Shown: positions 1-64,000 of the stretch, piece by piece | How the letters are laid out: every line of letters begins with the position of its first letter | Position numbering within the stretch: position 1 is the first letter of the stretch | Assembly: GCA_041657665.1 (NCBI GenBank) | Contig: JBBABN010000001.1 | Location: forward strand, 2,355-66,354 | Length of the DNA stretch: 64,000 bases | DNA from: Minisyncoccota bacterium | Lineage (GTDB): Bacteria; Patescibacteriota; Minisyncoccia; Phycocordibacterales; Phycocordibacteraceae | Direction: 5' to 3' | Notes under the pieces: generated by a model | What the model saw: the letters and a program-made list of their open reading frames with translations, nothing else | Database searches by the model: none | What the model was told of the DNA's origin: nothing | Position numbers and translations under genes: made by a program

Positions 1-224
1 ATTCTCTGACCGTTGTTCATGCAGCAACCCTTGTGTTTGAACACAAGAGATAGCGCCGAGAGACCAACGACGAAGTAAACAACATTCTCAATCACCGGCC
101 ACTGACGAAGGAGAAGATTTACCACGTTCCAATTGCTTCCCATCCAATAGCTAATTGCAATAAGACCCCAATTGAGTCCGCCGATAATAACCAGGATGAA
201 TGCGAGACCGTTTAGTGCTTTCAT
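1..224 (-). CDS. DUF378-family small membrane protein, 5'-partial in window (runs off the left edge)
   Basis: Reverse-strand ORF starting at ATG 222-224. Translation MKALNGLAFILVIIGGLNWGLIAISYW... resembles the DUF378 GGLNWGL motif. No stop codon before position 1. Confidence 0.5.
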   Translation of the reverse strand, partial: MKALNGLAFILVIIGGLNWGLIAISYWMGSNWNVVNLLLRQWPVIENVVYFVVGLSALSLVFKHKGCCMNNGQR

Positions 225-400
225 AGTGATGAATAATTAATAAAGCGGCAGTAATGTGAGTCCGCTGCGTACAGTATGACTCTTTATTAAACAATGGGGA
301 GACCTGCCTGTGCAAAACATCAGTCATTAAAAACGCTCATAAAAATATTTCTATCAGATTTGACTTTCATAGTGAATCTGATAGAATACTTGTCAATCAT

Positions 401-1861
401 ATGCAAAAGATATTTTCTTTACTTATTCCTCCTTTTCGGAGGATTATTAAATCAAAAGTCGCAATGAGCGTTATTGGTGTGGCGTTAATAGGTATTGGAA
501 GCTTTTTCTTTTTTCATAAGAGTTCATCCTACCAATTCGTGACCGTACAGCGCGGTTCTGTCGCCGAATCGGTCTCACTTACCGGTAATACGACCCCAGC
601 AAAGAGTGTCGATCTCTCATTCGGCAGCAGCGGCATTATTGCTCATACCTACACAACTCTTGGAGCATCGGTATACGCTGGCCAGATACTGGCAGAACTC
701 AATATAACCGACCTTGCTGCACAATTACGCAATGCTCAAGCGGGACTCACTATTATTGAACAACAAGCATCCGCTTCGAAAGACAATCTTTCGAATGTTA
801 CTGCCCAACAAGATTCTTTAGTCGCGGGCGCGTGGCAGAGCATGCATAGCAATTTCGCCGCGGTACCGACATATACTTTTACAACGAATCCTCCTCCTGT
901 TATTTCTGGATCGTATACCGGAACTGCTGATGGGTTATATAAAATAGAAGTGTATGCATCAAGCGCACTCGGTGGTGCCTCTTTTAATTATTCTGGTCTT
1001 GAATCAGGCACAGAATCAGTAACAACAAATGCTGATGTTCCATTGGGTACCCAAGGACTCTTTGTTCGCTTCCCCGATTCTGTTTCTGCCAGCAGCTATG
1101 TGGGGAGTGTTTGGGTTATTAATGTCCCCAACACTCGCTGGAGTGGCTATGCAAATGCACTGAAAAGCTATCAGACCGCACTCGAAACCCGTCAGAAATC
1201 TATCGCTGACGCTCAGGCAAATGTTGGTGATGGGATTGTTTCTTCAGTAACTGATGCAAAAATCACTCAAGCACGTGCAAATGTCGATAGTGCATTGGCT
1301 AAGATACAGAACGCTCGAATTATCGCGCCTATTAGCGGCATCGTGACACAGTTTGACGCGAAAGTGGGCCAACTTGCTTCCCCGAGTGCACCACTTGCTT
1401 CTCTTATTGGTAATGACGGATTCGAAGTCAACGCAGGAGTATCTGAAACCGACGTCGGGAAATTGACGGTCGGTAATATAGTAACGATGACCCTCGACGC
1501 TTTCCCGAATGAGACCTTCTCAGGAAAAGTATTTTATATTGCACCAGCGCAAACAAACACTCAAGGAGTCATTAGTTATCAGATAAAAATCTCATTCGAG
1601 AAACCTGACCCGCGATTGAAGAGCGGCCTTACTGCAAACATTACTATCCAGACGAAACAACATAATGATGTGTTGATTCTCCCTCAGTATGCCATCTTGC
1701 AGAACGATAATGGTACATTCGTTGAAACACTTTCAGGAAACACTGTAACTACTACTCCTGTTACTCTTGGTATCCAAGATCAAAAAGGAAATGTCGAGAT
1801 TCTCTCTGGAGTTACCGAAGGTGAACAAGTCATTAATATTGGGCTTAAAAAGACCCAGTAG
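401..1861 (+). CDS. Efflux transporter periplasmic adaptor (HlyD/MacA-like membrane fusion protein)
   Basis: 486-aa ORF with an N-terminal TM segment. Contains an MFP-type IIAPISGIV beta-barrel/lipoyl motif. It is immediately followed by an ABC ATPase and an FtsX-type permease. Confidence 0.75.
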   Translation: MQKIFSLLIPPFRRIIKSKVAMSVIGVALIGIGSFFFFHKSSSYQFVTVQRGSVAESVSLTGNTTPAKSVDLSFGSSGIIAHTYTTLGASVYAGQILAELNITDLAAQLRNAQAGLTIIEQQASASKDNLSNVTAQQDSLVAGAWQSMHSNFAAVPTYTFTTNPPPVISGSYTGTADGLYKIEVYASSALGGASFNYSGLESGTESVTTNADVPLGTQGLFVRFPDSVSASSYVGSVWVINVPNTRWSGYANALKSYQTALETRQKSIADAQANVGDGIVSSVTDAKITQARANVDSALAKIQNARIIAPISGIVTQFDAKVGQLASPSAPLASLIGNDGFEVNAGVSETDVGKLTVGNIVTMTLDAFPNETFSGKVFYIAPAQTNTQGVISYQIKISFEKPDPRLKSGLTANITIQTKQHNDVLILPQYAILQNDNGTFVETLSGNTVTTTPVTLGIQDQKGNVEILSGVTEGEQVINIGLKKTQ

Positions 1862-1893
1862 GCGAATCAGCAGATTCGCTCTTGGAGTAACTT

Positions 1894-2613
1894 ATGCTAA
1901 ATCAAATGATCGAGATTCACGATTTACAAAAAGAATATATAGAAGAAGAGACACCAACTCGCGCTCTGCGCGGAGTAACACTCTCGATAAATAAAGGCGA
2001 ATTTGTCTCCATTATGGGACCATCAGGGAGTGGTAAATCCACACTTCTACAAATACTCAGTTTCCTCGACCGACCAACCGGTGGATCCTATACCTTCCAA
2101 GGGAAGCGTATCGACGATATGAATGATCAAGAACTTGCACATGTCCGCAACACAGATATGGGTTTCATATTCCAATCATTTAACCTTCTTTCTCGGTTAA
2201 CCGTATATGACAATGTAGAGATTCCCCTCCTTTATTCTGATATCTTACCTGCGAAACGCCGCACACTTGTTGAAGAAGCAGTCCGATCTGTCGGACTCGC
2301 CGACAAACTACATACTGAAGCAGGAAAACTCTCGGGCGGCCAGAAACAGCGCGTCGCTATAGCACGAGCACTCGTAACCGAGCCGAATGTCATCTTCGCA
2401 GATGAACCGACCGGAAATCTCGACTCGGTGTCTGGCCTTCAGATTATGGAAATACTCGAATCGCTTCATGATCGTGGTCGTACGATCATATTAGTAACGC
2501 ATGAAACACAGACCGCCGAATTTGCTAATCGTATTATTAGAATGAAAGACGGTTCAATAGAGAGTGATACACCAATTACCGCCAATCGTGTCCGTCACGG
2601 ATCACTGAAATAA
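1894..2613 (+). CDS. ABC transporter ATP-binding protein (MacB/LolD-like)
   Basis: Walker [13 protein letters not shown] signature [15 protein letters not shown] and Walker B IFADEPT are all present. Confidence 0.9.
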
Positions 2614-2614
2614 T

Positions 2615-3865
2615 ATGTTGGTACGAGATGCTTTCAAGACCGCCACACGTTCTCTCACACATGGGAAAATGCGTTCAATTCTCACAATGCTCGGTATCGT
2701 TATTGGCATCGCCTCAGTCATCATTCTGATGTCAATTGGCCAATCAGCACAAAACTTAATCCTAGGACAAGTACAAAGTGTTGGATCTAATCTCATCATC
2801 ATTGCCCCCGGTGCACCAAGTGGGAGCGGATTCTCTCCTCCTGCGTCTTCACAGGGCATCGTTATTACCAGTTTGAAACAAGCTGACGCTGATTCTCTCT
2901 CACGCGAGCCGTCCATACACGCAGTGGCATCACTCGTGAGCGGACAAGCAGAAGTAGTGCAAGGAAATACCAACAAAACAGTGAGTTACCAAGGAGTATC
3001 GGCCGATATGTTTTCAGTGCGAAATCTTACTCTTAGTAAAGGATATCCTTTCACTAAGGGAGATGTTGATTCTGCAAATCATGTTGCAATTATAGGACCC
3101 GATCTCGCAACGAAACTCTTCGGGTCCTATGTTGATCCACTCAATAAAACAATACGATTAAAGAATATTTCTTTTCGTATCGTCGGAGTTCTTAGCAAGG
3201 GAGGAACAGGAATGGGTGGCGTTGATCAAGGAAATATTGTCATTGTTCCTATCACTGTTGCGCAGAAACAACTGCTTGGCGTTAATCATTTCAGTACAAT
3301 TCTCGTCGAGGCGGACGCCCAGTACGATATTAATTTCGTAAAATCACGTATCACATTCTCATTACGTCAGAATCACGGTATATCTGATCCGACAAAAGAT
3401 GACTTTAGTATTATGACGCAGGCCGATCTTCTTTCTATTGTAGGAAATATCACCTCAATCCTTACACTCTTCTTAGCAGCAATCGCTTCTATCTCACTCG
3501 TCGTTGGTGGCATTGGAATTATGAACATAATGTTGGTCTCAGTTACTGAACGCACACGAGAGATCGGACTACGCAAAGCGGTTGGTGCGACTGACACTGA
3601 TATCTTGCAACAATTTCTTATCGAGTCGGTTTTACTCACCTTTGCGGGCGGCCTGATAGGCATTATGTTCGGTGCGCTCGTCGTCGGAGCCGTCTATTTC
3701 GGTATCACCATTTTCAACCCAGAGCTCGGCTGGACCTTCGCCTTCCCTCTCTCGGCAGTTATCCTCGGACTCACAGTGTCTGGCATCGCCGGCATTGTCT
3801 TCGGTATTTATCCAGCACGCCAAGCAGGGCGAAAAAATCCTATCGACGCATTGCGTTACGAATAA
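2615..3865 (+). CDS. ABC transporter permease (FtsX/MacB-type)
   Basis: 416 aa with an N-terminal TM, a large periplasmic loop and a C-terminal 3-TM FtsX-like region. Its start abuts the upstream ATPase gene (2613/2615). Confidence 0.8.
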   Translation: MLVRDAFKTATRSLTHGKMRSILTMLGIVIGIASVIILMSIGQSAQNLILGQVQSVGSNLIIIAPGAPSGSGFSPPASSQGIVITSLKQADADSLSREPSIHAVASLVSGQAEVVQGNTNKTVSYQGVSADMFSVRNLTLSKGYPFTKGDVDSANHVAIIGPDLATKLFGSYVDPLNKTIRLKNISFRIVGVLSKGGTGMGGVDQGNIVIVPITVAQKQLLGVNHFSTILVEADAQYDINFVKSRITFSLRQNHGISDPTKDDFSIMTQADLLSIVGNITSILTLFLAAIASISLVVGGIGIMNIMLVSVTERTREIGLRKAVGATDTDILQQFLIESVLLTFAGGLIGIMFGALVVGAVYFGITIFNPELGWTFAFPLSAVILGLTVSGIAGIVFGIYPARQAGRKNPIDALRYE

Positions 3866-3885
3866 ATCCTATATACTGAGGGTAT

Positions 3886-4590
3886 ATGCTACCTTCACCT
3901 GTTTTAGTGTTAATCGCCACACTCAGTATTGTTACTGTCCTGCTTCTCATGAGGCCGCGACGATTCTATATCGTCCGTCACGGCGAAACACTTTCGAATA
4001 AACAACACATTCGCCAAGGTATAGAAGGTGCTCTTTCAGAGAAGGGCCGGCATCAAGCAGATCAAACAGGCCGAGCGCTCGAACACCTTTCTATTTCAAG
4101 CATTATTTCAAGCACATATCCGCGAGCAAAAGAGACAGCTGTAATTATAAATACTCACCTTAAGGTTCCTGTACGGTATTCCCCTCTTCTTGGCGAGAGA
4201 CGTAATCCTTCTGAAATTATCGGGAAGAATAGAGACGAGCCCGAGGTTTCTCACATCATCGATCAGATGGATCTCTCGTATCACGGCGATAATTATCGCT
4301 TCTCTGACGAAGAAAACTTTGCTGACCTGAAGAAGCGAGCACGGAAATGTCTCGCACTTCTCTCGCGTCAAGGAACGCGAAATACTTGTGTCGTAACACA
4401 TCACGTATTCCTTAAAATGTTACTCGCCTATATGCTTCATCGCGAACGATTACACGCCGCTGACTTTGCGAAGCTCTCGTTTTTTAATATCTCTGATAAC
4501 GCAGGTATCTCTATTTGTGAATTCCATCCGTGGAAGATGTTCTCGCCCACCCGCGGCTGGAAGGTCGTGAGTTTCAACGAAACACCCTAA
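3886..4590 (+). CDS. Histidine phosphatase family protein (phosphoglycerate mutase-like)
   Basis: Contains the RHGET catalytic motif (IVRHGETLSN) followed by GxxxxQG, typical of histidine phosphatase superfamily branch 1. Confidence 0.7.
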   Translation: MLPSPVLVLIATLSIVTVLLLMRPRRFYIVRHGETLSNKQHIRQGIEGALSEKGRHQADQTGRALEHLSISSIISSTYPRAKETAVIINTHLKVPVRYSPLLGERRNPSEIIGKNRDEPEVSHIIDQMDLSYHGDNYRFSDEENFADLKKRARKCLALLSRQGTRNTCVVTHHVFLKMLLAYMLHRERLHAADFAKLSFFNISDNAGISICEFHPWKMFSPTRGWKVVSFNETP

Positions 4591-4658
4591 GCATTCGCAT
4601 TCCGACATCCGATGTCCTCGTACATTTGAACATCGGATGTCCATACCTATTGCATTTA

Positions 4659-4698
4659 AAGGTTCGACCTTGAGAATTCGGATTTAAGGTCGAACCTT
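4659..4698. terminator. Bidirectional hairpin between convergent genes (AAGGTTCGACCTT...AAGGTCGAACCTT)
   Basis: 13-bp perfect inverted repeat with a 14-nt loop, lying between the ends of convergent ORFs 3886..4590 (+) and 4709..7741 (-). Confidence 0.6.
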
Positions 4699-4708
4699 GT
4701 TGAATACC

Positions 4709-7700
4709 TCAACGGGCTGAGTTAATCGCCGCTCTAGTAAGCGGCCCGAAATATCCCACAGCCGGTGTGATGTTGTTCGCCTTCTGGAATCTGATAAGAG
4801 CGGCCTTGGTCAATGCACCAAATTTGGTTGTTTCATTTCCTGGTGAACCTGGACCGCTCTCCGCAAGAATGAAGCCATGGGTGTTAAGGAACTGTTGGAG
4901 TTTTTGTACATCAGTACCGGTGGTGTTTAGTTTCAGATCGCGAGCAAACCCGGTTTGTGAGCTTGTCGAACCCGTCGAGGGGGTGAAAGATGAAGTGGAA
5001 ACTGTTGAAGTTGTAATCGTTTCTCCCAAGAGAGCGGCTTGTACCTTCGCTATAGTATTGGCATCAACGCCGAAGGAAGCGAGGACAGCGAGAATGGAAG
5101 ATACTTGTACAGAAGAAAGGGGGCTTGCCCCGCGAAGCTCTCCTTCCGAGGAGAGCGAAGTGGGGGTAGTAGTGGCAACAACAGGAGTGACGCGGGGATA
5201 GGTGTGAGAGAACCCACAACCTATAGTGAAGGTCTGGGTGTTGGAGTTGGTACTGTTGTCATTGTTGTCGAGGGCCTTGATGTACCACGAGTGTGTATTA
5301 GAGCAAGAGATAGAGGTTGGAACAGAGACCGAGGTGTCGGAAGTGCTCCCGATAAGGGTGTCATCGATATAGAGCTCATAGGGAGCAAGACCTGATTCAG
5401 TGTCAGAAGAAGCGGTCCAAGAGAGGGTGCCTCCTTTCGAGATGCCGTCATTGTTAGCTGGGGCGGTTAGAGAGAAAGATGCGGGAGCGGTCGTGTCTTT
5501 GGTGAGGGCGAAGGTGTGGGTTGAATACCCGCCGACATAGGTGAAGGTGAGGGAGCCGTCAGCGTCGGACTTGCAGATGCCGTTGGTACATTGGCTGTTG
5601 TTGGTGATGGCGGTGGTAGAGGCAGAGGAGTCGAGGTTGAATGTGTAGTATGTGGAGGGGGTGAGATCGCCGATGGTATAGACGGTGCTGGTGGCGTGGG
5701 TGTTAAAGGCGGCGATACTGGAGGTTGCGGTCCACTGTTTGTTCTTGGTGCCGGATGTGAGCCAAGAATCAATGGTGATGTCCATATATTGCGAAGTGGA
5801 GGCGGTATAGAAGCCGTCCACGGGAGTGACGGAGAAGTTGGCAGCTGGAATGGTGGTGGCAGTGGTGGTGGCGACGAGAGCGCGATACTTGTTGTCGGAA
5901 TAGATGCGGATGGAACCGCTCGTTGGTACTGGAGTTGTTCCCACTGTGTATGGCGGTTGATATTCGTATGCGCCGATGTCTGGGGTGCCGTATATTGAGT
6001 TGCCGGCATAGTCGGTGGTTAATGAGACGTCAGTACCAGCATCAATCGCCGGAGAAAGATACGAGAGTTGAAAATCGGTGACAGCAGTATAATTACCTGT
6101 AGCATTTACAAAAAGAGGATCGGAATTATTACTGTTTAGTTCGTTGGCAGAATGGTAGGTTGCCCATGATGTGTTATTGCTATTATCATCTGTGTTATAA
6201 AATTTACTATCATCAAAAGGTTTGTATAAATTATAGTCAAATGTTGTATAAGATGAATGTCTGTTTAATATCTCTCGCGGCTTACCGTTTCCACCTAAAA
6301 TACCATTCTGTACTGTTAAATTACCGCTAGGTTTGTTGTAATAATTATTACCTCTAATCGATGCAGTTATTACTGTACTTTCTTTAAAAAGATCTCCAAC
6401 AGCATATCCATTTGACCAACCAATAGAATTATAAAAATAATTCGTGCCGTCGGAAACATCTCCAAATCCCTCATTATAATTATGATGAGCTATACAATAA
6501 TAACATTTTATATTTGTCGTAGAATCATGAGGCAAAAAACCCCCGCCATCAGATGTTTCGTTAACTGTTCCATTATAAGAGGCTTCACTATTCAAATATA
6601 TTATATCACTGGCTGATGCCGAAGAAAGGAATCCAATATTATTATTATTATTAGCCATACAATTATTATAAGTTATATTATACGATGTGCCTCTCGCAAC
6701 AAACCCGTTCATAGAATTATGATTCGCCGAAACACTATTATATGTAATGTCGTGGGTCGCTCCCATTAATTCAAAAGCACCATAGGCAGTAGAGTTGCTC
6801 ATACTGCTATCGTCTACCACAATATTTGATGAATCGGTAAAACTAAATCCTGCGCCGGATGATCCTGTGATATTACTAATGGTACCAGTAGCAACATTAT
6901 TTAAAGCAATTCCTGTTAATGTCGAATTAGTTATTGTTAAATTTAAGCCGGTATTTATAGAAATTAATGTCGATGTCGAATTGGTTATTGTTAAATTTGC
7001 AGCATTACTTATAAGTAAGTCGCCAGTATTAATAACTGAATTTTGTAAAGTTATATTATCATTGCCCGTACCAGTAAAACTCATAGCTTTTTTTGTTGGT
7101 CCGCTATTTGTTAGCACCACATTATCAATAACTATATTATTCAAAATACTGTCGGACCATATATTATATCCATAGCCCCCCATATCGCTGGTAATATTAT
7201 TAAATTTAATATTAGAGCCTGCCCCTATGAGTATTCCTATAGTCGAAACTGTTGTCCCTGTATATTGGCAAGAAAATCCTTGAACTATAATATTAGATTT
7301 GCCGTTGGTACTTATTAGATAGCCAGAAGCAACAACAATCGCAGGAGTTTCGTTCGGCACATTCGCATAGGTAATTTCAGTGTCAACGCCGGAACCTCCC
7401 GACGGAAGGATTAAAATTTCTGTGTAATTTCCACCTTGTGAACTGAAAAGAATTTGATCACCATCTCCAAAAGTTGCGAGTTTTACTTGAGCCATGTTCA
7501 AAGAGGTACCGACTGCGTTAGGGCTTGTTGCATTCGCTTTATTAGCCGCGGTCACCGTCCCATCTGCCCGCACATAATACGTCGTTGCACTCGCCTGCCC
7601 TATTCCAATAAACAAAAAACTTCCTGAAAGAATTAGAAAGAATGCAATGAAGCGAACATTTTTGTTGAAAAAATTGGGGCTATTTACTCTCTCTCTCTCT

Positions 7701-7741
7701 CTCTCTCGTTTCGGCTGTGCTAATTTGAGTGTTTTTATCAT
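4709..7741 (-). CDS. Large secreted/surface protein with parallel beta-helix-like repeats and a C-terminal peptidoglycan-binding (PG_binding_1-like) domain
   Basis: 1010 aa with an N-terminal hydrophobic signal-like segment. Has long N/T/S-rich repeats (NITLQNSVINTGDLL...LTITNSTSTL) typical of a pectate-lyase-like beta-helix. The C-terminus LQQFLNTHGF...FGALTKAALIRFQKANNITPAVGYFGPLTRAAIN matches the PG-binding helical bundle motif. Confidence 0.65.
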   Translation of the reverse strand: MIKTLKLAQPKRERERERVNSPNFFNKNVRFIAFFLILSGSFLFIGIGQASATTYYVRADGTVTAANKANATSPNAVGTSLNMAQVKLATFGDGDQILFSSQGGNYTEILILPSGGSGVDTEITYANVPNETPAIVVASGYLISTNGKSNIIVQGFSCQYTGTTVSTIGILIGAGSNIKFNNITSDMGGYGYNIWSDSILNNIVIDNVVLTNSGPTKKAMSFTGTGNDNITLQNSVINTGDLLISNAANLTITNSTSTLISINTGLNLTITNSTLTGIALNNVATGTISNITGSSGAGFSFTDSSNIVVDDSSMSNSTAYGAFELMGATHDITYNSVSANHNSMNGFVARGTSYNITYNNCMANNNNNIGFLSSASASDIIYLNSEASYNGTVNETSDGGGFLPHDSTTNIKCYYCIAHHNYNEGFGDVSDGTNYFYNSIGWSNGYAVGDLFKESTVITASIRGNNYYNKPSGNLTVQNGILGGNGKPREILNRHSSYTTFDYNLYKPFDDSKFYNTDDNSNNTSWATYHSANELNSNNSDPLFVNATGNYTAVTDFQLSYLSPAIDAGTDVSLTTDYAGNSIYGTPDIGAYEYQPPYTVGTTPVPTSGSIRIYSDNKYRALVATTTATTIPAANFSVTPVDGFYTASTSQYMDITIDSWLTSGTKNKQWTATSSIAAFNTHATSTVYTIGDLTPSTYYTFNLDSSASTTAITNNSQCTNGICKSDADGSLTFTYVGGYSTHTFALTKDTTAPASFSLTAPANNDGISKGGTLSWTASSDTESGLAPYELYIDDTLIGSTSDTSVSVPTSISCSNTHSWYIKALDNNDNSTNSNTQTFTIGCGFSHTYPRVTPVVATTTPTSLSSEGELRGASPLSSVQVSSILAVLASFGVDANTIAKVQAALLGETITTSTVSTSSFTPSTGSTSSQTGFARDLKLNTTGTDVQKLQQFLNTHGFILAESGPGSPGNETTKFGALTKAALIRFQKANNITPAVGYFGPLTRAAINSAR
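7687..7707. repeat. (CT)10.5 dinucleotide microsatellite inside the 5' coding end of the surface-protein gene
   Basis: ctctctctctctctctctctc is visible at 7687..7707. On the coding (minus) strand it is (GA)n encoding RERERER at residues 12-18 of the ORF that begins at 7741. Confidence 0.9.
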
Positions 7742-7843
7742 ACATATTTGATGCTCCTATAGTACAGGATAGCACGTGTTACAAGAAGCTGGATGTGGAC
7801 AACCTTTCTGTTGTGCATACTGCATACTGGGTATGCACATGAT

Positions 7844-9775
7844 TTAAATAATTTCTTTATCCTGTGAAGCTTCAGCGAAGCAGGACGCGCTATTGGTCTC
7901 ATCAAATACCATGAGAGATGAATCGATATCAGCGAGGAATGACGATGGCTCAGCGAGAGAATCACTCCCGTAGATCTTTCGAATGCGCGCGAGGGTTAAG
8001 AAAAGGCGTGATTTTGCGCGCGTCATCGCCACATAAAAGAGTCGTCGCTCTTCTTCATCATCTCTCTTGGTATCATTCCCCATAGCACTGTGCGGAAAGA
8101 GCCCTTCTTCCATACCACTCACGAATACCGTGTCGAATTCAAGACCTTTTTATGCATGGACCGTCATCAGAGTCACGCCCTTCTTATCATTCTGATCGAG
8201 TTCGTCCTGATCACTCGCGAGAGCGGCATCCGCGAGAAATGCCGAAATGCCTTCTTTCCCAATAGCCGCATCATGCCGCGCAGCGACCGAAGCGAGTTCT
8301 TCTATATTTTCAAATCGTTCCCGATCTTCATCATTCCCCTCTTCGACTAATGCGCGACGTAACCCGCTTTTTTCTATAACAAGCTTCACGAATTCAGATG
8401 GTGCGAGCGTTTCTGCGCCCTGTGCAAGCTCTGCTATAACACCTTCAAAAGTTTCAACCTTCGCGATTTCGCCCGCACGAAGCTCGCTGCGCTTCCCTGC
8501 TGCGAGCTTACCAAGTGTTACCTTACCGATACCGCGCGACGGCGAAGCTGCTGCACGAAGTTTGTCGACTTCTCTCGAAGGATCGAGCGCGAGTCGCATC
8601 CACGCGAGCGCATCTTTCACTTCTTTTCTCGCGAAGAAATGTGTCCCGAGCAATTTATACGGCACACCAGCTTTCAATAATCCTTCTTCGAGCGCTCGCG
8701 ACTGGAAGTTAGTACGAAAAAGTAGTGCGATTTCTTCTGGCTTCGCGCCATTCTTCATTAATTCTCGGATCTTCAGCGCGATCCAACGTGCCTCATCTTC
8801 AGCATTAATCGCGAAGTGCACGACAATTGGCTCACCCGCAGGATGTTCGGTCGTCGAATATCGTTCTTTACGGTTTTTATTTTTCTCGATGACGGCGTTT
8901 GCCGCATCAACTAGATTTTTTGTCGAACGATAATTACGTTCGAGAATAATCGTCTGTGCTGCAGAATATTTTTTCTCAAAATTTAAAATGTTTTCCATCT
9001 TTGCGCCGCGCCATCCGTAAATCGCTTGATCACCATCACCAACAACAAAAAGATTGTTGTGTTTTTCAGAGAGAATGCGAGCGAGTCGCTCCTGTAATCC
9101 ATTTGTATCTTGATATTCATCGATACTAATAGAGCTCCAACGAGCTTGTGCAAGCGCACGGATATCAGCATGTTCTTCGAGTAGCTGTACCGGAAGCGAA
9201 ATAAGATCATCGAAGTCGAGCGACTTCTCTTCTTTCAGAGTTTTCTCATAGCGAAGCCATACTTCTGCGGTAATACGAGAACCGAAACTTCCACGACCCT
9301 GTTTTTCATAGAATTCACTCGCGCGCATTCCCTCACCTTTCGCACGCGAGATGCGGCCCATAATTGCACGTGGAGAAAATTCCTTCGATTCCACATCAAG
9401 CGCTTTCAATGCGGTAGCAATTACTCTTTCTGAATCGGCACGATCATAGATACTAAAGAATTTCGAGACGCCTATCTCACTTCCATAACTCTCCAGAATC
9501 TCGCGCCCAAGCCCGTGGAAAGTAGCAATAAAAGGAAGGGTCCCATCATCCTCGAGCATAGTGCGGACTCGTGCACGCATCTCGCGTGCCGCTTTATTAG
9601 TGAAGGTGACCGCGAGAATCTGATTCGCCGGCACCCCAGAGCGAATCAGATGATAAATTCGCGTCGTGAGCACGCGCGTTTTCCCGCTTCCAGCACCCGC
9701 AAGAACCAAGACCGGACCATCGATAGCGAGTACTGCTCGTTTCTGAGCTTCATTCAATCCTTCAAGGTATTTCAC
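7844..9775 (-). pseudogene. uvrD: UvrD/PcrA-family DNA helicase interrupted by an in-frame TAA (fragments 8150..9775 and 7844..8149)
   Basis: The N-terminal fragment has Walker A AGAGSGKTRVLT. The reading frame continues in the same frame across a TAA at 8150-8152 as ...[29 protein letters not shown]..., which is the conserved UvrD motif V/VI region (consensus ...TLHSAKGLEF...). Confidence 0.8.
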
Positions 9776-9884
9776 TTACGGACTATAGCGCAAAATCGTT
9801 CTCCACAGGTCTTTTTTGGGCTCATTGACTCCTCAACTGTCTCAGATATACTAGCCCTATCGGCAGTACGAAAGTATTCAAGAA

Positions 9885-11006
9885 ATGGCTTATATACGTG
9901 AGTATGTAAGCTATTTTTGTATTCGAAAGACCCACCGCATTCCTCGTTTTCCTATTAAATTCAACCCACATCTTTTCATAGTAGGTTCTGCGATAATCGC
10001 GTCCGCCCTTATGCTCGTACCGAGCCATGCGGATGCTTTTTGGCCTTTTTCTTCTAATGCAGATGCTGCAACGAATACTATTATTCCAAGAGCTTCGACT
10101 CCAGTACTTATTGCCGCTCTGAATAGCAATCCAAACATTACCGCCTCTGTAGAGCTGGCTACTTCTGGTGGATCAGCTCTTGTTTCTCACAGTGGTCCTT
10201 CTGGTACCTCAGCCAGTATCGCGAACATACCGCCGCCTGACCAAATATCAGTCTATGTAGTCCGCCCAGGAGATACCCTCTCAGATATTGCTGACATGTT
10301 TAATGTTTCGGTAAACACTATTATTTGGGCAAACAATCTTTCTAGCGTTCGAGACATACATCAGGGCGACACGCTCATCATTCTGCCAGTTTCAGGTACT
10401 GAACGCATCATAGTTAAAGGCGACACCCTAAAATCACTCGCAAAGAAATACAATGCTGACGCGAATGAAATCGCACAATACAACGGTCTCGATCCGCTCG
10501 AACCGCTTACTATAGGATCCACCATTATCATTCCTGGCGGTGAAATCGGCACACCAGCTCCAAGCGCGTCGCCTTCAAAACCTTCTCGCACAACATCTAC
10601 TTCTAGTAACGGTTCACTGCAGACAGGTTATTACAGAAATCCTGTACCGGGAGGAGTTATCTCTCAAGGCATTCACGGAAAGAATGCTGTGGATATAGCT
10701 GCAGCACGCGGCACACCAATCCACGCAGCCGCTGGCGGAACGGTTATCATCTCGCGTAACAATGGTGGGTGGAATGGCGGATACGGCAACTATGTCGTTA
10801 TAACTCACAGTAACGGCTCCCAGACACTCTATGCTCACATGACCAATGCGATTGTTTCAACAGGACAGTCGGTTTCCTCAGGACAAATCATCGGCTATGT
10901 CGGCTCGACCGGACAATCGACCGGCTCACATCTCCACTTCGAAGTTCGTAGTGCATCCAACCCTCTCCGTAATTGTTCAGTTGGCAGAGTGTGCTCTCCT
11001 AAATAA
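9885..11006 (+). CDS. LysM-domain M23 family metallopeptidase (peptidoglycan hydrolase)
   Basis: Two LysM repeats (YVVRPGDTLSDIADMF..., IIVKGDTLKSLAKKYN...) and a C-terminal M23 motif GSTGQSTGSHLHFEVR. N-terminal hydrophobic signal. The start codon is uncertain. Confidence 0.85.
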   Translation: MAYIREYVSYFCIRKTHRIPRFPIKFNPHLFIVGSAIIASALMLVPSHADAFWPFSSNADAATNTIIPRASTPVLIAALNSNPNITASVELATSGGSALVSHSGPSGTSASIANIPPPDQISVYVVRPGDTLSDIADMFNVSVNTIIWANNLSSVRDIHQGDTLIILPVSGTERIIVKGDTLKSLAKKYNADANEIAQYNGLDPLEPLTIGSTIIIPGGEIGTPAPSASPSKPSRTTSTSSNGSLQTGYYRNPVPGGVISQGIHGKNAVDIAAARGTPIHAAAGGTVIISRNNGGWNGGYGNYVVITHSNGSQTLYAHMTNAIVSTGQSVSSGQIIGYVGSTGQSTGSHLHFEVRSASNPLRNCSVGRVCSPK

Positions 11007-11009
11007 TTA

Positions 11010-11032
11010 AAAACGCCCATCGGGCGTTTTTA
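11010..11032. terminator. Bidirectional rho-independent terminator hairpin (AAAAACGCCCATCGGGCGTTTTT)
   Basis: Perfect GC-rich stem flanked by A-run and T-run, between convergent genes at 11006 and 11057. Confidence 0.8.
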
Positions 11033-11056
11033 ATTTAATATAAAAATGCAAATGTT

Positions 11057-11314
11057 CTATTTCTTTAGTGCTTGCTGTAGTTCTTGTTGAATTTTCCTGA
11101 TCTCCTCATCGTTCTGTCGTTTCCTTAACTCAAGTTCCTCAATCGATTTTCTTATGACTTCTGCCTCGCTCTCCAATTTCTGAAGTTCGCTTTTCTTTTT
11201 TGTTACTTCATCCTCTTTCCTCTTCAGATCTTGTTTTTTCGTTTGCAACTCTCGTTCTTCGTTTTGCATCTCGCGCTTCAAAGTTTCAAGAGCTTGTGTC
11301 GATGTATTTTCCAT
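11057..11314 (-). CDS. Small coiled-coil protein (highly charged, K/E-rich), function unknown
   Basis: 85-aa ORF with heptad-like E/K/L periodicity, ending at the bidirectional terminator. No recognisable catalytic motif. Confidence 0.4.
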   Translation of the reverse strand: MENTSTQALETLKREMQNEERELQTKKQDLKRKEDEVTKKKSELQKLESEAEVIRKSIEELELRKRQNDEEIRKIQQELQQALKK

Positions 11315-11350
11315 ATTCTGTCTGTAAACTAGTACTGCGAGAGTATAGCA

Positions 11351-12943
11351 TTATTCAAACCCAAACAATCCGCGGGGACGGTACTGAAGTGCTTCGTGCA
11401 CGAAAGCGGGAGTGACCGAGCTGGCACCAGCGAGGTCGGCGATAGTGCGTGCGACACGCATCGTGCGGTGGTAGCTCCGCGGCGAGAGATGCAGGCGCGC
11501 GGCAGAAAGGGTGAGTGTTTCTTTCGCGGCTTCGGTAAAGCCACTTTTTTCATCCAATTCTTTTCCACTAAGCGCGGCATTTGTAGCACCCTTCTTCCCT
11601 GTGCGTTTCTCGGCACTCGTACGTGCTGCGACCACACGCTTACGCACCAGTTCTGACGATTCTCCTGTTGAAAGTTTCGCGAGCGTATCATGCGGGACGA
11701 GCGGCACTTCTATCCAGAGATCAAGACGGTCGACGATAGGACGCGAAATACGGCGGGCCTGCTTCACCGCGGCGCGCTGTGCGACACGAGAATCATCAGA
11801 GAGCGTATCGGCCGGATTCATCGCAGCGACAATCATACAGTCAGCTGGGAAAGTAACGGTCGCGCGCGCTCGAGAAACAGTAACGATGCGATCTTCGAGC
11901 GGTTGTCGAAGAGCTTCGAGCGTTCGTGAATCAAATTCGGGAAATTCGTCTAAGAAAAGAACACCTTTATGCGCGAGAGTTACTTCACCCGCCTTCGGGA
12001 ACGTGCCGCCGCCGACAATCGCGACATGAGAGATCGAATGATGTGGCGCACGAAATGGTGGCCAGTAGACAGCATCGCCATCTGAAAGAAGCCCTGCGGT
12101 CGAATGTATCGCCGTCACTTCGAGCATATCGTCGTCAGAGAGCGATGGAAGAATTCCTGCGAGCGCTCTGGCGAGCATCGTCTTCCCCGTTCCAGGAGGT
12201 CCATAAAAAACGATATTATGTCGGCCAGCAGCAGCGATCTCAAGGGCGCGTTTCGCACTCTCCTGCCCTTTTACTTCAGCAAGATCGATAGCAGGTGGCG
12301 GAATTGGTATATGGCGATCACGCACAAGACGTGGAAGTATTTTCTCCCCATTCAAATGAAGGAGAAGTTCTGTGAGCGATGCGGGAGCATAGACCGCAAT
12401 ACCTTCGGCAAGAAGTGCCTCACGCGCATTCCCTGGTGGGACGAAAATCGTTTTAATACCATGCCGTTTCGCAACCAACACTTGTGGAAGAACCCCGCGC
12501 ACAGCCCGAACCGTCCCATCGAGAGCAAGTTCACCAATAAAAAGCATTTTCTCCTCGAGAGAAGGAAGATCCCCAGCAGCTATAAGATACGCAATCGCAA
12601 GCGAAAGATCATAGTGCGATCCTTCTTTCTTCAAATCTGCAGGCGAGAGCGAGAGAACGATACGTTTATTTTGTTGTTTCGGCGGCTTATAGCCAGAATG
12701 CCGTATCGCAGCACTTATCCTGTCGCGCGCTTCTTCGACCGCTTTATCAGCAAGACCAACAACTGAGAAATTATGTAGTCCGCGCGTCAGATCGGCCTCG
12801 ACCACCACTATCTCAGCACCAGATCCAACTGGTTGAGCCGCAAGAGTCTTCGCGTAGCCATGCTTAGGAAGCAGAGCTTTAGCGGCGTTTCCCTTGGGAA
12901 GAGAGGTTTTGGCTGTATTTCCCTTGGGCAATGCGCCTGGCAT
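11351..12943 (-). CDS. comM: YifB/ComM family Mg-chelatase-like AAA+ ATPase (competence protein ComM)
   Basis: N-terminal Lon-like domain ([32 protein letters not shown]), Walker [14 protein letters not shown] and a C-terminal Mg-chelatase region. I chose the ATG at 12943 as start, 4 nt after the dksA-like stop. The ORF-track extension to 13051 overlaps dksA and is rejected. Confidence 0.8.
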
Positions 12944-12947
12944 GGAA

Positions 12948-13295
12948 TTATAAATGCTTGGTACAGGTAGTCGCAGAAGGATCGGCCTCGAGACGTGTTT
13001 CTTGTATCTCTTCTCCGCATACTTCACATTTCCCGTACGTGTTTTTATCAATCCTTGAGAGTGCTGTTAGGATAGCGTCGTAACGTGCTTCGAGATCGGC
13101 GAGTACCGCCACATCATTTTCTCGATTCGTAATAACATCTGCTTGGTCAATAGGATTTGATTCCATACCAACATCAATAGGTGCTGGTTCCCAATCGCCA
13201 GGAACGGCCAAGTTCTTACGCCCAACACTCGCCATCTCTTCCTCTAATTTTAATTTGTCTTCTTCTAATTTTTCCTTGAAATGTTTGGTAGTCAT
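12948..13295 (-). CDS. DksA/TraR family C4-type zinc-finger protein
   Basis: C-terminal CEVCGEEI...TTCTKH four-cysteine zinc finger preceded by a coiled-coil, typical of DksA/TraR. Confidence 0.75.
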
Positions 13296-13322
13296 TCAGA
13301 GATGATATCAGATGGAAATCAC

Positions 13323-14648
13323 TTATTGTGCGCGAGAAGAAGCAAGTCGGAGCATAAGTTCAGAAAAGACTGACGGGTCGCGCGCGATAACAAGTGTTGA
13401 CTGATTCCAGTAGCCGTAGAGAAGAACGCTTTGATTCTTATCATCACGATAGACGCGAACATCGTGATTATTAATCACTTCATCACGAAAGCCAGGAATA
13501 AATATAGGAGTCGATGAAGTCGCTACTGCAGTAGTTGTCGTCGATGTCTTCATTACACTTTTTGATGTCGTCGTTGCTTGAGTCGATGTTGCTACTGTAG
13601 TCGTCGCAACAGCAGGTGTTGTTGATGCTATAGCAATGGCCGGAGCGACGACAAGCGGTTCGTTATAAGGAGAGAAAAGTGCTCCAAGATCGCGCCTCAT
13701 TAAAGGTTCCCAAGAAAGCATACCTGAAAAAGTGTCACTGTACGAAGCAACTGAGAGTATGAAAAATGGACTTTGATTCCCATTGTTATTCACGATACCA
13801 GCCATACTGTCCGAAGCATGTATGTTACGCAAGAGAATATTAGGAGCAGGGATCTGAAGTGCAGAAAAAACACTATTGTCTGTTGTAGTTGCATTCTCTG
13901 TATAGAGAAGTCGCACAGTATTAAGAGCGAGAGGACGATCAATCGACTGTTCGATCGCCGATAATAAAACAGCTCCTGTTCCAGAAATTTTTTCATCTTC
14001 TTCAACAAAGATCGGCGCAGGAATAGTTGGAGCAAGAATAATTGGAGCTATTACTGTTGAATAATTTGTGTAGACGAAATACACACCAAAACCACCAGCA
14101 ATAAGTAGTGCCACGCCAGCCAAAATATACAGAAGACCGCCACGCGAAGAGTTAGATTCTCTTTCGGGTTCGGTCTTTTGTGGTGCCGCATCTTGTTCTG
14201 CAGCGAGTACAGTTGCTGTTGAGGCATGTGACTCCTTCATGTGATCAGAAAAATCACTTTCGTATGTCTTGAGTGGTGCGGGTGTTGGTTCTGGTGCCGG
14301 CTCAGGTTCGGGAACTGGCTCAGGAGCAGGAGTTGGAATAGGGGGCGGTTCATTCTTCATTATTGGAATAGATAATGGAGAAAACGACACATGCCCAACA
14401 TTCGATGAAGGTATTGTAGAAGGAACAACCGATGATGTAGTTGGCGGTTCAACTGGTTTTGTCACAGGAGTTGCAGACGATTTTACTTCTTGAAGTGGCA
14501 CCAGATCTGGAGTACCTCCTTTTTTAATCGTCGCCATATCACCCTCAAAGGTGCGAATATATTTTTTTGGCATTTCACGATTCCCTTCTACTATTTTTGA
14601 AGAAGGATCGGGAATTGGTGTATTCGATGCAGCTAGTGGTGTGTCCAT
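13323..14648 (-). CDS. Hypothetical membrane-anchored protein with a proline-rich linker (PEPVPEPEPAPEPTPAP) and one TM helix
   Basis: 441-aa ORF with one clear TM segment (LLYILAGVALLIAGGFGVYFVY). No recognisable enzyme motif. Confidence 0.45.
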   Translation of the reverse strand: MDTPLAASNTPIPDPSSKIVEGNREMPKKYIRTFEGDMATIKKGGTPDLVPLQEVKSSATPVTKPVEPPTTSSVVPSTIPSSNVGHVSFSPLSIPIMKNEPPPIPTPAPEPVPEPEPAPEPTPAPLKTYESDFSDHMKESHASTATVLAAEQDAAPQKTEPERESNSSRGGLLYILAGVALLIAGGFGVYFVYTNYSTVIAPIILAPTIPAPIFVEEDEKISGTGAVLLSAIEQSIDRPLALNTVRLLYTENATTTDNSVFSALQIPAPNILLRNIHASDSMAGIVNNNGNQSPFFILSVASYSDTFSGMLSWEPLMRRDLGALFSPYNEPLVVAPAIAIASTTPAVATTTVATSTQATTTSKSVMKTSTTTTAVATSSTPIFIPGFRDEVINNHDVRVYRDDKNQSVLLYGYWNQSTLVIARDPSVFSELMLRLASSRAQ

Positions 14649-14688
14649 TCACTTCTATAGTAACGCATCCAAACGGAACGCAAGTAGG

Positions 14689-15204
14689 TTATCCTCGTGA
14701 AGTGATCGTAAACTTTTTTGGATCGTCACACATATCAGTAAATGCATGTGCTACTTCCTTCAATTTACTTGATGATGACTTACCGAATGAAATAACTTCA
14801 ACTTGGCATCCTTCATTCATATCCAGATACTGGATAAGTGGAATAAAATCACCGTCGCCGGTCGCGAGAATAACCGTATCGAGTTTCGGAGCAAGCTTCA
14901 CTGCATCGATAGCGAGCCCGACATCCCAGTCAGCTTTCTTGGCACCATCAGCGAATATCTGAAGATCTTTCACTTTTGTTTCGATACCCATCTTCGTAAG
15001 TGCCCCGAAGAAATTATTCTCTTCCCCACTGTCCGTGGAGATAACATAAGCGATAGCACGCACGAGAATGCGTCCGCCCACCGCTTCTTCAAGAACTTTC
15101 GCGAAGTTTACACGCGCCTTATAGAGATGTTTCGCACTATGATAAAGATTTTGTGTGTCGATAAATACGCCCACACGTTGAGCTGGATGTTTAATAACTG
15201 CCAT
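14689..15204 (-). CDS. NYN-domain (LabA/DUF88-like) predicted RNA nuclease
   Basis: VFIDTQNLYHSAKHL... and ...VILATGDGDFIPLI match the NYN/LabA PIN-like acidic-residue pattern. Confidence 0.7.
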   Translation of the reverse strand: MAVIKHPAQRVGVFIDTQNLYHSAKHLYKARVNFAKVLEEAVGGRILVRAIAYVISTDSGEENNFFGALTKMGIETKVKDLQIFADGAKKADWDVGLAIDAVKLAPKLDTVILATGDGDFIPLIQYLDMNEGCQVEVISFGKSSSSKLKEVAHAFTDMCDDPKKFTITSRG

Positions 15205-15334
15205 ATAAATAAATTACGTATGAAAACAAAATAATAAAATGTAGCTCCCGCATCGGGACTCCGACGGGAGTGCTACTTCTTCATACTACCACTTCCTTTC
15301 TTACACCTTATCCCTTGCACCTTAAACCTCCTTT

Positions 15335-15601
15335 CTACTTCTTGAGACCAAGTTTCTTAATCAAAGAGTTGTACTGACGCTTATTGTTCTTTTCGAGATA
15401 ACGCAAATGTGAACGACGGTCAGCAACCATCTGGAGAAGTCCGTGGCGAGAATGAACATCTTTCGGATTTTTCTTGAGGTGTTTCGCAAGCTCGTCGATT
15501 TGTTTCGAAAGGAGGGCAACCTGAACATCCGGAGATCCGGTGTCGGTGTCGTGTCGAGCGATATTTTTAATAACCGCTGCCTTTTTCTTCGTGGTAAGCA
15601 T
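15335..15601 (-). CDS. rpsO: 30S ribosomal protein S15
   Basis: 88 aa with ...GSPDVQVALLSKQIDELAKHLKKNPKDVHSRHGLLQMVADRRSHLRYL..., a canonical S15 sequence. Confidence 0.95.
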   Translation of the reverse strand: MLTTKKKAAVIKNIARHDTDTGSPDVQVALLSKQIDELAKHLKKNPKDVHSRHGLLQMVADRRSHLRYLEKNNKRQYNSLIKKLGLKK

Positions 15602-15702
15602 GTACGACTACACTACCACGCCTTGTGAAATTGTGCAAGTCCGGTGTAATCACCGCGACTTGCACAATTTCATCCCGAGGAGTTTACGACAAGGGACCAT
15701 GA

Positions 15703-16635
15703 ATGTTGTGCGACACGGGTGGTATGCTATCCACTATGGAAGCAGAGACCGCGAAACGACAATTTCTCGAATATATCGAGATAGAGCGCGGACGCGCAGT
15801 GAAGACCATCGAGAATTACGACCATTACCTGACTCGCTTCTTCATACAGATGAAAATAAAGGGCGTGAAGGACATCAGCGAGCAGAATGTTCGCGAGTTT
15901 CGCCTCTGGCTGAACCGTCAGGCCGGCACCAATAATGCCTCTATGAAGCGCCGAACCCAGAATTACTATATGATTGCGCTCCGCGCCTTCTTGAAGTTCC
16001 TGCGGAAGCGCGATATTCCCGCAATTTCTCCCGAGAAGATAGAGCTCGCGAAGCTCCCCGAGCGCGAGCTCGACCTTATATCCCCCACCGAGCTTGCTCG
16101 ACTTCTACAGGCTGCTGACGGACCTGAAGAAAAGGATTTACGCGATAAAGCGATATTAGAGCTCTTCTTCTCTACTGGCCTACGTGTTTCTGAGCTCTGT
16201 GCGCTTAATAATGACCTCGATTTGTCCCAAGATTCCTTCTCAGTACGCGGGAAAGGCGAGAAAGTGCGGGTCGTCTTCCTCTCAGAAGCTGCTAAAAAAT
16301 CTGTTGCTGCTTATCTGAAAGCGCGAAAGGATATGGCGGAAGCACTTTTCGTGAATGTTTCAGCTGGCAATTCAATTCCTTCTCGCCTCACGCCACGCTC
16401 GGTAGAACGAATCATTAAAAAATGCGCCGCTAAAGCTGGTATTACGAAGAAGATGACCCCACATGTCCTCCGTCATGTCTTCGCCACCGACCTACTCAAT
16501 AACGGCGCGGATATTCGCTCAGTCCAACAACTCCTCGGCCACGCTTCTATTAACACCACTCAAATTTATACCCACATCACCGACGCGCACCTGCGCGAAG
16601 TGCATAAGAAGTATCACAGCAAATCCAGTAACTGA
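15703..16635 (+). CDS. xerC: Tyrosine site-specific recombinase (XerC/XerD-like)
   Basis: C-terminal catalytic box HVLRHVFATDLLNNGADIRSVQQLLGHASINTTQIYTH (R..HxxR..Y). An N-terminal SAM-like core-binding domain is present. The exact start (15703 or a downstream ATG) is uncertain. Confidence 0.85.
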   Translation: MLCDTGGMLSTMEAETAKRQFLEYIEIERGRAVKTIENYDHYLTRFFIQMKIKGVKDISEQNVREFRLWLNRQAGTNNASMKRRTQNYYMIALRAFLKFLRKRDIPAISPEKIELAKLPERELDLISPTELARLLQAADGPEEKDLRDKAILELFFSTGLRVSELCALNNDLDLSQDSFSVRGKGEKVRVVFLSEAAKKSVAAYLKARKDMAEALFVNVSAGNSIPSRLTPRSVERIIKKCAAKAGITKKMTPHVLRHVFATDLLNNGADIRSVQQLLGHASINTTQIYTHITDAHLREVHKKYHSKSSN

Positions 16636-16660
16636 CCCGACAAGGATGTAGAATAGAGAC

Positions 16661-17425
16661 ATGAAAATCGTCTCATGGAATGTGAACGGGCTGCGCTCGC
16701 TCGCGAAGAACGACTACTGGGAATCATTTTTAAAAGAAGCGAAACCGGACATATTTTGTCTTCAAGAGACTAAAGCAAGTCCAGAACAAGTCCCAGAAGC
16801 ACTCCTCTCCCCTGCTGGATTCTCCTCATTTTTTTCATCTTCGCAAACGAAGAAGGGCTACAGTGGCGTCGCATTATATTCAAAAGTCGAGCCGTTATCA
16901 GTTATTTATGGCATGGGGATAAAAGAATTCGACCAGGAAGGACGAATTATCGGCGCAGAATATGAGGATTTCTGGCTACTGAACGTCTACTTCCCCAATG
17001 GAGGAATGGGCCCGGAGCGTCTTGACTATAAAATGCGCTTTTATGACGCTTTTCTCGCTTTCGTAGAGAAATTACGCAAGCAAAAGCCCGTTATTTTCTG
17101 TGGTGATGTGAATACCGCCCACGAGGAGACAGATCTTGCCCGACCGAAAGAAAATGAGGAAAATACTGGCTTTTTACCTCAAGAACGAGCCTGGATTGAT
17201 GAAGTTATACAGGCTGGCTATATCGATTCTTTCCGCCACTTCCATCCCCACACAGGAGACGCCTATACGTATTGGGATATGAAGACGCGAGCGCGCGATA
17301 GAAATGTTGGTTGGCGCCTTGATTATTTCTTCGTCGCACAAGAATTTATTAAGCACATCAAGAAATCAGAAATGTTATCTGACATTTACGGCTCCGACCA
17401 CTGCCCCATTTCCATAATGTTATAA
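16661..17425 (+). CDS. xth: Exodeoxyribonuclease III (AP endonuclease)
   Basis: MKIVSWNVNGLRS...FCLQETK...GDHCPI, an EEP-family Xth signature. Confidence 0.9.
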   Translation: MKIVSWNVNGLRSLAKNDYWESFLKEAKPDIFCLQETKASPEQVPEALLSPAGFSSFFSSSQTKKGYSGVALYSKVEPLSVIYGMGIKEFDQEGRIIGAEYEDFWLLNVYFPNGGMGPERLDYKMRFYDAFLAFVEKLRKQKPVIFCGDVNTAHEETDLARPKENEENTGFLPQERAWIDEVIQAGYIDSFRHFHPHTGDAYTYWDMKTRARDRNVGWRLDYFFVAQEFIKHIKKSEMLSDIYGSDHCPISIML

Positions 17426-17758
17426 AGGACACTTCGACTTACTCAGTGCAGGCATAGTTATCCACAGGGTGTCCTTTACATTGTCCTTTATTAAAACTAT
17501 TCTTCATTGCAGAGGCAGTGGCTATTACTTCGGTGAAAGCTTCTGCTGTCGCGGTAGTTCTTTCTTGCTCTTTCTGTCGGCGTTCCGCCTTCCCTTTCGA
17601 GGTGTCTGCCTGCGCTGCGGCGATCCGCAAATACAAGCCTTTCGGCACGATGTCCCTTGTCTCGGAATCCAGTACGCGATCGCATCATATAGAACAAAAG
17701 CCACCCCATTTCTCGGGCTGGAGCACCATTATTTTACGCCCTTGCTCCTTTTCGCTCT

Positions 17759-17783
17759 GGCCACCCTGGGTGGTTTTTTTGTT
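17759..17783 (+). terminator. Rho-independent terminator (CCACCCTGGGTGG followed by a T7 run)
   Basis: GC hairpin followed by a U-run on the + strand. It terminates whatever is transcribed from the 17426-17760 noncoding region. Confidence 0.6.
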
Positions 17784-17791
17784 TTAAATCA

Positions 17792-17842
17792 AAAACAAGG
17801 TTAAACCTTAAATCCTAATCCTCAAGGTTTAACCTTGTTTTT
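17792..17842. terminator. Long palindromic hairpin (AAAACAAGGTTAAACCTT ... AAGGTTTAACCTTGTTTT), bidirectional terminator-like
   Basis: 18-bp perfect inverted repeat with a 15-nt loop, flanked by A/T runs, upstream of the convergent cca gene end (17943). Confidence 0.6.
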
Positions 17843-17942
17843 ATACATTCCACGCGAAACACTTTTCACACATTACGCTTCATAACGCCGTCGGGCGTAA
17901 CTTATCCCTCGTATGACTCGGGATGAATTAGCTCGAAACGAG

Positions 17943-19427
17943 CTAATTCACATGATGTTTATCGAAAATATGCTTCATTTCCTCATCTTCTGCTGATTCA
18001 CGACGCTGTTTACCCGATTCACCTAGCTTTTGTAACTCTTCTTCAGACATAGCGAGGAGTTCTTCTGTCCTATTATCCATATATTCTTCAGTATTCAGCT
18101 CGGGATTATCGAGAACTTCCTCGAGAAGGGCATTTAACACAGATCCAATTCGAGGTCCCGGTTTCGCGTGGAACTTCTCCATAAGGCGATTCCCGTCTGT
18201 TTTAAGCATAGAAACAGAGATTGGGTCTCGAAGTGCCTGTTCCACCATCGCTTTATACTTACGGAAGCGAAACGGCTGTTCCTTCGGCCTGCCGGTACCT
18301 ATTCGATCGCAGATGCGCACATTAAGTAAATCCCAGATGTTCTCTTCGCCGACATTCTTTATCATCCGACGCACAGCCGAGAGGGTAATCTGCTCAGGAT
18401 CAGAGAAGAACATATGCCAACGGACCAATTTAACAACTTTTTCTATTGTTTCGCGTGGAAACCTCAGATTTTCTAGTATCTTTTTTGTTACACGTGAACC
18501 AACTACCTCATGCCCATGGAAGCTCCAATCGTTCTTTTCATCAGAATGACGACGGACTTCTGTCTTCGACACATCATGAAATAGGCAAGCGAGACGGACT
18601 TCCAGGCTAAAACCTTTATCGGCGGCATGCTGAACAGCGCGTAGGAGATGCTCAAAAACATCGTAACTATGTGCCTGATTCTGTTCGATACCGACAGCTC
18701 TCATAAGGTCGGAAGAGATGAATTCGAGAATACCCAGCTTTTGCGCCAAAATAATAGCATTCATTGGCTGATTCGAATTTACTATTCTCACAAACTCGTC
18801 CCGAATCCTTTCACATGAAACATGGCTTAAATGCTTGCTATTTTCGCTTATTGCCAGAGCAGTGTCGCCGTCTATACCAAAATCGAGCTCGGCGATAAAC
18901 CGCACAGCTCGAAGCATGCGCAGAGCGTCTTCATTAAAGCGCTCAGACGCGTTACCTACCGCCCGCACCATTCTGTCCTTTATGTCCTTTTGGCCCTCGT
19001 ACGGGTCAATAATTTGTCCTTGAGCATCATCGAGCGCGATAGCATTCATCGTGAAGTCGCGTCGTGCGACATCTTCGAGCAGGGAAGTGCCGAACTCGAC
19101 ACTGTCCGGTCGACGCTTGTCAGAATATTCTGATTCGATTCGATAAGGAGTTACTTCAATAATGGCGAGGCGTATATCCTCAGAACCAGTCTTCACTCCA
19201 ACTGTCCCATACTCATTTTCGTAGAAAGAGTCAGGAAATACGGCCTGTATCTGCTCGGGTGTCGCATTCGTGGTTATGTCCCAATCTTTTGGTTCTCGTC
19301 CTATAATAAGATCCCGAACGCACCCGCCGACAAGATATGCTTCGTATCCTGCTTCTCGAAGGCCTAGCGAAACTTTCGAAACCTCTTCTGGAATACGATA
19401 CGTCATTCCCAAATCGTAGCACAACAC
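17943..19427 (-). CDS. cca: CCA-adding tRNA nucleotidyltransferase with a C-terminal HD domain
   Basis: N-terminal polymerase-beta motif GGCVRDLIIGREPKDWDITT, followed by an HD-domain region. Confidence 0.85.
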   Translation of the reverse strand: MLCYDLGMTYRIPEEVSKVSLGLREAGYEAYLVGGCVRDLIIGREPKDWDITTNATPEQIQAVFPDSFYENEYGTVGVKTGSEDIRLAIIEVTPYRIESEYSDKRRPDSVEFGTSLLEDVARRDFTMNAIALDDAQGQIIDPYEGQKDIKDRMVRAVGNASERFNEDALRMLRAVRFIAELDFGIDGDTALAISENSKHLSHVSCERIRDEFVRIVNSNQPMNAIILAQKLGILEFISSDLMRAVGIEQNQAHSYDVFEHLLRAVQHAADKGFSLEVRLACLFHDVSKTEVRRHSDEKNDWSFHGHEVVGSRVTKKILENLRFPRETIEKVVKLVRWHMFFSDPEQITLSAVRRMIKNVGEENIWDLLNVRICDRIGTGRPKEQPFRFRKYKAMVEQALRDPISVSMLKTDGNRLMEKFHAKPGPRIGSVLNALLEEVLDNPELNTEEYMDNRTEELLAMSEEELQKLGESGKQRRESAEDEEMKHIFDKHHVN

Positions 19428-19466
19428 GACTGGTTTTTTAGCGTTTCTAACGTACTATGCTTATAG

Positions 19467-19540
19467 GCCCCGATGGTGAAATGGATATCACGGCTGACTT
19501 CGGATCAGCTATTCCGGGTTCGAATCCTGGTCAGGGCACC
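19467..19540 (+). tRNA. tRNA-Arg (anticodon TCG)
   Basis: Manual cloverleaf: acceptor GCCCCGA/TCAGGGC (one mismatch), D stem GTGA/TCAC, anticodon stem GCTGA/TCAGC with loop CTTCGGA (TCG), T arm CCGGG-TTCGAAT-CCTGG. Confidence 0.8.
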
Positions 19541-19599
19541 GCTAAGAAAAGTTGGTCACACTAGAAATGAATATGCACGGCATGCTACTATGCCGAGAG

Positions 19600-19670
19600 G
19601 CGGGCATGGTTTAGTGGTAGAACACGTCCTTGCCAAGGACGAGACGGGAGTCCGATTCTCCCTGCCCGCA
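19600..19670 (+). tRNA. tRNA-Gly (anticodon GCC)
   Basis: Acceptor GCGGGCA/TGCCCGC, anticodon stem CGTCC/GGACG with loop TTGCCAA (GCC), T arm GGGAG-TCCGATT-CTCCC. Confidence 0.85.
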
Positions 19671-19855
19671 CTACTTCGCTCTGTTCAGAAACAGAGCTTC
19701 GCAGTGCACAGCACTATAGGAATGTGACTAAAAAGACGACTTTTACTCCTGTGGATAAGTAGGTGCATACTGGGGATAAAGGACAGTTGTCTATAATGGA
19801 TAAACTAGTGCGGTCTTAGAGTATACTGAGGAAATAAGCCATATTTATAAAAGCC

Positions 19856-20272
19856 GTGGACATTTCATCTAAGACCACTAAAGAGATAGGAAATCTGGGG
19901 GAAAGCGTCGCCTGCGAGTATCTCCGGCGACACGGATTCTCTATTCGCGATCGCAATATTGCACGAAAGACAGGAGAACTCGATGTTATCGCAGAGAAGG
20001 AAGATACCCTGCATTTTGTTGAAGTTAAGACTGTGCTGGCTGACGAATTTCCCCACTCCGCTGAAGCTACTCGGGGCAAGCCAGGTGATTATGATGAATA
20101 CGATCCTTCCCTCAACTTACACGAAGCGAAGGTGCGGAAAGTCGCACGGACCGGCGAATGGTATGTCCTAGAGAAAGGATGGGAAGGGGACTGGCAAGTA
20201 GACGGGTGTCTCGTCTGGCTCCGCCGTCGAGACGGTATGGCACGAGTGAGCTACCTGCCACAAATTGTATAA
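19856..20272 (+). CDS. yraN: YraN/UPF0102 family predicted endonuclease
   Basis: GNLGESVACEYLRRHGFSIRDRN...GELDVIA...LHFVEVKT matches the YraN restriction-endonuclease-like core. Confidence 0.7.
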   Translation: MDISSKTTKEIGNLGESVACEYLRRHGFSIRDRNIARKTGELDVIAEKEDTLHFVEVKTVLADEFPHSAEATRGKPGDYDEYDPSLNLHEAKVRKVARTGEWYVLEKGWEGDWQVDGCLVWLRRRDGMARVSYLPQIV

Positions 20273-20292
20273 ATCTGCTAGGATGCGAGAAA

Positions 20293-20363
20293 CGGGCCGG
20301 AGTATGCCGGTAGTACACCTGCTTTGGGAGCAGGCAGACCGAGTTCAATTCTCGGCGGCCCGA
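20293..20363 (+). tRNA. tRNA-Pro (anticodon TGG)
   Basis: Acceptor CGGGCCG/CGGCCCG, anticodon stem CCTGC/GCAGG with loop TTTGGGA (TGG), T arm CCGAG-TTCAATT-CTCGG. Confidence 0.8.
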
Positions 20364-20366
20364 TGA

Positions 20367-21440
20367 TTACGGTAATTGAGTAGTTATAATCGACTCTAGA
20401 GCAGTCATTTTGGGTGCAAAACTAGCGATAGAAGAAATAGGCGATTGAACAAGAAGAATATCCAAAGGTTCTTTTGTTTCACTTGCATATTCAGAACGCA
20501 CGTAGGAGGCCGTTATGGCGCTCAAGGAGCGTGTATTAATCGCACCAGAGATTGTGCTCGTCGTAATAGTGCCGACGAGTTTTCCTTCTGCGTCTACAAT
20601 GCCTCCGCCAGAAGAACCCTCTTGTGCGATAGCCGAACCGCCAAAAGAGAGTACGTCGATCGTATTCTCTGCAAAAGTAAAAACATCTTTCACTGAGCCG
20701 AATACCATAGAAGGGAAGAGTGAGGACACTATCTGGCTTGGATCAAGAAACTGTGCCCCATACGAGGCAATAGCTACTGGCGTATCAGGAAGCGGCGGCT
20801 GTGTAGCGAGTGGGATATAAGGGAAAGAGAGGGGGAGAGGACTTGTCGTCGCGCTCGAAGAGACCGCGAGGAGCGCAAAATCGTATTCACCAGTTCCGTT
20901 TGGCGATGTCTCACTGAGGACTTTTGGATTCGCCTGAAGCCATTTCTCTGAGATATATATGAGTTTTGCGTTATAGCGGTCTGTTGCCGGAACTCCAGAG
21001 CGAATAGTGCAGGAGATACCCTTATCAGCGAGAAGAAAATATTGCCCGACATGCGCATTGGTGAGGATAATGCCTTTCGCATCGATAAGAACACCTGTTG
21101 CCGAGATTGAATGGAGAGGACTTCCTTGTGGGGCGTAACAAATAATATTTACCAGAGCATCGACAAGCGTCGAAGCTGCGACACGGAGCGCTGTATTTTT
21201 TTCAACTGAAGAGGGTGATAGTGCAGGATTACTAGCTGATGTTGGAATAGCAGAAGAAACAACTTTTGGAGCAGCGCTTTCATCAGAAGGAATTGCTGAT
21301 ACTGGTTTTGTAGAAAAATCGGCAGGAATGGTAGCAGTTATAGGAGAATTAACCGTAGGAGTACGCCCAAGAAAAGAAGCAATAAAAACTCCACACACAA
21401 ACCCAAGAGAGATGCCAATAAATGAAACGAATCGTCGCAT
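20367..21440 (-). CDS. Secreted trypsin-like serine protease (S1 family, HtrA-like without an obvious PDZ)
   Basis: Signal/TM at the N-terminus. Catalytic-triad context ILTNAHV (His) and ...GSSGGGIVDAEGKLVGTIT (the Ser motif, cf. GDSGGP). Confidence 0.7.
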   Translation of the reverse strand: MRRFVSFIGISLGFVCGVFIASFLGRTPTVNSPITATIPADFSTKPVSAIPSDESAAPKVVSSAIPTSASNPALSPSSVEKNTALRVAASTLVDALVNIICYAPQGSPLHSISATGVLIDAKGIILTNAHVGQYFLLADKGISCTIRSGVPATDRYNAKLIYISEKWLQANPKVLSETSPNGTGEYDFALLAVSSSATTSPLPLSFPYIPLATQPPLPDTPVAIASYGAQFLDPSQIVSSLFPSMVFGSVKDVFTFAENTIDVLSFGGSAIAQEGSSGGGIVDAEGKLVGTITTSTISGAINTRSLSAITASYVRSEYASETKEPLDILLVQSPISSIASFAPKMTALESIITTQLP

Positions 21441-21482
21441 GTTTATACGCTAGCGCAAAAATGGTATTCTCACCACAGGAAC

Positions 21483-21553
21483 GCGGGATTAGTTTAATGG
21501 TAGAACTACAGATTTCCAATCTGTTAGTGGGAGTTCGATTCTCCCATCCCGCA
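21483..21553 (+). tRNA. tRNA-Gly (anticodon TCC)
   Basis: Acceptor GCGGGAT/ATCCCGC, anticodon stem ACAGA/TCTGT with loop TTTCCAA (TCC), T arm GGGAG-TTCGATT-CTCCC. Confidence 0.85.
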
Positions 21554-21556
21554 CAC

Positions 21557-21585
21557 TTGACAGAATTAGAGTAATCTGCTATCAT
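21557..21585 (+). promoter_or_regulatory. Sigma70-like promoter (TTGACA, 17-nt spacer, TATCAT) upstream of ORF 21655
   Basis: TTGACA at 21557-21562 and TATCAT at 21580-21585 are visible. A strong RBS TAAGGAGG lies 7 nt upstream of the ATG at 21655. Confidence 0.55.
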
Positions 21586-21654
21586 AGATATAGAAGCTTG
21601 GGGAATGACCTCGAGCGAGTACAAAAACCCGCATGATGCCTAAGGAGGCGCGCG

Positions 21655-21969
21655 ATGGGTGAAAGAAAGCTGTCTCACGAGCTGATGGATTTTGGTTTCT
21701 TCTCAGCACTCGGAACATCAGAGCATTCTGGATGTTCGAAAGAAGAAACTCACGTGAAGCGCGGACGACCGTATACCCATGACTCAAACAATGGAGTCGT
21801 AGTGGTGTACGACGAAGAGGGACGCCCGTGGATTATCTGCAATCCTCTCGGATTCAATAATATTCTTCAGAGTTATCCTATGGAAAGACGCGGAGCTTAT
21901 GTTCCGCACTCCAACGATGGGGGATATTTTGTCCATGAGGTTATGGACAAAATGATGATCAAACCCTAA
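21655..21969 (+). CDS. Hypothetical 104-aa protein
   Basis: Good promoter and RBS upstream, and an intrinsic terminator (21987..22016) downstream. No recognisable motif. Confidence 0.5.
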   Translation: MGERKLSHELMDFGFFSALGTSEHSGCSKEETHVKRGRPYTHDSNNGVVVVYDEEGRPWIICNPLGFNNILQSYPMERRGAYVPHSNDGGYFVHEVMDKMMIKP

Positions 21970-22046
21970 CCATCCAATGTTTCGCCGACGCGACCCTGAA
22001 ATATGGGTCGCGTTTTATTTTATCTGAAAGAGAGTACGCTTACTCT

Positions 22047-23258
22047 ATGGAGCCGCTCGCTGCACAAATACGACCGAAGACGCTTCAAGAAGTTGTCGGA
22101 CAAGAACATTTGGTAGGCGAAGGGAAGCCCTTGCGCGTCGCAGTAGAAAAGAAACATAAGTTCTCTTTTGTTCTCTGGGGGCCGCCCGGGACAGGGAAGA
22201 CGACTATTGCGCGCATTTATGCGCGCGCGCTTGATGCAGAACTATTTGAACTCTCGGCGGTATCGGCAGGGAAGGACGATATTAGAAAGTTGTTAGGCGC
22301 AAGGGATAAGGTGCAAGGAAATTCGCTTAAACCTTACACCTTGAACCTTAAACCTAAAGTATTGTTTCTCGACGAGATTCATCGTTTTAATAAAAGCCAG
22401 CAGGATTTTCTCTTGCCCTATGTCGAGAGCGGAGAATTAACCCTCATCGGCGCAACGACGGAGAATCCTTCATTTGAAATTATCGCGCCCCTTCTCTCGC
22501 GCTGTCGCGTATTCGTCTTAGAGCCTCTTTCTGAAGAAGCCCTCCGCGCGATTGTTAAAAGAACAAAACTGAAAGTGAAGAAAGACGCTTTTGAATGGCT
22601 TTTGGGTTATGCGGGCGGGGACGCACGCAGGGCACTTGGGATGATGGAAGGTGCACAAAGTTTATATGGGGAGGTTACTATCGAATCCCTTACTAAAGCG
22701 CTCGAATCGCCCCATCTGCACTACGACAAGAAAGGCGAAGAACACTACGACACTATCAGTGCGTTTATTAAAAGCATGCGCGCTTCGCAGGCAGATGCGG
22801 CGATTTATTATTTGGCGCGAATGGTCGAAGCGGGAGAAGATCCGCTCTTTATCGCACGACGAATGGTTATCTTCGCCTCAGAAGATGTGGGACTCGCCCA
22901 GCCGACAGCGCTCGTAGTCGCGAATGCCGTCTTTCGTGCCTGCGAGACCATCGGCTATCCTGAATGTGCGATTAATCTCGCACACGGAGTCGCGTATCTC
23001 GCACAAGCGAAGAAAGATCGTTCTACTTATGATGCGCTTCGTGGCGCACAAGCTGACGTGCATGCCTACGGCAACTTGCCGGTACCGAAGAAAATACGAA
23101 ATGCTGTCACAAAACTTATGAAAGACCTCGACTATGGAAAGGGGTACGAGAAATACCCCTCGACTCCCTTCGACGATGCTCAAGGTAAACCGCTCGGGGC
23201 AAGTGAACCAGAATCATACTTGCCGGACAAATTGAAGAAAAAGAAGTACTTAAAATAA
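22047..23258 (+). CDS. rarA: Replication-associated recombination protein A (AAA+ ATPase RarA/MgsA)
   Basis: Walker [10 protein letters not shown], Walker B LFLDEIHRFNKSQQD, sensor and C-terminal MgsA helical domain (AIYYLARMVEAGEDPLFIARRM). Confidence 0.9.
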   Translation: MEPLAAQIRPKTLQEVVGQEHLVGEGKPLRVAVEKKHKFSFVLWGPPGTGKTTIARIYARALDAELFELSAVSAGKDDIRKLLGARDKVQGNSLKPYTLNLKPKVLFLDEIHRFNKSQQDFLLPYVESGELTLIGATTENPSFEIIAPLLSRCRVFVLEPLSEEALRAIVKRTKLKVKKDAFEWLLGYAGGDARRALGMMEGAQSLYGEVTIESLTKALESPHLHYDKKGEEHYDTISAFIKSMRASQADAAIYYLARMVEAGEDPLFIARRMVIFASEDVGLAQPTALVVANAVFRACETIGYPECAINLAHGVAYLAQAKKDRSTYDALRGAQADVHAYGNLPVPKKIRNAVTKLMKDLDYGKGYEKYPSTPFDDAQGKPLGASEPESYLPDKLKKKKYLK

Positions 23259-23300
23259 AAACAAAGAGCGCCCTCGTTGCGAGGGCGCTCTTTGTTTTTA
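23258..23300. terminator. Bidirectional terminator hairpin between rarA and hup (AAACAAAGAGCGCCCTCG..CGAGGGCGCTCTTTGTTTTT)
   Basis: 17-bp perfect inverted repeat flanked by A- and T-runs, between convergent genes. Confidence 0.85.
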
Positions 23301-23332
23301 CTTAAACCTTACACCTTACCGCTTACACCTAT

Positions 23333-23605
23333 CTACTTCACTGCGTCCTTGAGCGCCTTTGCGGCGCGGAACTTCGCAGTGCGAGATGCTGCGATGTGGA
23401 TGGTCTCGCCTGTGCGAGGATTGCGTCCTTCGCGCGCTGGGCGCGCCTTCGTCGCGAAGATACCGAGGCCTGCTACTGATACTTCATCGCCGGATTTAAG
23501 ACCGGAGACAATCGAATCAATAACCGTCTCAACAGCACGCTCGGCATCTGCCTTTGTTGATCCGAGAACGCCGTGCACTTTGTCGACAATATCTGCTTTA
23601 TTCAT
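23333..23605 (-). CDS. hup: HU family DNA-binding protein
   Basis: 90 aa: MNKADIVDKV...RNPRTGETIHIAASRTAKFRAAKALKDAV is a canonical HU/IHF fold sequence. Confidence 0.95.
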   Translation of the reverse strand: MNKADIVDKVHGVLGSTKADAERAVETVIDSIVSGLKSGDEVSVAGLGIFATKARPAREGRNPRTGETIHIAASRTAKFRAAKALKDAVK

Positions 23606-23717
23606 GAGTATCTGCTAATTGCTAATCCCGCAGCCAATAGGGGCGGGTATGGGGGAAGTATAGGAAATGAGCCCTATTGTGCAAGAGGGCTCTCCGCGAG
23701 ACGTGGATAGTGGAGAA

Positions 23718-25247
23718 TTAGCGGGCAAACTCCACGACACGGTTCTCGCGGATGATGTTCACCTTAATCTCGCCTGGATATTTGAGTTCTTCCTGAATGC
23801 GCTTGGCGATATCACGCGCGAGCTTATGCATCGCGAGGTCAGAAACCTTGCCGGGGTTCACGAAGATGCGTATCTCTCGCCCTGCGGCGATGGCATACAC
23901 CTTTTCAACTCCTTCGAATGTCGCTGCGAGGCGTTCTAGGTCGCCGAGACGTTCAAGATACCGGTCGACCGTGTCACGACGCGCACCCGGGCGACCGCTT
24001 GATATCGCATCTGCCACCTGCACAATAACCGCTTCTGGTGTTTCGTAGGGATATTCGTCATGGTGTGACTGCATAGCTTGGATAATGCGCGGATCAACAC
24101 TAAATTTTTCGAGAATTCTGCGGCCGATCTCGACATGAGTGCCCTGAACTTCATGATCAACTGCCTTGCCGATATCATGCAGAAGCGCTGCGGTACGTGC
24201 GACCGTAGAATCTACATCAAGCTCAGTCGCGAGCATCCCAGCGATATACGCTGTCTCGATAGAATGCTGAAGCATATTCTGTCCAAAGCTAGCACGGAAG
24301 TGGAGACGGCCCAGAAGTTCTGTCAATTTCGGGTCGAGCCCGACAATACCGACTTCATACGCAGCTGCTTCACCCTTCTGCTTCACAATATCAGCAACTT
24401 CAGCACGTGTTTTTTCTACGGTCTCTTCTATTTTGACTGGTTGAATGCGACCATCGGCAATAAGCTTCTCGAGAGAGGTCTTCGCGACATACCGACGGAG
24501 TGGATCAAAGGAAGAGAGTGTTATCTTGTCCGGCACATCGTCAATAAGCACATCTACGCCAGTTGCACGTTCAAAAGCTTTAATATTGCGCCCTTCTTTG
24601 CCAATAATTTTTCCTTTTATTTCTTCTGAAGGAAGTGTGACCGAGAGGGACATCACTTCAGCATTCACCGCATTCCCGAGGCGATGAATCGTATTGGTGA
24701 GAATAGAACGCGCTTTATCTTCAAGTCGTTCACGGCCATTCGCCGCAAGCTTCTGTAAACGCAGAAGAATTGATTCTTCGTATGAGTTTTCAATTTCAGA
24801 AAAGAGTTCTTTCCGCGCATCTTCTTCTGAGAGATGGGCGACCTTCGCCAGTTCTTTTGAGCGTTCTGCCGTAAGCTTTTCTGCTTCGCTCTTCGCGCGA
24901 AGAGCATCCTGTTCGCGAGAGCGTACCTCATCTTCCTTGTCATCAAGGTCTCGTTGACGAGAATCAAGAAATTCTTCACGCGAGATGATATGTGCTTCAC
25001 GTGCAGAGAGTTTTCCTTCGCGCTCTTCGATTGGTACGAGACGTTCGGTCTCGAAGACCTCTCCTCGGAATTCGGCTTCAGCGATAATCTTCGCCGCCTG
25101 CTCCTTCGCTTGGAGCAGTTTTTGTTTGATATCGAGCTCAATCGAACCCTTCTGAGCGAGACCAATAAGCACACGCAGCACATAGCCCAGCACAATACCG
25201 CCGGTTCCAGACAGTGCAAGTAGAATCAATATAATTTTGAGTGACAT
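23718..25247 (-). CDS. rny: Ribonuclease Y
   Basis: N-terminal TM helix, coiled-coil, KH domain (GKIIGKEGRNIKAFERATGV) and HD domain (LLHDIGK...), the RNase Y architecture. 509 aa. Confidence 0.9.
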   Translation of the reverse strand: MSLKIILILLALSGTGGIVLGYVLRVLIGLAQKGSIELDIKQKLLQAKEQAAKIIAEAEFRGEVFETERLVPIEEREGKLSAREAHIISREEFLDSRQRDLDDKEDEVRSREQDALRAKSEAEKLTAERSKELAKVAHLSEEDARKELFSEIENSYEESILLRLQKLAANGRERLEDKARSILTNTIHRLGNAVNAEVMSLSVTLPSEEIKGKIIGKEGRNIKAFERATGVDVLIDDVPDKITLSSFDPLRRYVAKTSLEKLIADGRIQPVKIEETVEKTRAEVADIVKQKGEAAAYEVGIVGLDPKLTELLGRLHFRASFGQNMLQHSIETAYIAGMLATELDVDSTVARTAALLHDIGKAVDHEVQGTHVEIGRRILEKFSVDPRIIQAMQSHHDEYPYETPEAVIVQVADAISSGRPGARRDTVDRYLERLGDLERLAATFEGVEKVYAIAAGREIRIFVNPGKVSDLAMHKLARDIAKRIQEELKYPGEIKVNIIRENRVVEFAR

Positions 25248-25381
25248 ACGCCCATTTTGCCCCGAAGGGGCCCCGTTGGGGTTATCCTCCTTTCTGGGGA
25301 TTATTTGAAGTTAAGTAAAGGGGGAGACGGTACGGCTTTCAGGTCAGTCAATCAGTGAGACAGTATAGAAGGACTTTACCA

Positions 25382-25415
25382 CAAAATCCCGCGCGGCACA
25401 CCGCGCGGGATTTTG
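25382..25415. terminator. Hairpin terminator after clpP (CCCGCGCGGCACACCGCGCGGG flanked by AAAAT/ATTTTG)
   Basis: GC-rich 9-bp stem with flanking A/T runs, 12 nt beyond the clpP stop. Confidence 0.75.
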
Positions 25416-25426
25416 TGTGCTCTTTG

Positions 25427-26026
25427 TTACGCGTACACTTTATCAACCAACCCGTACTTTTTCGCTTCTTCAGCCGTCATAAAGAAGTCGCGCTCGACAT
25501 CCTTCTCAATCTTCGCGAGTGGCTGGCCCGTATTCTTCGAGAGAATCTTATTCAACACCGCACGAAGCTTCAGAATCTGCTTCGCGGTAATCTCGATATC
25601 GGTCGCTTGACCCTCAGCACCGCCACTTGGCTGATGGATCATTATCTCAGCATTCGGGAGCGCGAAGCGTTTACCTTTTTCTCCTGCCGAGAGGAGAATC
25701 GCCGCGCCTGAAGCTGCCATACCAACGCACACCGTCGAAACATTCGGTTTTACATGATTCATCGTGTCTACCATCGCAAGTGTCGAAGTAACCGAGCCAC
25801 CTGGAGAGTTGATGTAGAGTGAAATATCTTTTTTAGGGTCTTCAGCTTCGAGGAAGAGAAGCTGGGCGATCACGAGATTTGCCGTATCGTCATCAATATG
25901 TCCGCCAAGAAAAATAACACGCTCCTTCAAGAGGCGCGAGTAGATGTCATAGGCGCGCTCGCCGAATTGGCTCTTCTCGATAACCATCGGGACGAGCATT
26001 GAGGCACGAGGTTGTGAATGTGTCAT
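25427..26026 (-). CDS. clpP: ATP-dependent Clp protease proteolytic subunit
   Basis: [46 protein letters not shown]...MAASGAA...MIHQP is a canonical ClpP sequence including the Ser-His catalytic motifs. Confidence 0.95.
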
Positions 26027-26035
26027 AGATAAAAA

Positions 26036-26221
26036 TTATTGAGCAGTTGATTCTACAGGAATTTGATTCTGAGAGAGTCTCTTACCCCACGAATAGAACG
26101 CGCCGACGACAATCATCATCACAATAACAACAATCGAAATAACCACGCCCCAGGACTGTTGTGCGCGCGAAGGCATTGGCGGCACTGGCTCACTAGGCGG
26201 GAGGAGGGGTTCGTTCTCCAT
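26036..26221 (-). CDS. Possible small membrane protein (MENEPLLPP...VVISIVVIVMMIVVGAFY...)
   Basis: 61-aa ORF with one TM, between clpP and ppa. The ORF-track N-terminal extension overlaps ppa and is rejected. Confidence 0.3.
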   Translation of the reverse strand: MENEPLLPPSEPVPPMPSRAQQSWGVVISIVVIVMMIVVGAFYSWGKRLSQNQIPVESTAQ

Positions 26222-26222
26222 A

Positions 26223-26738
26223 TTATTTGTCGAGATACATCTTCTTCGCGCGCTCAAATGCGGCAAAGGCCGCCTCGCGTCCTTCGAATTCGCCAACGAC
26301 CACTTCCTTCTTCTGAATTTGTTTATACGTCGCGAAGAAGTGGGCAATTTCTTTCAGTACATGTTGATTTGCATCAGTAATATCCTTCACATCCGCATAG
26401 CGCGGATCGCCTGAAGCAACCGCAATAACTTTTTCATCGGCCTCGCCTCCATCAACCATATGCAAGATACCAATCGGACGCGCCGGAGCGAGGATGCCTG
26501 ACACGAGCGGATGCGTCGTCAGAAGGACGACATCGAGCGCATCGTGGTCATCCCAGAGTGTCTGCGGCACGAATCCGTAGTCGAAAGGGTAGTCCTGCGC
26601 AGAATGCATCACGCGATCGAGCTTGATAATACCGGTCTTCTTATCAATCTCGTATTTATTGTGCGAACCTTTCGGAATCTCAATAATGACATTCATCTCT
26701 TCTTTGGTGCCCGGATCAATATCGTGTAGCAAATTCAT
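26223..26738 (-). CDS. ppa: Inorganic pyrophosphatase (family I)
   Basis: IIEIPKGSHNKYEIDKKTGIIKLDRV...DGDPLDVL-like motifs. The ATG at 26738 is chosen as start; the longer ORF-track start at 26801 overlaps nusA. Confidence 0.9.
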   Translation of the reverse strand: MNLLHDIDPGTKEEMNVIIEIPKGSHNKYEIDKKTGIIKLDRVMHSAQDYPFDYGFVPQTLWDDHDALDVVLLTTHPLVSGILAPARPIGILHMVDGGEADEKVIAVASGDPRYADVKDITDANQHVLKEIAHFFATYKQIQKKEVVVGEFEGREAAFAAFERAKKMYLDK

Positions 26739-26763
26739 ATGAATAAGTAATAGGGCTAATAAT

Positions 26764-28152
26764 TTATTCGTCTTTCGCTGTATCGCGGTCTTCTTCTGCA
26801 TCAGCGACCGTCTCGTCGCTTGCCGGCAGTTCTGTCGATTCTTCTTCGGCAGGAAGTTCGGTAAGCTCTACCACTTCTTCAGTAATGATTTCATCACTTT
26901 CAGTCGGCATAACACCCGCCAATTCAGCAGGATCGGTTTCATCCTCTTTTCTAGTAGGATCCTCATCAACAACCGCGACTGATTCGCCATCAGATCCAGC
27001 GACTTCAGTGCCGCCAGTAGAAATAATATCAATATTCCATCCGGTAAGCTTCGCAGCGAGACGCACATTCTGACCACCGCGACCAATCGCGAGTGATTGT
27101 TCATCTTCAGATACTGTAACAGTCGCGCGATGACCTTCTTCATCAAGCACTACTTCAACCGGTGTCGCAGGGGAGAGCGCCTCTCTCACAAATTCTTTTG
27201 CATCATCATTCCATTCGATAATATCAATACGTTCTCCTCCAAGCTCACTCATCACAGTAGAAACGCGCACACCACGCTGACCGACGAGAGAACCGACCGG
27301 GTCGACATGTGACTCTTTCGAAGCAAGCGCTATCTTAGTACGACTGCCTGGCTCGCGCGCCAGCGCCTTCACCTCTATCGCACCACTCGCAAGCTCGGGT
27401 GCCTCAAGCTCGAAAAGCTTCACGACAAACTTCGGATGCGCACGGGAAAGTCGCAGATATACACCGCGGAATCCCTCGTCTACCGCGTAGAGATACGCGC
27501 GAATACGCTCACCCATACGATACCGCTCTCCTGGAATCTGCTCTTCATAAGGGATAATGCCGGTCGTACGCCCAAGATCGACGAAAATCGCTCCGCGTTC
27601 CATCCGCTGGACGATACCCGACACAATCTGACCTTTTCGCTCACCGAATTCCTCCATCATCGAGGTTTTTTCTGCTTCGCGCACCTTCTGAATAACTACC
27701 TGCTTGGCGGTTTGTGCTGCTATACGACCAAAATCGTCTTGCGGTTCGAGAGGGAAGACGATCTGTTCGCCCACAACAGCGTCACGCTTCATAAGCTTCG
27801 CATTAGCGATAAGGATATGCTTTTCAGAGTCGAAACGTGGCAATTCACCCTCAGCAAGCTGTTCTTCCTCATTATGAAATGAGTGCATGTGGTGACTATG
27901 CTCTTCAGGAATTTCTTCTCCAGGAGCAGGAAAACGAACGGTTGTGTCGTCCACAATCGTTTTAATCTGTTCGAAGGAGATAGTACCAGTATTAAGGTCG
28001 AGTTTGGCGTGTACCACTTGCCCGCGCTTACCGTATTCGCGCTTATATGCGGTCGCCATCGCACTCTCGATAGCCTCAATCATCGTTTCGCGATTAATGC
28101 CCCTGTCTTCGAACTCTCCGAGCACTGCATTGATGGTTTTTAAGTCAATCAT
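26764..28152 (-). CDS. nusA: Transcription termination/antitermination factor NusA
   Basis: N-terminal NusA domain (MIDLKTINAVLGEFEDRGINRETMIEAIE), S1 domain, two KH domains, and an acidic C-terminal tail. Confidence 0.9.
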   Translation of the reverse strand: MIDLKTINAVLGEFEDRGINRETMIEAIESAMATAYKREYGKRGQVVHAKLDLNTGTISFEQIKTIVDDTTVRFPAPGEEIPEEHSHHMHSFHNEEEQLAEGELPRFDSEKHILIANAKLMKRDAVVGEQIVFPLEPQDDFGRIAAQTAKQVVIQKVREAEKTSMMEEFGERKGQIVSGIVQRMERGAIFVDLGRTTGIIPYEEQIPGERYRMGERIRAYLYAVDEGFRGVYLRLSRAHPKFVVKLFELEAPELASGAIEVKALAREPGSRTKIALASKESHVDPVGSLVGQRGVRVSTVMSELGGERIDIIEWNDDAKEFVREALSPATPVEVVLDEEGHRATVTVSEDEQSLAIGRGGQNVRLAAKLTGWNIDIISTGGTEVAGSDGESVAVVDEDPTRKEDETDPAELAGVMPTESDEIITEEVVELTELPAEEESTELPASDETVADAEEDRDTAKDE

Positions 28153-28322
28153 ATGGAATATGTATGTCGCACGTTTTTAATATGTCTAACACCTATTCTA
28201 ACATTTCTAATAAAAATGCCCGCATCGCGGACATTTCAGATGATGTAAAGATACCAGATTCTTTTTTATGCGTCAACACAAAAAGAAAAGAGCCACCTAA
28301 TTGGTGACTCTATGCCCTTACG

Positions 28323-28382
28323 GTCTCGCCTCGACTTATTTTATTCGTCCGAGATCCCCGCTTACGCCTTGGGTTAGGCGGC
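28323..28382 (-). repeat. R element copy 1 (partial, ~60 nt) at the 3' end of small ORF 28395..28673
   Basis: GTCTCGCCTCGACTTATTTTATTCGTCCGAGATCCCCGCTTACGCCTTGGGTTAGGCGG is near-identical to the 5' two-thirds of copy 2 (28730..28815). Confidence 0.8.
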
Positions 28383-28394
28383 TGTGTGAAGATG

Positions 28395-28673
28395 TTAATT
28401 GCTCTTCTTCCTTGAGAGAAAGAGAAAGACAATTAAACCAACCAAGAAGTATACCGCCATGGACAAGTGGAGCGAAAGAGCCTCCGACCATGGCCATACC
28501 ATCCCAAACATCAGGACGGTGCAGTTTGTTCCTTGAATGTGCACCTTCATGTACAACGCCCCCACGAGAAAAATGCAGAAAGAGTAGAGAGCTACGAAAA
28601 TACTGGAGACCAGCACTTTCACGAAGATCTCTAATCCTTTGACAAACTTCTCGGCAGCTTTTTCAGATGTCAT
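28395..28673 (-). CDS. Small hydrophobic membrane protein (92 aa), unknown function. First downstream member of the small-ORF array.
   Basis: ORF with an AAGGAG RBS ~8 nt before its ATG (reverse complement of 28674-28690). Two predicted TM helices. Confidence 0.45.
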   Translation of the reverse strand: MTSEKAAEKFVKGLEIFVKVLVSSIFVALYSFCIFLVGALYMKVHIQGTNCTVLMFGMVWPWSEALSLHLSMAVYFLVGLIVFLFLSRKKSN

Positions 28674-28729
28674 TTCACTTCTCCTTTTTTATTGTGAGAG
28701 AACATTTTTTCTGTTTTCATTTCCCTGAG

Positions 28730-28815
28730 GTCTCGCCTCGGCTTATTTTATTCGTCCGAGATCCCCGCTCACGCCTTGGGTTAGGCGGGTTTCGCTACCC
28801 CGGCTCGAGCGAGAC
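28730..28815 (-). repeat. R element copy 2 (86 nt), a structured repeat overlapping the stop of ORF 28795..29097
   Basis: Terminal 7-bp pairing GTCTCGC/GCGAGAC encloses two hairpins (CTCGG..CCGAG and CCCGC..GCGGG). The ORF C-terminus LEPG* is encoded by the conserved GGCTCGAGC segment. Confidence 0.8.
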
Positions 28816-29097
28816 GACCTTTGATCTGGAAATCAAAAGCCGATCGGCCCCACAGCCTATGCGGCGGCCGTCGATCCACTCCGAGTGAGAGTGCATCACC
28901 CAGAGCACATTTCCATGGCTCTGAATCTCTACCACTCTTGGATCATTTGGATCGAGCTGGAGGGTCTTCACCTCGTCCTCATAGACATCAATGTCCCCTC
29001 TCCAGTACTTCCAAGTGCTCGGCCAGCGAGTCCAATTAATCTTTCTTTCTGTCCCATCCGTAAAACGGATGAACATTGGTCTTCCTGGACAATCCAT
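28795..29097 (-). CDS. Hypothetical 100-aa protein, middle ORF of the array
   Basis: Perfect SD AAGGAG 8 nt upstream of the ATG at 29097. The C-terminus is encoded inside R copy 2. No recognisable domain. Confidence 0.55.
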   Translation of the reverse strand: MDCPGRPMFIRFTDGTERKINWTRWPSTWKYWRGDIDVYEDEVKTLQLDPNDPRVVEIQSHGNVLWVMHSHSEWIDGRRIGCGADRLLISRSKVVSLEPG

Positions 29098-29123
29098 TTT
29101 ATTACTCCTTCAAAAAAGAACAT

Positions 29124-29212
29124 TCTGTTTCGTCCTGTGCGATTTGGCATTTCCAAACTGCCGGACTTGGACTTTTCAGTCCTCATCAGTCCCGACCCAA
29201 TCGGGAGACAGA
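29124..29212 (-). ncRNA. Hammerhead-ribozyme-like element A (type III topology, atypical expanded stem II)
   Basis: Minus-strand sense: CUCUGUC^UCCCGA-UUGGG-UCGGGA CUGAUGA GGACUG...[~45-nt insert]...CACAGGAC GAAAC AGA. Present are the GUC cleavage triplet, a 6-bp stem I hairpin, the CUGAUGA and GAAA core, and a 5-bp stem III (UCUGU/ACAGA). Stem II would need tandem G-A pairs plus a large insertion. Confidence 0.55.
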
Positions 29213-29333
29213 GAGAGGTTTTGTCCGGACCTCTCAAACCGAGCGTGTTCCTTCAAAGAAGGATGTCCCAATCACCTCAGATTGCCTGGGTTATGACGAA
29301 CCCGACAAACCTATGATTGCGTGATTTTCAATA

Positions 29334-29474
29334 TCAAGTCGTCATCTTGATATTCCGGATTATCCCCACGATCGAGGGGACGCCTAAGGGTGTGCGCTTA
29401 CCCAACGGAACAGGCTTATCTATTTCCATCTCTCGAGAGATAGGAACACATAACCCTGTTCCGTTTTTGTCCAT
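29334..29474 (-). CDS. Possible 46-aa ORF (MDKNGTGLCVPISREMEIDKPVPLGKRTPLGVPSIVGIIRNIKMTT) downstream of hammerhead B
   Basis: Internal ATG of track ORF 29334..29519. The upstream 45 nt of that track ORF are the hammerhead core and so unlikely to be coding. Weak RBS. Confidence 0.3.
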   Translation of the reverse strand: MDKNGTGLCVPISREMEIDKPVPLGKRTPLGVPSIVGIIRNIKMTT

Positions 29475-29494
29475 ATTTAAAAGAACAATTCTTT

Positions 29495-29546
29495 GCTGTT
29501 TCGTCCTTTTTGGACTCATCAGGGGAGAGAAATATCTCCCGACAGC
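29495..29546 (-). ncRNA. Type III hammerhead ribozyme (minimal, all core positions canonical)
   Basis: Minus-strand sense: GCUGUC^GGGAGA-UAUUUC-UCUCCC CUGAUGA GUCC-AAAAA-GGAC GAAAC AGC. Stem III GCUGU/ACAGC with A15.1-U16.1 and C17 (GUC, cleavage between + coordinates 29541/29540). Stem I 6 bp, stem II 4 bp (G10.1-C11.1). Invariant C3 U4 G5 A6 U7 G8 A9 and G12 A13 A14 are all present. Confidence 0.85.
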
Positions 29547-29696
29547 AATCCGTATCGTGGATTAGTCGAATCCCGTATTCGTTGGATTAATCGGATGGTA
29601 GTCATTATCGGCGTTGACCTTACCGTGCCAATCATTACTGACTGGCAGGTTTGCAGTTATTTCCATCACCTTACCTGCAAACCGTTTTACCCTGCG

Positions 29697-29780
29697 GTCT
29701 CGCTCCAACTTATGGATTCATTGAAGTCCCCGCTTACGCATGGGTTGAAGGCGGCTTCCGCTAAGCCATGGGCTCGAGCT
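29697..29780 (-). repeat. R element copy 3 (diverged, ~70% identity) overlapping the stop of ORF 29761..30171
   Basis: GGTCTCGCTCC...CCCCGCTTACGCATGGGTT..GGCGG...GGGCTCGAGC aligns with copies 1/2. The ORF C-terminus LEPMA* is encoded in the conserved GGCTCGAGC block. The hairpin-1 stem has a different sequence but preserves pairing (ACTT/AAGT versus CTCGG/CCGAG). Confidence 0.7.
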
Positions 29781-30171
29781 TCTTCGTCTTGAAGACGATC
29801 TTCTCGAGCACCTCGTAGTGGGAGAATTTAAGCAGGTCGCGCCCGCTCTCATCCTTCCCGACCACAATGGCCCGACCGGACTCATCACGCTCAAATTCCG
29901 CGCGAATGAGAACGGCCCCGAGGTTGCACTGCCGGTCCACCAACCTTATTAAGGTCGGGAACGGCGCCTGCGCCTCGACAGCGACGACTTTGCCATCGGT
30001 CTCGGACTCAACCTTCTGGATGAGTTCCTTGACCGAAGTGACAGCGTCGTCGCCGTAGCGGATGTCATCGGTTACGACCTTAAGGTCGCTTCCGAAGACG
30101 CCCTTCAGGAACGCCTCACGGGCGGCGTCGAGCGGATGGCGGGTGATTCTGACAAGGACTTTCATTTGCAC
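29761..30171 (-). CDS. Hypothetical 136-aa protein, first ORF of the array
   Basis: ORF starting ~120 nt downstream of the divergent promoter region 30172..30330. No recognisable motif. The C-terminus lies inside R copy 3. Confidence 0.5.
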   Translation of the reverse strand: MQMKVLVRITRHPLDAAREAFLKGVFGSDLKVVTDDIRYGDDAVTSVKELIQKVESETDGKVVAVEAQAPFPTLIRLVDRQCNLGAVLIRAEFERDESGRAIVVGKDESGRDLLKFSHYEVLEKIVFKTKKLEPMA

Positions 30172-30262
30172 TCCTTCTGCGGCCTTTGTCGCGAATAAAA
30201 GAACATTGATAACTTTTTATCAGTAGTGCTATGATAGCGCATTGGTATCGTTTGTCAAGTTT

Positions 30263-30317
30263 TTTATCATACCTTTTTATGATAAAAGCTTGACAGAAAT
30301 ATCACATAGAATATACT
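30263..30317 (+). promoter_or_regulatory. Sigma70-like promoter (TTGACA 30290-30295, 16-nt spacer, TATACT 30312-30317) preceded by the palindrome TTTTATCATA-N6-TATGATAAAA (30263..30288)
   Basis: Consensus -35/-10 hexamers 13 nt upstream of the ATG at 30331. A perfect 10-bp inverted repeat overlaps the -35 region, a likely operator (possibly for the TrmB-like product itself). Confidence 0.55.
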
Positions 30318-30330
30318 CCTTTTATCACAT

Positions 30331-31104
30331 ATGAAACAAAATCATGATAAAAAGGGGAGTGAGCGACTTCTTAAAAATCTAGAGAAGATCGGTTTAACCG
30401 AGAAAGAAGCCAGAATATATGTCTATTTGGTGGGGAGAACCATAGAAGTTGGGAGCTCCAAGATTGTTGCTGCTACTGGTTTACACGGCCAGTATGTCTA
30501 TACCGCTCTTGGGTCCCTTGAAGGTAAGGGGTTGGTAAAGCATGTCATTAAAAATAACCGTAAAAAGTGGAGTGCTAACCCTCCTGCGCGCATAGAATCG
30601 CTTATTGACGAAAAAAGAATCGTGGCAAATGAAGCACGAGACATGCTTGAAAAGATGTTCAGCCACCAGTATGAGCAAGAGTTCGAAGTGTACCAAGGCG
30701 AAGACCAATTTGCCGCGAATGAACTTCAAATAATTGAAGAGGCGGGAAAAGATAGCTTCATAGATATAATTGGGGGCGGCGGAGACAAATTTAAAGAAAC
30801 TCTTGGGGAAAGTCATGAATTTTACGATAAAAAGAGTATCGAAAAAAATATTGCGGTCAGATATATAGGAACGGGCGAGCAGCAAGATTATTTTGAAAGA
30901 GTGAAAAAGTCACGCGTGAATTTCGATTTCAGAATTATGCCGGAGTTTAACAATAGTAGTGTAAACACACTAATTTATCCTGATCAGATACAGTTTCAAA
31001 TATATGGTGATCCTGTTTTGGTATTTAAAATAAGAAATGAACAGATTGCGCGCGATTATAGAACATTTTTTGATTCCCTTTGGAATCTTTGTGGAGAACA
31101 GTAA
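30331..31104 (+). CDS. TrmB-family HTH transcriptional regulator
   Basis: N-terminus LEKIGLTEKEARIYVYLVGRT...SKIVAATGLHGQYVYTALGSLEGKGLV matches the TrmB winged-helix. It sits immediately upstream of the type IV pilus operon. Confidence 0.65.
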   Translation: MKQNHDKKGSERLLKNLEKIGLTEKEARIYVYLVGRTIEVGSSKIVAATGLHGQYVYTALGSLEGKGLVKHVIKNNRKKWSANPPARIESLIDEKRIVANEARDMLEKMFSHQYEQEFEVYQGEDQFAANELQIIEEAGKDSFIDIIGGGGDKFKETLGESHEFYDKKSIEKNIAVRYIGTGEQQDYFERVKKSRVNFDFRIMPEFNNSSVNTLIYPDQIQFQIYGDPVLVFKIRNEQIARDYRTFFDSLWNLCGEQ

Positions 31105-31154
31105 GTGTGAAAAGCGTGCATCACCAAGGGCTCTTCACGCTATACTATTTTTAT

Positions 31155-32903
31155 ATGCATGTGTCTGATGGGGAATTAAAAGAATTTATTATCGATTCGG
31201 GACTCGTCGCAAAAAAAGAAATCGACGAGGCGCTCGAAGAAGCAAAGACGAAAGGGCAATCACTCGGCGATATACTCGTCTCGCGTGGCGCTCTTACTGA
31301 AGATGCTTTGCGACGTATTCATGCGTACGTTCTCGGCATTCCATTCGTTAATTTAAAAGAATTCCGCATTCCCGTTGATATTCTCTCAATTATTCCCGAA
31401 CCAATCGCGCGTACCCATAACATCATTGCGTATAAAAAGAGTGTTGATTCTCTCGAGGTAGCCATGCTCGATGTCGAAGACCTCGCTTCCATTGATTCAG
31501 TACGGAAGAAGACAGGACTTAAGATATTATCGCGATTGACCGACACAGAGAGCATTAAGTACGCGCTTCTGCAGTATCAGAAATCGCTGAAAGACGAGTT
31601 CGGCGGGATTATTTCAACTGAAGCAGAAAAAATTCGTGTTATTTCGGAAGATAATAAAGACCTCTCGGGCGATGATTTGAAAAAAATGGCGGAGGATTTG
31701 CCGATTGTGCGCATCGTCGACACACTTCTCCGACACGCCATTGTACAAGACGCTTCTGATATTCATATCGAACCAATGGAGGCGGAAGTGCTCGTCCGTT
31801 ATCGCATTGACGGTATTCTCCACGACGCAATGACGCTACCGAAGACCGCTGCAGCAAGTATTGTTGCGCGTATTAAGGTACTCTCAAATCTAAAATTGGA
31901 TGAGAAACGCTTGCCACAAGACGGCCGGTTCAAGATGGAGACAGAAGCTGATCGTGTCTCTTTTCGTGTATCTATTCTCCCGACCTTCTTCGGAGAAAAA
32001 ACCGTGATGCGCCTTCTACGCGAGACAGGGGAGGGCTTCACACTCGAAGTCTTAGGTCTCCATGGTGAGAATATGGAGCGCATCCATAGCGCACTGAAGC
32101 AGACGACCGGCATTATTCTTATTTCCGGCCCAACAGGCTCTGGTAAGACGACAACGCTCTACACAATGCTCGATATTTTGAATCAACCAGATGTAAATAT
32201 CTCGACGGTCGAAGACCCAATCGAATATCAAATGAAGCGTATTAACCAGACGCAGGTGAATCCACAAATTGGCTTTACCTTCGCGAACGGACTGCGCTCT
32301 CTGGTTCGACAAGATCCTGACATTATTATGGTCGGAGAGATTCGTGATGGCGAGACAGCCTCACTCGCTATTAATGCTGCACTCACTGGCCACCTTGTCC
32401 TTTCGACAATTCACACCAACAGCGCCGCAGGCGCTATCCCACGTCTTATTGATATGGGTGTCGAACCATTCCTTCTTGTATCGACCGTTCGTGTCATAGT
32501 TGGTCAGCGACTCGTAAGAAAACTTTGTGATAATAAAGAAGAATATACGGTCGATGCTGCTATGCGCGCCAAAATTGCGAGTGAAGAGGATTTTGCTGCT
32601 GCATTTAAAGCACTGAAGGATGAAAAACTATTGAAAGAAACCGCTACTATCGATGACATTCATTTCTATCGACCAGTACCGGGAGCGGGAAGTGAAGATG
32701 GTTATAAGAGTCGTATCGGTATCCACGAAGTTCTCGAGGTAACTCCTACGATTCGAGATTTAATGCTCCACTCCGGCACGAGCGACGCACTCGAAGCACA
32801 AGCGAAGAAGGAAGGAATGCTTACGATGCTCCAAGATGGAATCTATAAAGCCGCGCGTGGCATTACAAGTATTGAAGAAGTGCTTCGTACTATAAACGAA
32901 TAA
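31155..32903 (+). CDS. pilB: Type IV pilus assembly ATPase (GspE/PilB family)
   Basis: N-terminal T2SS-E N domain, Walker [15 protein letters not shown], Asp box, Walker [10 protein letters not shown], His box TGHLVLSTIHTN and a tetracysteine-like region. Start taken at ATG 31155. Confidence 0.9.
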   Translation: MHVSDGELKEFIIDSGLVAKKEIDEALEEAKTKGQSLGDILVSRGALTEDALRRIHAYVLGIPFVNLKEFRIPVDILSIIPEPIARTHNIIAYKKSVDSLEVAMLDVEDLASIDSVRKKTGLKILSRLTDTESIKYALLQYQKSLKDEFGGIISTEAEKIRVISEDNKDLSGDDLKKMAEDLPIVRIVDTLLRHAIVQDASDIHIEPMEAEVLVRYRIDGILHDAMTLPKTAAASIVARIKVLSNLKLDEKRLPQDGRFKMETEADRVSFRVSILPTFFGEKTVMRLLRETGEGFTLEVLGLHGENMERIHSALKQTTGIILISGPTGSGKTTTLYTMLDILNQPDVNISTVEDPIEYQMKRINQTQVNPQIGFTFANGLRSLVRQDPDIIMVGEIRDGETASLAINAALTGHLVLSTIHTNSAAGAIPRLIDMGVEPFLLVSTVRVIVGQRLVRKLCDNKEEYTVDAAMRAKIASEEDFAAAFKALKDEKLLKETATIDDIHFYRPVPGAGSEDGYKSRIGIHEVLEVTPTIRDLMLHSGTSDALEAQAKKEGMLTMLQDGIYKAARGITSIEEVLRTINE

Positions 32904-32904
32904 T

Positions 32905-34119
32905 ATGAAGTACAACGTCACCATACGAAAAGAAGGCATACCAGACCAGACACGCACTATTGACGCCGCTTCACACTTCGCAGTGTACGACCAAATACAG
33001 AAAGAGGGAGGTGTTGTGGTTAACCTTACAGACAAAACAGATGGTTTCTCTTTACCTTCATGGTTTTTTATTACTGTCGGCACCGGAATAAAGCACAGGG
33101 AGATCATTCGCATAACGAAAAATATATCCGCAATGCTTTCAGCAGGTCTCTCGCTTGCTCGTGCACTCCTGGTTATTGAACGACAATCAGGAAACAAGCG
33201 TTTGAAGAAAATTATAATGGGACTTTCCGATTCTATTAAGAAGGGACTGTCCTTCCATGAATCATTACAGAAGTATCCGAAGATATTCCCAGAAATATTT
33301 GTTGCTATGGCGCGAGCAGGAGAAGAGTCAGGCTCATTGGCTGATTCTCTCACTGTCGTTGGTCTTCAAATGGAACATTCTGAAGAATTAGTACGGAAGA
33401 TTAAAGGCGCAATGATTTATCCTGCCATTATTCTCTTTGTAGTCGCAGTTATCGGATTTCTTATGCTCATCTATGTCGTACCAACACTGACAAGTACCTT
33501 TAACGATCTTGGAGTACAGGTACCACTTGCCACTCGTGTCATCGTTGGTGTCTCAAATTTCATGATAGCGCATACGATATCTCTTCTCGTCGCACTTGTT
33601 GTATTTATATTAGGCAGTATTGTCTTTGCACGTTCTAAAATAGGAGGTTCTCTAATACTCAAAGTTTCCCTTTATATACCAATTATAGGAGAACTAGTAC
33701 GTGAGACCTATACCGCACGCGCTTCTCGTACACTTTCATCACTACTCTCTGCTGGTGTTCCGATACTTGATGCCCTCTCGATAACCAAAGAAGTCGTACA
33801 TGTGCGCGCATATGCTGATGTGATAGAAGAAGCCGAAATGCGTGTAAAGAAAGGGGAACTTCTTTCTGCATCGTTCACTCTTCATACACAACTATATCCA
33901 ATTCTAATGAGTGAGATGCTCTTGGTAGGAGAGGAGACCGGAAAGGTTGCTCAGATGTTAAAACAAATCGCTGAGTTTTATGAGGGGGATGTCTCCGAAA
34001 AAACAAAAAATCTTTCGACTGTTATCGAACCAGTTCTTATGCTTTTTATTGGTGTATTCGTCGGCATTTTTGCGATTGCAATGATTGCACCTATTTATCA
34101 GCTTTCCTCGGCATTCTAA
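32905..34119 (+). CDS. pilC: Type IV pilus inner-membrane platform protein (GspF/PilC family)
   Basis: 404 aa with duplicated T2SS-F domains, 3 TM helices and the typical GxxxxxAL...E motif region. Confidence 0.85.
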   Translation: MKYNVTIRKEGIPDQTRTIDAASHFAVYDQIQKEGGVVVNLTDKTDGFSLPSWFFITVGTGIKHREIIRITKNISAMLSAGLSLARALLVIERQSGNKRLKKIIMGLSDSIKKGLSFHESLQKYPKIFPEIFVAMARAGEESGSLADSLTVVGLQMEHSEELVRKIKGAMIYPAIILFVVAVIGFLMLIYVVPTLTSTFNDLGVQVPLATRVIVGVSNFMIAHTISLLVALVVFILGSIVFARSKIGGSLILKVSLYIPIIGELVRETYTARASRTLSSLLSAGVPILDALSITKEVVHVRAYADVIEEAEMRVKKGELLSASFTLHTQLYPILMSEMLLVGEETGKVAQMLKQIAEFYEGDVSEKTKNLSTVIEPVLMLFIGVFVGIFAIAMIAPIYQLSSAF

Positions 34120-34120
34120 T

Positions 34121-34507
34121 ATGAAATCTCCTAATGGATTCTCGCTCATCGAAATTATTATCTCGATATTTATTATTGGTTCTATGCTTATTCTGCTCCA
34201 GGCGATTATACATAGTGATATACTCGTAAAAAACTCAAAAAATCAAGGCGTTGCGCTTGCTATCGCCCGTAACGAACTTGAGAGCTTGCGGGCAGGTGGT
34301 TATACCATTCTTCCCCAAAGCGGTTCATTCTCTAACGACCTCTTGAACACACTCCCGGTGGGGGCAACTGCAACATTCACCATAAGCACCTATAACGAAA
34401 AGACAAAACAAGTTTCGGTAAACGTGATATGGATGGAACCAGGTTATACAGCGTCAAGTACTGTCTCACTCTCAACACTTATTACTGATTCTGGCGGGCT
34501 TCCATGA
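34121..34507 (+). CDS. Prepilin-type N-terminal cleavage/methylation domain protein (pilin)
   Basis: MKSPNG/FSLIEIIISIFIIG is a class III signal peptide (G|FxLIE) followed by a hydrophobic helix. Confidence 0.85.
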   Translation: MKSPNGFSLIEIIISIFIIGSMLILLQAIIHSDILVKNSKNQGVALAIARNELESLRAGGYTILPQSGSFSNDLLNTLPVGATATFTISTYNEKTKQVSVNVIWMEPGYTASSTVSLSTLITDSGGLP

Positions 34508-35076
34508 TATCCAAACAAAAAAAGAGTCATCGTACTGGATTTACACTTATTGAAACAGTAATTGTTGTTGCTCTGAGCGTAAGTATGCTGATCTCAATTA
34601 TTCTTTTAATCTCTAGCTTCACTACATCTGTGTCCTATCAGGAGACATTTGCACAATCATCCGGATCAGCAAGTGCAGTTATGCGCGAGATAGAGTCGTT
34701 TGCATTTCCTGCAAAAGCAGTACTTACCACTCACACATTCTCGAGCGCAACTTACACCTCTTCGTCAACAGTGCTTGTCCTTGAAATTCCTTCTATCGAT
34801 GATTCTGGGAATGTCATAGCAAACACCTATGACTACACAGCATTTTATGTTGTTGGTACGAATGCATACCGCCTTCTTGAAGCAAGCGCCTTAAGTAAAC
34901 GATTTTCAGGAACAAAACAGTTGAGCACCACCGTGAGTGCGCTGACATTCACTTACGACAATGTCGATCTCACAAAAGCCAGTATCGTTACTATCGACTT
35001 ACAAACACAAGCATACGTAAAACAAAACATCCTTTCTGACCATCGAAATGAGCAAATAAAATTGCGTAATTATTAA
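34504..35076 (+). CDS. Pilin-like protein (prepilin N-terminal domain)
   Basis: ...HRTG/FTLIETVIVVALSVSMLI is a prepilin peptidase site with E5. Confidence 0.8.
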   Translation: MISKQKKSHRTGFTLIETVIVVALSVSMLISIILLISSFTTSVSYQETFAQSSGSASAVMREIESFAFPAKAVLTTHTFSSATYTSSSTVLVLEIPSIDDSGNVIANTYDYTAFYVVGTNAYRLLEASALSKRFSGTKQLSTTVSALTFTYDNVDLTKASIVTIDLQTQAYVKQNILSDHRNEQIKLRNY

Positions 35077-35086
35077 TTCTTTCTGT

Positions 35087-36418
35087 ATGAACTATACATC
35101 TCACACTTCTGTGCTTCACCGAGGATATGTACTCGTTCTCGCTCTGGTATTCCTTGGTATTTTCTTCACGGTTTCAGGCGCATATCTAAGTTCAGTAACG
35201 AGCTCAGCAAGAATTGCTCGCTATGATATAGCGAGTGCACAAGCACTCGCACTCGCTGAAGCTGGTATCGACAAAGCCGTTTATCAACTGAACCAAAACC
35301 CTTCCTATACTGGGGAAACAAATACTACACTGGCACCAGGAATGTTTACCGTGACCGTTTCAGCAATCGACGGAACAACAAAACAAATCATCTCCACTGG
35401 TTTTATACCGAACAGCACCAACCCAGTAGCAACAAAAACTATTAAGGCAAATATTGGCATTAATAATTCCATCATTTCATTTCATTACGGAATTCAATCG
35501 GGAAATGGGGGATTCGAGATGGAAAATAATTCAACCGTAACTGGCAATGTATTCTCAGGAGGATCTGTTATTGGCGGTAGTGAAAATGATATTCTTGGCG
35601 ACGTTGTTTCTTCAGGAGATGATGGGCTAGTATATGGCATCCACGCAACAGGTTCGGTCTACTCTCACACCATCGGAAATTCGTCGAAAAGTACTACTAT
35701 TGACAAAGACGCGTACTATCATTCCTCTAAGACAAATACGACTGTGGGAGGAACTTCGCATCCAAATAGTGTCGACCAGTCAACAGCACCTCTTCCTATT
35801 TCAGATGATCAGATAAGCCGATGGGAAACCATAGCAGCCGCAGGAGGAACTGCAACGTGTCATGATGGTTCGTACAATATTTCTTCCGGGAACGTGACCC
35901 TCGGACCAATAAAGATTCCTTGTGATTTGAACATTACGAATGGCCCAACCGTAACAATAAACGGCCATATTTGGGTCACGGGCAATATCAATGTCCAAAA
36001 CACTGCAACGATAAAAATGGCAGCATCTCTTGGAGCTCAAAATATCGCTCTTATCGCTGATGATCCGACCGACCTGATGAATGGCAGTAGAATAAGTGTC
36101 GGTAATCAAACAGCATTCCAAAACTCCGGTACACCCGGCTCATTCATCTTCCTCATTTCCCAAAACAAAAGCGCTGAAAATGGTGGGGAAGTTGCAGCAT
36201 TTGACTTAAGTAACAGCGCATCTGCTCTCGTTGCCTATGCGGCACACGGACTTATCCCGCTCGCCAACAGCGTTTCATTAAAAGAAGTCACTGCATATAA
36301 AATAACATTGAAGAATTCAGCGAATGTTACGTATGACACTGGCCTTCCGAGTGTCGCATTCGAGTCAGGACCAGGAGGGAGTTGGAATTTCATTCCGGGA
36401 ACTTACACTATTCAGTGA
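35087..36418 (+). CDS. Large pilus-associated/minor-pilin-like secreted protein
   Basis: 443 aa with an N-terminal hydrophobic helix (VLVLALVFLGIFFTVSGAY). G/T/S/N-rich and probably beta-rich. Located last in the pilin gene block. Confidence 0.5.
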   Translation: MNYTSHTSVLHRGYVLVLALVFLGIFFTVSGAYLSSVTSSARIARYDIASAQALALAEAGIDKAVYQLNQNPSYTGETNTTLAPGMFTVTVSAIDGTTKQIISTGFIPNSTNPVATKTIKANIGINNSIISFHYGIQSGNGGFEMENNSTVTGNVFSGGSVIGGSENDILGDVVSSGDDGLVYGIHATGSVYSHTIGNSSKSTTIDKDAYYHSSKTNTTVGGTSHPNSVDQSTAPLPISDDQISRWETIAAAGGTATCHDGSYNISSGNVTLGPIKIPCDLNITNGPTVTINGHIWVTGNINVQNTATIKMAASLGAQNIALIADDPTDLMNGSRISVGNQTAFQNSGTPGSFIFLISQNKSAENGGEVAAFDLSNSASALVAYAAHGLIPLANSVSLKEVTAYKITLKNSANVTYDTGLPSVAFESGPGGSWNFIPGTYTIQ

Positions 36419-36454
36419 TACACGCAGACATCTTCGACCTGCTATCATTGTTTT

Positions 36455-37198
36455 ATGATCATAATCGCAAATTGGAAAGCTTATATTGAAGATTTGGGGA
36501 AAGCAAAAAAGCTCTTTACCACCAGCAAGCGACTTGCAAAAAAAATTGGTTGTGACCTTGTACTCGCGCCACCAGCGCCATTACTCGGTGCACTCTCATA
36601 TAAGAATAAATCTGTAGTCGCTTTTGCCGCACAAGATGTGTCAGCCACGACTGGTGGCGCAGAAACAGGAGAGATAACAGCACAAACCTTTGCATCTGTT
36701 GGTGCTACTTATGCAATTGTCGGACATTCTGAGCGACGCGCGGCGGGCGACACCAATACGATAGTGTCTCAGAAACTTGCTCATACGCTGGCACAAGATC
36801 TTATTCCTATTCTTTGTATCGGCGAGAATGAGCGCGATATTGAGGGCCACTATCTTTCAGTCATACGCGAAGAATTAACCCATGCGACCGAATTCCTCGC
36901 GCCAAAAGAACGGGCAAAAATTATCGTCGCGTACGAACCCCTCTGGGCAATAGGGAAGACCGCTGATGCGGCAATCGAGCCGAATGACCTTGCTGAAATG
37001 GTGCTCTATATTCGTAAAGTGCTCGCGGAACTTCTTCCAGGGAAAAGTTCTGCCCATTCTCTAGTACTGTATGGCGGTTCGGTTGAATCAGGAAATATCC
37101 GCGGACTCGCCGCTTCATCGGGTGTCGATGGCTTTCTTGTCGGACACGAATCAGTTGATCCATACACCTTCACTCAGTTGGTAAAGCAGCTCGCCTAA
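36455..37198 (+). CDS. tpiA: Triosephosphate isomerase
   Basis: IIIANWKAY..., ...VGHSERR..., AYEPLWAIGKT and GGSV motifs are present. Confidence 0.9.
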   Translation: MIIIANWKAYIEDLGKAKKLFTTSKRLAKKIGCDLVLAPPAPLLGALSYKNKSVVAFAAQDVSATTGGAETGEITAQTFASVGATYAIVGHSERRAAGDTNTIVSQKLAHTLAQDLIPILCIGENERDIEGHYLSVIREELTHATEFLAPKERAKIIVAYEPLWAIGKTADAAIEPNDLAEMVLYIRKVLAELLPGKSSAHSLVLYGGSVESGNIRGLAASSGVDGFLVGHESVDPYTFTQLVKQLA

Positions 37199-37199
37199 T

Positions 37200-38282
37200 A
37201 TGCGAAGTGTTCGCGATATACAGATTTTTGAAAACGTTCCAATAGTAGTGCGCGCGGCTTTGAATGTACCTATCAAGAATGGCGAGGTGGCAAATGATTA
37301 TCGTCTCCGGCGCGCATTACCGACAATAAAATTCCTTTCTGAACGGGGTGCGAAAGTTATTCTCATCAGCCACATCGGGGAGAAGGGGACTGAGACACTC
37401 GCGCCAGTCGCACAAGCTCTTGGGAAACTCATCTCTGGCGTCTCGTTTTCTCCGGAAACCATCGGCACTGATGCGCGAGCTGCAATCCGCTCTCTCGCAC
37501 CGGGACAAATTATCGTTCTTGAAAATCTTCGTCGTCATGCGGGTGAAAGGGAGAATAGTCGTGCGTTCGCACGAGAGCTCGCCGCGCTCGGTGACATCTT
37601 TGTCGAAGATAGTTTTGATACCTGCCACCGCATGCACGCTTCTACTGTGGGAGTTCCCGAAATTCTCCCGAGTTATGCCGGATTACTTCTCGAAGACGAG
37701 ATGCGAGAATTGTCACAAGCACTTACACCCAAGTGTCCGTCGCTCGCCGTCATCGGCGGGATGAAGTTCTCGACGAAAGAAACGGTGCTGACACGACTAC
37801 TGACACTTTATGATCATGTTTTTGTTGGAGGTGCGCTCGCAAACACTTTTCTCAAGGTATCAGGCAAAAATGTAGGGAAGTCACTCGTTTCAGATTCTGA
37901 CGAAGCTACAATTAAAAAACTCATTGCCAACTCTAAACTTGTTTTACCCATTGATTCTGTTATCAAAGACGAGGCGATTCTCGACATTGGACCTGGCTCT
38001 ATAGCACTTCTCGCTGACCTAGCGAAGAAATCAAAGACTATTCTCTGGAATGGCCCCTTAGGGAATTATGAAAATGGATTCAGTGGTGCAACAAATGCAT
38101 TCGCCGAAGCAGTTACGAATTCATCTGCTTATTCTATTCTTGGCGGGGGAGACACGATCGCTGCTATAGAAGGTCTCGGACTCCTGCCGAAATTCTCATT
38201 CGTCTCTACGGGCGGGGGCGCGATGCTCGATTTCCTCGCTGCCGGAACTCTCCCAGGTATTGAAGCACTGAACAATTACTGA
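37200..38282 (+). CDS. pgk: Phosphoglycerate kinase
   Basis: N-terminus VVRAALNVPIKNGEVANDYRLRRALPTIKFL...GAKVILISHIG is canonical. At 360 aa it is shorter than typical PGKs (~390-400 aa). Confidence 0.8.
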   Translation: MRSVRDIQIFENVPIVVRAALNVPIKNGEVANDYRLRRALPTIKFLSERGAKVILISHIGEKGTETLAPVAQALGKLISGVSFSPETIGTDARAAIRSLAPGQIIVLENLRRHAGERENSRAFARELAALGDIFVEDSFDTCHRMHASTVGVPEILPSYAGLLLEDEMRELSQALTPKCPSLAVIGGMKFSTKETVLTRLLTLYDHVFVGGALANTFLKVSGKNVGKSLVSDSDEATIKKLIANSKLVLPIDSVIKDEAILDIGPGSIALLADLAKKSKTILWNGPLGNYENGFSGATNAFAEAVTNSSAYSILGGGDTIAAIEGLGLLPKFSFVSTGGGAMLDFLAAGTLPGIEALNNY

Positions 38283-38686
38283 ATCGCTCGACGAATCTTC
38301 TCGGCGATTTCAGCAGCGGCACCGGATGGATAATCCTTTTGTGGCCAGAAGGAGAATTCGCCGCGGGAAATGCGCGGAATGATGTGGATATGGAGATGTG
38401 GAACAATCTGCCCGGCGGCTTCTCCGTGATTTGAATTAATGTGCACACCGTGCGCTCCGACGGCGTCGCGTACCGCAGGCGCAATCTTCCGCACCGTGCG
38501 CATCACTGCATCAAGGGTCTCCTCTTCTACATCGAAGATGTTCTCTGCCAATTTCTTCGGCACCACCAGCGTGTGGCCGGGTGTAGTCGGTTTCACATCC
38601 AAGAAAGCGATCGTATCAGCGTCTTCATACACAATCTCAGCAGGAATCTCACGCCGAACGATTTTCATAAAAATAGTGTCCTCCAT
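38276..38686 (-). CDS. HIT family (histidine triad) hydrolase
   Basis: HTLVVPK and the C-terminal HLHIHIIP triad motif are present. Confidence 0.9.
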   Translation of the reverse strand: MEDTIFMKIVRREIPAEIVYEDADTIAFLDVKPTTPGHTLVVPKKLAENIFDVEEETLDAVMRTVRKIAPAVRDAVGAHGVHINSNHGEAAGQIVPHLHIHIIPRISRGEFSFWPQKDYPSGAAAEIAEKIRRAIQ

Positions 38687-38731
38687 TGCATTTAATCTTA
38701 CAACTTATACCTTATACCTTACAACTGCTTT

Positions 38732-40480
38732 ATGTTTCCGCTCCACGAACCCCTCGACGATATTCTTCGCGAAGAACTTCTCTCGTATGACGACCTCACT
38801 GCCGCACTCCTCGCGCGCCGCGGCATACGGACAAAGGAAGACGCCGAGAAATTCCTAAATCCTTCGTATGACGAACATCTGCATGATCCGCTCCTGATGA
38901 CGGATATGCAGAAAGCCGCAGAGCGGCTCAGCACCTCAATTCTCTCTAACGAGAGAATTGCCATATGGAGCGACTACGACTGTGACGGTATTCCGGGAGC
39001 TGTTGTTCTGCACGATTTCTTAAAGAAAGTCGGCGCGAATTTCGAGAATTATATTCCGCACCGGCACGATGAGGGCTACGGGATGAATGTGAGCGGTATC
39101 GAAGGACTCGCAAAAAGCGGTGTGAAACTTATAGTCACCGTAGATTCTGGCATTACTGATCTCGAGCCAATCGCTCGCACGAAAGAATTAGGTATGGATG
39201 TCATCGTCACTGATCATCACCTGCCGCGCACCTCCGAAACCTCTGGCGAAGGGGGGCCTGATGCATTCGCCATCGTAAATCCGAATGCACGAAGTGATGA
39301 GAAGTATCCGTTCCACGACCTCTGTGGCGCGGGAGTCGCATGGAAGCTCGTGTGTGCCACTCTTGCGCTCTCGCCAAAATTACGCGAGAAAGTACCACTC
39401 GGTTGGGAGAAGTGGCTACTCGATATGGTGGGACTCGCGACGATCGCCGATATGGTCCCGCTCGTCGACGAGAATCGCATCCTCGCAAAATTCGGCCTAC
39501 TCGTACTTCGTAAGTCGCCGCGCATCGGCCTCCAGAAATTACTTCGCGGTATGCGCGTCGAACAACGTGCACTCACTGAAGATGATGTCGGATTTATGAT
39601 TGCGCCAAGAGTGAACGCAGCGAGCCGGATGGGCGATGCGCGCGAAGCATTCGATCTCTTCACGACTACTGACGAGAACGAGGCGGATGCACTCGCGAAG
39701 AAATTGGAAAGTGCAAACCGGCATAGAAAAGCAGAAGCCGGCGCGCTCACGCGCGCCGTGCATTCGCGATTAAAAGAGCGAAATGAAATGCGTTCTGTTA
39801 TCGCGCTCGGCAACCCGGAATGGCGACCCGCGCTCTTGGGTCTTGTCGCGGGCGGTATCGCCGACGAATATGAACGCCCCGTATTTCTCTGTGGAAGGGA
39901 AGGCAACGGAAGTATTAAGGGTTCGGTGCGAAGCGGTGGCGGCATTCATGCGCTCGAACTCATGCGCGCGGCAGAAAATACTTTTGTGGAATGTGGCGGA
40001 CACGCAGCAGCGGGAGGATTCACGGTCAGAGATGATGCGATATTTTTTCTTGAAGATAAATTAGTCGAAGCATACGCGCGCATCAGTGAAAAAAATGAAC
40101 TCACTGATTCGCTCGAGACACATGCTGATGCTGAAGTGCTACCCGAAGAATTGCACAAAGCATTTCTCACGAAGATAGAAAAGCTCGCACCCTTTGGTCA
40201 ACAAAATCAGAAGCCTGTTTTTTTATTACGAAACATTCTCATTCAAAATATTTCGCACTTCGGAAAAAGTGAAGAACATCTGAAATTAAAAATAAGTTCT
40301 GAAGAAAAACAAAATCAATCGATTGATGCTGTCACTTTTTTTGCAAAAGGACCGCTCGCGCGCTCGGCAAATAAATGTACACAAGGATGTCGCGCAGACA
40401 TTCTCGCACATCTCGAACGCGACACCTTCTCTCGCGGCAATCCCGTGCGCCTGCGACTTCTCGACATACGCTTGGTATAG
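38732..40480 (+). CDS. recJ: Single-stranded-DNA-specific exonuclease RecJ
   Basis: DHH motifs (DYDCDGIPGAVVLHDFL, VTVDSGITD, VTDHH) and a DHHA1 region. Confidence 0.9.
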   Translation: MFPLHEPLDDILREELLSYDDLTAALLARRGIRTKEDAEKFLNPSYDEHLHDPLLMTDMQKAAERLSTSILSNERIAIWSDYDCDGIPGAVVLHDFLKKVGANFENYIPHRHDEGYGMNVSGIEGLAKSGVKLIVTVDSGITDLEPIARTKELGMDVIVTDHHLPRTSETSGEGGPDAFAIVNPNARSDEKYPFHDLCGAGVAWKLVCATLALSPKLREKVPLGWEKWLLDMVGLATIADMVPLVDENRILAKFGLLVLRKSPRIGLQKLLRGMRVEQRALTEDDVGFMIAPRVNAASRMGDAREAFDLFTTTDENEADALAKKLESANRHRKAEAGALTRAVHSRLKERNEMRSVIALGNPEWRPALLGLVAGGIADEYERPVFLCGREGNGSIKGSVRSGGGIHALELMRAAENTFVECGGHAAAGGFTVRDDAIFFLEDKLVEAYARISEKNELTDSLETHADAEVLPEELHKAFLTKIEKLAPFGQQNQKPVFLLRNILIQNISHFGKSEEHLKLKISSEEKQNQSIDAVTFFAKGPLARSANKCTQGCRADILAHLERDTFSRGNPVRLRLLDIRLV

Positions 40481-40487
40481 TAGAGAC

Positions 40488-40907
40488 ATGCATTTCACTA
40501 TTCATGCCGATGGCGGGTCGAGAGGGAATCCGGGGCCGAGCGGGGCAGGCGCGATGATTCGCGACGCGCTTGGTAATTCAGTCGCGAGCGTTTCGCAATT
40601 TCTCGGAACGCACACCAACAATTTTGCAGAATACGAAGCAGTGATTCTCGCATTCGAAACATTAGCGAAACTCGTCGGAGCAGGGAAGACGAGCGCGACA
40701 GAAGTGGTGGTAAAAATGGACAGCGAACTCGTGGTGAAACAAATGCGCGGGGAATATAAAGTGAAGCATCCGACACTGAAAGTACAGCATGCGCGACTAA
40801 AAAAAGTCATTACCACATTCGGCGATGTCGCATTCACCCATGTTCCACGCGAAGAAAACTCTGACGCCGATGCTCTCGCCAACGCCGCGATGGATCGTGG
40901 TGCATAA
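40488..40907 (+). CDS. rnhA: Ribonuclease HI
   Basis: MHFTIHADGGSRGNPGPSGAG...NNFAEYEAVILAFE...DSELVVKQM...NSDADALAN, an RNase H DEDD pattern. The ORF-track start at 40323 overlaps recJ and is rejected. Confidence 0.85.
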   Translation: MHFTIHADGGSRGNPGPSGAGAMIRDALGNSVASVSQFLGTHTNNFAEYEAVILAFETLAKLVGAGKTSATEVVVKMDSELVVKQMRGEYKVKHPTLKVQHARLKKVITTFGDVAFTHVPREENSDADALANAAMDRGA

Positions 40908-40931
40908 TCCTAGAGAAGGTATAATCGTTCC

Positions 40932-41525
40932 ATGAAAACAGAAGTGGAAGCAACATTCATACCAGCAGATCACATCGCCTTGCGTAAGAAATTAGGCGAT
41001 ATTGGAGCTAAATTAATTCGTCCAGAACGTTTGATTCGCCGTACCATCTTTGACTACGAGGATCTGCGACTTGACGCAAAGGCCGCATGGGTACGTCTAC
41101 GAGATGAAGGCGACTCCATCACACTGACATTCAAACAACGCACCAACGAAACCATCAATGGAATGAAAGAGATAGAAATTGTCGTGGATGACTACATCCG
41201 AACAAAAGAGCTCTTACTCGCAATTGGTCTTATCGTTAAGGCAGAGCAAGAAACGAAGAGGGAGTTATGGGAGATCGATGGCACTCAAGTGATGCTTGAT
41301 ACATGGCCATGGCTTGAACCTATCGCCGAAATCGAGGGTGAGAGCGAAGAGACAGTAAAAGAACTCTCACAACGTTTAGGATTCGATTGGACCAAAGCCA
41401 TCTTTGATAGTGCCGATGAATTATATCGACTTGTTTTTGATGTGACGCGCACCGAGATTTCGACTTGTCCTCTCACTTTCGGTCCTGTGCCTGCATGGCT
41501 CGAAAAGCGCCGACGCGCTCACTAA
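40932..41525 (+). CDS. CYTH-domain protein (triphosphate tunnel metalloenzyme family)
   Basis: N-terminal EVEATF (the ExExK-type start of CYTH), ...RLR.EG....TFK..., a C-terminal acidic cluster EIEGESEE. Confidence 0.6.
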   Translation: MKTEVEATFIPADHIALRKKLGDIGAKLIRPERLIRRTIFDYEDLRLDAKAAWVRLRDEGDSITLTFKQRTNETINGMKEIEIVVDDYIRTKELLLAIGLIVKAEQETKRELWEIDGTQVMLDTWPWLEPIAEIEGESEETVKELSQRLGFDWTKAIFDSADELYRLVFDVTRTEISTCPLTFGPVPAWLEKRRRAH

Positions 41526-41559
41526 CACCGCGATGGACAGGGAGCATATAATTTAAATC

Positions 41560-42021
41560 ATGGATATACAAATTATCATAGCAATACTTTTGGCCTACAT
41601 CGCTTGGCAGAATTATCGAATAAACGAGGCTGGTTTTTATATAAACAAAGATAAATTGCGCTTAGATTTATTCGACCGGCGTTATAAGGTATTCGAAGGA
41701 TTCAGATCGTTTTTCACCAGCTTTTCACTATTGGCTGATATCAAGAGTGATGAACTCTCTAAGCTCATATGGGATACAGCGGATGCTGAATTTTTATTTG
41801 GTAAAGAAGTTTCCGAATATAGGCAGAAAGTTATCGATAAGTGTGTTCGGCTAAAGCAACTTAATGGTAAGTTCCAAAGAGGAGTGATGGACGAGAAAAT
41901 ACGAGCGGAACTCGCACAAGAGGCTGCGGATCTCGAGGAATGGATAGCGAATCAAAATGAAGAACTTCGAAAGCTTTTCAGGAAGTATCTCCACTTTTCG
42001 ATTGATGCTACGCCCAAATAA
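41560..42021 (+). CDS. Hypothetical protein (153 aa, one N-terminal TM, coiled-coil C-terminus)
   Basis: ORF only. No recognisable motif. Confidence 0.4.
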   Translation: MDIQIIIAILLAYIAWQNYRINEAGFYINKDKLRLDLFDRRYKVFEGFRSFFTSFSLLADIKSDELSKLIWDTADAEFLFGKEVSEYRQKVIDKCVRLKQLNGKFQRGVMDEKIRAELAQEAADLEEWIANQNEELRKLFRKYLHFSIDATPK

Positions 42022-42038
42022 TTAAGATTCCGACAGCG

Positions 42039-43550
42039 ATGCACTTTCTAATCGCCGTTGTTTCTGGATTCGCGAGTGGGGTGTTTTTAAAATCTGTTTT
42101 TAATTTTGGTTCGACTTCGCTCACCACAGGTAGTTGGCCAGTGATTCTTTTTATTTTTATTCTCGCGGCGCTTCTGAGCGCCGCGGCATTTTTAAAACCG
42201 CGAGTTGTGTATACAGCAGGCGCGGTGTTTTTTATTTTTGTTGTGTTCGGAATGTTGCGCACGACATTTATTGATTCGTCATTACCTGATGCATTTGTGC
42301 GCGATGTGAAGCATCGCGTTTCATACAACGGCATTGTAGTGAGTGACCCTGATGTGCGCGATGCGAACCAAAGAATCCAGGTTCAAGTTGTAAGTGGTAA
42401 GGAGCAAGTGAAGATGCTCGTGGTAGCGCCGAGGTATCCGAGCGTCGCGGTCGGCGACCACGTGCGCGTATCGGGGACACTCGCGCTACCTGAACCATTT
42501 GCCGACAACAACGGCCGCGTCTTTAAGTATGACAAATATCTTGAACGCGACGGCGTACGATTCTTACTTAACTTCGCGTATCTGCGCGTTACCGAAGAAG
42601 CGTCGTGGTATTCGATTCCTGCCACACTCGCGCGCGTGAAGCATTCATTTCTGAATGGACTGCAGGCAACGATGCCCGAGCCCTACGCGTCACTCGCGGG
42701 CGGCGTGGTGATAGGAGGGAAGTCCGGTCTCGGAAATGATTTGAAAGATGCATTCGTCCGCTCTGGTCTCGTGCAAATTATTGTGCTCTCTGGCTACAAT
42801 GTGATGATAGTCGCCGAATGGATTATGGCGGCACTCGCGCATACCAAGCTCCCGAAGCGATGGGGAGCAGTAGCAGGCGCTTGCGCCGTTCTTATCTTCG
42901 TCGGCATCGCAGGCGCCTCGGCGACCGCGTTGCGCGCGATGTTGATGGCTTTCATCGCGCTCTTCGCCCGCGCGACTGGCCGTTCTTACGCCGCCAGTCG
43001 CGCGCTTCTCGTTGTCGTCTTTCTTATGATCCTTTGGAATCCGCTCTATCTCGTCTTCGACCCCGGTTTCGGTCTCTCGGTCGCCGCGACTGCAGGGCTT
43101 ATCTGGCTCGCGCCGATTATCGAAACATTTCTCACATTATTTAAAAATCCTTTTTGGAAGAACACGGTCGCGACAACGCTCGCCGCACAAATCGCTGTTC
43201 TTCCACTCCTACTCTATGACACCGGCAATCTCTCCCTTGTCGCGATACCAGCGAATATCATCACGGCGCCTATGGTGCCGCTCGCGATGGGATTCTCGGC
43301 GCTCGCCGGATTCGCCGGAATACTCTTCAATTCTTTCGCTCCTTTCGTCGGCATCGTATTCGCATTTCCGGCGTATCTCGCGAATGCCTATCTCATATTT
43401 ATTGCGAATGAATCAGCGTCACTGCCGTTCGCAGCATTCACCCTTCCACTCTTTCCGTTTTGGCTCGTGCTCGTTGCGTATACGATGCTTATTTATATTG
43501 TTTCTAGAAATAAAACGCCGGCGCAAAATATTGCTACTGTCTCGTTATGA
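42039..43550 (+). CDS. comEC: ComEC/Rec2 competence channel protein (competence domain, polytopic membrane)
   Basis: ...AGGVVIGGKSGLGNDLKDAFVRSGLVQIIVLSGYNVMIVAEW... is the ComEC competence-domain signature. It has many TM helices. Confidence 0.8.
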   Translation: MHFLIAVVSGFASGVFLKSVFNFGSTSLTTGSWPVILFIFILAALLSAAAFLKPRVVYTAGAVFFIFVVFGMLRTTFIDSSLPDAFVRDVKHRVSYNGIVVSDPDVRDANQRIQVQVVSGKEQVKMLVVAPRYPSVAVGDHVRVSGTLALPEPFADNNGRVFKYDKYLERDGVRFLLNFAYLRVTEEASWYSIPATLARVKHSFLNGLQATMPEPYASLAGGVVIGGKSGLGNDLKDAFVRSGLVQIIVLSGYNVMIVAEWIMAALAHTKLPKRWGAVAGACAVLIFVGIAGASATALRAMLMAFIALFARATGRSYAASRALLVVVFLMILWNPLYLVFDPGFGLSVAATAGLIWLAPIIETFLTLFKNPFWKNTVATTLAAQIAVLPLLLYDTGNLSLVAIPANIITAPMVPLAMGFSALAGFAGILFNSFAPFVGIVFAFPAYLANAYLIFIANESASLPFAAFTLPLFPFWLVLVAYTMLIYIVSRNKTPAQNIATVSL

Positions 43551-44047
43551 AAAATTTCTATCTCATTTTATTTTTTATACTTATTGCAATTAATTTCACT
43601 ATTTATCGCACCATCTTCGCACCGCGCGTATTAGAAATATCGGTACTCGAAGCGGGGAAGGGTAATGCAACACTTGTGCGAACACCGAATGGCAAAACGC
43701 TCCTCATTGATACAGGTCCCGACGCGAGCATCTTACGCGCGCTCGGCACTGCACTCCCTCCTTGGCAGCGCCGTATTGATACGATCATACTCACGAGTGA
43801 TAAAGCGAGTTCATCTAAAGGACTTCTGGACGTAACGAGTCGCTACAAGATTCCAACTCCTCTACATTTCGGTACAGCTACTACTCCCTACGGAACACCT
43901 CTCACAATCGATTCAGTACAGATTACTGTCATATACGCCGATCTACTTTCTATTTCTTACGGCTCCACTGCACTCTTAATTTCCTCGAGCACACCCAAAG
44001 GCGTCTATATCTCGGACGGAATAGAGCTAGCAAAGATTACACAGTAG
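43547..44047 (+). CDS. ComEC C-terminal metallo-beta-lactamase-like domain fragment, encoded as a separate overlapping ORF
   Basis: ISVLEAGKGNATLVRTPNGKTLLIDTGPD is the opening of the ComEC MBL domain. Only 166 aa, so the HxHxDH region appears absent or degenerate. The ATGA overlap with the upstream ORF is in a different frame. Confidence 0.55.
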   Translation: MKNFYLILFFILIAINFTIYRTIFAPRVLEISVLEAGKGNATLVRTPNGKTLLIDTGPDASILRALGTALPPWQRRIDTIILTSDKASSSKGLLDVTSRYKIPTPLHFGTATTPYGTPLTIDSVQITVIYADLLSISYGSTALLISSSTPKGVYISDGIELAKITQ

Positions 44048-44061
44048 GTGATTGTACTCAA

Positions 44062-44304
44062 TCAAATAGCCCCGGCTTTCGTGAGTGCAGCGAATGCGCC
44101 GTTCTTCTTAATAGTCTTAAGCCCTTTTACAGAGACATCCACCATAACGGTCTTCTTGAGTTCAGGGACATAAATGCGTCTCTTCTGGAGATTTGCCTTT
44201 CTGCGAACCTTTCCCGTCGGGTTAAACTGGGTCGCGCGGACACGGTTCGAGTACCGCCCGCCGATTTGCGTGCTCTTTCCAGTGATTTCGCAGGTTCGTG
44301 CCAT
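44062..44304 (-). CDS. rpmB: 50S ribosomal protein L28
   Basis: MARTCEITGKSTQIGGRYSNRVRATQFNPTGKVRRKANLQKRRIYVPELKKTVMV... is canonical L28. Confidence 0.9.
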   Translation of the reverse strand: MARTCEITGKSTQIGGRYSNRVRATQFNPTGKVRRKANLQKRRIYVPELKKTVMVDVSVKGLKTIKKNGAFAALTKAGAI

Positions 44305-44351
44305 AGTCAGCGCATGGTAGCATAGGATACGACACACGCAAAGTTTATTTC

Positions 44352-44981
44352 ATGACTATCGCCCTTACCCTCATTATTCTTATCCTTTCCGTCATCGCAC
44401 ACGAGGTTGCGCACGGCTATGCTGCCAACTCGCTTGGCGACCCGACCGCCCGTCTCGCTGGCCGTTTGACGCTTAATCCGATCCCGCACATCGACCTTAT
44501 GGGCTCGATTGTTCTCCCGGCACTACTCGTCTTCACTCAGTCGCCGATCCTCTTCGGCTGGGCGAAGCCCGTGCCGTACAATCCCTACAATTTAAGTAAT
44601 CCTCGATGGGGTGAGACGCTCGTAGCCATAGCCGGAAGCGCCACGAACATTCTTCTCGCTATTATTTTCGGACTTATTGTGCGTTTTGGTGCGGCGCTCG
44701 GGCTCGACCCAGCTATGTTGTCGCTCGCGGCCACTATTGCCTTTATTAATCTCTTCCTTGGTCTCTTTAATCTTATTCCGTTCCCTCCACTCGATGGTTT
44801 TACCGCTCTACGCTCTGCACTCCCATGGAGTTCTTCTGCCACTATGATACGTATAGAACAGCAAATCCGTGGAGCAGGAATGCTCTCTCTTATCCTCTTC
44901 CTTCTTATCTTTTCGTATATCTTCGCAGGACCATTCTTCAATCTTGTTCTCTGGCTTCTTGAACGTATCACCGGGAGTTAA
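44352..44981 (+). CDS. Site-2 protease family (M50) membrane metalloprotease
   Basis: HEVAHGY (HExxH within the first TM) and a polytopic membrane protein with ...LIPFPPLDG (the LDG motif). Confidence 0.8.
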   Translation: MTIALTLIILILSVIAHEVAHGYAANSLGDPTARLAGRLTLNPIPHIDLMGSIVLPALLVFTQSPILFGWAKPVPYNPYNLSNPRWGETLVAIAGSATNILLAIIFGLIVRFGAALGLDPAMLSLAATIAFINLFLGLFNLIPFPPLDGFTALRSALPWSSSATMIRIEQQIRGAGMLSLILFLLIFSYIFAGPFFNLVLWLLERITGS

Positions 44982-45040
44982 ATGGACATCTACACATAAG
45001 TGGCGTACTGTCTCTTTAGAGGTCACAGAAAGGAGAGAAG

Positions 45041-45238
45041 ATGGCAAGATATTGTAGTATTTGTCGTACTAGGAAGATACGGGTCAGAAATGAGACCCAT
45101 AAGAAAAATAAAACGGGTCAAAAAAGATGGACGGCGCCTCCAGACAAAAGTCATGACCTCTGCGACAAATGTTGGAGATCGGTTTGGGTATCCATAATAA
45201 ACTCAACTCGTTTTCAGCAAGAAACATCACACCCTTGA
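45041..45238 (+). CDS. Possible small zinc-ribbon protein (CSIC...CDKC)
   Basis: 65-aa ORF with two CxxC pairs, followed by an intrinsic terminator at 45229..45268. Confidence 0.3.
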   Translation: MARYCSICRTRKIRVRNETHKKNKTGQKRWTAPPDKSHDLCDKCWRSVWVSIINSTRFQQETSHP

Positions 45239-45268
45239 GAAGCCCCGCTTCTCAAGGGCTTCTTATTT
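45229..45268 (+). terminator. Rho-independent terminator (CCCTTGAGAAGC-CCCG-CTTCTCAAGGG followed by a T-rich tail)
   Basis: 11-bp stem with a following CTTCTTATTTT run. Confidence 0.7.
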
Positions 45269-45552
45269 TCATAATTTGCTATACTTCACTTATGGACTTC
45301 AACAAAATACCGAAACAATTCTGTGAGAACGTCGTCGCAGGTCATTCACAAGAAAATTTCGTGCTGATTATGAGTGTAGGGGAGACCGCGAACGCGTATG
45401 CGCTCACCCCACCACATATGAAGCGTCTCGTGCAGAGCTTGGCACACCAAGTCGGAGAATACGAAAAGAAATTCGGTTCTATTAACGCAAAATGGTCTCC
45501 CGGCATCGAGAGCCCCATCCAATCAAAAGATATAAAAGGGAGTGGAATATAA

Positions 45553-45610
45553 AATCCTATTGTGTGCATTCGACAATGCGATGATGCATGTGCACTCGAC
45601 AGTGCGATGA
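45553..45610. repeat. Tandem ~26-bp direct repeat (TGCATTCGACAATGCGATGATGCATG / TGCACTCGACAGTGCGATGATGCATC), each unit internally palindromic
   Basis: Two adjacent near-identical units immediately upstream of the ATG of ORF 45636, which is the first gene of the VirB4 cluster. Confidence 0.7.
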
Positions 45611-45635
45611 TGCATCGCCTGCTATACTAGAGTAG

Positions 45636-46076
45636 ATGGAATACCAAGTCCCACAATTTATCGAAGTTGAGAGTAAGATTGTTGGGCCGTTAACCTTGAA
45701 ACAGTTTATTTATGTCGCTGGAGCTGGAGGATTGTGTGTGGTTTTCTTTGTGTATCTTAATACGTTGTTTGCGCTCTTATTCTCAGGACTCGTGGTCGCG
45801 TTCGCGGCAGCGCTCGCATTCTATAAAATAAATAATAAGCCGTTCATTACTATGCTCGAAGCAGGATTTAACTATTACACTGGCTCGAAGTTCTTCCTCT
45901 GGAAACATGAGGAGCCAAGCAAAGGGGAGAGAAGTGCCACAGCGGCCGCTGCAGCAGCGGCCGAGGCGAATTTGAACATTCCACAAGGCACTCCGAAACT
46001 TACCCGAGGGAAGCTCTCTGAACTCGCTTGGTCACTCGATATCCAGAACAAAGAATCTGCGAAAAATCCAGAATAA
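45636..46076 (+). CDS. Small membrane protein (2 TM hairpin, Ala-rich tail), possibly VirB2/VirB3-like
   Basis: 146 aa with two adjacent TM helices, then AAAAAAAEANLNIPQG. Its position directly upstream of the VirB4 N-terminal ORF is analogous to PrgI/VirB3. Confidence 0.4.
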   Translation: MEYQVPQFIEVESKIVGPLTLKQFIYVAGAGGLCVVFFVYLNTLFALLFSGLVVAFAAALAFYKINNKPFITMLEAGFNYYTGSKFFLWKHEEPSKGERSATAAAAAAAEANLNIPQGTPKLTRGKLSELAWSLDIQNKESAKNPE

Positions 46077-46077
46077 T

Positions 46078-46716
46078 ATGACAAACACACGCACACCAGG
46101 AGCAACCCAGCAGTTCGTCCCCGTGAAGGAGATTCGGAATGGCACTATCATTTTGAAAGATGGTGGGTATCGCGGCATACTGATCTGTTCCTCGATTAAC
46201 TTCGGACTGAAGTCGGCTGACGAACAGCATGCTATTACGCTTGGTTTCCAAAATTTCCTCAACACCCTTGATTTCTCTATTCAGATAGTTATAAATTCGC
46301 GGAAAATGGATCTACGTCCCTATCTCACCCTTCTTGCAGAGAAAGCATCAGAACAAAAGACCGAACTTATGCGAGTCCAATTGCGAGAATATGTTGAGTT
46401 TGTGCGTTCTTTCGCTGATCAGGCAAACATTATGACCAAATCGTTCTATATTGTTGTCCCGTATGCACCACATGCTTCTGCAGCTGGTGCGATAAGTTTC
46501 TTGCGACACGAAAATACTACAGAGAAGAACGCTTCTGAGAAAACTTCTTTTAATGAAGATCGGGCACAGCTCGAACAACGGCTCTCACTCGTTGCTGGTG
46601 GCCTTGCTGGTACTGGAGTGCGCGCAGTGCCACTCGGCACCGAAGAAGTTATCGAACTTCTGTATCGTTCATTTAATCCGGGAGAGCTCGAGAACCCGAT
46701 TCGTCTCGATAATTAA
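46078..46716 (+). CDS. Probable VirB4/TraE N-terminal domain, encoded as a separate ORF
   Basis: FVPVKEIRNGTIILKDGGYRGILICSSINFGLKSADEQ... resembles the N-terminal CagE_TrbE_VirB-type region of Gram-positive VirB4 homologues (inference from motif pattern). It is in the same frame as the downstream VirB4 ATPase ORF and separated only by TAA plus 2 codons. Confidence 0.45.
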   Translation: MTNTRTPGATQQFVPVKEIRNGTIILKDGGYRGILICSSINFGLKSADEQHAITLGFQNFLNTLDFSIQIVINSRKMDLRPYLTLLAEKASEQKTELMRVQLREYVEFVRSFADQANIMTKSFYIVVPYAPHASAAGAISFLRHENTTEKNASEKTSFNEDRAQLEQRLSLVAGGLAGTGVRAVPLGTEEVIELLYRSFNPGELENPIRLDN

Positions 46717-46722
46717 ATTACT

Positions 46723-48549
46723 ATGGCACTTCTTGACTTCCTTAGCAGAAAAAACAAACAAGATTCTGAGAATTCGGCCGTCGTTCCTGTTCTCCCGAAA
46801 GATATTTATCGAGAAGGTTCGCTTAATCTGGCTGATACCATCGCCCCGACCGCGTTGAAGATTAGTTCGCGCGAAATCGAACTTGGAGAAAAGTTTGTTC
46901 GTTCTTTTTATACCATCTCCTATCCACGCTTCCTCTCTGACAGCTGGTTCTCTCCCGTCGTCAATCTCGACAAGATACTCGATGCTTCGATATTTATTCA
47001 TCCTGTCGATACTGAGCAGGCCCTCCGAGGTTTCCAAAAGAAAGTTGCTGAGGTTCAGAGTCAGATTAATGAACGAGAATCGAAAGGTCTTGTGCGCGAC
47101 CCTCTCCTCGATACGGCATATCAAGATCTCGAGAGTTTGCGTAATGATCTCCAACAAGCACAAGAAAAACTTTTTGATGTCGGCCTCTATCTCGCACTCT
47201 ATGGTGATTCAAAAGAAGATATCGATAAAACCGAAGGTGATATTCGCGGTATTCTCGACGCGAAGCTGGTCTATACGAAGCCAGCGCTCTTTCAGCAAGA
47301 GCAGGGATTCCGTTCTTGTCTTCCGCTTGGAACCGACGAACTTCTCGTCAATTCGAAATTAAATTCTTCACCCCTTTCTTCATTCTTCCCATTTGTTTCA
47401 TTCGATCTCACCAGCGACCGAGGAATCTTATATGGAATAAACAGACATAATTCATCTCTCATTCTCTTCGATCGTTTCTCGCTCGAGAACTACAACTCAG
47501 TCGTATTCGCGAAGTCTGGTTCAGGGAAAAGCTATGCGACGAAGCTCGAAATCCTACGTTCGCTGATGTTCGGTACTGACGTTATTGTTATCGATCCTGA
47601 GCGCGAATATGACCAACTCGCCGAAGCGACTGGCGGACGCGTCTTCCATATCTCACTTTCTTCTGAACATCACATCAATCCATTTGATCTGCCACCAGTA
47701 AAAGAAGGGGAGGACCCGAAAGATATTCTCCGCTCCAACATCATCGCACTCGTCGGACTCTTCCGTATTATGTTGAGTGGTCTTTCTCCTGAAGAGGACG
47801 CTATTGTCGACCGTGCTATTGGCGAGACATATGCACTGAAAGATATTACTGGTGACGCTAATTTCACCGGAGCAGAACCGCCTCTCCTCTCTGATTTTGA
47901 ACAGGTGCTTTCTGGTATGGAAGGGAGCGAATCCTTGGTTGAACGCCTTTCTAAATATACGCGTGGTTCCTGGGCCGGATTCCTCGACCAGCCAACCAAT
48001 ATCGACCTCACCCAACAATTCGAGGTCTTCTCAGTGCGTGATATGGAGGATGAGCTGAAGCCGGTAGCGATGTATATCATCACTCATTACATCTGGAATG
48101 CAGTGCGCCACGAGATGAAGAAACGTCTGCTTATTATCGACGAGGCGTGGTGGATGATGAAGAGCGAAGACACAGCTTCCTTCCTCTATTCGGTCGCGAA
48201 ACGTGGACGTAAGTATTATCTGGGCGTCTGCACGATTACTCAAGATGTGGAGGACTTCCTTAAGAGCCCATACGGACGACCTATTCTCGCGAACTCTTCA
48301 CTCCAATTACTTCTGAAACAATCGCCAACCACTATTGAGGTCCTGCAGCAAACATTTAATCTCACGGACGAAGAAAAATATCTTCTTCTTGAAGCTGGAG
48401 TGGGGGAGGGACTCTTCTTCGCCGGACTGAAACATGTCGCCATTAAGATAGTCGCGAGTTATACCGAAGACCAGATTATTACCTCCGATCCTTCGCAGCT
48501 TCTCGCAATAAAAGAAGAGAAGGCACGGTATGCCACCGAAAAGAAATAA
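46723..48549 (+). CDS. virB4: Type IV secretion system ATPase VirB4/TrbE/CagE family (ATPase core)
   Basis: Walker A VFAKSGSGKSYAT, ...VIVIDPEREY..., Walker B LLIIDEAWWMM, and a C-terminal conserved region. Confidence 0.8.
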   Translation: MALLDFLSRKNKQDSENSAVVPVLPKDIYREGSLNLADTIAPTALKISSREIELGEKFVRSFYTISYPRFLSDSWFSPVVNLDKILDASIFIHPVDTEQALRGFQKKVAEVQSQINERESKGLVRDPLLDTAYQDLESLRNDLQQAQEKLFDVGLYLALYGDSKEDIDKTEGDIRGILDAKLVYTKPALFQQEQGFRSCLPLGTDELLVNSKLNSSPLSSFFPFVSFDLTSDRGILYGINRHNSSLILFDRFSLENYNSVVFAKSGSGKSYATKLEILRSLMFGTDVIVIDPEREYDQLAEATGGRVFHISLSSEHHINPFDLPPVKEGEDPKDILRSNIIALVGLFRIMLSGLSPEEDAIVDRAIGETYALKDITGDANFTGAEPPLLSDFEQVLSGMEGSESLVERLSKYTRGSWAGFLDQPTNIDLTQQFEVFSVRDMEDELKPVAMYIITHYIWNAVRHEMKKRLLIIDEAWWMMKSEDTASFLYSVAKRGRKYYLGVCTITQDVEDFLKSPYGRPILANSSLQLLLKQSPTTIEVLQQTFNLTDEEKYLLLEAGVGEGLFFAGLKHVAIKIVASYTEDQIITSDPSQLLAIKEEKARYATEKK

Positions 48550-49222
48550 TCTGCCGCGGCCAGCCCGCCGCGGAGTGACAAATTCGGAGCCGCCTCCAGT
48601 GATGACCTGGCCAAAGGCGTCACCCGTTCTTATTATTGCCGGAATTTTTGATTTGCTCCGCATCATGTTTGAACAGTTTTGGTTCTTCGGGCCAGCAATC
48701 GCCGCCACATATTGCACTGCAAAAGTAAGTGGGATGGTAGGCACAACGATAGGATCAACTATATGTGGCGCTGGTGCTAGCGTGATTGGTACTGTCGGCT
48801 CTCCTGCGATTATAGCGTTTGGTGTTGTTATGGCGATGGCGGTCGGACTCTTCGGCTGGATGACGATCGGACTCGTACTTATTATGACTAATAGCCGAAT
48901 ATTTAAAGAGAATGAGGGTCAGATACTTTGGTTTGTCGGAAGTTTGCTTCTAAGTGAGACACCTATTATCGGCACCATCCCCGGACTCACTGGCGCAACA
49001 ATAAAGATGTACCATACCCAAATAAAAAAAGATAACGAGAATGTGGCGAAATATAATAAAGAGCAAGCTGCACAGCAGGTGCAAGAGCAGAACCAAAGAA
49101 ATGCAGAACTTATGCAGGAGCAGTACTCAGCTCAATTAGAACAAGCCGAACAAGAAGAGGAGAATGAAAATGAAGAAACAAATGAGGGAGAAATCCCCGA
49201 GAATGTGCGTAGTGCGGCATAA
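48530..49222 (+). CDS. Polytopic membrane protein with a Q/E-rich coiled-coil tail (T4SS-cluster component, possibly VirB6-like)
   Basis: 230 aa with ~4 TM helices. Overlaps the VirB4 stop. Assignment by position only. Confidence 0.4.
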   Translation: MPPKRNNLPRPARRGVTNSEPPPVMTWPKASPVLIIAGIFDLLRIMFEQFWFFGPAIAATYCTAKVSGMVGTTIGSTICGAGASVIGTVGSPAIIAFGVVMAMAVGLFGWMTIGLVLIMTNSRIFKENEGQILWFVGSLLLSETPIIGTIPGLTGATIKMYHTQIKKDNENVAKYNKEQAAQQVQEQNQRNAELMQEQYSAQLEQAEQEEENENEETNEGEIPENVRSAA

Positions 49223-49251
49223 TTGTCTCGTGTAGGCGCTATACTACTGGT

Positions 49252-50238
49252 ATGCGTTTTGGATTTTTAATCACCCTTTCATTAATCTTTCTTCTTCCTC
49301 TCGCAGTTTCTGCGCAGGCTATCAGTAATGAAGAGGCATTTACTATGTCGGTAAACCCTCAATATCCTGCACCGTATAGCCAAGCAGTACTTTCACTCCT
49401 TTCTTCTTCACTTGATCTTAATAATGCAATTATGACTGTTTCTGTTGCTGGAAAAGAAGTCTATAAAGGAAGTGTTCGCCCAACTGCTATTCCGGTAGGA
49501 GGGGCAGGAAGCGTTGTGAGTGCAAAAGTAACAGTAACTTCAGGAGGAGCTTCCTACAACCAAACAATCTCTATTCAACCTCAAGATGTCGTTCTTGTCG
49601 CGGAACCAATATCATCATCACCTCCTCTCTACCTAGGGAAATCGCTTGTCCCGCTTGAAGGAGATGTGCGCGTCGTCGCTATGGCGAACCTACGAGGAAC
49701 AAAAGGAGAGATAATTGACACAACAACTCTCTCATACTCTTGGACTGTGGATGACACACAAATCGCCAACGCTTCAGGTATTGGCAAACAGTCAATTACC
49801 GTTGCTTCACCATTCCAGTATCGAACACGGAAGGTCTCAGTCGCAGTAATGAGCCAAGATGGAAATCTTGTTGGAGGGGCTTCGCTCTCGCTCTCTGCTC
49901 TCGATCCGTCAGTACGCCTTTATAAAAATGACCCATTGCTCGGCATTCTCTATGATCACGCACTTTCTAGCAGTTATGCCATCAGCAATGCAGAAGAAAC
50001 ACTCTATGCAGCCCCATTTTCTCTCCCGACGACCAATGGCGCTCCGCTTATTCAATGGTTCTTAAGCGGCACGATAGCACAAACAGGTAATTCAATAACT
50101 CTACGACCAACAGGAAAAGGGCAGGGCAATGCTTCTCTGTCACTGACGGCTTCTTCTGGAGGATCAACAAAGGCGACAGAGAACCTCTCACTCTCTTTTG
50201 GAACCGCATCAAGTGGTTTTAGCTTATTTGGCCTATGA
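49252..50238 (+). CDS. Secreted protein (signal peptide MRFGFLITLSLIFLLPLAVSAQA), T4SS-cluster component
   Basis: Clear Sec signal peptide with an AxA site. 328 aa, S/T-rich, beta-type. Confidence 0.45.
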   Translation: MRFGFLITLSLIFLLPLAVSAQAISNEEAFTMSVNPQYPAPYSQAVLSLLSSSLDLNNAIMTVSVAGKEVYKGSVRPTAIPVGGAGSVVSAKVTVTSGGASYNQTISIQPQDVVLVAEPISSSPPLYLGKSLVPLEGDVRVVAMANLRGTKGEIIDTTTLSYSWTVDDTQIANASGIGKQSITVASPFQYRTRKVSVAVMSQDGNLVGGASLSLSALDPSVRLYKNDPLLGILYDHALSSSYAISNAEETLYAAPFSLPTTNGAPLIQWFLSGTIAQTGNSITLRPTGKGQGNASLSLTASSGGSTKATENLSLSFGTASSGFSLFGL

Positions 50239-51458
50239 AAAAAATATTCTTTATATCAGTTTTCTTTCTCTTCTTTGGTTTAGCGCCGCATGTCTTTGCC
50301 GCATGTTCTGACTATTCCAATTTCACTCCAATACAGAGGACAACGGGTCAAGGATGTGTAGAAATACTTGGTCCTGGATGGGTAATTGTTGATACCACCT
50401 GCTTGGGGACTGCTCTGCCAAGCGACAAAAATACTGTTTGTGGTTCAACAGCTCAAGCAGCACCAGCAAACCCAACACCGAATAGTCCTACCGGGCAAAC
50501 TCAACCATCAGCAACTCCGACAGGCAATAATAATGCTTCGCAAGGATTTACAGCACTCGCGCCTATTCCTGGACTTACTGACACAAACGGCGCAGTCGTG
50601 AATTCAAAATCGCTCTCAGATTTTTTTAATAATCTCTATAAATATCTTATCGGCATCGCCGCAATACTTGCAGTTATCCAGATTATTCGTGCAGGTTTTG
50701 ATATTGCGACAAACAAAGATAATGTCAGTGTCCTTATGAGTAGTAAAAGTAAAATTTCACAAGCAATTTATGGTCTCGTACTCGTCCTCTCGCCCGTGCT
50801 TGTTTTCTCCATCATCAATCCGAGCATTTTGAATCTTTCACTTAATCTTCCCCCACTTAATACAGCGCCAGAGACACAGGTTGGGAACGGAGGTAATAGC
50901 ACAGGAGTCACTGCAACTGATACTACAACTGGATGCACAACAAGTGGCACAAACGGTATTCTCCAAATTGCAACATGTCCTTCTAATGATGCTGTTGAGA
51001 AGGAAATTGACCGTTGCGGTAGTAATTCTGGAAAGATTTCTATAATTTCTAAAAATAGCCTAACGAATGGAACAATTGTTTCTGCAATGCTTATGTGCAA
51101 ATGGTCAAATAAGTATGTATTTATAGATACAAGAGATCAGGGAATCATCGGGTGGCTCACCTCACAATTTAATACAATCAATGATATTCAGCCGTTAGCT
51201 ATTACGACTGATAATCCTAACAATGGCAATTCTGCAATTCAATTTATGGAAACCTGTTCAAATTCTGGATTATCAACATGTATTAGTGCTACTGCTTTCA
51301 CTAATCCTGTAGATTGTACACCGACACCCAAAACACCTTTGCCTGGCAAAGCTAGAAAATGTGGTAATTTAACCTTGACTTGCCGAGATTATGGGACGAT
51401 ACATACTTTTGTAGGTAGTTTGTGTTCTAAAAGTCCTAGTTGGACGCCATTTCAATAA
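50235..51458 (+). CDS. Secreted/membrane protein with signal peptide and central TM hairpin (pilin/VirB2-like segment), Cys-rich C-terminal domain
   Basis: Signal peptide MKKIFFISVFFLFFGLAPHVFA. The two adjacent hydrophobic helices LIGIAAILAVIQII... and ...GLVLVLSPVLVFSII recall the VirB2/TrbC hairpin. Confidence 0.4.
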   Translation: MKKIFFISVFFLFFGLAPHVFAACSDYSNFTPIQRTTGQGCVEILGPGWVIVDTTCLGTALPSDKNTVCGSTAQAAPANPTPNSPTGQTQPSATPTGNNNASQGFTALAPIPGLTDTNGAVVNSKSLSDFFNNLYKYLIGIAAILAVIQIIRAGFDIATNKDNVSVLMSSKSKISQAIYGLVLVLSPVLVFSIINPSILNLSLNLPPLNTAPETQVGNGGNSTGVTATDTTTGCTTSGTNGILQIATCPSNDAVEKEIDRCGSNSGKISIISKNSLTNGTIVSAMLMCKWSNKYVFIDTRDQGIIGWLTSQFNTINDIQPLAITTDNPNNGNSAIQFMETCSNSGLSTCISATAFTNPVDCTPTPKTPLPGKARKCGNLTLTCRDYGTIHTFVGSLCSKSPSWTPFQ

Positions 51459-52654
51459 TTATGCGCCGACTACTTATTACCTTCATAACGCTCCTCGCCC
51501 TCATTGGAATCGGGGTAGCTGTCTATTTCTATTTCTTCGCCAATCAGGCCAGTGTTGTCGTTGCGCCAACGAATACATCATTACCCACAGCCGGACAAAC
51601 TGTTTTCCCTTTAGAACCAGCAAATCTAGCGACCACAACCGATAAGACGACTCTCGTCGCTGCACGACTCATACAAATAAGCACAGGACCTGTTGTACCT
51701 GGGGAAGCAGTAGTTGCTATACCAGCTGCAAATGCTAGTTCATCATTAGAAATTGCGGTGAATTATATCGAGCGTCAGAGTGGAAATGTTTTTTCCTATC
51801 AGACACGTACTGGAACGCTTATACGAACGAACAATAAGACCGTCCCAGGCATTCAGTCAGCCGAATGGCTTCCCGATGCTTCATTCGCCTTTGTTCAGTA
51901 TCTATCTGGTACTGATTTTTCTACTATTAACACTTACGCGCTCCCAGCAAGCTCGAACAACACAGGAGGATTCTTTTTACCTCAAAACCTTACTGATGTA
52001 GCTGTTTCTTCAACAAGCGTGCTCATGCTTGCTTCTGGTGTAAATGGTTCGGCAGCTTCAGTTGCGCACACAGACGGCACACATGTATCTGAAGCATTCA
52101 CGACACCTCTTTCTTCACTTCGTGTTTCTTTTGCGGGAAAAAATTATCTCGCATTTACGAAGCCGTCAGCGACACTCGCGGGTAATGCATTCATAGTTAC
52201 CAAAGGACACTTCTCTCGTATTGCAGGGCCATTATATGGCCTTATGGCCCTTTCTAGCCCGTCAGGGAAGTGGGTAGTAGTGAGTTACACGCAAGACACA
52301 GCAATCCAGATGGAGCTTGTGAACACAGAGACAAACGAAGCTATTCAACTTCCGGTTGCTACCATTGCTGATAAATGTGTGTGGGCAGCTGATGATTCAG
52401 CTTTCTATTGCGGTATTCCTGTCAGCCCAGCGAGTGGTTATGCATACCCAGATGATTGGTACCAAGGGGCGGTACATTTCTCTGATCGTATATGGAAAAT
52501 AGATGTGGTGGACCGCCAAGCACAGCTGGTGCTCGATTTCCCGAAAGAAACAAAAGGTTCACTTGATGCAATCGCACTCGCTATTGACCCTCTTGCTACC
52601 ACACTGGCATTTATTAATAAAAACGATGGTTCACTCTGGAGCTACTCACTCTAA
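51440..52654 (+). CDS. Membrane-anchored extracytoplasmic protein (N-terminal TM, 404 aa)
   Basis: N-terminal TM LLITFITLLALIGIGVAVYFYFF. The remainder is beta-rich, so a possible beta-propeller. Unknown function. Confidence 0.4.
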   Translation: MDAISIIMRRLLITFITLLALIGIGVAVYFYFFANQASVVVAPTNTSLPTAGQTVFPLEPANLATTTDKTTLVAARLIQISTGPVVPGEAVVAIPAANASSSLEIAVNYIERQSGNVFSYQTRTGTLIRTNNKTVPGIQSAEWLPDASFAFVQYLSGTDFSTINTYALPASSNNTGGFFLPQNLTDVAVSSTSVLMLASGVNGSAASVAHTDGTHVSEAFTTPLSSLRVSFAGKNYLAFTKPSATLAGNAFIVTKGHFSRIAGPLYGLMALSSPSGKWVVVSYTQDTAIQMELVNTETNEAIQLPVATIADKCVWAADDSAFYCGIPVSPASGYAYPDDWYQGAVHFSDRIWKIDVVDRQAQLVLDFPKETKGSLDAIALAIDPLATTLAFINKNDGSLWSYSL

Positions 52655-52664
52655 GCTGACCAAA

Positions 52665-53402
52665 TTAACTACTTGGTGCTGTTTCTTTATTAATAGTGCG
52701 GCGCACATGCCATTCTTGTACTGCTCCTGCGAGGTTGGTAGTGATGAAATAAAGTGCGATAGCGCCAGAAGTTGTGTAGGAGATAGTCGCAATAATAAAA
52801 GGAAAGACATACTTTAATTGCATTCCCATCACTCTTTGGAAGTCGTTCTGCATTCCTTTGGAATCTGATGGCTTCATAGTTCCTGAAAGCGCTAAGTGTG
52901 CCTGAAGAAATTGCGAGAGGCCAGCGAGCACTGCGAGCACCGAGCTCTTCCCAGCAACTGAGATAATGCCGAGGAACTGAAGCGAAATAGCATGGGGAAT
53001 TGGGGTAAATGCGTACAATCGTGCGGTATTAATAGCAGAGAACGGCTCATAGAAGAAAACCCAGTAGAGCGCAAGAAGAACCGGAATTTGAATAAAAACA
53101 GTGAGAATACTCGAAAATGGATTTACTTTTTCTTCTCGATACAAAGCAAGAGTTTCAAGTGCTTCTTTCTCTTTATCACCTTTATGTTTTTCTTTTAATT
53201 CTTTAATCTTTGGCTCAAGAAGCTTCATCGCACGTTGAGTACGAGCAGCCGAGAGAGAGAAGGGGAGAAGTATCAATCGAATAATGATAGTGACGAGAAT
53301 AACAGCAATACCTACATCTGATCCAGGAACAACCGCTACCAATGCAACGAGAGCATTATAAATTGGATTATAGAAGACGGTGTGAAAAAAAGCAGAGATC
53401 AC
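52665..53402 (-). CDS. yidC: Membrane protein insertase YidC (short Gram-positive/CPR type)
   Basis: 245 aa with 5 TM helices. ...LILLPFSLSAARTQRAMKLLEPKIKELKEKHKGDKEK...EEKVNP is the YidC/Oxa1 conserved region. Confidence 0.85.
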   Translation of the reverse strand: MISAFFHTVFYNPIYNALVALVAVVPGSDVGIAVILVTIIIRLILLPFSLSAARTQRAMKLLEPKIKELKEKHKGDKEKEALETLALYREEKVNPFSSILTVFIQIPVLLALYWVFFYEPFSAINTARLYAFTPIPHAISLQFLGIISVAGKSSVLAVLAGLSQFLQAHLALSGTMKPSDSKGMQNDFQRVMGMQLKYVFPFIIATISYTTSGAIALYFITTNLAGAVQEWHVRRTINKETAPSS

Positions 53403-53416
53403 AAATGTATTGTAGG

Positions 53417-53734
53417 TTATGAATAAATTTTTGAAAGAAGATCTATAATTTCTGTCTTTATATCTTGATAGCTTACACTACTTACTGAAGATTTTGGAAA
53501 AACAATAAGAGCAGGGGGTAGAGAGACTAAATCTCCACGAAGTGCTGAAAAAATTCTGCGTTTTATTTTATGTCTTTCCACCGCAAGATTGGCAACTTTC
53601 TTCGGTACTACGACAGCATATCCTTCTCCATCCCTCGGAATAATAACTGAGAGGTGTGGGGATAAAAACCTCTTTCCTGTCTTAAGAGCAGCAGGGAAAA
53701 GGGCTCGTGGAAACCGTTTTTTACTCGGAAACAC
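53417..53734 (-). CDS. rnpA: Ribonuclease P protein component
   Basis: 105 aa and basic, with the RNR-like motif ...KKVANLAVERHKIKRRI.... Immediately downstream of rpmH in the conserved rpmH-rnpA-yidC order. Confidence 0.85.
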   Translation of the reverse strand: MFPSKKRFPRALFPAALKTGKRFLSPHLSVIIPRDGEGYAVVVPKKVANLAVERHKIKRRIFSALRGDLVSLPPALIVFPKSSVSSVSYQDIKTEIIDLLSKIYS

Positions 53735-53741
53735 GGATAAA

Positions 53742-53879
53742 TTAGACCGTGAGACGCGCGCGCCCGCTTCGGCGGCGTTTTTGCACTATTTTTCTACCTG
53801 CGGAGGTACTGGTTCGTGCAAGAAATCCGTGTGTTTTTGCGCGTTTACCCTTCTTTGGCTGATAGGTCTGTTTTGGCAT
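53742..53879 (-). CDS. rpmH: 50S ribosomal protein L34
   Basis: Translated by hand (below the ORF-track size cutoff): MPKQTYQPKKGKRAKTHGFLARTSTSAGRKIVQKRRRSGRARLTV, canonical L34. Confidence 0.9.
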   Translation of the reverse strand: MPKQTYQPKKGKRAKTHGFLARTSTSAGRKIVQKRRRSGRARLTV

Positions 53880-53980
53880 ACAATGAGGTGAAAATTAGGC
53901 TATAAGAGCATAGTAACAGGTTCTCCACAAAAAACTACTCTATCCTCCTTTTTTTATCGAGAGTATACTCCTTTTATACT

Positions 53981-55333
53981 ATGGACAAAGGAAACCTGAA
54001 AGAACTCTGGGAATACGTACTAACACAGGTTGAGCTTTCTATCTCTTCAGCAAATTTCAAAACATGGTTCTGTAGTAGTTTTATTGTAAAGATAGGGGAG
54101 GATGGAGTGGTATATATTGGTGTACCAAGCCAATTCTTTAAAGATTGGTATCTAAAGAAATTTCACACATTACTTTTGAAGATTATTCGTGATGTTTCGT
54201 ACGAATTTCGTAATATTGAATACATTATTGTGAAAGATGAACGACGCAAACCAACTAAAGAAACTAAAAATGTGAGTGGTGCTCTTGAGCTTCCTCTTGA
54301 TGAATTTTATATCAACAAAAGTGATAATTTAAATCCACGATACACCTTTGATACTTTTGTAATTGGTTCTTTTAATACCCTTGCGTATACAGCCGCACAA
54401 GCAGCATTAAGTCGCCCTGGTATCACGTATAACCCACTCTTTATTTATGGTGATACTGGGCGTGGAAAAACACACTTAATTCAAGCTATTGGTAATCAAT
54501 TTAAGAAACAATATCAAGGACGAAAAGTGTTTTATCTTACTTCAGAAAAATTTGCTATTGAGTATGTTGATTCGGTACAAGCAGGCTCTGCAAATCGTTT
54601 TAAAGATAAATATCGTCAATATGACCTTCTTATCATGGATGATGTGCAGTTCCTTTCTAAAAAAGATAAGACTCAAGAGGAACTTTTCCACCTTTTTAAT
54701 GCTCTACACGACACTAATAAACAAATTATTTTCTCTTCTGATCGGTCACCTGCCTCTATTCCTGATATTGCCGAACGTCTAAAAGGACGTTTATCGAGCG
54801 GTATGGCAGTTGATATTGGAGAGCCCGATCCAGAATCACGTATGGCTATTGTTCGTAAAAAAGCTGCTCTACATGGTTTTATCCTCTCAGATGAAGTTAT
54901 TGAGTATGTTGCCACTTCTTTAACTGGTTCAATACGCGAACTTGAGGGAATGATAAACAGTATTATTTGTAATGCTCAAGCAAAAGGATGTGCTCCTGAT
55001 ATTGCTGAAGTTCGCCAATCACTTCGTTCATTCACTCGGCCTCAGAAAAATATATCTGTTAAGAATGTGGTTGATAAAGTTGCTGAATTTTATGGTATTG
55101 ATGAAGATAGTATTTATGAAAAAACACGGAGAAGGGAAGTGGTTCGTCCACGCCAAGTAATTATGTATCTTCTCCGAGAAGATTTTAATATTTCTTACCC
55201 AACTATTGGTACAAAACTTGGAGGAAGAGACCATACAACAGTTATTCATTCTTGTGAAAAGATAAAACGTGAAATAGCTGTGGATAACGATCTTATAAAG
55301 GAGATACAAACTATACGCACCCTTCTTACATGA
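53981..55333 (+). CDS. dnaA: Chromosomal replication initiator protein DnaA
   Basis: Domain III Walker A GDTGRGKTHL, Walker B LLIMDDVQF, sensor/arginine finger, and domain IV DNA-binding helix (...VIMYLLRE...YPTIGTKLGGRDHTTV). Confidence 0.95.
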   Translation: MDKGNLKELWEYVLTQVELSISSANFKTWFCSSFIVKIGEDGVVYIGVPSQFFKDWYLKKFHTLLLKIIRDVSYEFRNIEYIIVKDERRKPTKETKNVSGALELPLDEFYINKSDNLNPRYTFDTFVIGSFNTLAYTAAQAALSRPGITYNPLFIYGDTGRGKTHLIQAIGNQFKKQYQGRKVFYLTSEKFAIEYVDSVQAGSANRFKDKYRQYDLLIMDDVQFLSKKDKTQEELFHLFNALHDTNKQIIFSSDRSPASIPDIAERLKGRLSSGMAVDIGEPDPESRMAIVRKKAALHGFILSDEVIEYVATSLTGSIRELEGMINSIICNAQAKGCAPDIAEVRQSLRSFTRPQKNISVKNVVDKVAEFYGIDEDSIYEKTRRREVVRPRQVIMYLLREDFNISYPTIGTKLGGRDHTTVIHSCEKIKREIAVDNDLIKEIQTIRTLLT

Positions 55334-55445
55334 TGATTATGGATACTTTATCAACAAGTTATGTATATACTATTACAAATAATAATCAGGTATTACCTGA
55401 CTTAATTCATCTTCTCCACTTATCAACACCACTAATAAGAATCAT
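55334..55445. promoter_or_regulatory. Candidate oriC segment: AT-rich dnaA-dnaN intergenic region with DnaA-box-like 9-mers
   Basis: TTATCAACA at 55348..55356 and 55420..55428, and TTCTCCAC at 55412..55419. Each is one mismatch from TTATCCACA. The region is AT-rich. Confidence 0.5.
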
Positions 55446-56546
55446 ATGAATATTTCAATAGAAAAAAAATTATTCTCTGAAGCTGTGCATATCGTTTCAA
55501 AATTCGCTGAAAAGAAAAATACAACCCTTCCAGCACTCTCTTCAATTCTTATTATTGCAGGAGATGAGGGTATTAAAATGCGTGCAACCAACCTTGAGAC
55601 AGGTATAGATCTAAAAATAAAAGGAGAAGTAAAAAACGAAGGAGTGGTTGCAATACCAGCTATCCTCTTACAGCAAATAGCAGGATCACTTACGTATGGG
55701 GGAGATATAACTCTTGAGCATACTGGAGATATTATTACTCTATCGAGTGGCACAGGAAAAAGTTCTATTAAAACAGTCTCATATGATGATTTTCCTTCAA
55801 TTCCATTTCCTGAAAATCCCAAAAATAGAATTGTGATTTCAGGAGTTCTTCTTCGTACTCTTTTCACTTCTATCGCTTCTTGTGCCTCTTCTTCAACTAT
55901 TCGTCCAGAACTCGCAAGTATTTACTTGTCTATAGAAGGAGGAATATTAACTGCGGTTGCGACTGATTCATTCCGTCTCGCAGAGAAAAAAGTTCCACTT
56001 ATTAATAAGGGTATACAAGGAAAATTCCTTATACCTGCAAAAAACGCATTAGATATAGCACAAGCACTCCCTGATGAAGATATTATTATGTCGTTCGACG
56101 AGCATCAATGTGCGTTTGTAAGTACGTTTGGTATGTTGGTCTCACGATTAACAAATGCGGTCTATCCTGATTATCGCCAAATTATACCAAAAGAATCTAT
56201 TGTTGAAGCGGTGGTATTAAGAAAGGATTTTGAAACAGCAATAAAACAAACAACAATTTTCTCTGATTCTTTTCAGAAAGTGAATATAAGTTTCGATCCA
56301 AAGAAAAATACTATTGCGCTGTTTGCACGAAACACTGAAGTAGGGGAGTCGGTAGAAACACTTTCAGCTCAAGTTTCAGGAAATCCTCTCGATCTCTCAT
56401 TTAATTATCGATATCTTTCTGCTGTGCTCTCCTTAACAGGAGCTGAAAGTTTATCACTTCTTGCGGCTGGTATTGGTCGCCCACTTATTATAAAAGGCGT
56501 TGGTGATACTTCACTTCTCTATCTGGTCTCCCCAATGAATCAATAA
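55446..56546 (+). CDS. dnaN: DNA polymerase III beta sliding clamp
   Basis: 366 aa with a three-domain clamp pattern (MNISIEKKLFSEAVHIVSKFA...). Immediately downstream of dnaA. Confidence 0.9.
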   Translation: MNISIEKKLFSEAVHIVSKFAEKKNTTLPALSSILIIAGDEGIKMRATNLETGIDLKIKGEVKNEGVVAIPAILLQQIAGSLTYGGDITLEHTGDIITLSSGTGKSSIKTVSYDDFPSIPFPENPKNRIVISGVLLRTLFTSIASCASSSTIRPELASIYLSIEGGILTAVATDSFRLAEKKVPLINKGIQGKFLIPAKNALDIAQALPDEDIIMSFDEHQCAFVSTFGMLVSRLTNAVYPDYRQIIPKESIVEAVVLRKDFETAIKQTTIFSDSFQKVNISFDPKKNTIALFARNTEVGESVETLSAQVSGNPLDLSFNYRYLSAVLSLTGAESLSLLAAGIGRPLIIKGVGDTSLLYLVSPMNQ

Positions 56547-56560
56547 TTAGTTACTTTTAA

Positions 56561-58723
56561 CTATAATTGTTGTACTGGTGTGTTTTGGTAAAAGATAGGA
56601 ACAAAAATGGGAGGATTACTAAAAAGATTTGGATAAGAGTTATACCAAGCAGAAATACCATATTCCCAATAAGCAAATTGAGGATCTTGAGAAGGATTTA
56701 CTGATGGAGGCCCTTTAGGATTACTTTTATTAGTCCAGTAGAGCAAGCTGTGCGGAACGATAGTTCCTTGTGCGTCTGGTACAATCCAATTCCCTTGTAA
56801 CATTGGCGGTACAGAAGACAGGATTGGACTTGGTTCGCCAAAATAGGTCTTTGGATACTTTGAGAGGGCATATGCCATAACATCGTGCCACATCGGCGCA
56901 GCGATAAATCCAGCGACAGATTTTACCATTGGAGTGTTGTCGTTATTGCCAGCCCATACTCCAATTGCGATAGATGGAGAATAGCCAACCACCCAAGCGT
57001 CTCGTGTGTCGTTGGTTGTACCAGTCTTAACTGCAACATCGTACCCTTTGAAGGATAGTGGAGAATCAAGTGCATATTCTGGGAGGCGTGCAGGAGCATC
57101 TGAAAGCATTCCTGATATATCATGGGCTATATTTGCAGGTAGTACTGTTGAAGATTGTGGGGTGAATTTTTCAAGTACATTTCCTTGGGCGTCATCTACT
57201 TCAAGAATACCTGTTGGTGTATTTTTAACGCCATCATTTCCAAAAGCAGCGTAGGCTCCCACCAGATCAAGAAGACGAACTTCACCACCTCCGAGCACAA
57301 GTGTGAGTCCATATTGACCCGCATCACCAAGGGTGGTGAGTCCAAATGATTTGGCTAAATTGACTGCATTTTGTATACCAACTAAATAAAGAGCTTTAAT
57401 AGCAGGAATGTTTATTGATTGTGCAAGTGCAGTTTCAAAGGTCATCGGGCCACGGAATTTTCCATCATAATCAGAAGGAGAATAACAAGGAGGAGTATTG
57501 TTTGTCGTATCAGAAGGTCTACATGCAGTAGAGAATTGTGTAGGAACATCAAAGACGACAGTATTGCGCGTATAACCATTTAAAAGTGCGAGAGAATAAA
57601 TAAATGGCTTCATGGCAGAACCTGGTTGTCGGAGAGCGAGGGTGGCATTATATTGGCCGTCGATAGTCGTATCAAAGAAGTCGCGTGAACCAACCATAGC
57701 GAGGATTTGGCCAGTAGGAGGATCAATAGCGATAAGTGCAGAATTTGATGCTTTAAAATTCTTTTGATTTTGTGGTGCGTAGGTATTTAAAATTGATTCC
57801 GCTTTTGCTTCGAGATCAGCGTCAAGGGTTGTGGTTACTTTAAGTCCAGATACAAGAGCTTTCGATCCGTACGTATTTTCAAGTTGATTTAATATGTAAA
57901 AGACAAAATGTGGTGCCAAAATAGAATTCTGGCCTGAAGAAGAGAAAGATACTTTTTCAGCTTTAGATGAAGTAAAAGTATTCTCATCTATAAAGCCGAG
58001 TGAGTACATTCGTTCAAGCACAACATTTTTACGCGTATCCAGTTCAGCACGATGAGCTCCATAAGGAGAATAGAAACTTGGTGCCTGAATCATTGCTGCG
58101 AGATAAGCTGATTCTGCAGGCGAGAGATCTTTTGCTGGAATACCGAAATAGGTTTCTGAAGCTGCTTCAATACCATAGAGAGTTCCTCCGTAGGGAATGT
58201 TGTTGAGATAGGTCTCGAGAATTTGATCTTTTGAATAGGACTCCTCAAGTTTCAAAGAAAGTGCCCACTCATTTATTTTTCGCACAACACTTTTCTGATT
58301 GGTAAGTAATGTGTTTTTTACTACCTGTTGAGTGATAGTAGAACCTCCTTGAGAAAAGGAACCACCAAATACATCAATAAGTACTGCACGAAGAATTGAA
58401 GTAAAACGAATACCACCATGTTCGTAAAAACTAGAATCCTCGATCGCTATCGTTGCTTGTATTGCATTGGGTGATATGGCAGTAAGCGGAATAATTTCTC
58501 GTTTTGCATCGCGGTTGTAATCATACAGAAGAACTTGGCCAGTCCGGTCGTAAATCTTCGTTGATTGATTTATTTGTCGAGCAGCAAATGACCCAATATC
58601 AGGCACAGGAGTTATCGTAACAGCAGCCAAAATACCGCCAGCAACAAAAAACCCTAAACCAAGGATGATCAGGATTACTATAAGAACCGTATGTTTCCAC
58701 GGAGCACTCTTTCGAGCATTCAT
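56561..58723 (-). CDS. Penicillin-binding protein 1A (bifunctional glycosyltransferase/transpeptidase)
   Basis: N-terminal TM, GT51 motifs (IAIEDSSFYEHGGI, ...GGSTITQQ...), transpeptidase SxxK (GSAMKPF), SxN and KTGT (VKTGTT). Confidence 0.9.
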   Translation of the reverse strand: MNARKSAPWKHTVLIVILIILGLGFFVAGGILAAVTITPVPDIGSFAARQINQSTKIYDRTGQVLLYDYNRDAKREIIPLTAISPNAIQATIAIEDSSFYEHGGIRFTSILRAVLIDVFGGSFSQGGSTITQQVVKNTLLTNQKSVVRKINEWALSLKLEESYSKDQILETYLNNIPYGGTLYGIEAASETYFGIPAKDLSPAESAYLAAMIQAPSFYSPYGAHRAELDTRKNVVLERMYSLGFIDENTFTSSKAEKVSFSSSGQNSILAPHFVFYILNQLENTYGSKALVSGLKVTTTLDADLEAKAESILNTYAPQNQKNFKASNSALIAIDPPTGQILAMVGSRDFFDTTIDGQYNATLALRQPGSAMKPFIYSLALLNGYTRNTVVFDVPTQFSTACRPSDTTNNTPPCYSPSDYDGKFRGPMTFETALAQSINIPAIKALYLVGIQNAVNLAKSFGLTTLGDAGQYGLTLVLGGGEVRLLDLVGAYAAFGNDGVKNTPTGILEVDDAQGNVLEKFTPQSSTVLPANIAHDISGMLSDAPARLPEYALDSPLSFKGYDVAVKTGTTNDTRDAWVVGYSPSIAIGVWAGNNDNTPMVKSVAGFIAAPMWHDVMAYALSKYPKTYFGEPSPILSSVPPMLQGNWIVPDAQGTIVPHSLLYWTNKSNPKGPPSVNPSQDPQFAYWEYGISAWYNSYPNLFSNPPIFVPIFYQNTPVQQL

Positions 58724-58913
58724 AGCTCGTATGCTACCACACGAATTTAGTGTGTGTAGGAATTAAAATTCTTCAACCTCCTCCTCTTCTTCAGTATTTT
58801 CATCCTCTAGAATCTCTACCTCTCCGTCTTCATCATCATTATTATCGTAATTCATATGGATATATGTAACAAATTTTTTTATCTATGCAAGTACTCCTAA
58901 AATAAGGTGTGGA

Positions 58914-59390
58914 TTAGTGGTGGTGGAACCCAATCGCGAGAGCTGTGATGCCAACTGCAATAGCATCTAATTCATCATCTAATCGTTTCTTTTCTGGAAG
59001 TGTAAGGAGTTGTGGAATCATATTCGCGATAGCTGATTTCTGTGCGCCACCGTATCCAGTAACAGCAATTTTTACCTGCTGAGGAGAGCATTCTATAACT
59101 GGTAGGGAAGCATTACCAGCCACTGCAAGAATAGCTCCTCTCGCTTCGGCGACACCAAGTGCTGTTTTTTTATTCACACTAAAAAATAGTGTTTCGATAG
59201 CGAGCATATCAGGTATATATTCTTTCACTGCTTTTGTGACTGCATTAGCAATATAAGCAAGACGTTGTTCTGTAGGCCCTTTTTCAGGAAGAATACAATC
59301 ACTCCAAAGTAGTGTTGGTCGTGAAGAATCGCCTTCAATAATAGCGATACCCATTCGGTCATATCCGGGGTCAATCGCTAGAATTCTCAT
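58914..59390 (-). CDS. ruvC: Holliday junction resolvase RuvC
   Basis: MRILAIDPGYDRMGIAI... is the RuvC N-terminal catalytic Asp motif. Start taken at ATG 59390; the longer ORF-track start overlaps yebC. Confidence 0.85.
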   Translation of the reverse strand: MRILAIDPGYDRMGIAIIEGDSSRPTLLWSDCILPEKGPTEQRLAYIANAVTKAVKEYIPDMLAIETLFFSVNKKTALGVAEARGAILAVAGNASLPVIECSPQQVKIAVTGYGGAQKSAIANMIPQLLTLPEKKRLDDELDAIAVGITALAIGFHHH

Positions 59391-59931
59391 AGCCACGTGC
59401 GTTCGTAAATATTTCTTGTACATCCTCATGTTCATCAAGTGCTTCAAGGATGACAGTAAGACGTTCTTCGTCATTCTCAGAAAGTTCGACTAAAGGTTCA
59501 TGTGGTGTGCAGGACCCTCCTGTCTTAGAAAATGCCCAACTCGCGGCGCCAGGAGCTGAGAGTTCCATTCCTTGGAGGGAGAAGAGGTGTTTTATTTCTT
59601 GTGTAGTACGGTTTTTATTATCAGTGAGTGCGTCGACAAGAATAGCAACACCGCCTGGACCGTATGCTTCGTACACTATTTGTTCTAGAGAACTAGAATC
59701 CTTCGAGGTACCTTTCGCGATTGCTCGTTCAATATTGTCCTTAGGCATATTCGCAGCTTTGGCGCGCGTAATAGCGACTGAAAGTCCAGGTGCCGAAAGA
59801 ACTCCGTTCGCTTTCTTCGATTCAAGAGTGATAAGGCGTGCGTAACGAGAAAATACACGACTTTTTGCTGTGTCGGTCACTGATTTTTGCCGTTTAATCT
59901 GAGACCATTTGCTGTGTCCGGACATGGTCAA
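59371..59931 (-). CDS. YebC/PmpR family DNA-binding regulatory protein
   Basis: MSGHSKWSQIKRQK... is the canonical YebC N-terminus. At 186 aa it is shorter than typical (~240 aa). Sits in the conserved yebC-ruvC-ruvAB neighbourhood. Confidence 0.8.
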   Translation of the reverse strand: MTMSGHSKWSQIKRQKSVTDTAKSRVFSRYARLITLESKKANGVLSAPGLSVAITRAKAANMPKDNIERAIAKGTSKDSSSLEQIVYEAYGPGGVAILVDALTDNKNRTTQEIKHLFSLQGMELSAPGAASWAFSKTGGSCTPHEPLVELSENDEERLTVILEALDEHEDVQEIFTNARGYENSSD

Positions 59932-60926
59932 AAAATAGCACTGAGTTTCTCGTCATTCAAATAAGCGCGGCCTTTGGGTGTAAGGATGCGGCCGCGCGCC
60001 GAGCGCTCGATGAAGCCGAGACGGAGTAGAAACGGCTCATAGACATTCTCAATAGTGTCTGATTCTTCATGAATAGCCGCTGCGAGCGCGCGGACTCCCG
60101 CCGGCCCGCCACGGAAACTTTCAAGAAGTGTTTCGAGATAGCGACGATCATCTTTGGTGAGGCCGAATGCATCAATGCCAAAAAGTTCACAGGCCTCATC
60201 ACAGAGTTTTCCAGAGAGAGATCGTTCGTGTACCTCGGAAAAATCACGAACACGCTTTAAAAGAGCATTCGCAACACGAGGTGTCGCTCGACTGCGGGCT
60301 GCTATCTGTTCAATAACATCTCCCGGTACTGAAAGTTCGAGCAAGTGAGCTGAACGTCGGATGATTTCGCGTAAATCATCATCATTATAAAAATCAAGCT
60401 GGTATACACCGCCGCCGAAGCGTGAACGCAATGGTCCCGAGAGGTCGGCGACGCGTGTGGTCGCTCCGACCAAAGTGAACGGAGGAAGAGCAAGCTCGAC
60501 CGTACGCGCCGAAGGACCTTTCCCGAGCACTATGTCGAGATGTCCCGACTCGAGAGCGGGGTAGAGGAGTTCTTCAATTTTCCGTGCGAGACGATGGATC
60601 TCGTCAATAAAGAGGACAGTGTTTGGTTCAAGGTTAGTCAGTATTGCCGCGAGGTCGCCCGCGCGTTCGATGGCAACGCCCGAAGTGCTTTTCAGAGGCG
60701 ATTCGAGCGTCGTAGCGACAAGATGAGCGAGGGTCGTCTTCCCGACGCCTGGCGGGCCATAGAAGAGGAAATGCTCAGGCATACCACCACGCTTTTTTGC
60801 CGCATCGATAGAAATTCGCACACTTGCTTTGACCTGTTTCTGGCCTACATACTCATCCCAGTGGCTGGGGCGGAGGACTGCGTCGAGCGAGGCAGTTGGC
60901 GGTGGCATTTTAACAGGACTTGACAT
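59928..60926 (-). CDS. ruvB: Holliday junction branch-migration ATPase RuvB
   Basis: Walker A GPPGVGKTTLA, Walker B LFIDEIHRL, sensor 2 and a C-terminal winged helix. Confidence 0.95.
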   Translation of the reverse strand: MSSPVKMPPPTASLDAVLRPSHWDEYVGQKQVKASVRISIDAAKKRGGMPEHFLFYGPPGVGKTTLAHLVATTLESPLKSTSGVAIERAGDLAAILTNLEPNTVLFIDEIHRLARKIEELLYPALESGHLDIVLGKGPSARTVELALPPFTLVGATTRVADLSGPLRSRFGGGVYQLDFYNDDDLREIIRRSAHLLELSVPGDVIEQIAARSRATPRVANALLKRVRDFSEVHERSLSGKLCDEACELFGIDAFGLTKDDRRYLETLLESFRGGPAGVRALAAAIHEESDTIENVYEPFLLRLGFIERSARGRILTPKGRAYLNDEKLSAIF

Positions 60927-60970
60927 AAAAATTATGCGATGCTAGCATTCTATCACAGTTTCTTTGATCC

Positions 60971-61113
60971 TATTCATAATCCTCTGGGCAAGGCTTGACG
61001 GCTTTTGGCGATTCCCCAAGGACTTTCTGGTTCGATACTTCGGTATTGACGCTGGGGAGCCCCTCAGGTGTCTCGTCTTCCCCGCCTTTTGGCGGGTTTT
61101 GCCCTGAGGATTA
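60971..61113 (+). ncRNA. Candidate structured RNA (or MITE-like element) bounded by a 15-bp inverted repeat, with internal hairpins including a UUCG tetraloop and a terminator-like 3' hairpin
   Basis: CATAATCCTCTGGGC (60973..60987) pairs 14/15 with GCCCTGAGGATTATG (61097..61111). Inside are GATAC-TTCG-GTATT, CCCCA..TGGGG and CCCCGCC-TTTT-GGCGGG followed by TTTTG. No ORF. Strand assignment is tentative. Confidence 0.45.
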
Positions 61114-61155
61114 TGGATGGGATGTAGATGTTCTTTTCACAATCAGGAGGTTCAA

Positions 61156-61332
61156 ATGAAAACGAGAATTAAATCTTTTTCCGGGGAAGGAAGATTTTTC
61201 GAGGAAACTGTAAATGAGTGGCTTGCAGAAGTCGGCGAGATTGAAATTATACATGTTGTTCAATCTTCTATTCCATACGAGAATGTCAGAGCGACAACAA
61301 TTCTGACATTCGTTTACCAGAAAGAAGAATAG
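61156..61332 (+). CDS. Hypothetical 58-aa protein
   Basis: Strong RBS CAGGAGG 6 nt before the ATG at 61156. Followed by the intrinsic terminator at 61352..61387. Confidence 0.45.
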   Translation: MKTRIKSFSGEGRFFEETVNEWLAEVGEIEIIHVVQSSIPYENVRATTILTFVYQKEE

Positions 61333-61351
61333 TCAGAACTCTCGCTCGACA

Positions 61352-61387
61352 GAAATCGCCCGATTCTGTCGGGCGATTTCTTTTTAT
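61352..61387 (+). terminator. Rho-independent terminator (GAAATCGCCCGA-TTCTG-TCGGGCGATTTC followed by a T-run)
   Basis: 12-bp stem followed by TTTTTATT. Confidence 0.8.
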
Positions 61388-61420
61388 TACTGACAAAGAA
61401 TCGCGTGATAATATGAGTTC

Positions 61421-61918
61421 ATGAAGGCTGATCAAAAGAATGTTGCGTATATAGACGGTGCGAATCTTCACAATGGAGTAAAAAATCTCTCGTGGCATTT
61501 TGATTACAAACGATTTCGTGTGTGGCTTCGTGAGAAATATGCGGTGGAGCAGGCGTATTTATTTATCGGAATGATGCCGAAATACAGTCAATTATATACA
61601 AAATTACAAGAACAGGGTTACACGCTCGTGTTTAAAGATATCATTTATGATGATAATGGAAAAGCAAAAGGGAATTGCGATGCAGATCTTGTGGTCGCTG
61701 CTATGCAAGATGCGTATGAGAATAAATTTGATACTGCTGTGCTCGTTTCGAGCGATGGTGATTATGCTCCGCTTGTAAAATTTCTTCTTGCGAAAGAAAA
61801 GATGCTGGCGGTTGTCTCGCCATACGAAACGTGTAAATGTTCGGTTTTATTGAAGCGAACAGGCGTAAAGATTTCTTATATCGCCGACCAAAGAACTATT
61901 TTGGAAGTCAGAAAATGA
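61421..61918 (+). CDS. NYN-domain (LabA/DUF88-like) predicted nuclease, second copy in the window
   Basis: VAYIDGANLHNGVKNL...DADLVVAAMQDAYENKFDTAVLVSSDGDYAPLV is the NYN acidic-residue pattern. It is a paralogue of 14689..15204. Confidence 0.7.
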   Translation: MKADQKNVAYIDGANLHNGVKNLSWHFDYKRFRVWLREKYAVEQAYLFIGMMPKYSQLYTKLQEQGYTLVFKDIIYDDNGKAKGNCDADLVVAAMQDAYENKFDTAVLVSSDGDYAPLVKFLLAKEKMLAVVSPYETCKCSVLLKRTGVKISYIADQRTILEVRK

Positions 61919-62021
61919 AAAGCCCCCAATGAGGACGAGCCTCATCAGGGTCTTTCCGTGAGAATAAGTTTACTATACGCGAGCGGTAAAACAAAGTCAA
62001 TCGATATCCACAGCAGCTTTA

Positions 62022-63692
62022 CTATCTCGGGAGATCAACGGTGTCGGCAACTTCGGAGAGGGAGGTGATACCAGAGAGTGCTTTTAGAATGCCGTCTTGC
62101 ACCATCGTGAGATAACCCTGTTTCGCGGTTAGTTTTGCAATTTCATTTTCGGGCGGATTATCGCGGAGGAATGTCGCGAGTTCATCATCCATAAAGATGG
62201 CTTCGTAGAGGCCGATACGACCTCGGTAACCAGTTTCTTTATCATTTTCAGGTGCCGGTTCCCAAACAGTCTCTATTTTTTCAGGAATGAGCGATTTATC
62301 AGAAAGCGGTTCGAACACTTTTGCGATCATCGCTTTTTCTTCGTCAGTGAGTGGTCGTTCTTTTTTCTTATCCGGATCGAGTTTGCGCAGGAGTCGTTGT
62401 GCCATCGAGACAGTTACGGCTGAACCAAACGACTTCGGGTCCGCGCCGAGGTCTGCGAGGCGCGGGAATGTTCCTGCGGCATTGTTGGTGTGGAGAGTAG
62501 AGAAGACGAAGTGGCCCGTGAGCGCTGCTTGTATAGCGATATTTGCGGTTTCACCATCACGTATTTCGCCGACCATAATGATGTCGGGGTCTTGGCGGAC
62601 GATTGATTTCAATCCTTCAGCGAATGTGTATTTCGTGCCCTCAACTTGCGTCTGCACAATGCCATCGAGATGGTACTCTACTGGATCTTCAATCGTAATA
62701 ATCTTTATTTCTGGTGTATGAATCTCGCGCAAGAATGAATAGAGAGTGGTTGTTTTACCACTACCAGTTGGACCAGTGGTGAGTAACATACCGTTCGGAC
62801 GCCGAATTTCGGTCTCGAGACGCGCGAGAAGTTTCGAGTGGATACCAAGCTCTTTATACGAGACCATCGTCGCTTCAGGATTAAGAATACGCATCACGAT
62901 GGATTCGCCATAGTTCCCAGGGATGAAGGAGACACGCATTTCTACCTCACTATCTTCGTGCGAGACGGTAAAACGCCCGTCTTGTGCCCGGTTTGTCACA
63001 TTCAGCTTTACTCCCGAGAGTAGTTTGATGCGGGAATTAACTTGATGATACGTTGTTGGATCGAAGAAATACGAATCAACGAGAATGCCATCAATACGAA
63101 GACGCATACGCGTTTTTTCTTCTCCTGGTTCGAAGTGAATATCGGAAGAACGAAGAGTGAATGCTCCAGCAAGGACGGTCTCGAGAATACGAGAAACACG
63201 ATCGAGCGATTTAATTGTGGTGGCAGCATTTAACGCTTCAGTAAGTGTGTTTTGTGTGCCACTCTCTTTCGAGAATGTGGCGAGTACTTCTGGTTCAATA
63301 ATAAATCCACCAGTCTTTGCTTCGGTAGAAAAGGAAAGGTCAGCGTAATGAGAAAATGCTTTTTCCAAACTTTTTTCTGAAACGAGAAATTCTTGTAGTG
63401 AGAATCCGCGTTCTGTAAGCTCGGCATGGAGTTTTATAAATGCAGGATTGTTTGGATTATGAATTGCAAGAGAAAGTTTCTTTGCAGTGCGTGCGAAAGC
63501 GGCTACTTCAGCAGCCCGCGCTTCTTCTTCTGGAATAGTGCGTAGCGCATCGTTATCTATCTCATTTAATGAGAGGTCAACATACGTCATTTGGTACTTG
63601 TCAGAGAGGATGTGTGCGACATCCTCTTCTTCTCGTTCACGTACCTCTGCTAACTTCTTTGTTTCTTGGTCAGTATCAAATGGTAGGTCCAT
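62022..63692 (-). CDS. Second GspE/PilB-family secretion/pilus ATPase
   Basis: Walker [15 protein letters not shown], Asp box, Walker [10 protein letters not shown], His box [12 protein letters not shown]. Start chosen at [10 protein letters not shown] (63692); the longer track ORF would overlap the divergent tsaE. Confidence 0.8.
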
Positions 63693-63719
63693 AAGCGTAT
63701 AATACACCGAATGGAGGCA

Positions 63720-64000
63720 ATGGTTAAAACACTTGAAGAACTTGACGCGGAGGTGGAGCGATTTATTGGCGTACTTTCCTCGAAAGAGGGTGGTGCGACG
63801 CTTGTAACCCTCTCGGGAGACTTGGGAGCGGGCAAGACTGCCTTTACGAAGGCAGTTGCGAGAATTCTCGGGGTGGAAGAAACGGTAACCAGCCCCACCT
63901 TCGTCCTTGAGAAGATTTATCAACTTGGGGGTCCGGCCCCCAAGTTCAAACGGTTGGTACATATTGACGCATATCGGCTTGAGTCAGGGGATGATCTCGC
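63720..64000 (+). CDS. tsaE: tRNA threonylcarbamoyladenosine biosynthesis protein TsaE (YjeE), 3'-partial at the window edge
   Basis: ...[17 protein letters not shown]...[12 protein letters not shown]...HIDAYRL has the P-loop and the SPTF and H-D-YR motifs of TsaE. No stop before 64000. Confidence 0.8.

What the first reader, a model, noticed from the sequence alone, without database searches (positions are those of the whole stretch)
28323..29780. R element: ~85-nt structured repeat at the 3' ends of the array ORFs, with apparent covariation
Three copies lie at 28323..28382 (partial), 28730..28815 and 29697..29780. Copy 2 folds in the sense orientation as an outer 7-bp helix (GUCUCGC/GCGAGAC) enclosing two hairpins. 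In copy 3 the first hairpin has a different stem sequence but retains pairing (ACUU/AAGU versus CUCGG/CCGAG). That is consistent with selection on RNA structure rather than on sequence. The elements overlap stop codons, have no U-tail, and so are not classical intrinsic terminators. Candidate roles are a 3' stability or processing element, a protein-binding site, or the 3' partner of the upstream ribozyme-processing scheme. The integron-attC-like GTTAGGC core seen in copies 1 and 2 is not conserved in copy 3. I therefore do not favour a cassette-recombination site.
Basis: seen in the sequence. Interest (0 to 1): 0.6.

Follow-up and report, generated by a model that had tools for sequence, protein, structure and literature searches.

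The report
Structured 3'-UTR RNA beside hammerhead ribozymes
The repeat is real: it is an uncatalogued, roughly 60-base folded RNA element that sits just after stop codons in a ribozyme-punctuated operon of tiny groundwater-type (CPR) bacteria, its fold is backed by compensatory mutations in 11 lineages, and its function is still untested.

Summary
Three R copies exist on the minus (mRNA-sense) strand at 29746..29688, 28781..28722 and 28374..28314. No other copy occurs in the 64-kb window.

With a pattern scan and a covariance model I found 11 more distinct copies, giving 11 lineages in all. At least 8 of these are annotated as, or resemble, Paceibacteria or other Patescibacteria.

It is one irregular hairpin: P1a – RCRUGA bulge – P1b (GYGG/CCRC) – internal loop GGA/CGAGA – P2 (U·G at its base) – variable apex.
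- 90% of cells pair, against 68% in shuffles and 28–44% in slid controls.
- The middle pair of P1b switches C-G to U-A in 6 of 14 sequences.
- Five of six P2 pairs covary.
- G·U pairs outnumber A·C mismatches 16 to 4, so the sense strand is the one that folds.

R starts 12–66 nt after a stop codon. Most often this is the stop of a conserved 134-aa gene or of a Csx3/P-loop gene. R is followed by a type III hammerhead (44–147 nt downstream) or by a terminator.

It has no Rfam match. It lacks attC core sites, and no integron integrase is present.

Best reading: a protein-recognised 3'-terminal RNA domain of ribozyme- or terminator-delimited mRNAs. The function is inferred, not shown.

The parts
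29688..29746 (-). R3, full motif, starting 15 nt after the UAG of ORF134. P1a 29746-29742 pairs with 29692-29688. Bulge AU+GCGUAA 29741-29734. P1b GCGG 29733-29730 pairs with CCGC 29697-29694. Internal loop GGA 29729-29727 opposite CGAGA 29702-29698. P2 CUUCAA 29726-29721 pairs with UUGGAG 29708-29703. Apex UGAAUCCAUAAG 29720-29709.
   Evidence: Covariance-model hit, 78.2 bits, E 4e-22. Sequence read. Close relatives carry a 44-nt deletion of the core but keep both flanks.
28722..28781 (-). R2, full motif, starting 14 nt after the UAG of ORF100. P1b GCGG 28768-28765 pairs with CCUC 28730-27 (one mismatch). GGA 28764-62 opposite CGAGA 28735-31. P2 UCUCGG 28761-56 pairs with CCGAGG 28741-36. Apex is 14 nt.
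   Evidence: Covariance-model hit, 44.7 bits, E 2e-11. The core is identical to the R1 of the Kaiserbacteria relatives. The 5' flank (28782-28815) carries the ORF134-type tail CTCGAGCC..TAGCGAAA. The whole ORF100+R2 segment is absent in relatives.
28314..28374 (-). R1, full motif, starting 21 nt after the UAA of ORF92 and abutting a terminator. GCGUAA 28367-62. P1b GCGG 28361-58 pairs with CCGU 28323-20. GGA 28357-55 opposite CGAGA 28328-24. P2 28354-49 pairs with 28334-29.
   Evidence: Covariance-model hit, 45.6 bits, E 9e-12. Conserved in all Kaiserbacteria relatives L014-L021 and L036.
28280..28311 (-). Intrinsic terminator-like hairpin plus U-tract that closes the array transcript, 3 nt after R1.
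   Evidence: 9-bp stem followed by TTTCTTTTTG.
29493..29548 (-). Type III hammerhead ribozyme. Its predicted cleavage site is about 147 nt downstream of R3.
   Evidence: Rfam RF00008, 52.3 bits, above the gathering score.
29122..29214 (-). Second type III hammerhead with a long stem II, immediately upstream of ORF100.
   Evidence: Rfam RF00008, 24.4 bits, E 0.033 in the local scan, with all core boxes present.
29761..30165 (-). ORF134, first gene of the array. It belongs to a conserved Paceibacteria family with no Pfam match, and R3 lies in its 3' UTR.
   Evidence: 83 homologues. The C-terminus ..RRLEP is native to the family. AlphaFold2 pLDDT 95, Rossmann-like fold.
28795..29097 (-). ORF100, an orphan gene whose 3' UTR is R2. 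Together with R2 it forms a roughly 395-nt segment present in this genome only.
   Evidence: One search found no homologue other than itself. One search shows the indel against relatives.
28395..28673 (-). ORF92, a small hydrophobic protein whose 3' UTR is R1.
   Evidence: found only in close relatives.
30231..30258 (-). Sigma-70-like promoter of the array transcript (TTGACA, 16 nt, TATCAT), divergent from the TrmB-like regulator gene at 30331-31104.
   Evidence: 11 of 12 matches. (TrmB Pfam hit, 4e-9).

Best explanation
R is a cis-acting structured RNA, not a DNA site. It is transcribed as part of the 3' UTR or intercistronic spacer of a hammerhead-punctuated operon.

It folds into one irregular hairpin of about 60 nt. 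Two covarying helices (P1b and P2) and a weaker outer helix (P1a) present invariant unpaired nucleotides. These are a 5' bulge RCRUGA opposite a single A, and an asymmetric internal loop GGA/CGAGA. That loop has the sequence signature of a kink-turn: a 3-nt bulge followed by tandem G·A and A·G.

R always sits between a stop codon and the point where the transcript ends. That end is either a hammerhead self-cleavage site 44-147 nt downstream or an intrinsic terminator. R therefore becomes the 3'-terminal domain of the mature upstream mRNA.

I propose that it works as a specific protein-binding platform that sets the fate of that mRNA after processing, through stability, decay or translation. 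The binder could be a protein of its own module (the ORF134 protein or the Csx3/P-loop protein) or an L7Ae-type kink-turn binder.

Shown: the copies, the strand, the fold with covariation, the position relative to stop codons, hammerheads and terminators, and the gene neighbourhood.

Inferred: transcription, the kink-turn geometry, protein binding, and the effect on mRNA fate.
For: **Copies and rarity**
- Three copies in the window against 0.01 expected by chance.
- 14 distinct sequences in 11 lineages were found by the pattern scan and the covariance model.

**Fold**
- 89.9% of cells pair, against 67.9% in shuffles (0 of 500 shuffles reach the observed value) and 28-44% when partners are slid.
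- The P1b pair C-G switches to U-A in 6 of 14 distinct sequences.
- Five of six P2 pairs change on both sides.
- RNAalifold recovers P1b and P2 on its own.
- Single-sequence minimum-free-energy folds of L014, L009 and L038 give the same helices.

**Strand**
- 16 G·U cells against 4 A·C cells. The U·G pair at the base of P2 is kept in 10 of 14 sequences.
- Every copy is co-oriented with the upstream ORF.

**Position**
- R starts 12-66 nt after a stop codon in the 13 copies with an identifiable upstream ORF; for L041 no upstream ORF was identified.
- A type III hammerhead follows on the same strand for window R3, L037, L038, L046 (twice) and L050.
- A terminator follows R1.

**Module association**
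- R follows an ORF134-family gene in 5 lineages and a Csx3/P-loop gene in 2.

**Core versus apex**
- The apex is replaceable: a GAAA tetraloop in L049/L051 and an unrelated 10-nt loop in L050. The bulge and internal loop are invariant.
- This pattern fits a recognition surface rather than a mere stable hairpin.
Against: - There are no expression, probing or binding data.
- The 5' strand of the internal loop departs from GGA in 2 lineages (GAA in L009, AAAA in L038). This weakens the A·G pair of a canonical kink-turn.
- The covariation-supported register of P1b leaves one G unopposed, which a textbook kink-turn does not have.
- R is optional. ORF134 lineages L043, L044 and L048 have the hammerhead without R, and carry a different spacer structure.
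- The Kaiserbacteria relatives have deleted the core of R3.
- R2 is followed by neither a hammerhead nor a terminator, only by the next cistron.
- Outer helix P1a pairs in only 75% of cells, and my ad hoc partner-swap control for it was not significant.
- The alignment used for pair counts was fitted to the model, which favours the structure.
Confidence: 0.45

Rival explanations
1. R is a passive structural element. It would act as a stable hairpin that blocks 3'-to-5' exonucleases, or as an insulator that keeps the translated ORF from interfering with folding of the downstream hammerhead. No specific trans-acting partner would be needed.
For: Its position is always at the 3' end of a cistron and upstream of a hammerhead or terminator. 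Lineages without R have another structure in the same place, so any structure may do. R starts just beyond the reach of a terminating ribosome (12-21 nt after the stop codon in 7 copies).
Against: A passive hairpin does not need about 20 invariant unpaired nucleotides (RCRUGA, GGA, CGAGA, A) kept across 11 lineages while the helices and apex vary freely. In L046 and L050 a separate GC-rich hairpin already lies between R and the cleavage site.
Confidence: 0.2
2. R is a new catalytic or ligand-sensing RNA. It could be a self-cleaving or ligating ribozyme, or an aptamer, working together with the hammerhead. For example it might define the mRNA 3' end or sense a nucleotide signal linked to the neighbouring Csx3 ring-nuclease gene.
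For: It lives in the kind of hammerhead-rich small-gene loci where twister-sister, pistol and hatchet were found (PMC5737381, introduction). It is small, with highly conserved junction nucleotides and covarying helices. It has no match to any Rfam family.
Against: The architecture is a single rod-like hairpin. I found no pseudoknot or multi-helix junction. The two conserved loops are only 4 bp apart, and the apex is dispensable. The distance to the hammerhead is variable (44-147 nt), so it is not an integrated allosteric ribozyme. A terminator directly follows R1, which is odd for a self-cleaver.
Confidence: 0.12
3. R is a DNA-level recombination site marking the 3' boundary of mobile gene cassettes. 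It would be functionally like an integron attC site folded from single-stranded DNA.
For: It occurs in an array of small ORFs, each followed by R. The ORF100+R2 segment (about 395 nt, ending exactly at the 3' end of R2) is present here and absent in relatives about 95% identical in the flanks. R2 is chimeric: an ORF134-type 5' flank joined to an R1-type core. The hairpin is imperfect, with bulges.
Against: There are no conserved RYYYAAC/GTTRRRY cores. GTTAGGC lies outside the conserved motif and only in 2 copies. The window holds no integron integrase, only a Xer-like recombinase 12 kb away. The 16 G·U pairs, including a conserved U·G, are poor in DNA and lie on the ORF-sense strand. Most R copies sit in a fixed, vertically inherited operon (ORF134 - R - hammerhead - csx3), not between shuffled cassettes. 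There is only one insertion polymorphism, and it is equally explained by homologous recombination between repeats.
Confidence: 0.08
4. R is a selfish or neutral repeat, such as a MITE- or REP-like element or a gene-conversion relic, with no function for the host.
For: There is a 44-nt presence/absence difference of the R3 core between close relatives. The three copies lie close together, and two of them are 97% identical.
Against: There are no terminal inverted repeats or target duplications at the indel. Only 3 copies occur in 64 kb, all in one operon. There are none in viral contigs. Compensatory substitutions across distant lineages indicate purifying selection on the fold.
Confidence: 0.05

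Closest known systems
Kink-turn protein-binding RNA modules (e.g. Kt-7, box C/D, L7Ae/YbxF/YlxQ targets)
   Same: The internal loop has the signature of a helix, a 3-nt bulge (CGA), then G-A on one strand facing G-A on the other. It is flanked by two covarying helices, and the -1 pair covaries (U·G, C-G, U-A).
   Different: One extra unopposed G appears in the covariation-supported register. The 2n position is A in two lineages. There is a second conserved bulge (RCRUGA) that no kink-turn has. No binding protein has been identified. The resemblance comes from sequence and from my recollection of the consensus, not from a structural test.
Orphan structured RNA motifs found around bacterial self-cleaving ribozymes or specific gene classes (drum, skipping-rope, DUF3800 RNAs; Weinberg et al. 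2017, PMC5737381)
   Same: A small, highly conserved motif with covariation and no known function. It is associated with a particular gene neighbourhood and with hammerhead-containing loci, and is often followed by a terminator.
   Different: No sequence or structure match to any of them in Rfam 15. The host clade is different (CPR/Paceibacteria). R has a fixed position in the 3' UTR directly after stop codons.
Integron attC sites / DUF1874-type repeated intergenic motifs
   Same: A repeated imperfect hairpin after consecutive small ORFs. One ORF+R unit behaves as an insertion.
   Different: No inverse core sites. Conserved loop nucleotides instead of conserved ends. Folding on the sense strand with G·U pairs. 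No integron integrase.
Hammerhead-punctuated operons of bacteria and phages (Perreault et al. 2011, PMC3088659)
   Same: The context is the same: type III hammerheads between cistrons of one transcript.
   Different: Those descriptions concern the ribozyme only. As far as my searches show, no conserved partner element between the stop codon and the ribozyme has been described.

Membership tests
Integron attC site | Inverse core sites R'' (RYYYAAC) and R' (GTTRRRY) at the two ends of the element | tested here: not met
   GCCTAAC/GTTAGGC occurs once, 5' of the conserved motif, in copies 1-2 only. It is absent in copy 3 and in all other lineages.
Integron attC site | Integron integrase (IntI) at the head of the array | tested here: not met
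   Pfam scan of 45 of the 58 listed ORFs of at least 150 aa, covering the non-overlapping candidates. The only tyrosine recombinase (15703-16635) scores as XerA/C/D, and scores 137 bits against the integron-integrase model, whose cut-off is 265.
Integron attC site | Sequence variable except for the cores, with the recombinogenic fold on the bottom strand | tested here: not met
   About 20 invariant internal nucleotides. G·U pairs outnumber A·C mismatches 16 to 4 on the ORF-sense strand.
Intrinsic (Rho-independent) terminator | GC-rich hairpin immediately followed by a U-tract | tested here: not met
   The terminator scan finds none at R2 or R3. The only minus-strand terminator (28311..28280) is a separate hairpin after R1.
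Known self-cleaving ribozyme classes (hammerhead, twister, twister-sister, pistol, hatchet, hairpin, HDV-like) | Match to the family covariance model | tested here: not met
   cmscan against Rfam 15 at E up to 10 over 28100-30400, and at E up to 0.5 or 0.05 over 12 related loci. There are no hits on R, only the neighbouring hammerheads.
Known self-cleaving ribozyme classes | Site-specific self-cleavage in vitro | not testable with these tools
   Needs transcription and cleavage assays.
Kink-turn | Three-nucleotide bulge followed by tandem sheared G·A/A·G pairs between a canonical and a non-canonical helix | tested here: inconclusive
   CGA-GA is invariant on the 3' strand. GA lies on the 5' strand in 12 of 14 sequences, and AA in L009 and L038. 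The register of P1b leaves one extra G. Geometry and L7Ae binding cannot be tested here.
REP/MITE-type dispersed repeat | Many dispersed copies, with terminal inverted repeats or target-site duplications | tested here: not met
   Three copies in 64 kb, all in one operon. No TIR or TSD at the R3 indel.
Protein-coding repeat | Conserved reading frame through the element in relatives | tested here: not met
   The motif lies after stop codons in 13 of the 14 copies; for L041 no upstream ORF was identified. The apex differs by 1-10 nt indels, and substitutions are compensatory in helices.

The most novel reading that the evidence does not exclude
R could be the RNA half of a previously unrecognised ribonucleoprotein or signalling module of CPR bacteria. 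Hammerhead cleavage would release an R-containing RNA end bearing a 2',3'-cyclic phosphate. That end would then be read by the co-encoded ORF134 protein (Rossmann-like, with weak CARF or MID resemblance) or by the Csx3/P-loop protein. Alternatively, R could itself be a new class of small catalytic or ligand-sensing RNA acting with the hammerhead to define mRNA 3' ends.
Probability: 0.12. Interest if true: 0.85.

Novelty: new member of a known kind. Interest (0 to 1): 0.55.

Why it matters
The biological role of hammerhead ribozymes in bacterial operons is still unclear. In this case a second conserved RNA element is placed in a fixed way between the stop codon and the ribozyme. It recurs next to a conserved ORF134–Csx3 gene pair.

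This gives a concrete handle on what happens to the upstream cleavage product. Candidate protein partners are encoded in cis and can be tested directly.

It also adds a well-supported structured RNA family from the candidate phyla radiation, a clade that is hardly represented in RNA family databases.

Tried and rejected
**Negative searches**
- Rfam at permissive thresholds gave nothing on R.
- Viral contigs gave no hits with a strict pattern. A loose pattern gave 14 chance hits with no stem complementarity.
- Homologues of ORF100 and ORF92, sought as a way to reach more R copies, do not exist beyond close relatives.
- Literature searches for hammerhead plus integron, CPR or gene arrays found no description of such an element.

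**Readings rejected**
- A mini-hairpin GC-GURA-GC competes with P1b. It explains the U-A covariation at 15/69 less well, because only P1b accounts for the change on the 3' strand.
- My own first idea was that the 12-nt apex (YGAAW..AUAAG, reminiscent of a UAA/GAN motif) is a universal feature. L049/L051 (GAAA tetraloop) and L050 refute it.

**Inconclusive**
- The ad hoc test of P1a by swapping partners between sequences was not significant, because most copies share ACCC/GGG.
Full report
**Context**

The window is a chromosomal segment of a Candidatus Paceibacterota (CPR/Patescibacteria) genome. The ORF134 protein is 100% identical to a protein that NCBI names as coming from a 'Candidatus Paceibacterota bacterium'. 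The window also carries dnaA, dnaN, ruvABC, nusA, clpP and type IV pilus genes.

The finding lies in a 2-kb accessory stretch between a TrmB-like regulator gene (30331-31104, +) and nusA (28152..26764, -). All features of this stretch are on the minus strand and form one predicted transcription unit, in this order:
- promoter-like site 30258..30231 (11 of 12 matches)
- ORF134 (30165..29761)
- R3
- type III hammerhead (29548..29493, 52 bits)
- about 280 nt of hairpin-rich non-coding sequence
- a second hammerhead (29214..29122)
- ORF100 (29097..28795)
- R2
- ORF92 (28673..28395)
- R1
- terminator-like hairpin with a U-tract (28311..28280)

Yes. The direct repeats 28322-28381 and 28729-28788 are 97% identical over 60 nt. 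A third copy at 29687-29758 is 72-78% identical. A 20-nt core pattern finds exactly these three sites, against 0.01 expected by chance. A covariance model run without filters over all 64 kb finds only these three, at 78, 46 and 45 bits. The next hit scores 13 bits.

**More copies**

R has no counterpart in viral contigs.

An exact-pattern scan of metagenome contigs found seven loci holding five different sequences: L036, L037, L038 (same as L040), L039 (same as L042) and L041.

I fetched loci through homologues of ORF134 and searched them with covariance model R1. This added copies in L001, L009, L014-L021, L046/L047 (two copies), L049/L051 and L050.

In total there are 14 distinct sequences from 11 lineages. 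At least eight of the lineages are annotated as, or clearly resemble, Paceibacteria or other Patescibacteria. No copy matches any Rfam 15 family, even at E up to 10.

**The fold**

Read on the ORF-sense strand, the conserved architecture is:

P1a (3-6 bp, sequence variable) – 0-3 nt – RCRUGA – P1b (GYGG) – GGA – P2 (5-7 bp, first pair U·G) – apex – P2' – CGAGA – P1b' (CCRC) – A – P1a'

Counted on the model-fitted alignment of the 14 distinct sequences:
- 89.9% of cells form standard pairs. Shuffles give 67.9% (0 of 500 reach the observed value) and slid partners give 28-44%.
- 11 of 15 pairs change on both sides.
- The middle pair of P1b is C-G in 7 sequences and U-A in 6.
- Five of six P2 pairs covary.

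RNAalifold recovers P1b and P2 on its own. It also adds one apex-proximal pair (U·G 6, C-G 5). Single-sequence minimum-free-energy folds of L014, L009 and L038 give the same helices.

P1a is weaker. It pairs in 75% of cells, and my partner-swap control for it was not significant. It does, however, take clearly different sequences in L037 (GCUUC/GAAGC), L041 (CCCUAG/CUAGGG) and L039 (GCAC/GUGC).

One caveat applies to the pair counts. The alignment was fitted to the model, and several sequences are related, so the numbers lean towards the structure.

The apex is not universal. It is commonly YGAAW-N2-3-AUAAG. It is a GAAA tetraloop in L049/L051 and an unrelated 10-nt loop in L050.

The invariant part is the bulge, the internal loop and P1b.

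**Which strand, and RNA or DNA?**

There are 16 G·U cells against 4 A·C cells. A U·G pair at the base of P2 is kept in 10 of 14 sequences. On the opposite strand these would be A·C mismatches. Every copy is co-oriented with the ORF upstream of it. This points to the transcript. A single-stranded DNA form of the same strand cannot be excluded from sequence alone, but G·T-rich helices and conserved loop nucleotides fit it poorly.

The 'outer 7-bp helix GUCUCGC/GCGAGAC' exists only in copy 2. In the conserved fold, CGAGA is a loop strand and CC begins P1b.

Copy 1 is complete. The 5' extension shared by copies 2 and 3 (GCTCGAGCC…TAG CGRAA) is the last codons of the ORF134 family. Members of this family end in ..RRLEP in many lineages. 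R2 has therefore carried an ORF134 tail along with it, and ORF100 ends in …SLEPG.

The conserved motif starts 14-21 nt after the stop codons in the window.

**Position and partners**

In the 13 copies with an identifiable upstream ORF, R starts 12-66 nt after the stop codon; for L041 no upstream ORF was identified.

It follows an ORF134-family gene in five lineages: the window, L009, L046/47, L049/51 and L050. It follows a 314-aa Csx3-plus-P-loop gene in two: L001 and L046/47 (Pfam Cas_csx3 1e-14; tblastn).

A TrmB-like regulator is divergent from the module in the window, in L046 and in L042.

A type III hammerhead lies on the same strand 44-147 nt downstream of:
- R3 in the window
- R in L037 (29.8 bits)
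- R in L038 (44.7 bits)
- both R copies of L046 (47.6 and 41.5 bits)
- R in L050 (46.3 bits)

In L046 and L050 a separate GC-rich hairpin sits between R and the cleavage site. Elsewhere R is followed by a terminator (R1) or, for R2, directly by the next cistron.

ORF134 lineages without R (L043, L044, L048) still have the hammerhead 38-42 nt after the stop codon, with a different conserved spacer structure. R is thus an optional module inserted between the stop codon and the ribozyme.

**Dynamics**

I compared the window with Kaiserbacteria relatives whose flanks are about 95% identical (L014-L021).
- The window has an extra segment of about 395 nt (RBS, ORF100, R2) that ends exactly at the 3' end of R2.
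- The relatives have lost 44 nt of the R3 core but keep both of its flanks.
- R1 is retained in all of them.
- R2's core is identical to the relatives' R1.

The repeats therefore recombine with one another, and R is dispensable in at least one position. This is one polymorphism only. It does not establish site-specific recombination.

**Mechanism**

A type III hammerhead cleaves near its own 5' end. After cleavage, the upstream mRNA ends a few tens of nucleotides past R with a 2',3'-cyclic phosphate. With a terminator, the same is true of the primary 3' end. R is therefore the 3'-terminal domain of the mature upstream message.

About 20 unpaired nucleotides are invariant while the helices and apex vary. 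This argues for specific recognition rather than plain stability.

The GGA/CGAGA loop matches the kink-turn signature: helix, 3-nt bulge, tandem G·A and A·G, helix. This comes from my own knowledge of the consensus and is an inference. There are two blemishes. One G is unopposed in the covariation-supported register, and A replaces G at one position in L009 and L038.

I therefore commit to this reading: a protein-binding 3'-UTR platform that sets the fate of the ribozyme- or terminator-delimited mRNA. Confidence is 0.45 for that function and about 0.9 for 'structured RNA on the sense strand'.

The rivals are:
- a passive stabiliser or insulator (0.2)
- a new catalytic or ligand-sensing RNA (0.12)
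- an attC-like DNA site (0.08)
- a selfish repeat (0.05)

**Comparison with known systems**

It is not an attC site. There are no inverse cores and no IntI. The only recombinase is Xer-like, scoring 250 bits on the XerA model against 137 bits on the integron-integrase model, whose cut-off is 265.

It is not a terminator, and it is not any Rfam ribozyme or motif.

It is nearest in kind to the orphan conserved RNAs found near bacterial ribozymes and specific gene classes (PMC5737381). In local anatomy it is nearest to kink-turn protein-binding modules. Hammerhead-punctuated operons are known (PMC3088659). I found no description of a conserved partner element placed between the stop codon and the ribozyme.

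**Verdict**

This is a real, strand-specific RNA motif supported by covariation. It is new as a family, and its function is untested. Interest is moderate to fairly high (0.55).

Noticed in passing
window 29215-29492 (-), bracketed by hammerheads 29548..29493 and 29214..29122: A non-coding segment of about 280 nt made of several hairpins, including a palindrome with 31-nt arms at 29404-29465. It lies between two type III hammerheads. It is about 97% conserved in the Kaiserbacteria relatives, with one U-A to C-G compensatory change in the long hairpin. Double cleavage would release it with 5'-OH and 2',3'-cyclic-phosphate ends, so it is a candidate processed or circularisable ncRNA.
   Followed up: partly
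window 30197-30207, 29476-29486, 29112-29122, 28697-28707 (-); L046 4576-4590 and 5872-5886; L050 4566-4576; also L049, L051, L009, L042: A 'GUUCUUU' box (AAUGUUCUUUU / AGUUCUUUGAAAG) recurs 25-60 nt upstream of almost every start codon in these modules. It lies directly 3' of each hammerhead and also in the 5' UTR of ORF134, which has no ribozyme. Its role is unknown.
   Followed up: no
[not shown]
   Followed up: partly
L043 912-960, L044 4403-4445, L048 4406-4450: ORF134 lineages without R carry a different conserved element between the stop codon and the hammerhead: CCAGUUUGAAAGGUCUGGA…AAAACCUUUC, directly before the CUGUC cleavage site. It looks like a hairpin whose loop pairs with the strand next to the ribozyme.
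   Followed up: no
L038+L040 (merged 5341 nt): hammerheads at 1832-1886 and 3028-3082, R at 2887-2946, der at 3743-5200: A second, unrelated CPR-like genome has a hammerhead - ORF180 - R - hammerhead - structured spacer - small ORF array inserted next to der (EngA) and pth. The two hammerheads are almost identical over about 50 nt, while their flanks differ.
   Followed up: partly
L046 5833-5880: The hammerhead after the csx3 gene has CUGAAGAG instead of CUGAUGAG in its core. It may be an inactive or variant ribozyme.
   Followed up: no
window 46723-48549 and neighbours 46078-52654: A TraG/VirD4-like P-loop protein is followed by several ORFs with no Pfam match. This may be a conjugative or type IV secretion-like island close to dnaA. 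L049 and L051 have TrwB/TraG genes just upstream of their ORF134 module.
   Followed up: no
L014 versus L015, about 5960-6060 (upstream region and N-terminus of the ORF92 homologue): Two otherwise near-identical Kaiserbacteria contigs differ in the 5' UTR and first codons of the ORF92 homologue (92 versus 106 aa). This part of the array appears to be a recombination hotspot.
   Followed up: no

What the first reader, a model, noticed from the sequence alone, without database searches (positions are those of the whole stretch)
29124..29212. Second hammerhead-like element with a conserved core but an expanded, atypical stem II
On the minus strand: CUCUGUC|UCCCGA-UUGGG-UCGGGA-CUGAUGA-GGACUG...(~45-nt insert containing GGACU-GAAA-AGUCC and UUUGG-AAAUG-CCAAA hairpins)...CACAGGAC-GAAAC-AGA. 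It has the same architecture as the 29495..29546 element. The GUC cleavage site, a 6-bp stem I, the CUGAUGA/GAAA core and a 5-bp stem III (UCUGU/ACAGA) are all present. It sits ~25 nt upstream of the strong SD and ATG of ORF 28795..29097. Stem II would only close via G10.1-C11.1, tandem G-A/A-G, C-G, U-A and G-C pairs around a large insertion. This is therefore either an active variant with an extended stem II or a decaying copy. The two leaders share ...GGACGAAACAG(A/C)A..AUGUUCUUUU..AUG downstream of the core, so they arose by duplication of a [ribozyme-leader-ORF] module.
Basis: partly seen in the sequence, partly recalled or inferred. Interest (0 to 1): 0.7.

Follow-up and report, generated by a model that had tools for sequence, protein, structure and literature searches.

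The report
Hammerhead ribozyme variant with four helices
A real, conserved relative of the hammerhead self-cutting RNA sits here in a candidate-phyla-radiation bacterium, but an extra hairpin wedged into its catalytic core makes a four-helix junction never reported for this ribozyme, so it is either a new active architecture or a disabled copy kept as a structured leader.

Summary
Window 29212..29124 (minus strand) carries a GUC site, a 7-bp stem I, CUGAUGA, GAAA and a 5-bp stem III. A descriptor for these features finds only this element and its neighbour HH1 in the window, against 0.003 hits per shuffled window.

It is 13.5 kcal/mol worse than the predicted fold and reuses GGACU, which forms its own GNRA hairpin (IIa). 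The predicted fold is a four-way junction: III, I, IIa (GGACU-GAAA-AGUCC), AA, IIb (GUCC...GGAC), then GAAA.

The host is a Paceibacterota/Kaiserbacteria bacterium, not a phage. The element lies in a strain-variable 2.9-kb island upstream of nusA. It belongs to a Patescibacteria lineage of type III hammerheads, each followed by a UGUUCUUUU leader.

Orthologous islands carry HH2 in three alleles. Core, IIa and the AA linker are invariant; the five substitutions all fall in helices, one compensated. The HH1-to-HH2 non-coding block is 96% identical where flanking genes are 80-90%.

Best reading (0.5): a hammerhead-derived processing site separating a 334-nt structured RNA from the downstream small-ORF mRNA. 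Self-cleavage is untested. It scores below Rfam's threshold (24.4 vs 48.5 bits).

The parts
29213..29235 (-). Hairpin GAGAGGU-CCGGACAAA-ACCUCUC, directly 5' of the hammerhead. It would be the 3'-terminal hairpin of the upstream cleavage product.
   Evidence: Sequence. Identical in the orthologue L010. It forms in the MFE fold of the inter-ribozyme RNA. Comparable hairpins abut other hammerheads of this lineage.
29208..29212 (-). Stem III 5' strand, UCUGU (16.5-16.1).
   Evidence: Pairs with ACAGA at 29128-29124.
29207..29207 (-). C17 of the GUC triplet. The predicted scissile bond lies between 29207 and 29206.
   Evidence: Rfam Hammerhead_3 alignment and sequence. Cleavage itself was not tested.
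29190..29206 (-). Stem I hairpin, UCCCGAU-UGG-GUCGGGA (7 bp).
   Evidence: In orthologues the third pair changes from C-G to U.G.
29183..29189 (-). Core strand CUGAUGA (C3-A9).
   Evidence: Invariant in all three alleles.
29169..29182 (-). Hairpin IIa, GGACU-GAAA-AGUCC (5 bp, GNRA loop). This is the extra helix. Depending on which hairpin acts as stem II, it sits between A9 and G10.1 or is itself stem II.
   Evidence: MFE and centroid. Closing-pair probability 0.99. Invariant in three alleles, so there is no covariation evidence for or against it.
29167..29168 (-). AA linker between IIa and IIb. A29167 followed by G29166 could re-create an A9-G10.1 step.
   Evidence: Sequence; invariant. The A9 mimicry is inference.
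29132..29166 (-). Hairpin IIb. The proximal helix GUCC/GGAC is identical to stem II of HH1 and of the lineage. Bulges follow, then a distal 9-bp hairpin (29161-29153 with 29147-29139) with loop AAAUG.
   Evidence: closing-pair probability 0.98. Four of the five substitutions among alleles lie in the distal helix, including C-G, then C x A, then U-A at one pair.
29124..29131 (-). G12 A13 A14, then the stem III 3' strand ACAGA (A15.1 = 29128).
   Evidence: invariant.
29114..29124 (-). Leader motif AAUGUUCUUUU, shared with HH1 (29489-29479), the ORF136 leader (30207-30197) and, in degenerate form, the ORF92 leader.
   Evidence: 10 matches against 2.7 expected. Lineage-wide association with hammerheads in Patescibacteria.
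29493..29548 (-). HH1, the canonical type III hammerhead partner. Its predicted cleavage lies between 29541 and 29540.
   Evidence: Rfam 52.3 bits against a gathering score of 48.5. A G-C to U-A compensatory change in stem III relative to L010.
29207..29540 (-). The 334-nt RNA that the two cleavages would release. It is highly structured and not coding.
   Evidence: MFE -124.5 kcal/mol, z = -6.2. 96% identical to L010. The 46-aa ORF is disrupted in L010.
28795..29097 (-). ORF100, the downstream ORF in this strain only. It is an orphan cassette, absent from orthologous islands.

Best explanation
HH2 is a descendant of a Patescibacteria-specific lineage of type III hammerhead ribozymes. In that lineage an upstream hairpin precedes the hammerhead, and a UGUUCUUUU leader follows it.

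In HH2 the stem II region has been remodelled. The transcript folds co-transcriptionally into a four-way junction. The order is stem III, stem I, CUGAUGA, a new GNRA hairpin IIa, an AA linker, hairpin IIb (which keeps the lineage's GUCC/GGAC stem II base and has an expanded tip), then GAAA.

I think it most likely still works as a cis-cleaving processing site inside one operon transcript. That transcript would run from the promoter near 30258 to the terminator at 28311-28289. Cleavage would fall after C29207.

- Together with HH1, this releases a conserved 334-nt structured RNA whose 3' end is capped by the hairpin at 29235-29213.
- The downstream small-ORF mRNA (ORF100 here, ORF92 in orthologues) is left with a 5'-OH and the folded ribozyme as its 5' end.
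- Catalysis would require one of the two hairpins to serve as stem II while the other projects out of the core. A29167-G29166 could stand in for A9-G10.1.

Shown: sequence features, homology, conservation, predicted fold, operon context.
Inferred: self-cleavage, which hairpin acts as stem II, and the fate of the products.
For: - Core, GUC, stem I and stem III are intact and non-random.
- The four-way junction is both the MFE and the centroid. Its z-score is -2.8, and both hairpin closing pairs have probability 0.98-0.99.
- Lineage membership by descent. A pattern containing only GGACGAAACAG..TGTTCTTTT recovered 8 complete type III hammerheads. Seven are in records named as Patescibacteria lineages, and one is in an unclassified 'bacterium' MAG.
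- Peripheral expansions occur elsewhere in this lineage, in L008 (stem I) and in L011 and L051 (stem II).
- Orthologous islands (L010/L028-L038) carry HH2 at the same place.
- Across three alleles, all 14 core positions, IIa, the AA linker and stem III are invariant.
- The five substitutions are all in helices. One is C-G to U.G in stem I. One pair goes C-G, then C x A, then U-A. One mismatch becomes G-C. One G.U becomes A-U.
- The HH1-to-HH2 non-coding block has 16 mismatches in 422 aligned nt. The flanking coding sequences have 98 in 690 (Fisher p = 5.6e-9).
- No terminator-like site on the minus strand lies between the 11/12 promoter match and the terminator at 28311-28289.
- Multiple hammerheads flanking single genes within transcripts is an established arrangement (PMC3088659).
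Against: [quoted passage not shown] A 16-nt insertion there, or 37 nt between C11.1 and G12, may abolish catalysis.
- The Rfam score is half the gathering score.
- With three alleles, covariation is not significant: 352 of 500 shuffles reach the observed value. IIa shows no variation at all.
- The whole block is about 96-97% conserved, so conservation of the core does not by itself show selection for catalysis.
- In allele L036 the substrate strand and GUC of HH2 are deleted, yet the rest of HH2 is retained. Cleavage at this site is therefore dispensable, at least in that strain.
- There are no transcript-end data.
Confidence: 0.5

Rival explanations
1. Disabled ribozyme. HH2 was a canonical lineage member that was inactivated when hairpin IIa was inserted next to A9. 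It persists as a stable structured 5' leader of the downstream mRNA and/or as the 3' domain of the conserved upstream RNA. HH1 alone does the processing.
For: - Insertions of this size next to CUGAnGA are unknown among active hammerheads.
- The Rfam score is 24.4 against 48.5.
- Allele L036 lacks HH2's cleavage site and stem III 5' strand. It nevertheless keeps the body, with two substitutions that tighten IIb. This fits a structural role rather than a catalytic one.
- The ORF92 leader carries what looks like a hammerhead 3' remnant, GAAAACAGAAAAAAUGUUCU, so decay does happen in this system.
Against: - All catalytic nucleotides, the GUC, A15.1-U16.1 and both flanking stems remain perfect in the two alleles that still have the site.
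- The lineage-specific upstream hairpin and downstream leader are retained.
- No substitution has hit any of the roughly 29 unpaired or core positions.
- These are weak arguments, given only about 3% divergence.
Confidence: 0.35
2. Conditional ribozyme. The two-hairpin state is an 'off' conformer. A factor such as a ligand, a protein, temperature or the ribosome shifts the pairing to a form with a contiguous stem II, either the reader's pairing or a single basal G29182-C29132 pair. Cleavage would then be regulated.
For: - The repeated GGAC/GUCC/GUCC/GGAC segments allow alternative registers.
- In HH1 the downstream leader UUGUUCUUUU is predicted to pair with AAAAGGACGA, which is loop II, the stem II 3' strand, G12 and A13. 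That gives an alternative, ribozyme-off helix. Alternative folding therefore seems to be built into this lineage.
Against: - The alternative conformers cost about 12-13.5 kcal/mol: -22.6 and -20.9 against -34.4.
- No known aptamer is detected in the insert.
- There is no covariation supporting any alternative helix.
Confidence: 0.1
3. Chance resemblance, or a DNA-level repeat with no RNA function.
For: The element scores below Rfam's gathering threshold.
Against: - The descriptor expects 0.003 hits per window.
- The element is 281 nt from a bona fide hammerhead on the same strand and shares flanks with it.
- It is orthologously conserved, more so than the neighbouring genes.
Confidence: 0.02

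Closest known systems
Type III hammerhead ribozyme (Rfam RF00008), in particular the Patescibacteria sub-lineage found here (HH1 of this window; L009, L013, L018, L019, L023)
   Same: - SCG/type III topology and a GUC site.
- CUGAUGA and GAAA cores.
- A 7-bp stem I and a UCUGU/ACAGA stem III.
- A GUCC/GGAC helix abutting GAAA.
- An upstream hairpin and a downstream UGUUCUUUU leader.
   Different: - A 14-nt GNRA hairpin plus AA lies between A9 and the GUCC strand, giving four helices at the junction instead of three.
- The tip of the GUCC/GGAC helix is expanded to 27 nt.
- It fails the Rfam gathering score.
CChMVd (+) hammerhead, with an extra nucleotide (A10) between A9 and G10.1 (De la Pena & Flores 2001, listed in PMC6155905; details from my own knowledge)
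   Same: A natural insertion at exactly the A9/G10.1 step of an active type III hammerhead.
   Different: One nucleotide there, against a 16-nt hairpin plus linker here.
   Same: The core is kept while a peripheral element is greatly expanded.
   Different: Those insertions sit at the distal end of a stem and leave the three-way junction untouched. Here the added helix enters the junction itself.
Multiple hammerheads flanking individual genes in prophage transcripts (Perreault et al. 2011, PMC3088659)
   Same: Several hammerheads on one strand cut a polycistronic RNA into single-gene or short pieces. The flanked genes are variable and often hypothetical.
   Different: - The host is a CPR bacterial chromosome island next to nusA, with no phage genes.
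- One flanked segment is a non-coding structured RNA.
Non-circular hammerhead permutations (types SGC and CSG; Eckert et al. 2023, PMC10085705)
   Same: They show that hammerhead connectivity is more plastic than the three classic types.
   Different: Those variants keep the three blocks (S, C, G) uninterrupted. HH2 keeps the classic block order but interrupts either block C or block G.

Membership tests
Hammerhead ribozyme, type III (RF00008) | Conserved core nucleotides C3 U4 G5 A6 N7 G8 A9 and G12 A13 A14. | tested here: met
   CUGAUGA at 29189-29183 and GAAA at 29131-29128. Invariant in three alleles.
Hammerhead ribozyme, type III (RF00008) | An NUH cleavage triplet, followed by stem I, with the A15.1-U16.1 pair closing stem III. 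| tested here: met
   GUC at 29209-29207. U29208 pairs with A29128.
Hammerhead ribozyme, type III (RF00008) | Stem I closed by a loop, with stem III open (type III topology). | tested here: met
   A 7-bp stem I hairpin and a 5-bp stem III formed by the 5' and 3' ends.
Hammerhead ribozyme, type III (RF00008) | A three-way junction, with stem II directly flanked by A9 on one strand and G12 on the other. Published alignments show no more than 1-2 nt inserted there. | tested here: not met
   The predicted ground state has two hairpins between A9 and G12. Contiguous stem II models are 12-13.5 kcal/mol worse. The criterion comes from PMC10085705.
Hammerhead ribozyme, type III (RF00008) | A score at or above the curated Rfam gathering threshold. 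| tested here: not met
   24.4 bits against 48.5.
Hammerhead ribozyme, type III (RF00008) | Covariation supporting the stems. | tested here: inconclusive
   Three alleles give one both-sided change (in IIb) and two one-sided changes. 352 of 500 shuffles reach the observed value.
Hammerhead ribozyme, type III (RF00008) | Site-specific self-cleavage yielding 2',3'-cyclic phosphate and 5'-OH ends. | not testable with these tools
   This needs an in vitro transcription and cleavage assay, or RNA-end mapping.
Patescibacteria hammerhead-plus-leader lineage (defined here) | A ..GGAC-GAAAC-AG.. 3' end, followed within 0-12 nt by UGUUCUUUU. A hairpin lies directly upstream of stem III. | tested here: met
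   This lineage is defined from my own search pattern, so conservation of the leader is partly by ascertainment.

The most novel reading that the evidence does not exclude
HH2 is an active natural hammerhead whose catalytic core tolerates a whole extra helix inserted at the G8/A9/G10.1 step, or equivalently at C11.1/G12. That would be the first four-way-junction hammerhead. Together with HH1 it would excise a conserved 334-nt structured RNA of unknown function from an operon transcript in a CPR bacterium.
Probability: 0.4. Interest if true: 0.7.

Novelty: new variant of a known kind. Interest (0 to 1): 0.5.

Why it matters
If HH2 cleaves, it breaks a rule. That rule is currently used both to define the hammerhead blocks and to build search descriptors: no insertion beyond 1-2 nt next to CUGAnGA or GAAA. 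Covariance-model surveys would then be systematically missing junction-expanded ribozymes.

It would also give a natural scaffold in which a helix enters the core, which is of interest for aptazyme design.

Independently of activity, the locus documents two things. One is a Patescibacteria hammerhead lineage with a fixed pyrimidine leader. The other is a pair of ribozymes bracketing a conserved non-coding RNA. Both bear on the long-open question of what bacterial hammerheads are for.

If HH2 is dead, it is an ordinary pseudo-ribozyme.

Tried and rejected
1. Phage origin. PHROG 'head maturation protease' hits turned out to be ClpP. The 462-aa neighbour is NusA of Paceibacterota/Kaiserbacteria. 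There is no DNA match in phage records.

2. Homologues of ORF100. Only the protein itself was found among 5.8 billion proteins, and none in viral contigs.

3. Viral-contig pattern scans. Searches for HH2, for the hammerhead-leader junction and for the 3' element returned nothing or only chance hits inside genes.

4. Both are 12-13.5 kcal/mol above the four-way junction.

5. Closer NusA relatives (L001, L002, L004, L055-L059) and more distant ORF136 loci (L039-L054, L060, L061). None carries HH2. Hammerheads in L049 and L051 lie upstream of the ORF136 homologue, not downstream.

6. Integron attC reading of the repeated 3' element. GCCTAAC fits R'' (RYYYAAC), but there is no complementary GTTRRRY and no integrase nearby. 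Rejected.

7. Twister or twister-sister identity for the 3' element. No Rfam hit even at E <= 10.

8. A known aptamer inside the stem II insert. Only a weak freshwater-2 hit (E = 1.3) that mostly matches the SD/AUG region.

9. A literature search for hammerheads in Patescibacteria or four-way-junction hammerheads found nothing relevant.

Full report
**What is in the sequence**

On the minus strand, 29212..29124 reads UCUGUC / UCCCGAU-UGG-GUCGGGA / CUGAUGA / GGACU-GAAA-AGUCC / AA / GUCCGGCAGUUUGGAAAUGCCAAAUCGCACAGGAC / GAAAC-AGA. These are the GUC site (C17 = 29207), stem I, both core strands and a 5-bp stem III. A GGAG follows at 29108-29105 and an ATG at 29097.

- Rfam's Hammerhead_3 model aligns the element end to end at 24.4 bits (E = 0.016 in a 1.1-kb search). 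It skips 49 nt inside stem II.
- The neighbouring HH1 (29548..29493) passes the gathering score at 52.3 bits against 48.5.
- A stricter descriptor of my own finds only these two elements in the 64-kb window. In 300 dinucleotide shuffles it averaged 0.0033 hits.

**How it folds**

ViennaRNA gives a four-way junction as both MFE and centroid at -34.4 kcal/mol. The z-score is -2.8, and 1 of 200 shuffles folds as well. The helices, in order, are:
- stem III;
- stem I;
- hairpin IIa (GGACU/AGUCC with a GNRA loop);
- hairpin IIb, after the AA linker. Its base, GUCC/GGAC, is exactly the stem II of HH1.

| Model | Energy (kcal/mol) |
|---|---|
| Four-way junction (MFE) | -34.4 |
| Single basal G-C pair plus three-way junction | -22.6 |

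The two hairpin closing pairs have probabilities 0.99 and 0.98.

Both hairpins are local and would form in order of synthesis. Relative to a canonical hammerhead, the element therefore has one of two insertions. One is a 16-nt insertion (IIa plus AA) between A9 and G10.1. The other is a 37-nt insertion (AA plus IIb) between C11.1 and G12. A29167-G29166 could re-create an A9-G10.1 step; that is inference.

**Where it is**

The window is not a phage. The 462-aa ORF at 26764..28152 is NusA of a Candidatus Paceibacterota/Kaiserbacteria bacterium. Pyrophosphatase, ClpP and a divergent type IV pilus operon lie nearby.

In the closest NusA relatives (88-96% identical), nusA and the pilus ATPase gene are about 150 bp apart. 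Here they are 2.9 kb apart. The extra DNA is a strain-variable island. On the minus strand it holds, in order:
- an 11/12 promoter match at 30258-30231;
- ORF136;
- a structured 3' element;
- HH1;
- 278 nt of non-coding sequence;
- HH2;
- ORF100;
- a second copy of the 3' element;
- ORF92, a small hydrophobic protein;
- a third copy of the 3' element;
- a terminator at 28311-28289.

There is no intervening terminator on that strand. A TrmB-like gene is transcribed divergently.

**Relatives**

ORF100 has no relative other than itself.

I scanned one genome per species with GGACGAAACAG-N(0-12)-TGTTCTTTT. This pattern contains no part of the 5' half of the ribozyme. It gave 21 stretches. Eight of them have a complete type III hammerhead upstream of the match. 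Seven of those eight are in records named as Zambryskiibacteriota, Saccharibacteria, Kaiserbacteria or 'Patescibacteria group'.

The hammerhead plus pyrimidine leader is thus a lineage trait in this phylum, not a local duplication. Peripheral expansions occur within the lineage: a branched stem I in L008, and longer stem II in L011 and L051. None of these has a helix inserted at the junction.

One hit, Kaiserbacteria RIFOXYD1_FULL_47_14 (L010), is an orthologous island with both HH1 and HH2. Ten more contigs of that type were fetched through the ORF136 homologue.

**Variation among alleles**

Three HH2 alleles exist: the window, the L010 type and L036.
- CUGAUGA, GAAA, the IIa hairpin and the AA linker are identical in all three. 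GUC and the stem III 5' strand are identical in the two alleles that retain them.
- All five substitutions fall in helices.
- In stem I, the third pair changes from C-G to U.G.
- In the distal IIb helix, one pair goes C-G (window), then C x A (L010), then U-A (L036).
- Also in IIb, one A x C mismatch becomes G-C, and one G.U becomes A-U.

With three sequences this is not statistically significant: 352 of 500 shuffles match it.

Between the window and L010, identity is 96.1% in HH1, 96.0% in the inter-ribozyme RNA and 96.8% in HH2. It is 89.8% in ORF136 and 79.9% in ORF92. That is 16 mismatches in 422 nt against 98 in 690 (Fisher p = 5.6e-9). The RNA block is therefore under stronger constraint than the genes around it.

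HH1 shows a G-C to U-A compensatory change in stem III.

**What lies between and after the ribozymes**

The '46-aa ORF' after HH1 is not conserved as coding. In L010 its ATG is ATA and an in-frame CGA is TGA. The 334 nt between the two predicted cleavage sites fold to -124.5 kcal/mol with z = -6.2.

In the L010-type islands HH2 sits directly before ORF92. ORF100 plus one copy of the 3' element is an insertion specific to this window. It is flanked by GAAACAGAAUGUUCU and GAAAACAGAAAAAAUGUUCU.

In L036 the segment from just after HH1's leader to HH2's scissile bond is missing. The junction is defined to within 1 nt. That HH2 body therefore has no GUC and no stem III 5' strand of its own.

**Most likely mechanism**

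The operon is transcribed as one RNA. HH1 and HH2 fold as they emerge. The upstream product of each cut would end in a hairpin (29235-29213 for HH2) with a 2',3'-cyclic phosphate. The downstream product would begin with a 5'-OH and the folded ribozyme, then the pyrimidine leader, the SD and the ORF.

That arrangement matches the known pattern of several hammerheads flanking single genes within phage-derived transcripts (PMC3088659).

Whether HH2 actually cleaves is the open step. [quoted passage not shown] A single extra nucleotide at A9/G10.1 is the known precedent (cited in PMC6155905).

My estimates are:
- about 0.9 that HH2 is a hammerhead by descent;
- about 0.75 that it folds as a four-way junction;
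- about 0.4-0.5 that it still self-cleaves.

**Rivals**

- A disabled copy kept as a structured leader (0.35). This is favoured by the unprecedented insertion, the sub-threshold score and the L036 allele. In L036 the cleavage site is gone, yet IIb carries two helix-tightening changes.
- A conditional ribozyme with an 'off' two-hairpin state (0.1). This is suggested by the repeated GGAC/GUCC segments, and by the predicted pairing of HH1's leader with its own stem II 3' strand, G12 and A13. It costs 12-13.5 kcal/mol and has no supporting covariation.
- Chance (0.02). This is excluded.

**Comparison and novelty**

HH2 works like, and descends from, a type III hammerhead. It fails two membership tests: the uninterrupted three-way junction and the Rfam gathering score. 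I therefore file it as a new variant of a known kind rather than as a plain member. If active, it would be the first hammerhead with a fourth helix entering the core. If inactive, it is an ordinary pseudo-ribozyme.

**Dead ends**

These include the phage hypothesis, ORF100 homology, viral-contig scans, an integron attC reading and a twister reading of the 3' element, and a search for aptamers in the insert. They are listed under Tried and rejected.

Noticed in passing
window minus strand 29758..29684, 28794..28718, 28385..28309; also L010 3515..3439 and L039 4034..4101: A repeated structured element of about 75 nt lies just 3' of ORF136, ORF100 and ORF92. It has a hairpin CGCCU/AGGCG with loop AACCCA, then a GCGG/CCGC helix enclosing a second hairpin. 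Among 5 sequences, 6 pairs show both-sided changes. The segments GGGA, GCGAGA and a 3' AGGG are conserved and unpaired, so a pseudoknot is possible. Copies B and C are 97% identical although the ORFs before them are unrelated. No Rfam family matches, even at E <= 10. It may be an undescribed RNA motif associated with ribozyme-rich cassettes.
   Followed up: partly
window 29207..29540 (minus strand): The 334-nt segment bracketed by the two hammerhead cleavage sites is highly structured (z = -6.2, with a 31-bp imperfect hairpin at 29404-29465). It is 96% conserved and not coding in orthologues. It is a candidate ribozyme-excised non-coding RNA. Circularisation was not tested.
   Followed up: partly
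window 29124..29114, 29489..29479, 30207..30197, about 28709..28699 (minus strand); L008-L023: The leader motif A(A/U)UGUUCUUUU follows hammerheads across Patescibacteria. It also precedes ORF136, which has no ribozyme. It is complementary to the purine-rich SD (GAAGGAG), and in HH1 to AAAAGGACGA (loop II, stem II 3' strand, G12 and A13). This suggests an anti-SD or ribozyme-off switch.
   Followed up: partly
window 28714..29113 compared with L010 and L029: ORF100 plus one copy of the 3' element is a strain-specific cassette. It is inserted between GAAACAGAAUGUUCU and a degenerate repeat, GAAAACAGAAAAAAUGUUCU. L029 carries the 'empty' site with both repeats 27 nt apart.
   Followed up: partly
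L036 3386..3400: One allele lacks the sequence from HH1's leader (..UGUUCUUUUAAA) up to HH2's scissile bond; the right-hand edge falls at GUC|U, give or take 1 nt. Outside this region L036 differs from L029 at only 3 of 1067 positions. Two of those three are helix-tightening changes in IIb.
   Followed up: partly
window 28153..31079: The whole region between nusA and the divergent type IV pilus operon is a 2.9-kb island. It holds a TrmB-like regulator, ORF136, the ribozymes and the small ORFs. It is absent from the closest NusA relatives (L001, L002, L055-L059) and replaced by Bro-N and GIY-YIG genes in L004.
   Followed up: yes
L023 3120..3190 (minus strand): A twister-P1-like match (54.1 bits, gathering score 67.2, E = 1e-11 locally) lies 470 nt downstream of a canonical hammerhead in another uncultured bacterium. 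A weak RAGATH-19 match sits beside it. Hammerhead and twister co-occur in these cassettes.
   Followed up: no
L039 2420..2465 and 4220..4265: In a more distant ORF136 locus a 45-nt leader repeat (UUCCCGAAGUUGGCGGAUUGACCAACUAUGUUCCCGAAAGGGCGGCC) precedes two successive genes in place of hammerheads. ORF136 there is followed by a Csx3-like gene, as it is in L054.
   Followed up: no
window 29631..29604 (minus strand): A promoter-like site (TTGGCA-16-GATAAT, 10 of 12) lies about 60 nt upstream of HH1, in the conserved spacer. HH1 and the structured RNA may have their own promoter.
   Followed up: no
window 22514..22587 (+) and L002 10906..10833: A loose hammerhead-like match (CUGAAGA..GAAA, A-A at 10.1/11.1, 3-4 bp stem I) lies inside ORF 22047..23258. 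It recurs at a similar sequence in a relative. I judge it a chance match.
   Followed up: partly
window 19467..21553: Four tRNA genes cluster within 2.1 kb.
   Followed up: no

What the first reader, a model, noticed from the sequence alone, without database searches (positions are those of the whole stretch)
29495..29546. Textbook minimal type III hammerhead ribozyme in a 5' leader on the minus strand
Read on the minus strand, the sequence is GCUGUC|GGGAGA-UAUUUC-UCUCCC-CUGAUGA-GUCC-AAAAA-GGAC-GAAAC-AGC. Every invariant hammerhead position is present (C3 U4 G5 A6 U7 G8 A9, G12 A13 A14, A15.1-U16.1, C17 within a GUC triplet). All three helices form: stem I 6 bp closed by a loop, stem II 4 bp with G10.1-C11.1, and stem III GCUGU/ACAGC open, which gives type III topology. 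It lies ~20 nt upstream of a small ORF and ~150 nt downstream of another. It would therefore cut a polycistronic transcript between the cistrons, at + coordinates 29541/29540. Bacterial hammerheads are known mainly from prophage contexts, so one in a conserved chromosomal neighbourhood next to nusA is notable. The ORF track's 'MSPKRTKQQRIVLLNM' N-terminus is simply this ribozyme read as protein.
Basis: seen in the sequence. Interest (0 to 1): 0.85.

Follow-up and report, generated by a model that had tools for sequence, protein, structure and literature searches.

The report
Genuine hammerhead ribozyme between operon genes
The flagged sequence is a real type III hammerhead self-cleaving RNA in a small operon of an uncultured Patescibacteria bacterium; it belongs to a set of such ribozymes that, together with a previously undescribed structured RNA motif, sit at gene boundaries in related operons.

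Summary
Window 29548..29493 (minus strand) matches Rfam Hammerhead_3 above the curated threshold (52.3 vs 48.5 bits, E 1e-8). Its lowest-energy fold is the canonical three-helix hammerhead, and it is conserved in nine related metagenome contigs with a compensatory change in stem III. The "small ORF" downstream is not a gene: relatives have ATA instead of ATG and an in-frame stop. It is a ~280-nt structured RNA that ends in a second, aberrant hammerhead (HH2, 29214..29122). HH2 lies directly upstream of the ORF100 ribosome-binding site. The ribozyme is tied to a 134-aa protein family (ORF136), not to nusA. In other Patescibacteria this family sits beside Csx3-AAA genes, again separated by hammerheads; twelve hammerheads show full stem covariation. 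This is the known pattern of clustered hammerheads cutting polycistronic RNAs, here in a new host group and not in a prophage. The unexpected result is a ~65-nt RNA motif. It has three copies in the window and twelve overall, three covarying helices and no Rfam match. It starts 1-14 nt after stop codons and occupies the same intergenic positions as the hammerheads, so it is a candidate new processing element.

The parts
30231..30258 (-). Promoter-like site (TTGACA-16-TATCAT, 11/12) upstream of ORF136; candidate start of the transcription unit
   Evidence: Consensus scan only
29761..30165 (-). ORF136 (134 aa from the second in-frame ATG): conserved hypothetical protein family of Patescibacteria with a Rossmann-like fold
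   Evidence: 75 homologues, no Pfam/PHROG/PADLOC family. AF2 pLDDT 94. Only weak fold matches to CARF/SAVED/Argonaute-MID
29684..29758 (-). 3' motif copy A, starting a few nt after the ORF136 stop codon
   Evidence: Own covariance model, 77.3 bits. Partly deleted in L001
29549..29683 (-). Pre-HH1 conserved noncoding segment; contains a promoter-like site at 29631-29604
   Evidence: 98.2% identical to L001 apart from a 25-nt indel. Found only in this clade. Promoter-like match
29493..29548 (-). HH1: canonical type III hammerhead ribozyme, predicted cleavage between 29541 and 29540
   Evidence: Rfam 52.3 bits, above GA 48.5. Canonical lowest-energy fold. Conserved in L001 and L119-L127 with a G-C to U-A change in stem III
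29215..29492 (-). Inter-hammerhead structured noncoding RNA, including the long hairpin 29404-29465; previously read as a 46/61-aa ORF
   Evidence: The 334-nt cut-to-cut RNA folds with z -5.5. Inverted repeat I1. 96.4% identity to L001 with one compensatory pair. ORF disrupted in relatives
29122..29214 (-). HH2: hammerhead-like element with intact core and stems I and III, but a 16-nt extra hairpin between A9 and stem II. Predicted cleavage 29207|29206. Directly upstream of the ORF100 RBS
   Evidence: Rfam 24.4 bits, below GA. Fold shows two hairpins in place of stem II. Homologous to canonical hammerheads in L116 and L129
28795..29097 (-). ORF100: orphan ORF with a good Shine-Dalgarno sequence; absent from the syntenic relatives
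   Evidence: Only self-hit among 5.8 billion proteins. Indel relative to L001
28717..28793 (-). 3' motif copy B, starting directly after the ORF100 stop codon
   Evidence: 81.7 bits
28699..28718 (-). GAAAACAGAAAAAATGTTCT: resembles the 3' end and tail of a hammerhead (GAAACAGAATGTTCT); possible ribozyme remnant in the ORF92 leader
   Evidence: Sequence reading
28395..28673 (-). ORF92: small predicted membrane protein restricted to this clade
   Evidence: 79.9% nt identity to L001
28310..28386 (-). 3' motif copy C, 14 nt after the ORF92 stop codon, followed by a terminator
   Evidence: 76 bits; 94.8% identity to L001
28289..28311 (-). Intrinsic-terminator-like hairpin plus U tract; the only such site on this strand between ORF136 and nusA
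   Evidence: conserved in L001

Best explanation
HH1 is a functional type III hammerhead ribozyme encoded on the minus strand inside a ~1.95-kb transcription unit. The unit runs ORF136, motif A, HH1, structured RNA, HH2, ORF100, motif B, ORF92, motif C, terminator, in a Paceibacteria (Patescibacteria/CPR) genome. When transcribed it cleaves itself after C17 (29541|29540). This separates the ORF136 message, which is left with a 2',3'-cyclic phosphate end, from the downstream RNA, which is left with a 5'-hydroxyl. It is one of several processing modules at gene boundaries in operons built around the ORF136 family; in other lineages these operons are ORF136 plus Csx3-AAA. The likely result is that a polycistronic RNA is cut into gene-sized pieces with their own stabilities. 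Shown here: ribozyme identity, conservation, stem covariation, intergenic same-strand placement, recurrence next to ORF136/Csx3-AAA. Inferred: that it cleaves in vivo, that the unit is one transcript, and what cleavage does to expression.
For: Rfam hit above gathering score, E 1e-8. Canonical lowest-energy fold, z -3.5. HH1 is present in all close relatives from independent metagenomes: L001 and L119-L126 at 54 bits, L127 at 49.9 bits. Stem III changes G-C to U-A. Twelve hammerheads from ORF136-linked loci show canonical pairs at all 6 stem I positions with 2-5 pair types each, invariant G10.1-C11.1, A15.1-U16.1 and C17, and covarying stems II and III. All of them are intergenic, on the gene strand, and 30-60 nt after a stop codon and/or just before an RBS. 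The noncoding block is 94-98% identical between the window and L001, against 80-91% for flanking coding sequence. No terminator-like site lies between ORF136 and 28311 on this strand. Perreault et al. 2011 (PMC3088659) showed that clustered bacterial hammerheads flanking single genes cleave ~2-kb polycistronic RNAs in vitro.
Against: There are no expression or cleavage data of any kind. Promoter and terminator are consensus matches only, and a second promoter-like site (29631-29604) lies between motif A and HH1, so HH1 might instead trim the 5' end of its own transcript. HH1 with its flanks exists only in this clade and looks like a ~470-nt insertion relative to L116/L129. It is therefore not an ancient fixture of the operon. 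HH1 is not adjacent to a coding sequence. About half of the sampled ORF136 loci have neither a hammerhead nor the motif, so processing is not essential to the gene family.
Confidence: 0.75

Rival explanations
1. HH1 and HH2 act together to excise the 334-nt structured RNA (29540..29207). The excised RNA carries 5'-OH and 2',3'-cyclic phosphate ends, is then ligated into a circle, and is the real product. This would be a retrozyme- or viroid-like small circular RNA encoded in a bacterial chromosome.
For: Two same-strand hammerheads lie 334 nt apart. The excised RNA folds far better than shuffles, z -5.5, and is not coding. Both ribozymes share the CUGUC/GAAACAG stem III core, so a circle would rebuild a hammerhead. 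In L127 the inter-hammerhead segment is missing, with one deletion boundary within 1 nt of the HH2 cleavage site. This hints at an RNA-level event.
Against: HH2 has non-canonical 10.2/10.3 pairs and an extra hairpin next to the catalytic core, and scores 24 bits against GA 48.5. Its activity is therefore doubtful. The element is single-copy in the window. No reverse transcriptase or RNA ligase gene is seen nearby. It has no relatives outside one clade and no match in phages or plasmids. Perreault et al. looked for circular or spliced products from clustered bacterial hammerheads and found none.
Confidence: 0.08
2. HH1 is a conditional rather than constitutive ribozyme. The conserved tail after each hammerhead (AGAAUUGUUCUUUU) pairs with the loop and 3' strand of stem II (AAAAAGGAC). 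This gives an alternative fold that switches the ribozyme off, or exposes or hides the downstream leader, so that cleavage depends on transcription or translation kinetics.
For: In the lowest-energy fold of the 334-nt RNA, stem II of HH1 is replaced by exactly this pairing. A GUUCU-type tail follows HH1, HH2 and both L116 hammerheads. In L116b the tail (GUUC) matches its own stem II 5' strand (GUUC).
Against: The tail is absent or different in L129, L009 and L139. A similar GUUCUUUGAAAGG element occurs in L137/L143 leaders that have no hammerhead, so it may have an unrelated role such as a leader or RBS element. The pairing rests on energy predictions only.
Confidence: 0.1
3. HH1 is a passenger or relic: part of a recently inserted ~470-nt noncoding element, with no role for the host operon and possibly no longer cleaving.
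For: HH1, the pre-HH1 segment and the inter-hammerhead RNA occur only in the window and the Kaiserbacteria clade. The orthologous position in L116/L129 has just one hammerhead, the HH2 type. The region is rich in indels.
Against: All core positions are intact, and stem III is maintained through a compensatory change between species. L127 appears to be an intermediate. The block is more conserved than the neighbouring genes. L127 lost the downstream RNA but kept HH1 intact.
Confidence: 0.06
4. The region is protein-coding (the 61-aa ORF at 29334-29519 or an antisense ORF) and the hammerhead resemblance is accidental.
For: ORFs of 61 aa (minus strand) and 82/99 aa (plus strand) overlap the site.
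Against: In L001 the minus-strand frame has ATA for ATG and an in-frame TGA, and the frames are joined differently. The plus-strand ORFs change frame across the hammerhead indels. There are no Pfam hits. The Rfam E-value is 1e-8 and the stems covary.
Confidence: 0.01

Closest known systems
Type III hammerhead ribozymes (Rfam RF00008)
   Same: Identical catalytic core (CUGAUGA, GAAA, A15.1-U16.1, GUC triplet). Stems I and II are capped and stem III is open. The score is above the curated threshold.
   Different: Nothing structural for HH1. The host group (Patescibacteria/CPR) is not mentioned together with hammerheads in any paper of the searched library.
Clustered hammerheads flanking single genes in bacterial (mostly prophage) polycistronic transcripts, Perreault et al. 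2011, PMC3088659
   Same: Several same-strand hammerheads lie close together at gene boundaries, and the cargo genes vary between loci. The proposed role is processing of long RNAs into gene-length pieces.
   Different: No prophage signature here: no integrase nearby, no PHROG hit for the cargo proteins, no phage or plasmid DNA match, and housekeeping genes on both sides. The recurrent partners are the ORF136 family and Csx3-AAA. A second, non-hammerhead RNA motif shares the same slots.
Retrozymes / viroid-like hammerhead circular RNAs
   Same: Two same-sense hammerheads bracket a few-hundred-nt, highly structured, noncoding RNA.
   Different: The element is single-copy, and there is no repeat structure or reverse transcriptase. 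The second ribozyme has an interrupted core. No circular RNA evidence is available.
Pistol ribozyme (closest architecture to the 3' motif)
   Same: A small (~60-75 nt) three-helix RNA in which the loop of the first hairpin could form a pseudoknot, many nucleotides are invariant, and it is found next to hammerheads.
   Different: The candidate pseudoknot 3' strand lies after the closing helix, not in the P2/P3 junction. The conserved sequences differ. The Rfam Pistol, Hatchet, Twister and Twister-sister models give no hit even at E = 10. Cleavage has not been tested.

Membership tests
Hammerhead ribozyme type III (HH1, 29548..29493) | Conserved core: C3 U4 G5 A6 N7 G8 A9, G12 A13 A14, A15.1-U16.1, N17 not G | tested here: met
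   Read directly; aligned to the model without mismatches
Hammerhead ribozyme type III (HH1, 29548..29493) | Three helices around the core, I and II closed by loops, III open | tested here: met
   CM alignment. The lowest-energy fold has stem III 7 bp, stem I 6 bp, stem II 4 bp
Hammerhead ribozyme type III (HH1, 29548..29493) | Covariance-model score at or above the Rfam gathering threshold | tested here: met
   52.3 bits vs 48.5
Hammerhead ribozyme type III (HH1, 29548..29493) | Helices maintained by compensatory change in relatives | tested here: met
   Stem III G-C to U-A between the window and L001. Covariation table for 12 hammerheads
Hammerhead ribozyme type III (HH1, 29548..29493) | Mg2+-dependent site-specific self-cleavage | not testable with these tools
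   Needs in vitro transcription or RNA-end mapping
Hammerhead ribozyme type III (HH1, 29548..29493) | Loop I / loop II tertiary contact for fast cleavage at physiological Mg2+ | not tested
   Loops UAUUUC and AAAAA are present; no method here evaluates the contact
Hammerhead ribozyme type III (HH2, 29214..29122) | Continuous stem II stacked on G10.1-C11.1 next to A9 and G12 | tested here: not met
   Positions 10.2/11.2 and 10.3/11.3 are G-A and A-G. The fold gives two adjacent hairpins, that is, a 16-nt insertion compared with the L116 orthologue
Hammerhead ribozyme type III (HH2, 29214..29122) | Score at or above the Rfam gathering threshold | tested here: not met
   24.4 bits vs 48.5. Core nucleotides and stems I and III are intact
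Clustered gene-flanking hammerheads (Perreault 2011) | Two or more same-strand hammerheads flanking single genes or short gene blocks | tested here: met
   Window (HH1, HH2), L116 (two), plus single sites in L009, L129, L130, L135, L137 and L139
Clustered gene-flanking hammerheads (Perreault 2011) | Prophage / integrase context (typical rather than obligatory) | tested here: not met
   No PHROG hits, no phage match, housekeeping neighbours syntenic with L001
Retrozyme / viroid-like circular RNA | Two active same-sense hammerheads bracketing a structured noncoding RNA | tested here: inconclusive
   The bracket and the structure are present, but the HH2 core is interrupted
Retrozyme / viroid-like circular RNA | Multiple genomic copies or tandem repeats; circular RNA detected | tested here: not met
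   Single copy in the window and in each relative. Circularity is not testable here
Known small self-cleaving ribozymes or riboswitches (for the 3' motif) | Match to any Rfam 15 covariance model | tested here: not met
   No relevant hit at E up to 5 over 2.6 kb, or at E up to 10 on a single copy
Intrinsic terminator (for the 3' motif) | GC-rich hairpin directly followed by a U tract | tested here: not met
   The motif itself has no U tract. Separate terminators follow copy C and the L021 copy, while copies A, B, L116, L137 and L143 are followed by further operon sequence

The most novel reading that the evidence does not exclude
The ~65-nt 3' motif is a new class of self-cleaving (or otherwise catalytic or processing) RNA. 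Its form is a P1 hairpin with an AACCC loop, then RAG-GYGG-GGA, then the P2 hairpin, then GCGAGA-CCRC-A-GGG. It would do the same job as the hammerheads in these operons. This would explain why it occupies the same post-ORF136 and post-Csx3-AAA slots interchangeably with hammerheads, why it starts 1-14 nt after stop codons, and why about 30 of its nucleotides are invariant across lineages whose helices have diverged.
Probability: 0.15. Interest if true: 0.85.

Novelty: new member of a known kind. Interest (0 to 1): 0.45.

Why it matters
The hammerhead itself adds a host group (CPR/Patescibacteria) and a non-prophage, chromosomal operon context to a well-known ribozyme class. That is useful but not surprising. 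More valuable is the system around it. A small protein family (ORF136, often paired with Csx3-AAA) has operons that are repeatedly punctuated by hammerheads and by an undescribed, strongly covarying RNA motif. Earlier discoveries of pistol, hatchet and twister-sister came from exactly this kind of ribozyme neighbourhood. The motif is therefore a concrete candidate that can be tested cheaply. The natural HH2 variant, with a hairpin inserted beside the catalytic core, is a ready-made test of how much the hammerhead core tolerates. These organisms have minimal genomes, so RNA-encoded processing at gene boundaries may stand in for missing protein RNases.

Tried and rejected
1. Coding explanation for the site. 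The ORFs on both strands are not conserved in frame or start codon in relatives.
2. Prophage, plasmid or viral origin. There are no PHROG hits and no blastn match of 29100-29760 to phages or plasmids. The motif is absent from IMG/VR under two patterns, and the four relaxed-pattern hits score 11.5 bits and are chance.
3. The 3' motif as a known RNA family. No Rfam match. Its resemblance to type I-E CRISPR repeats is superficial: the CCGC/GCGG pairing is not conserved in L021, and most metagenome pattern hits were true CRISPR arrays scoring under 19 bits with the model.
4. A defence-system label for the cargo. PADLOC recognises only the Csx3-AAA neighbour, not ORF136, ORF100 or ORF92.
6. Extending the data through ORF100 and ORF92 homologues. 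Both are orphan or clade-restricted.
7. My first two hammerhead descriptor scans were faulty, because the stem counter ran past the loop midpoint. They missed L009 and HH2. The corrected version is.
8. The AFDB fold library was unavailable.

Full report
OBSERVATION. A cmscan of the whole window against Rfam 15 reports Hammerhead_3 (RF00008) at these coordinates. The score is 52.3 bits (gathering 48.5) and E is 1.1e-08, with a full-length alignment and no non-canonical pair. Folded alone, the 60-nt stretch adopts the three-helix hammerhead as its lowest-energy and centroid structure: -21.3 kcal/mol, z -3.5, 0 of 200 shuffles as stable. The scissile bond after C17 falls between 29541 and 29540. 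The simple string CTGATGA..GAAA is not enriched in the window (4 matches vs 1.9 expected). The evidence therefore comes from the structure-aware model and from comparative data, not from the motif string.

CONTEXT. On the minus strand the neighbours are clpP (25427-26026), a pyrophosphatase gene and nusA (26764-28152). On the plus strand they are a trmB-like regulator, pilB and pilC. Between nusA and the trmB-like gene lies a ~2-kb block with three small genes, ORF136, ORF100 and ORF92, and unusually long noncoding stretches. A strong promoter-like site sits upstream of ORF136 (30258-30231). The only terminator-like site on this strand is at 28311-28289, which is compatible with one transcription unit. 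The exact ORF136 protein is annotated in a 'Candidatus Paceibacterota bacterium' MAG, and its 75 homologues are all from Patescibacteria-type MAGs or metagenomes.

A SECOND HAMMERHEAD AND A NON-GENE. A permissive Rfam scan finds a second Hammerhead_3 candidate on the same strand at 29214..29122 (24.4 bits, below threshold). It has the full CUGAUGA/GAAA core, a GUC triplet, a 7-bp stem I and a 5-bp stem III. In place of stem II the fold shows two adjacent hairpins. Compared with its canonical homologue in L116, it carries a 16-nt insertion (GGACUGAAAAGUCCAA) between A9 and stem II. In the syntenic Kaiserbacteria relative L001 its ATG is ATA and the frame has a TGA, while the 31-nt-arm inverted repeat at 29404-29465 keeps pairing through a U-A to C-G double change. 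The 334 nt between the two predicted cut sites fold with z -5.5.

CONSERVATION. L001 (MFMU01000017, Candidatus Kaiserbacteria RIFOXYD1_FULL_47_14) is syntenic from pilB to clpP and carries HH1 at 54 bits. The same is true of eight further contigs from independent metagenomes. Between the window and L001, stem III changes from UUGCUGU/ACAGCAA to UUUCUGU/ACAGAAA. L127 is a mismatched intermediate at 49.9 bits. Nucleotide identity between the window and L001 is 98.2% (pre-HH1 segment), 94.4% (HH1), 96.4% (inter-hammerhead RNA) and 96.7% (HH2). The coding sequences give 89.6% (ORF136), 79.9% (ORF92), 83.8% (nusA) and 91.1% (trmB-like). The noncoding block is thus more constrained than the genes around it.

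THE LOCUS IS MODULAR. Relative to the window, L001 lacks ORF100 plus motif B, has a 45-nt deletion in motif A, and has a 25-nt deletion before HH1. L127 lacks the inter-hammerhead RNA. nhmmer shows that HH1, the pre-HH1 segment and the inter-hammerhead RNA exist only in this clade. By contrast, HH2 with its 5' hairpin (GAGAGG..CCUCUCUCUGUC) is homologous to the single hammerhead after ORF136 in L116 and L129. HH2 therefore marks the older site, and HH1 arrived with a ~470-nt insertion.

A FAMILY OF HAMMERHEADS TIED TO ORF136 / CSX3-AAA. ORF136 homologues sit in many different neighbourhoods. Often the next gene is a 314-aa Csx3-AAA protein (Pfam Cas_csx3; PADLOC Csx3-AAA, E 1.8e-41). Hammerheads recur around them:
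- L009, ~290 nt upstream of ORF136 (45.7 bits).
- L116, ORF136-motif-HH-Csx3AAA-HH (36 and 43 bits).
- L129, ORF136-HH-Csx3AAA (36.9 bits).
- L135, 37 nt after the ORF136 stop (37.8 bits).
- L139 (37.3 bits).
- L130 and L137, after Csx3-AAA. Here the core is CUGACGA, and the sites were found by my structural descriptor only.
Across the 12 sequences, every stem I position is a standard pair with 2-5 different pair types. G10.1-C11.1, A15.1-U16.1 and C17 are invariant, and stems II and III covary. The only non-canonical stem II pairs are those of the window's HH2. Outside ORF136-linked loci, only one weak-stemmed match (one sequence, in L099 and L110), which looks like chance, was found in ~0.88 Mb of fetched DNA. 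About half of the sampled ORF136 lineages have neither element.

AN UNDESCRIBED 3' MOTIF. Directly after the stop codons of ORF136, ORF100 and ORF92 the window has three copies of a ~65-75-nt sequence (29758..29684, 28793..28717, 28386..28310). A metagenome pattern scan returned mostly chance hits, chiefly type I-E CRISPR arrays. It also returned true copies in L002/L048, the L021 group and L116. A covariance model separates them cleanly: 76-93 bits against under 19 bits. Sampling more ORF136 loci added L137 and two copies in L143, including a short form with a GAAA-capped P2. In the 12-copy alignment, P1 has 3 of 4 and P2 has 5 of 6 pairs with changes on both sides. P3 has one compensatory pair (C-G x8, U-A x3). 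Overall 92% of cells are paired, against at most 46% for slid controls, and 0 of 500 shuffles reach the observed covariation score. RNAalifold recovers the same three helices. This alignment was fitted to my model, which favours the structure. A pseudoknot between the P1 loop (AACCC) and the 3' GGGUU is possible, but it rests on invariant CCC/GGG. About 30 nucleotides are invariant (AACCC, RAGYGGGGA, GCGAGACC, AGGG). No Rfam family matches, even at E = 10. The motif begins 1-14 nt after a stop codon in 11 of 12 copies. It occupies the same slots as hammerheads:
- After ORF136: motif (L137, L143), hammerhead (L129, L135), or both (L116, window).
- After Csx3-AAA: motif (L002, L143) or hammerhead (L116, L130, L137).

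MECHANISM. The best-supported reading is the one Perreault et al. proposed for clustered bacterial hammerheads, namely processing of a polycistronic RNA into gene-length pieces. They showed cleavage in vitro for three tandem arrangements (PMC3088659). HH1 would separate the ORF136 message from the downstream RNA. HH2, if active, would free the ORF100/ORF92 message with a short 5'-OH leader. It is an inference from general knowledge of bacterial RNA decay, not shown here, that 5'-OH and 2',3'-cyclic-phosphate ends alter stability. Three alternatives are ranked lower for the reasons given under rival explanations. These are excision and circularisation of the 334-nt RNA, kinetic control through the conserved GUUCUUUU tail that can pair with stem II, and a functionless passenger.

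COMPARISON AND NOVELTY. HH1 meets every testable defining feature of type III hammerheads, so it is a new member of a known kind. The arrangement matches the known gene-flanking cluster pattern but lacks prophage signatures. The library holds no paper that links hammerheads with Patescibacteria/CPR, or self-cleaving ribozymes with Csx3. HH2 fails two membership criteria and should be called hammerhead-like. The 3' motif belongs to no described family. Its closest architectural analogue is pistol, whose P1 loop forms a pseudoknot (PMC6154101), but the topology and sequence differ.

VERDICT. The hammerhead is genuine but ordinary as a ribozyme. The interest lies in the ribozyme-rich operon family and in the new motif found beside it.

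Noticed in passing
window 29758..29684, 28793..28717, 28386..28310 (minus strand); also L002 5530-5604, L021 6898-6971, L024 8520-8594, L026 864-938, L116 1728-1802, L137 3405-3465, L143 3405-3465 and 4578-4652: An undescribed ~65-75-nt structured RNA motif with three covarying helices, about 30 invariant nucleotides and a possible pseudoknot. It starts 1-14 nt after stop codons and sits in the same positions as hammerheads. It has no Rfam match.
   Followed up: yes
L127 3390-3420 compared with L001 4603-4890: One relative lacks the ~285-nt inter-hammerhead RNA. The right-hand deletion boundary falls within 1 nt of the predicted HH2 cleavage site (..UUUUAAAU|CUCGAUUGGG..). This could be coincidence or the trace of an RNA-level cut-and-join event.
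   Followed up: partly
window 29491..29470 and 29121..29100 (minus strand); L116 1915-1930; L130 2330-2345 and 3490-3505; L137 3550-3565; L143 3550-3565 and 4735-4750: A short element, (A)UGUUCUUU(U)GA(A)AGG, recurs in the leaders before ribosome-binding sites in these operons, with or without a hammerhead in front. After HH1 it can pair with stem II. Its role is unexplained.
   Followed up: partly
window 29761-30165 (minus strand) and homologues P0001-P0073: ORF136 is a conserved 130-140-aa Patescibacteria protein with a confident Rossmann-like model (pLDDT 94). It matches CARF, SAVED and Argonaute-MID domains only weakly. It often sits next to Csx3-AAA and, in L130, next to a bpMoxR AAA gene. 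It may be a nucleotide- or oligonucleotide-sensing partner in a conflict system.
   Followed up: partly
window 29667..29562 (minus strand): The pre-HH1 segment can be read as a short peptide (MEITANLPVSNDWHGKVNADNDYHPINP..), and this reading frame is also open in L001. The single substitution in it is synonymous, but the C-terminus differs because of a 25-nt indel and the SD-ATG spacing is poor. There is too little variation to decide.
   Followed up: no
L137 3466-3625; L143 3466-3625 and 4653-4815: In these loci the whole intergenic region after each gene is a repeated module: the motif, a GGGGAA..UUCCCC hairpin, a second hairpin (CUCGAUUUUCAA..UUGAARAUCGUGAG), and then a long hairpin around the RBS. 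This suggests elaborate RNA-level organisation of ORF136/Csx3-AAA operons.
   Followed up: no
window 28699..29130 (minus strand) compared with L001 4960-5020 and L127: ORF100 and motif B together behave as a ~415-nt cassette. It is present in the window and absent in the relatives. The motif lies at its 3' edge, and ORF100 has no homologue anywhere.
   Followed up: partly
window 19467-21554 (plus strand): A cluster of four tRNA genes (Arg-TCG, Gly-GCC, Pro-TGG, Gly-TCC), found by both Rfam and ARAGORN. It is ordinary.
   Followed up: no
L021 5878-8124: A ~2.2-kb stretch between a glutamine amidotransferase-like gene and a nucleotidyltransferase-like gene has no long ORF. It holds only small ORFs, one of which (70 aa, membrane-like) is followed by the motif and a terminator.
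   Followed up: no
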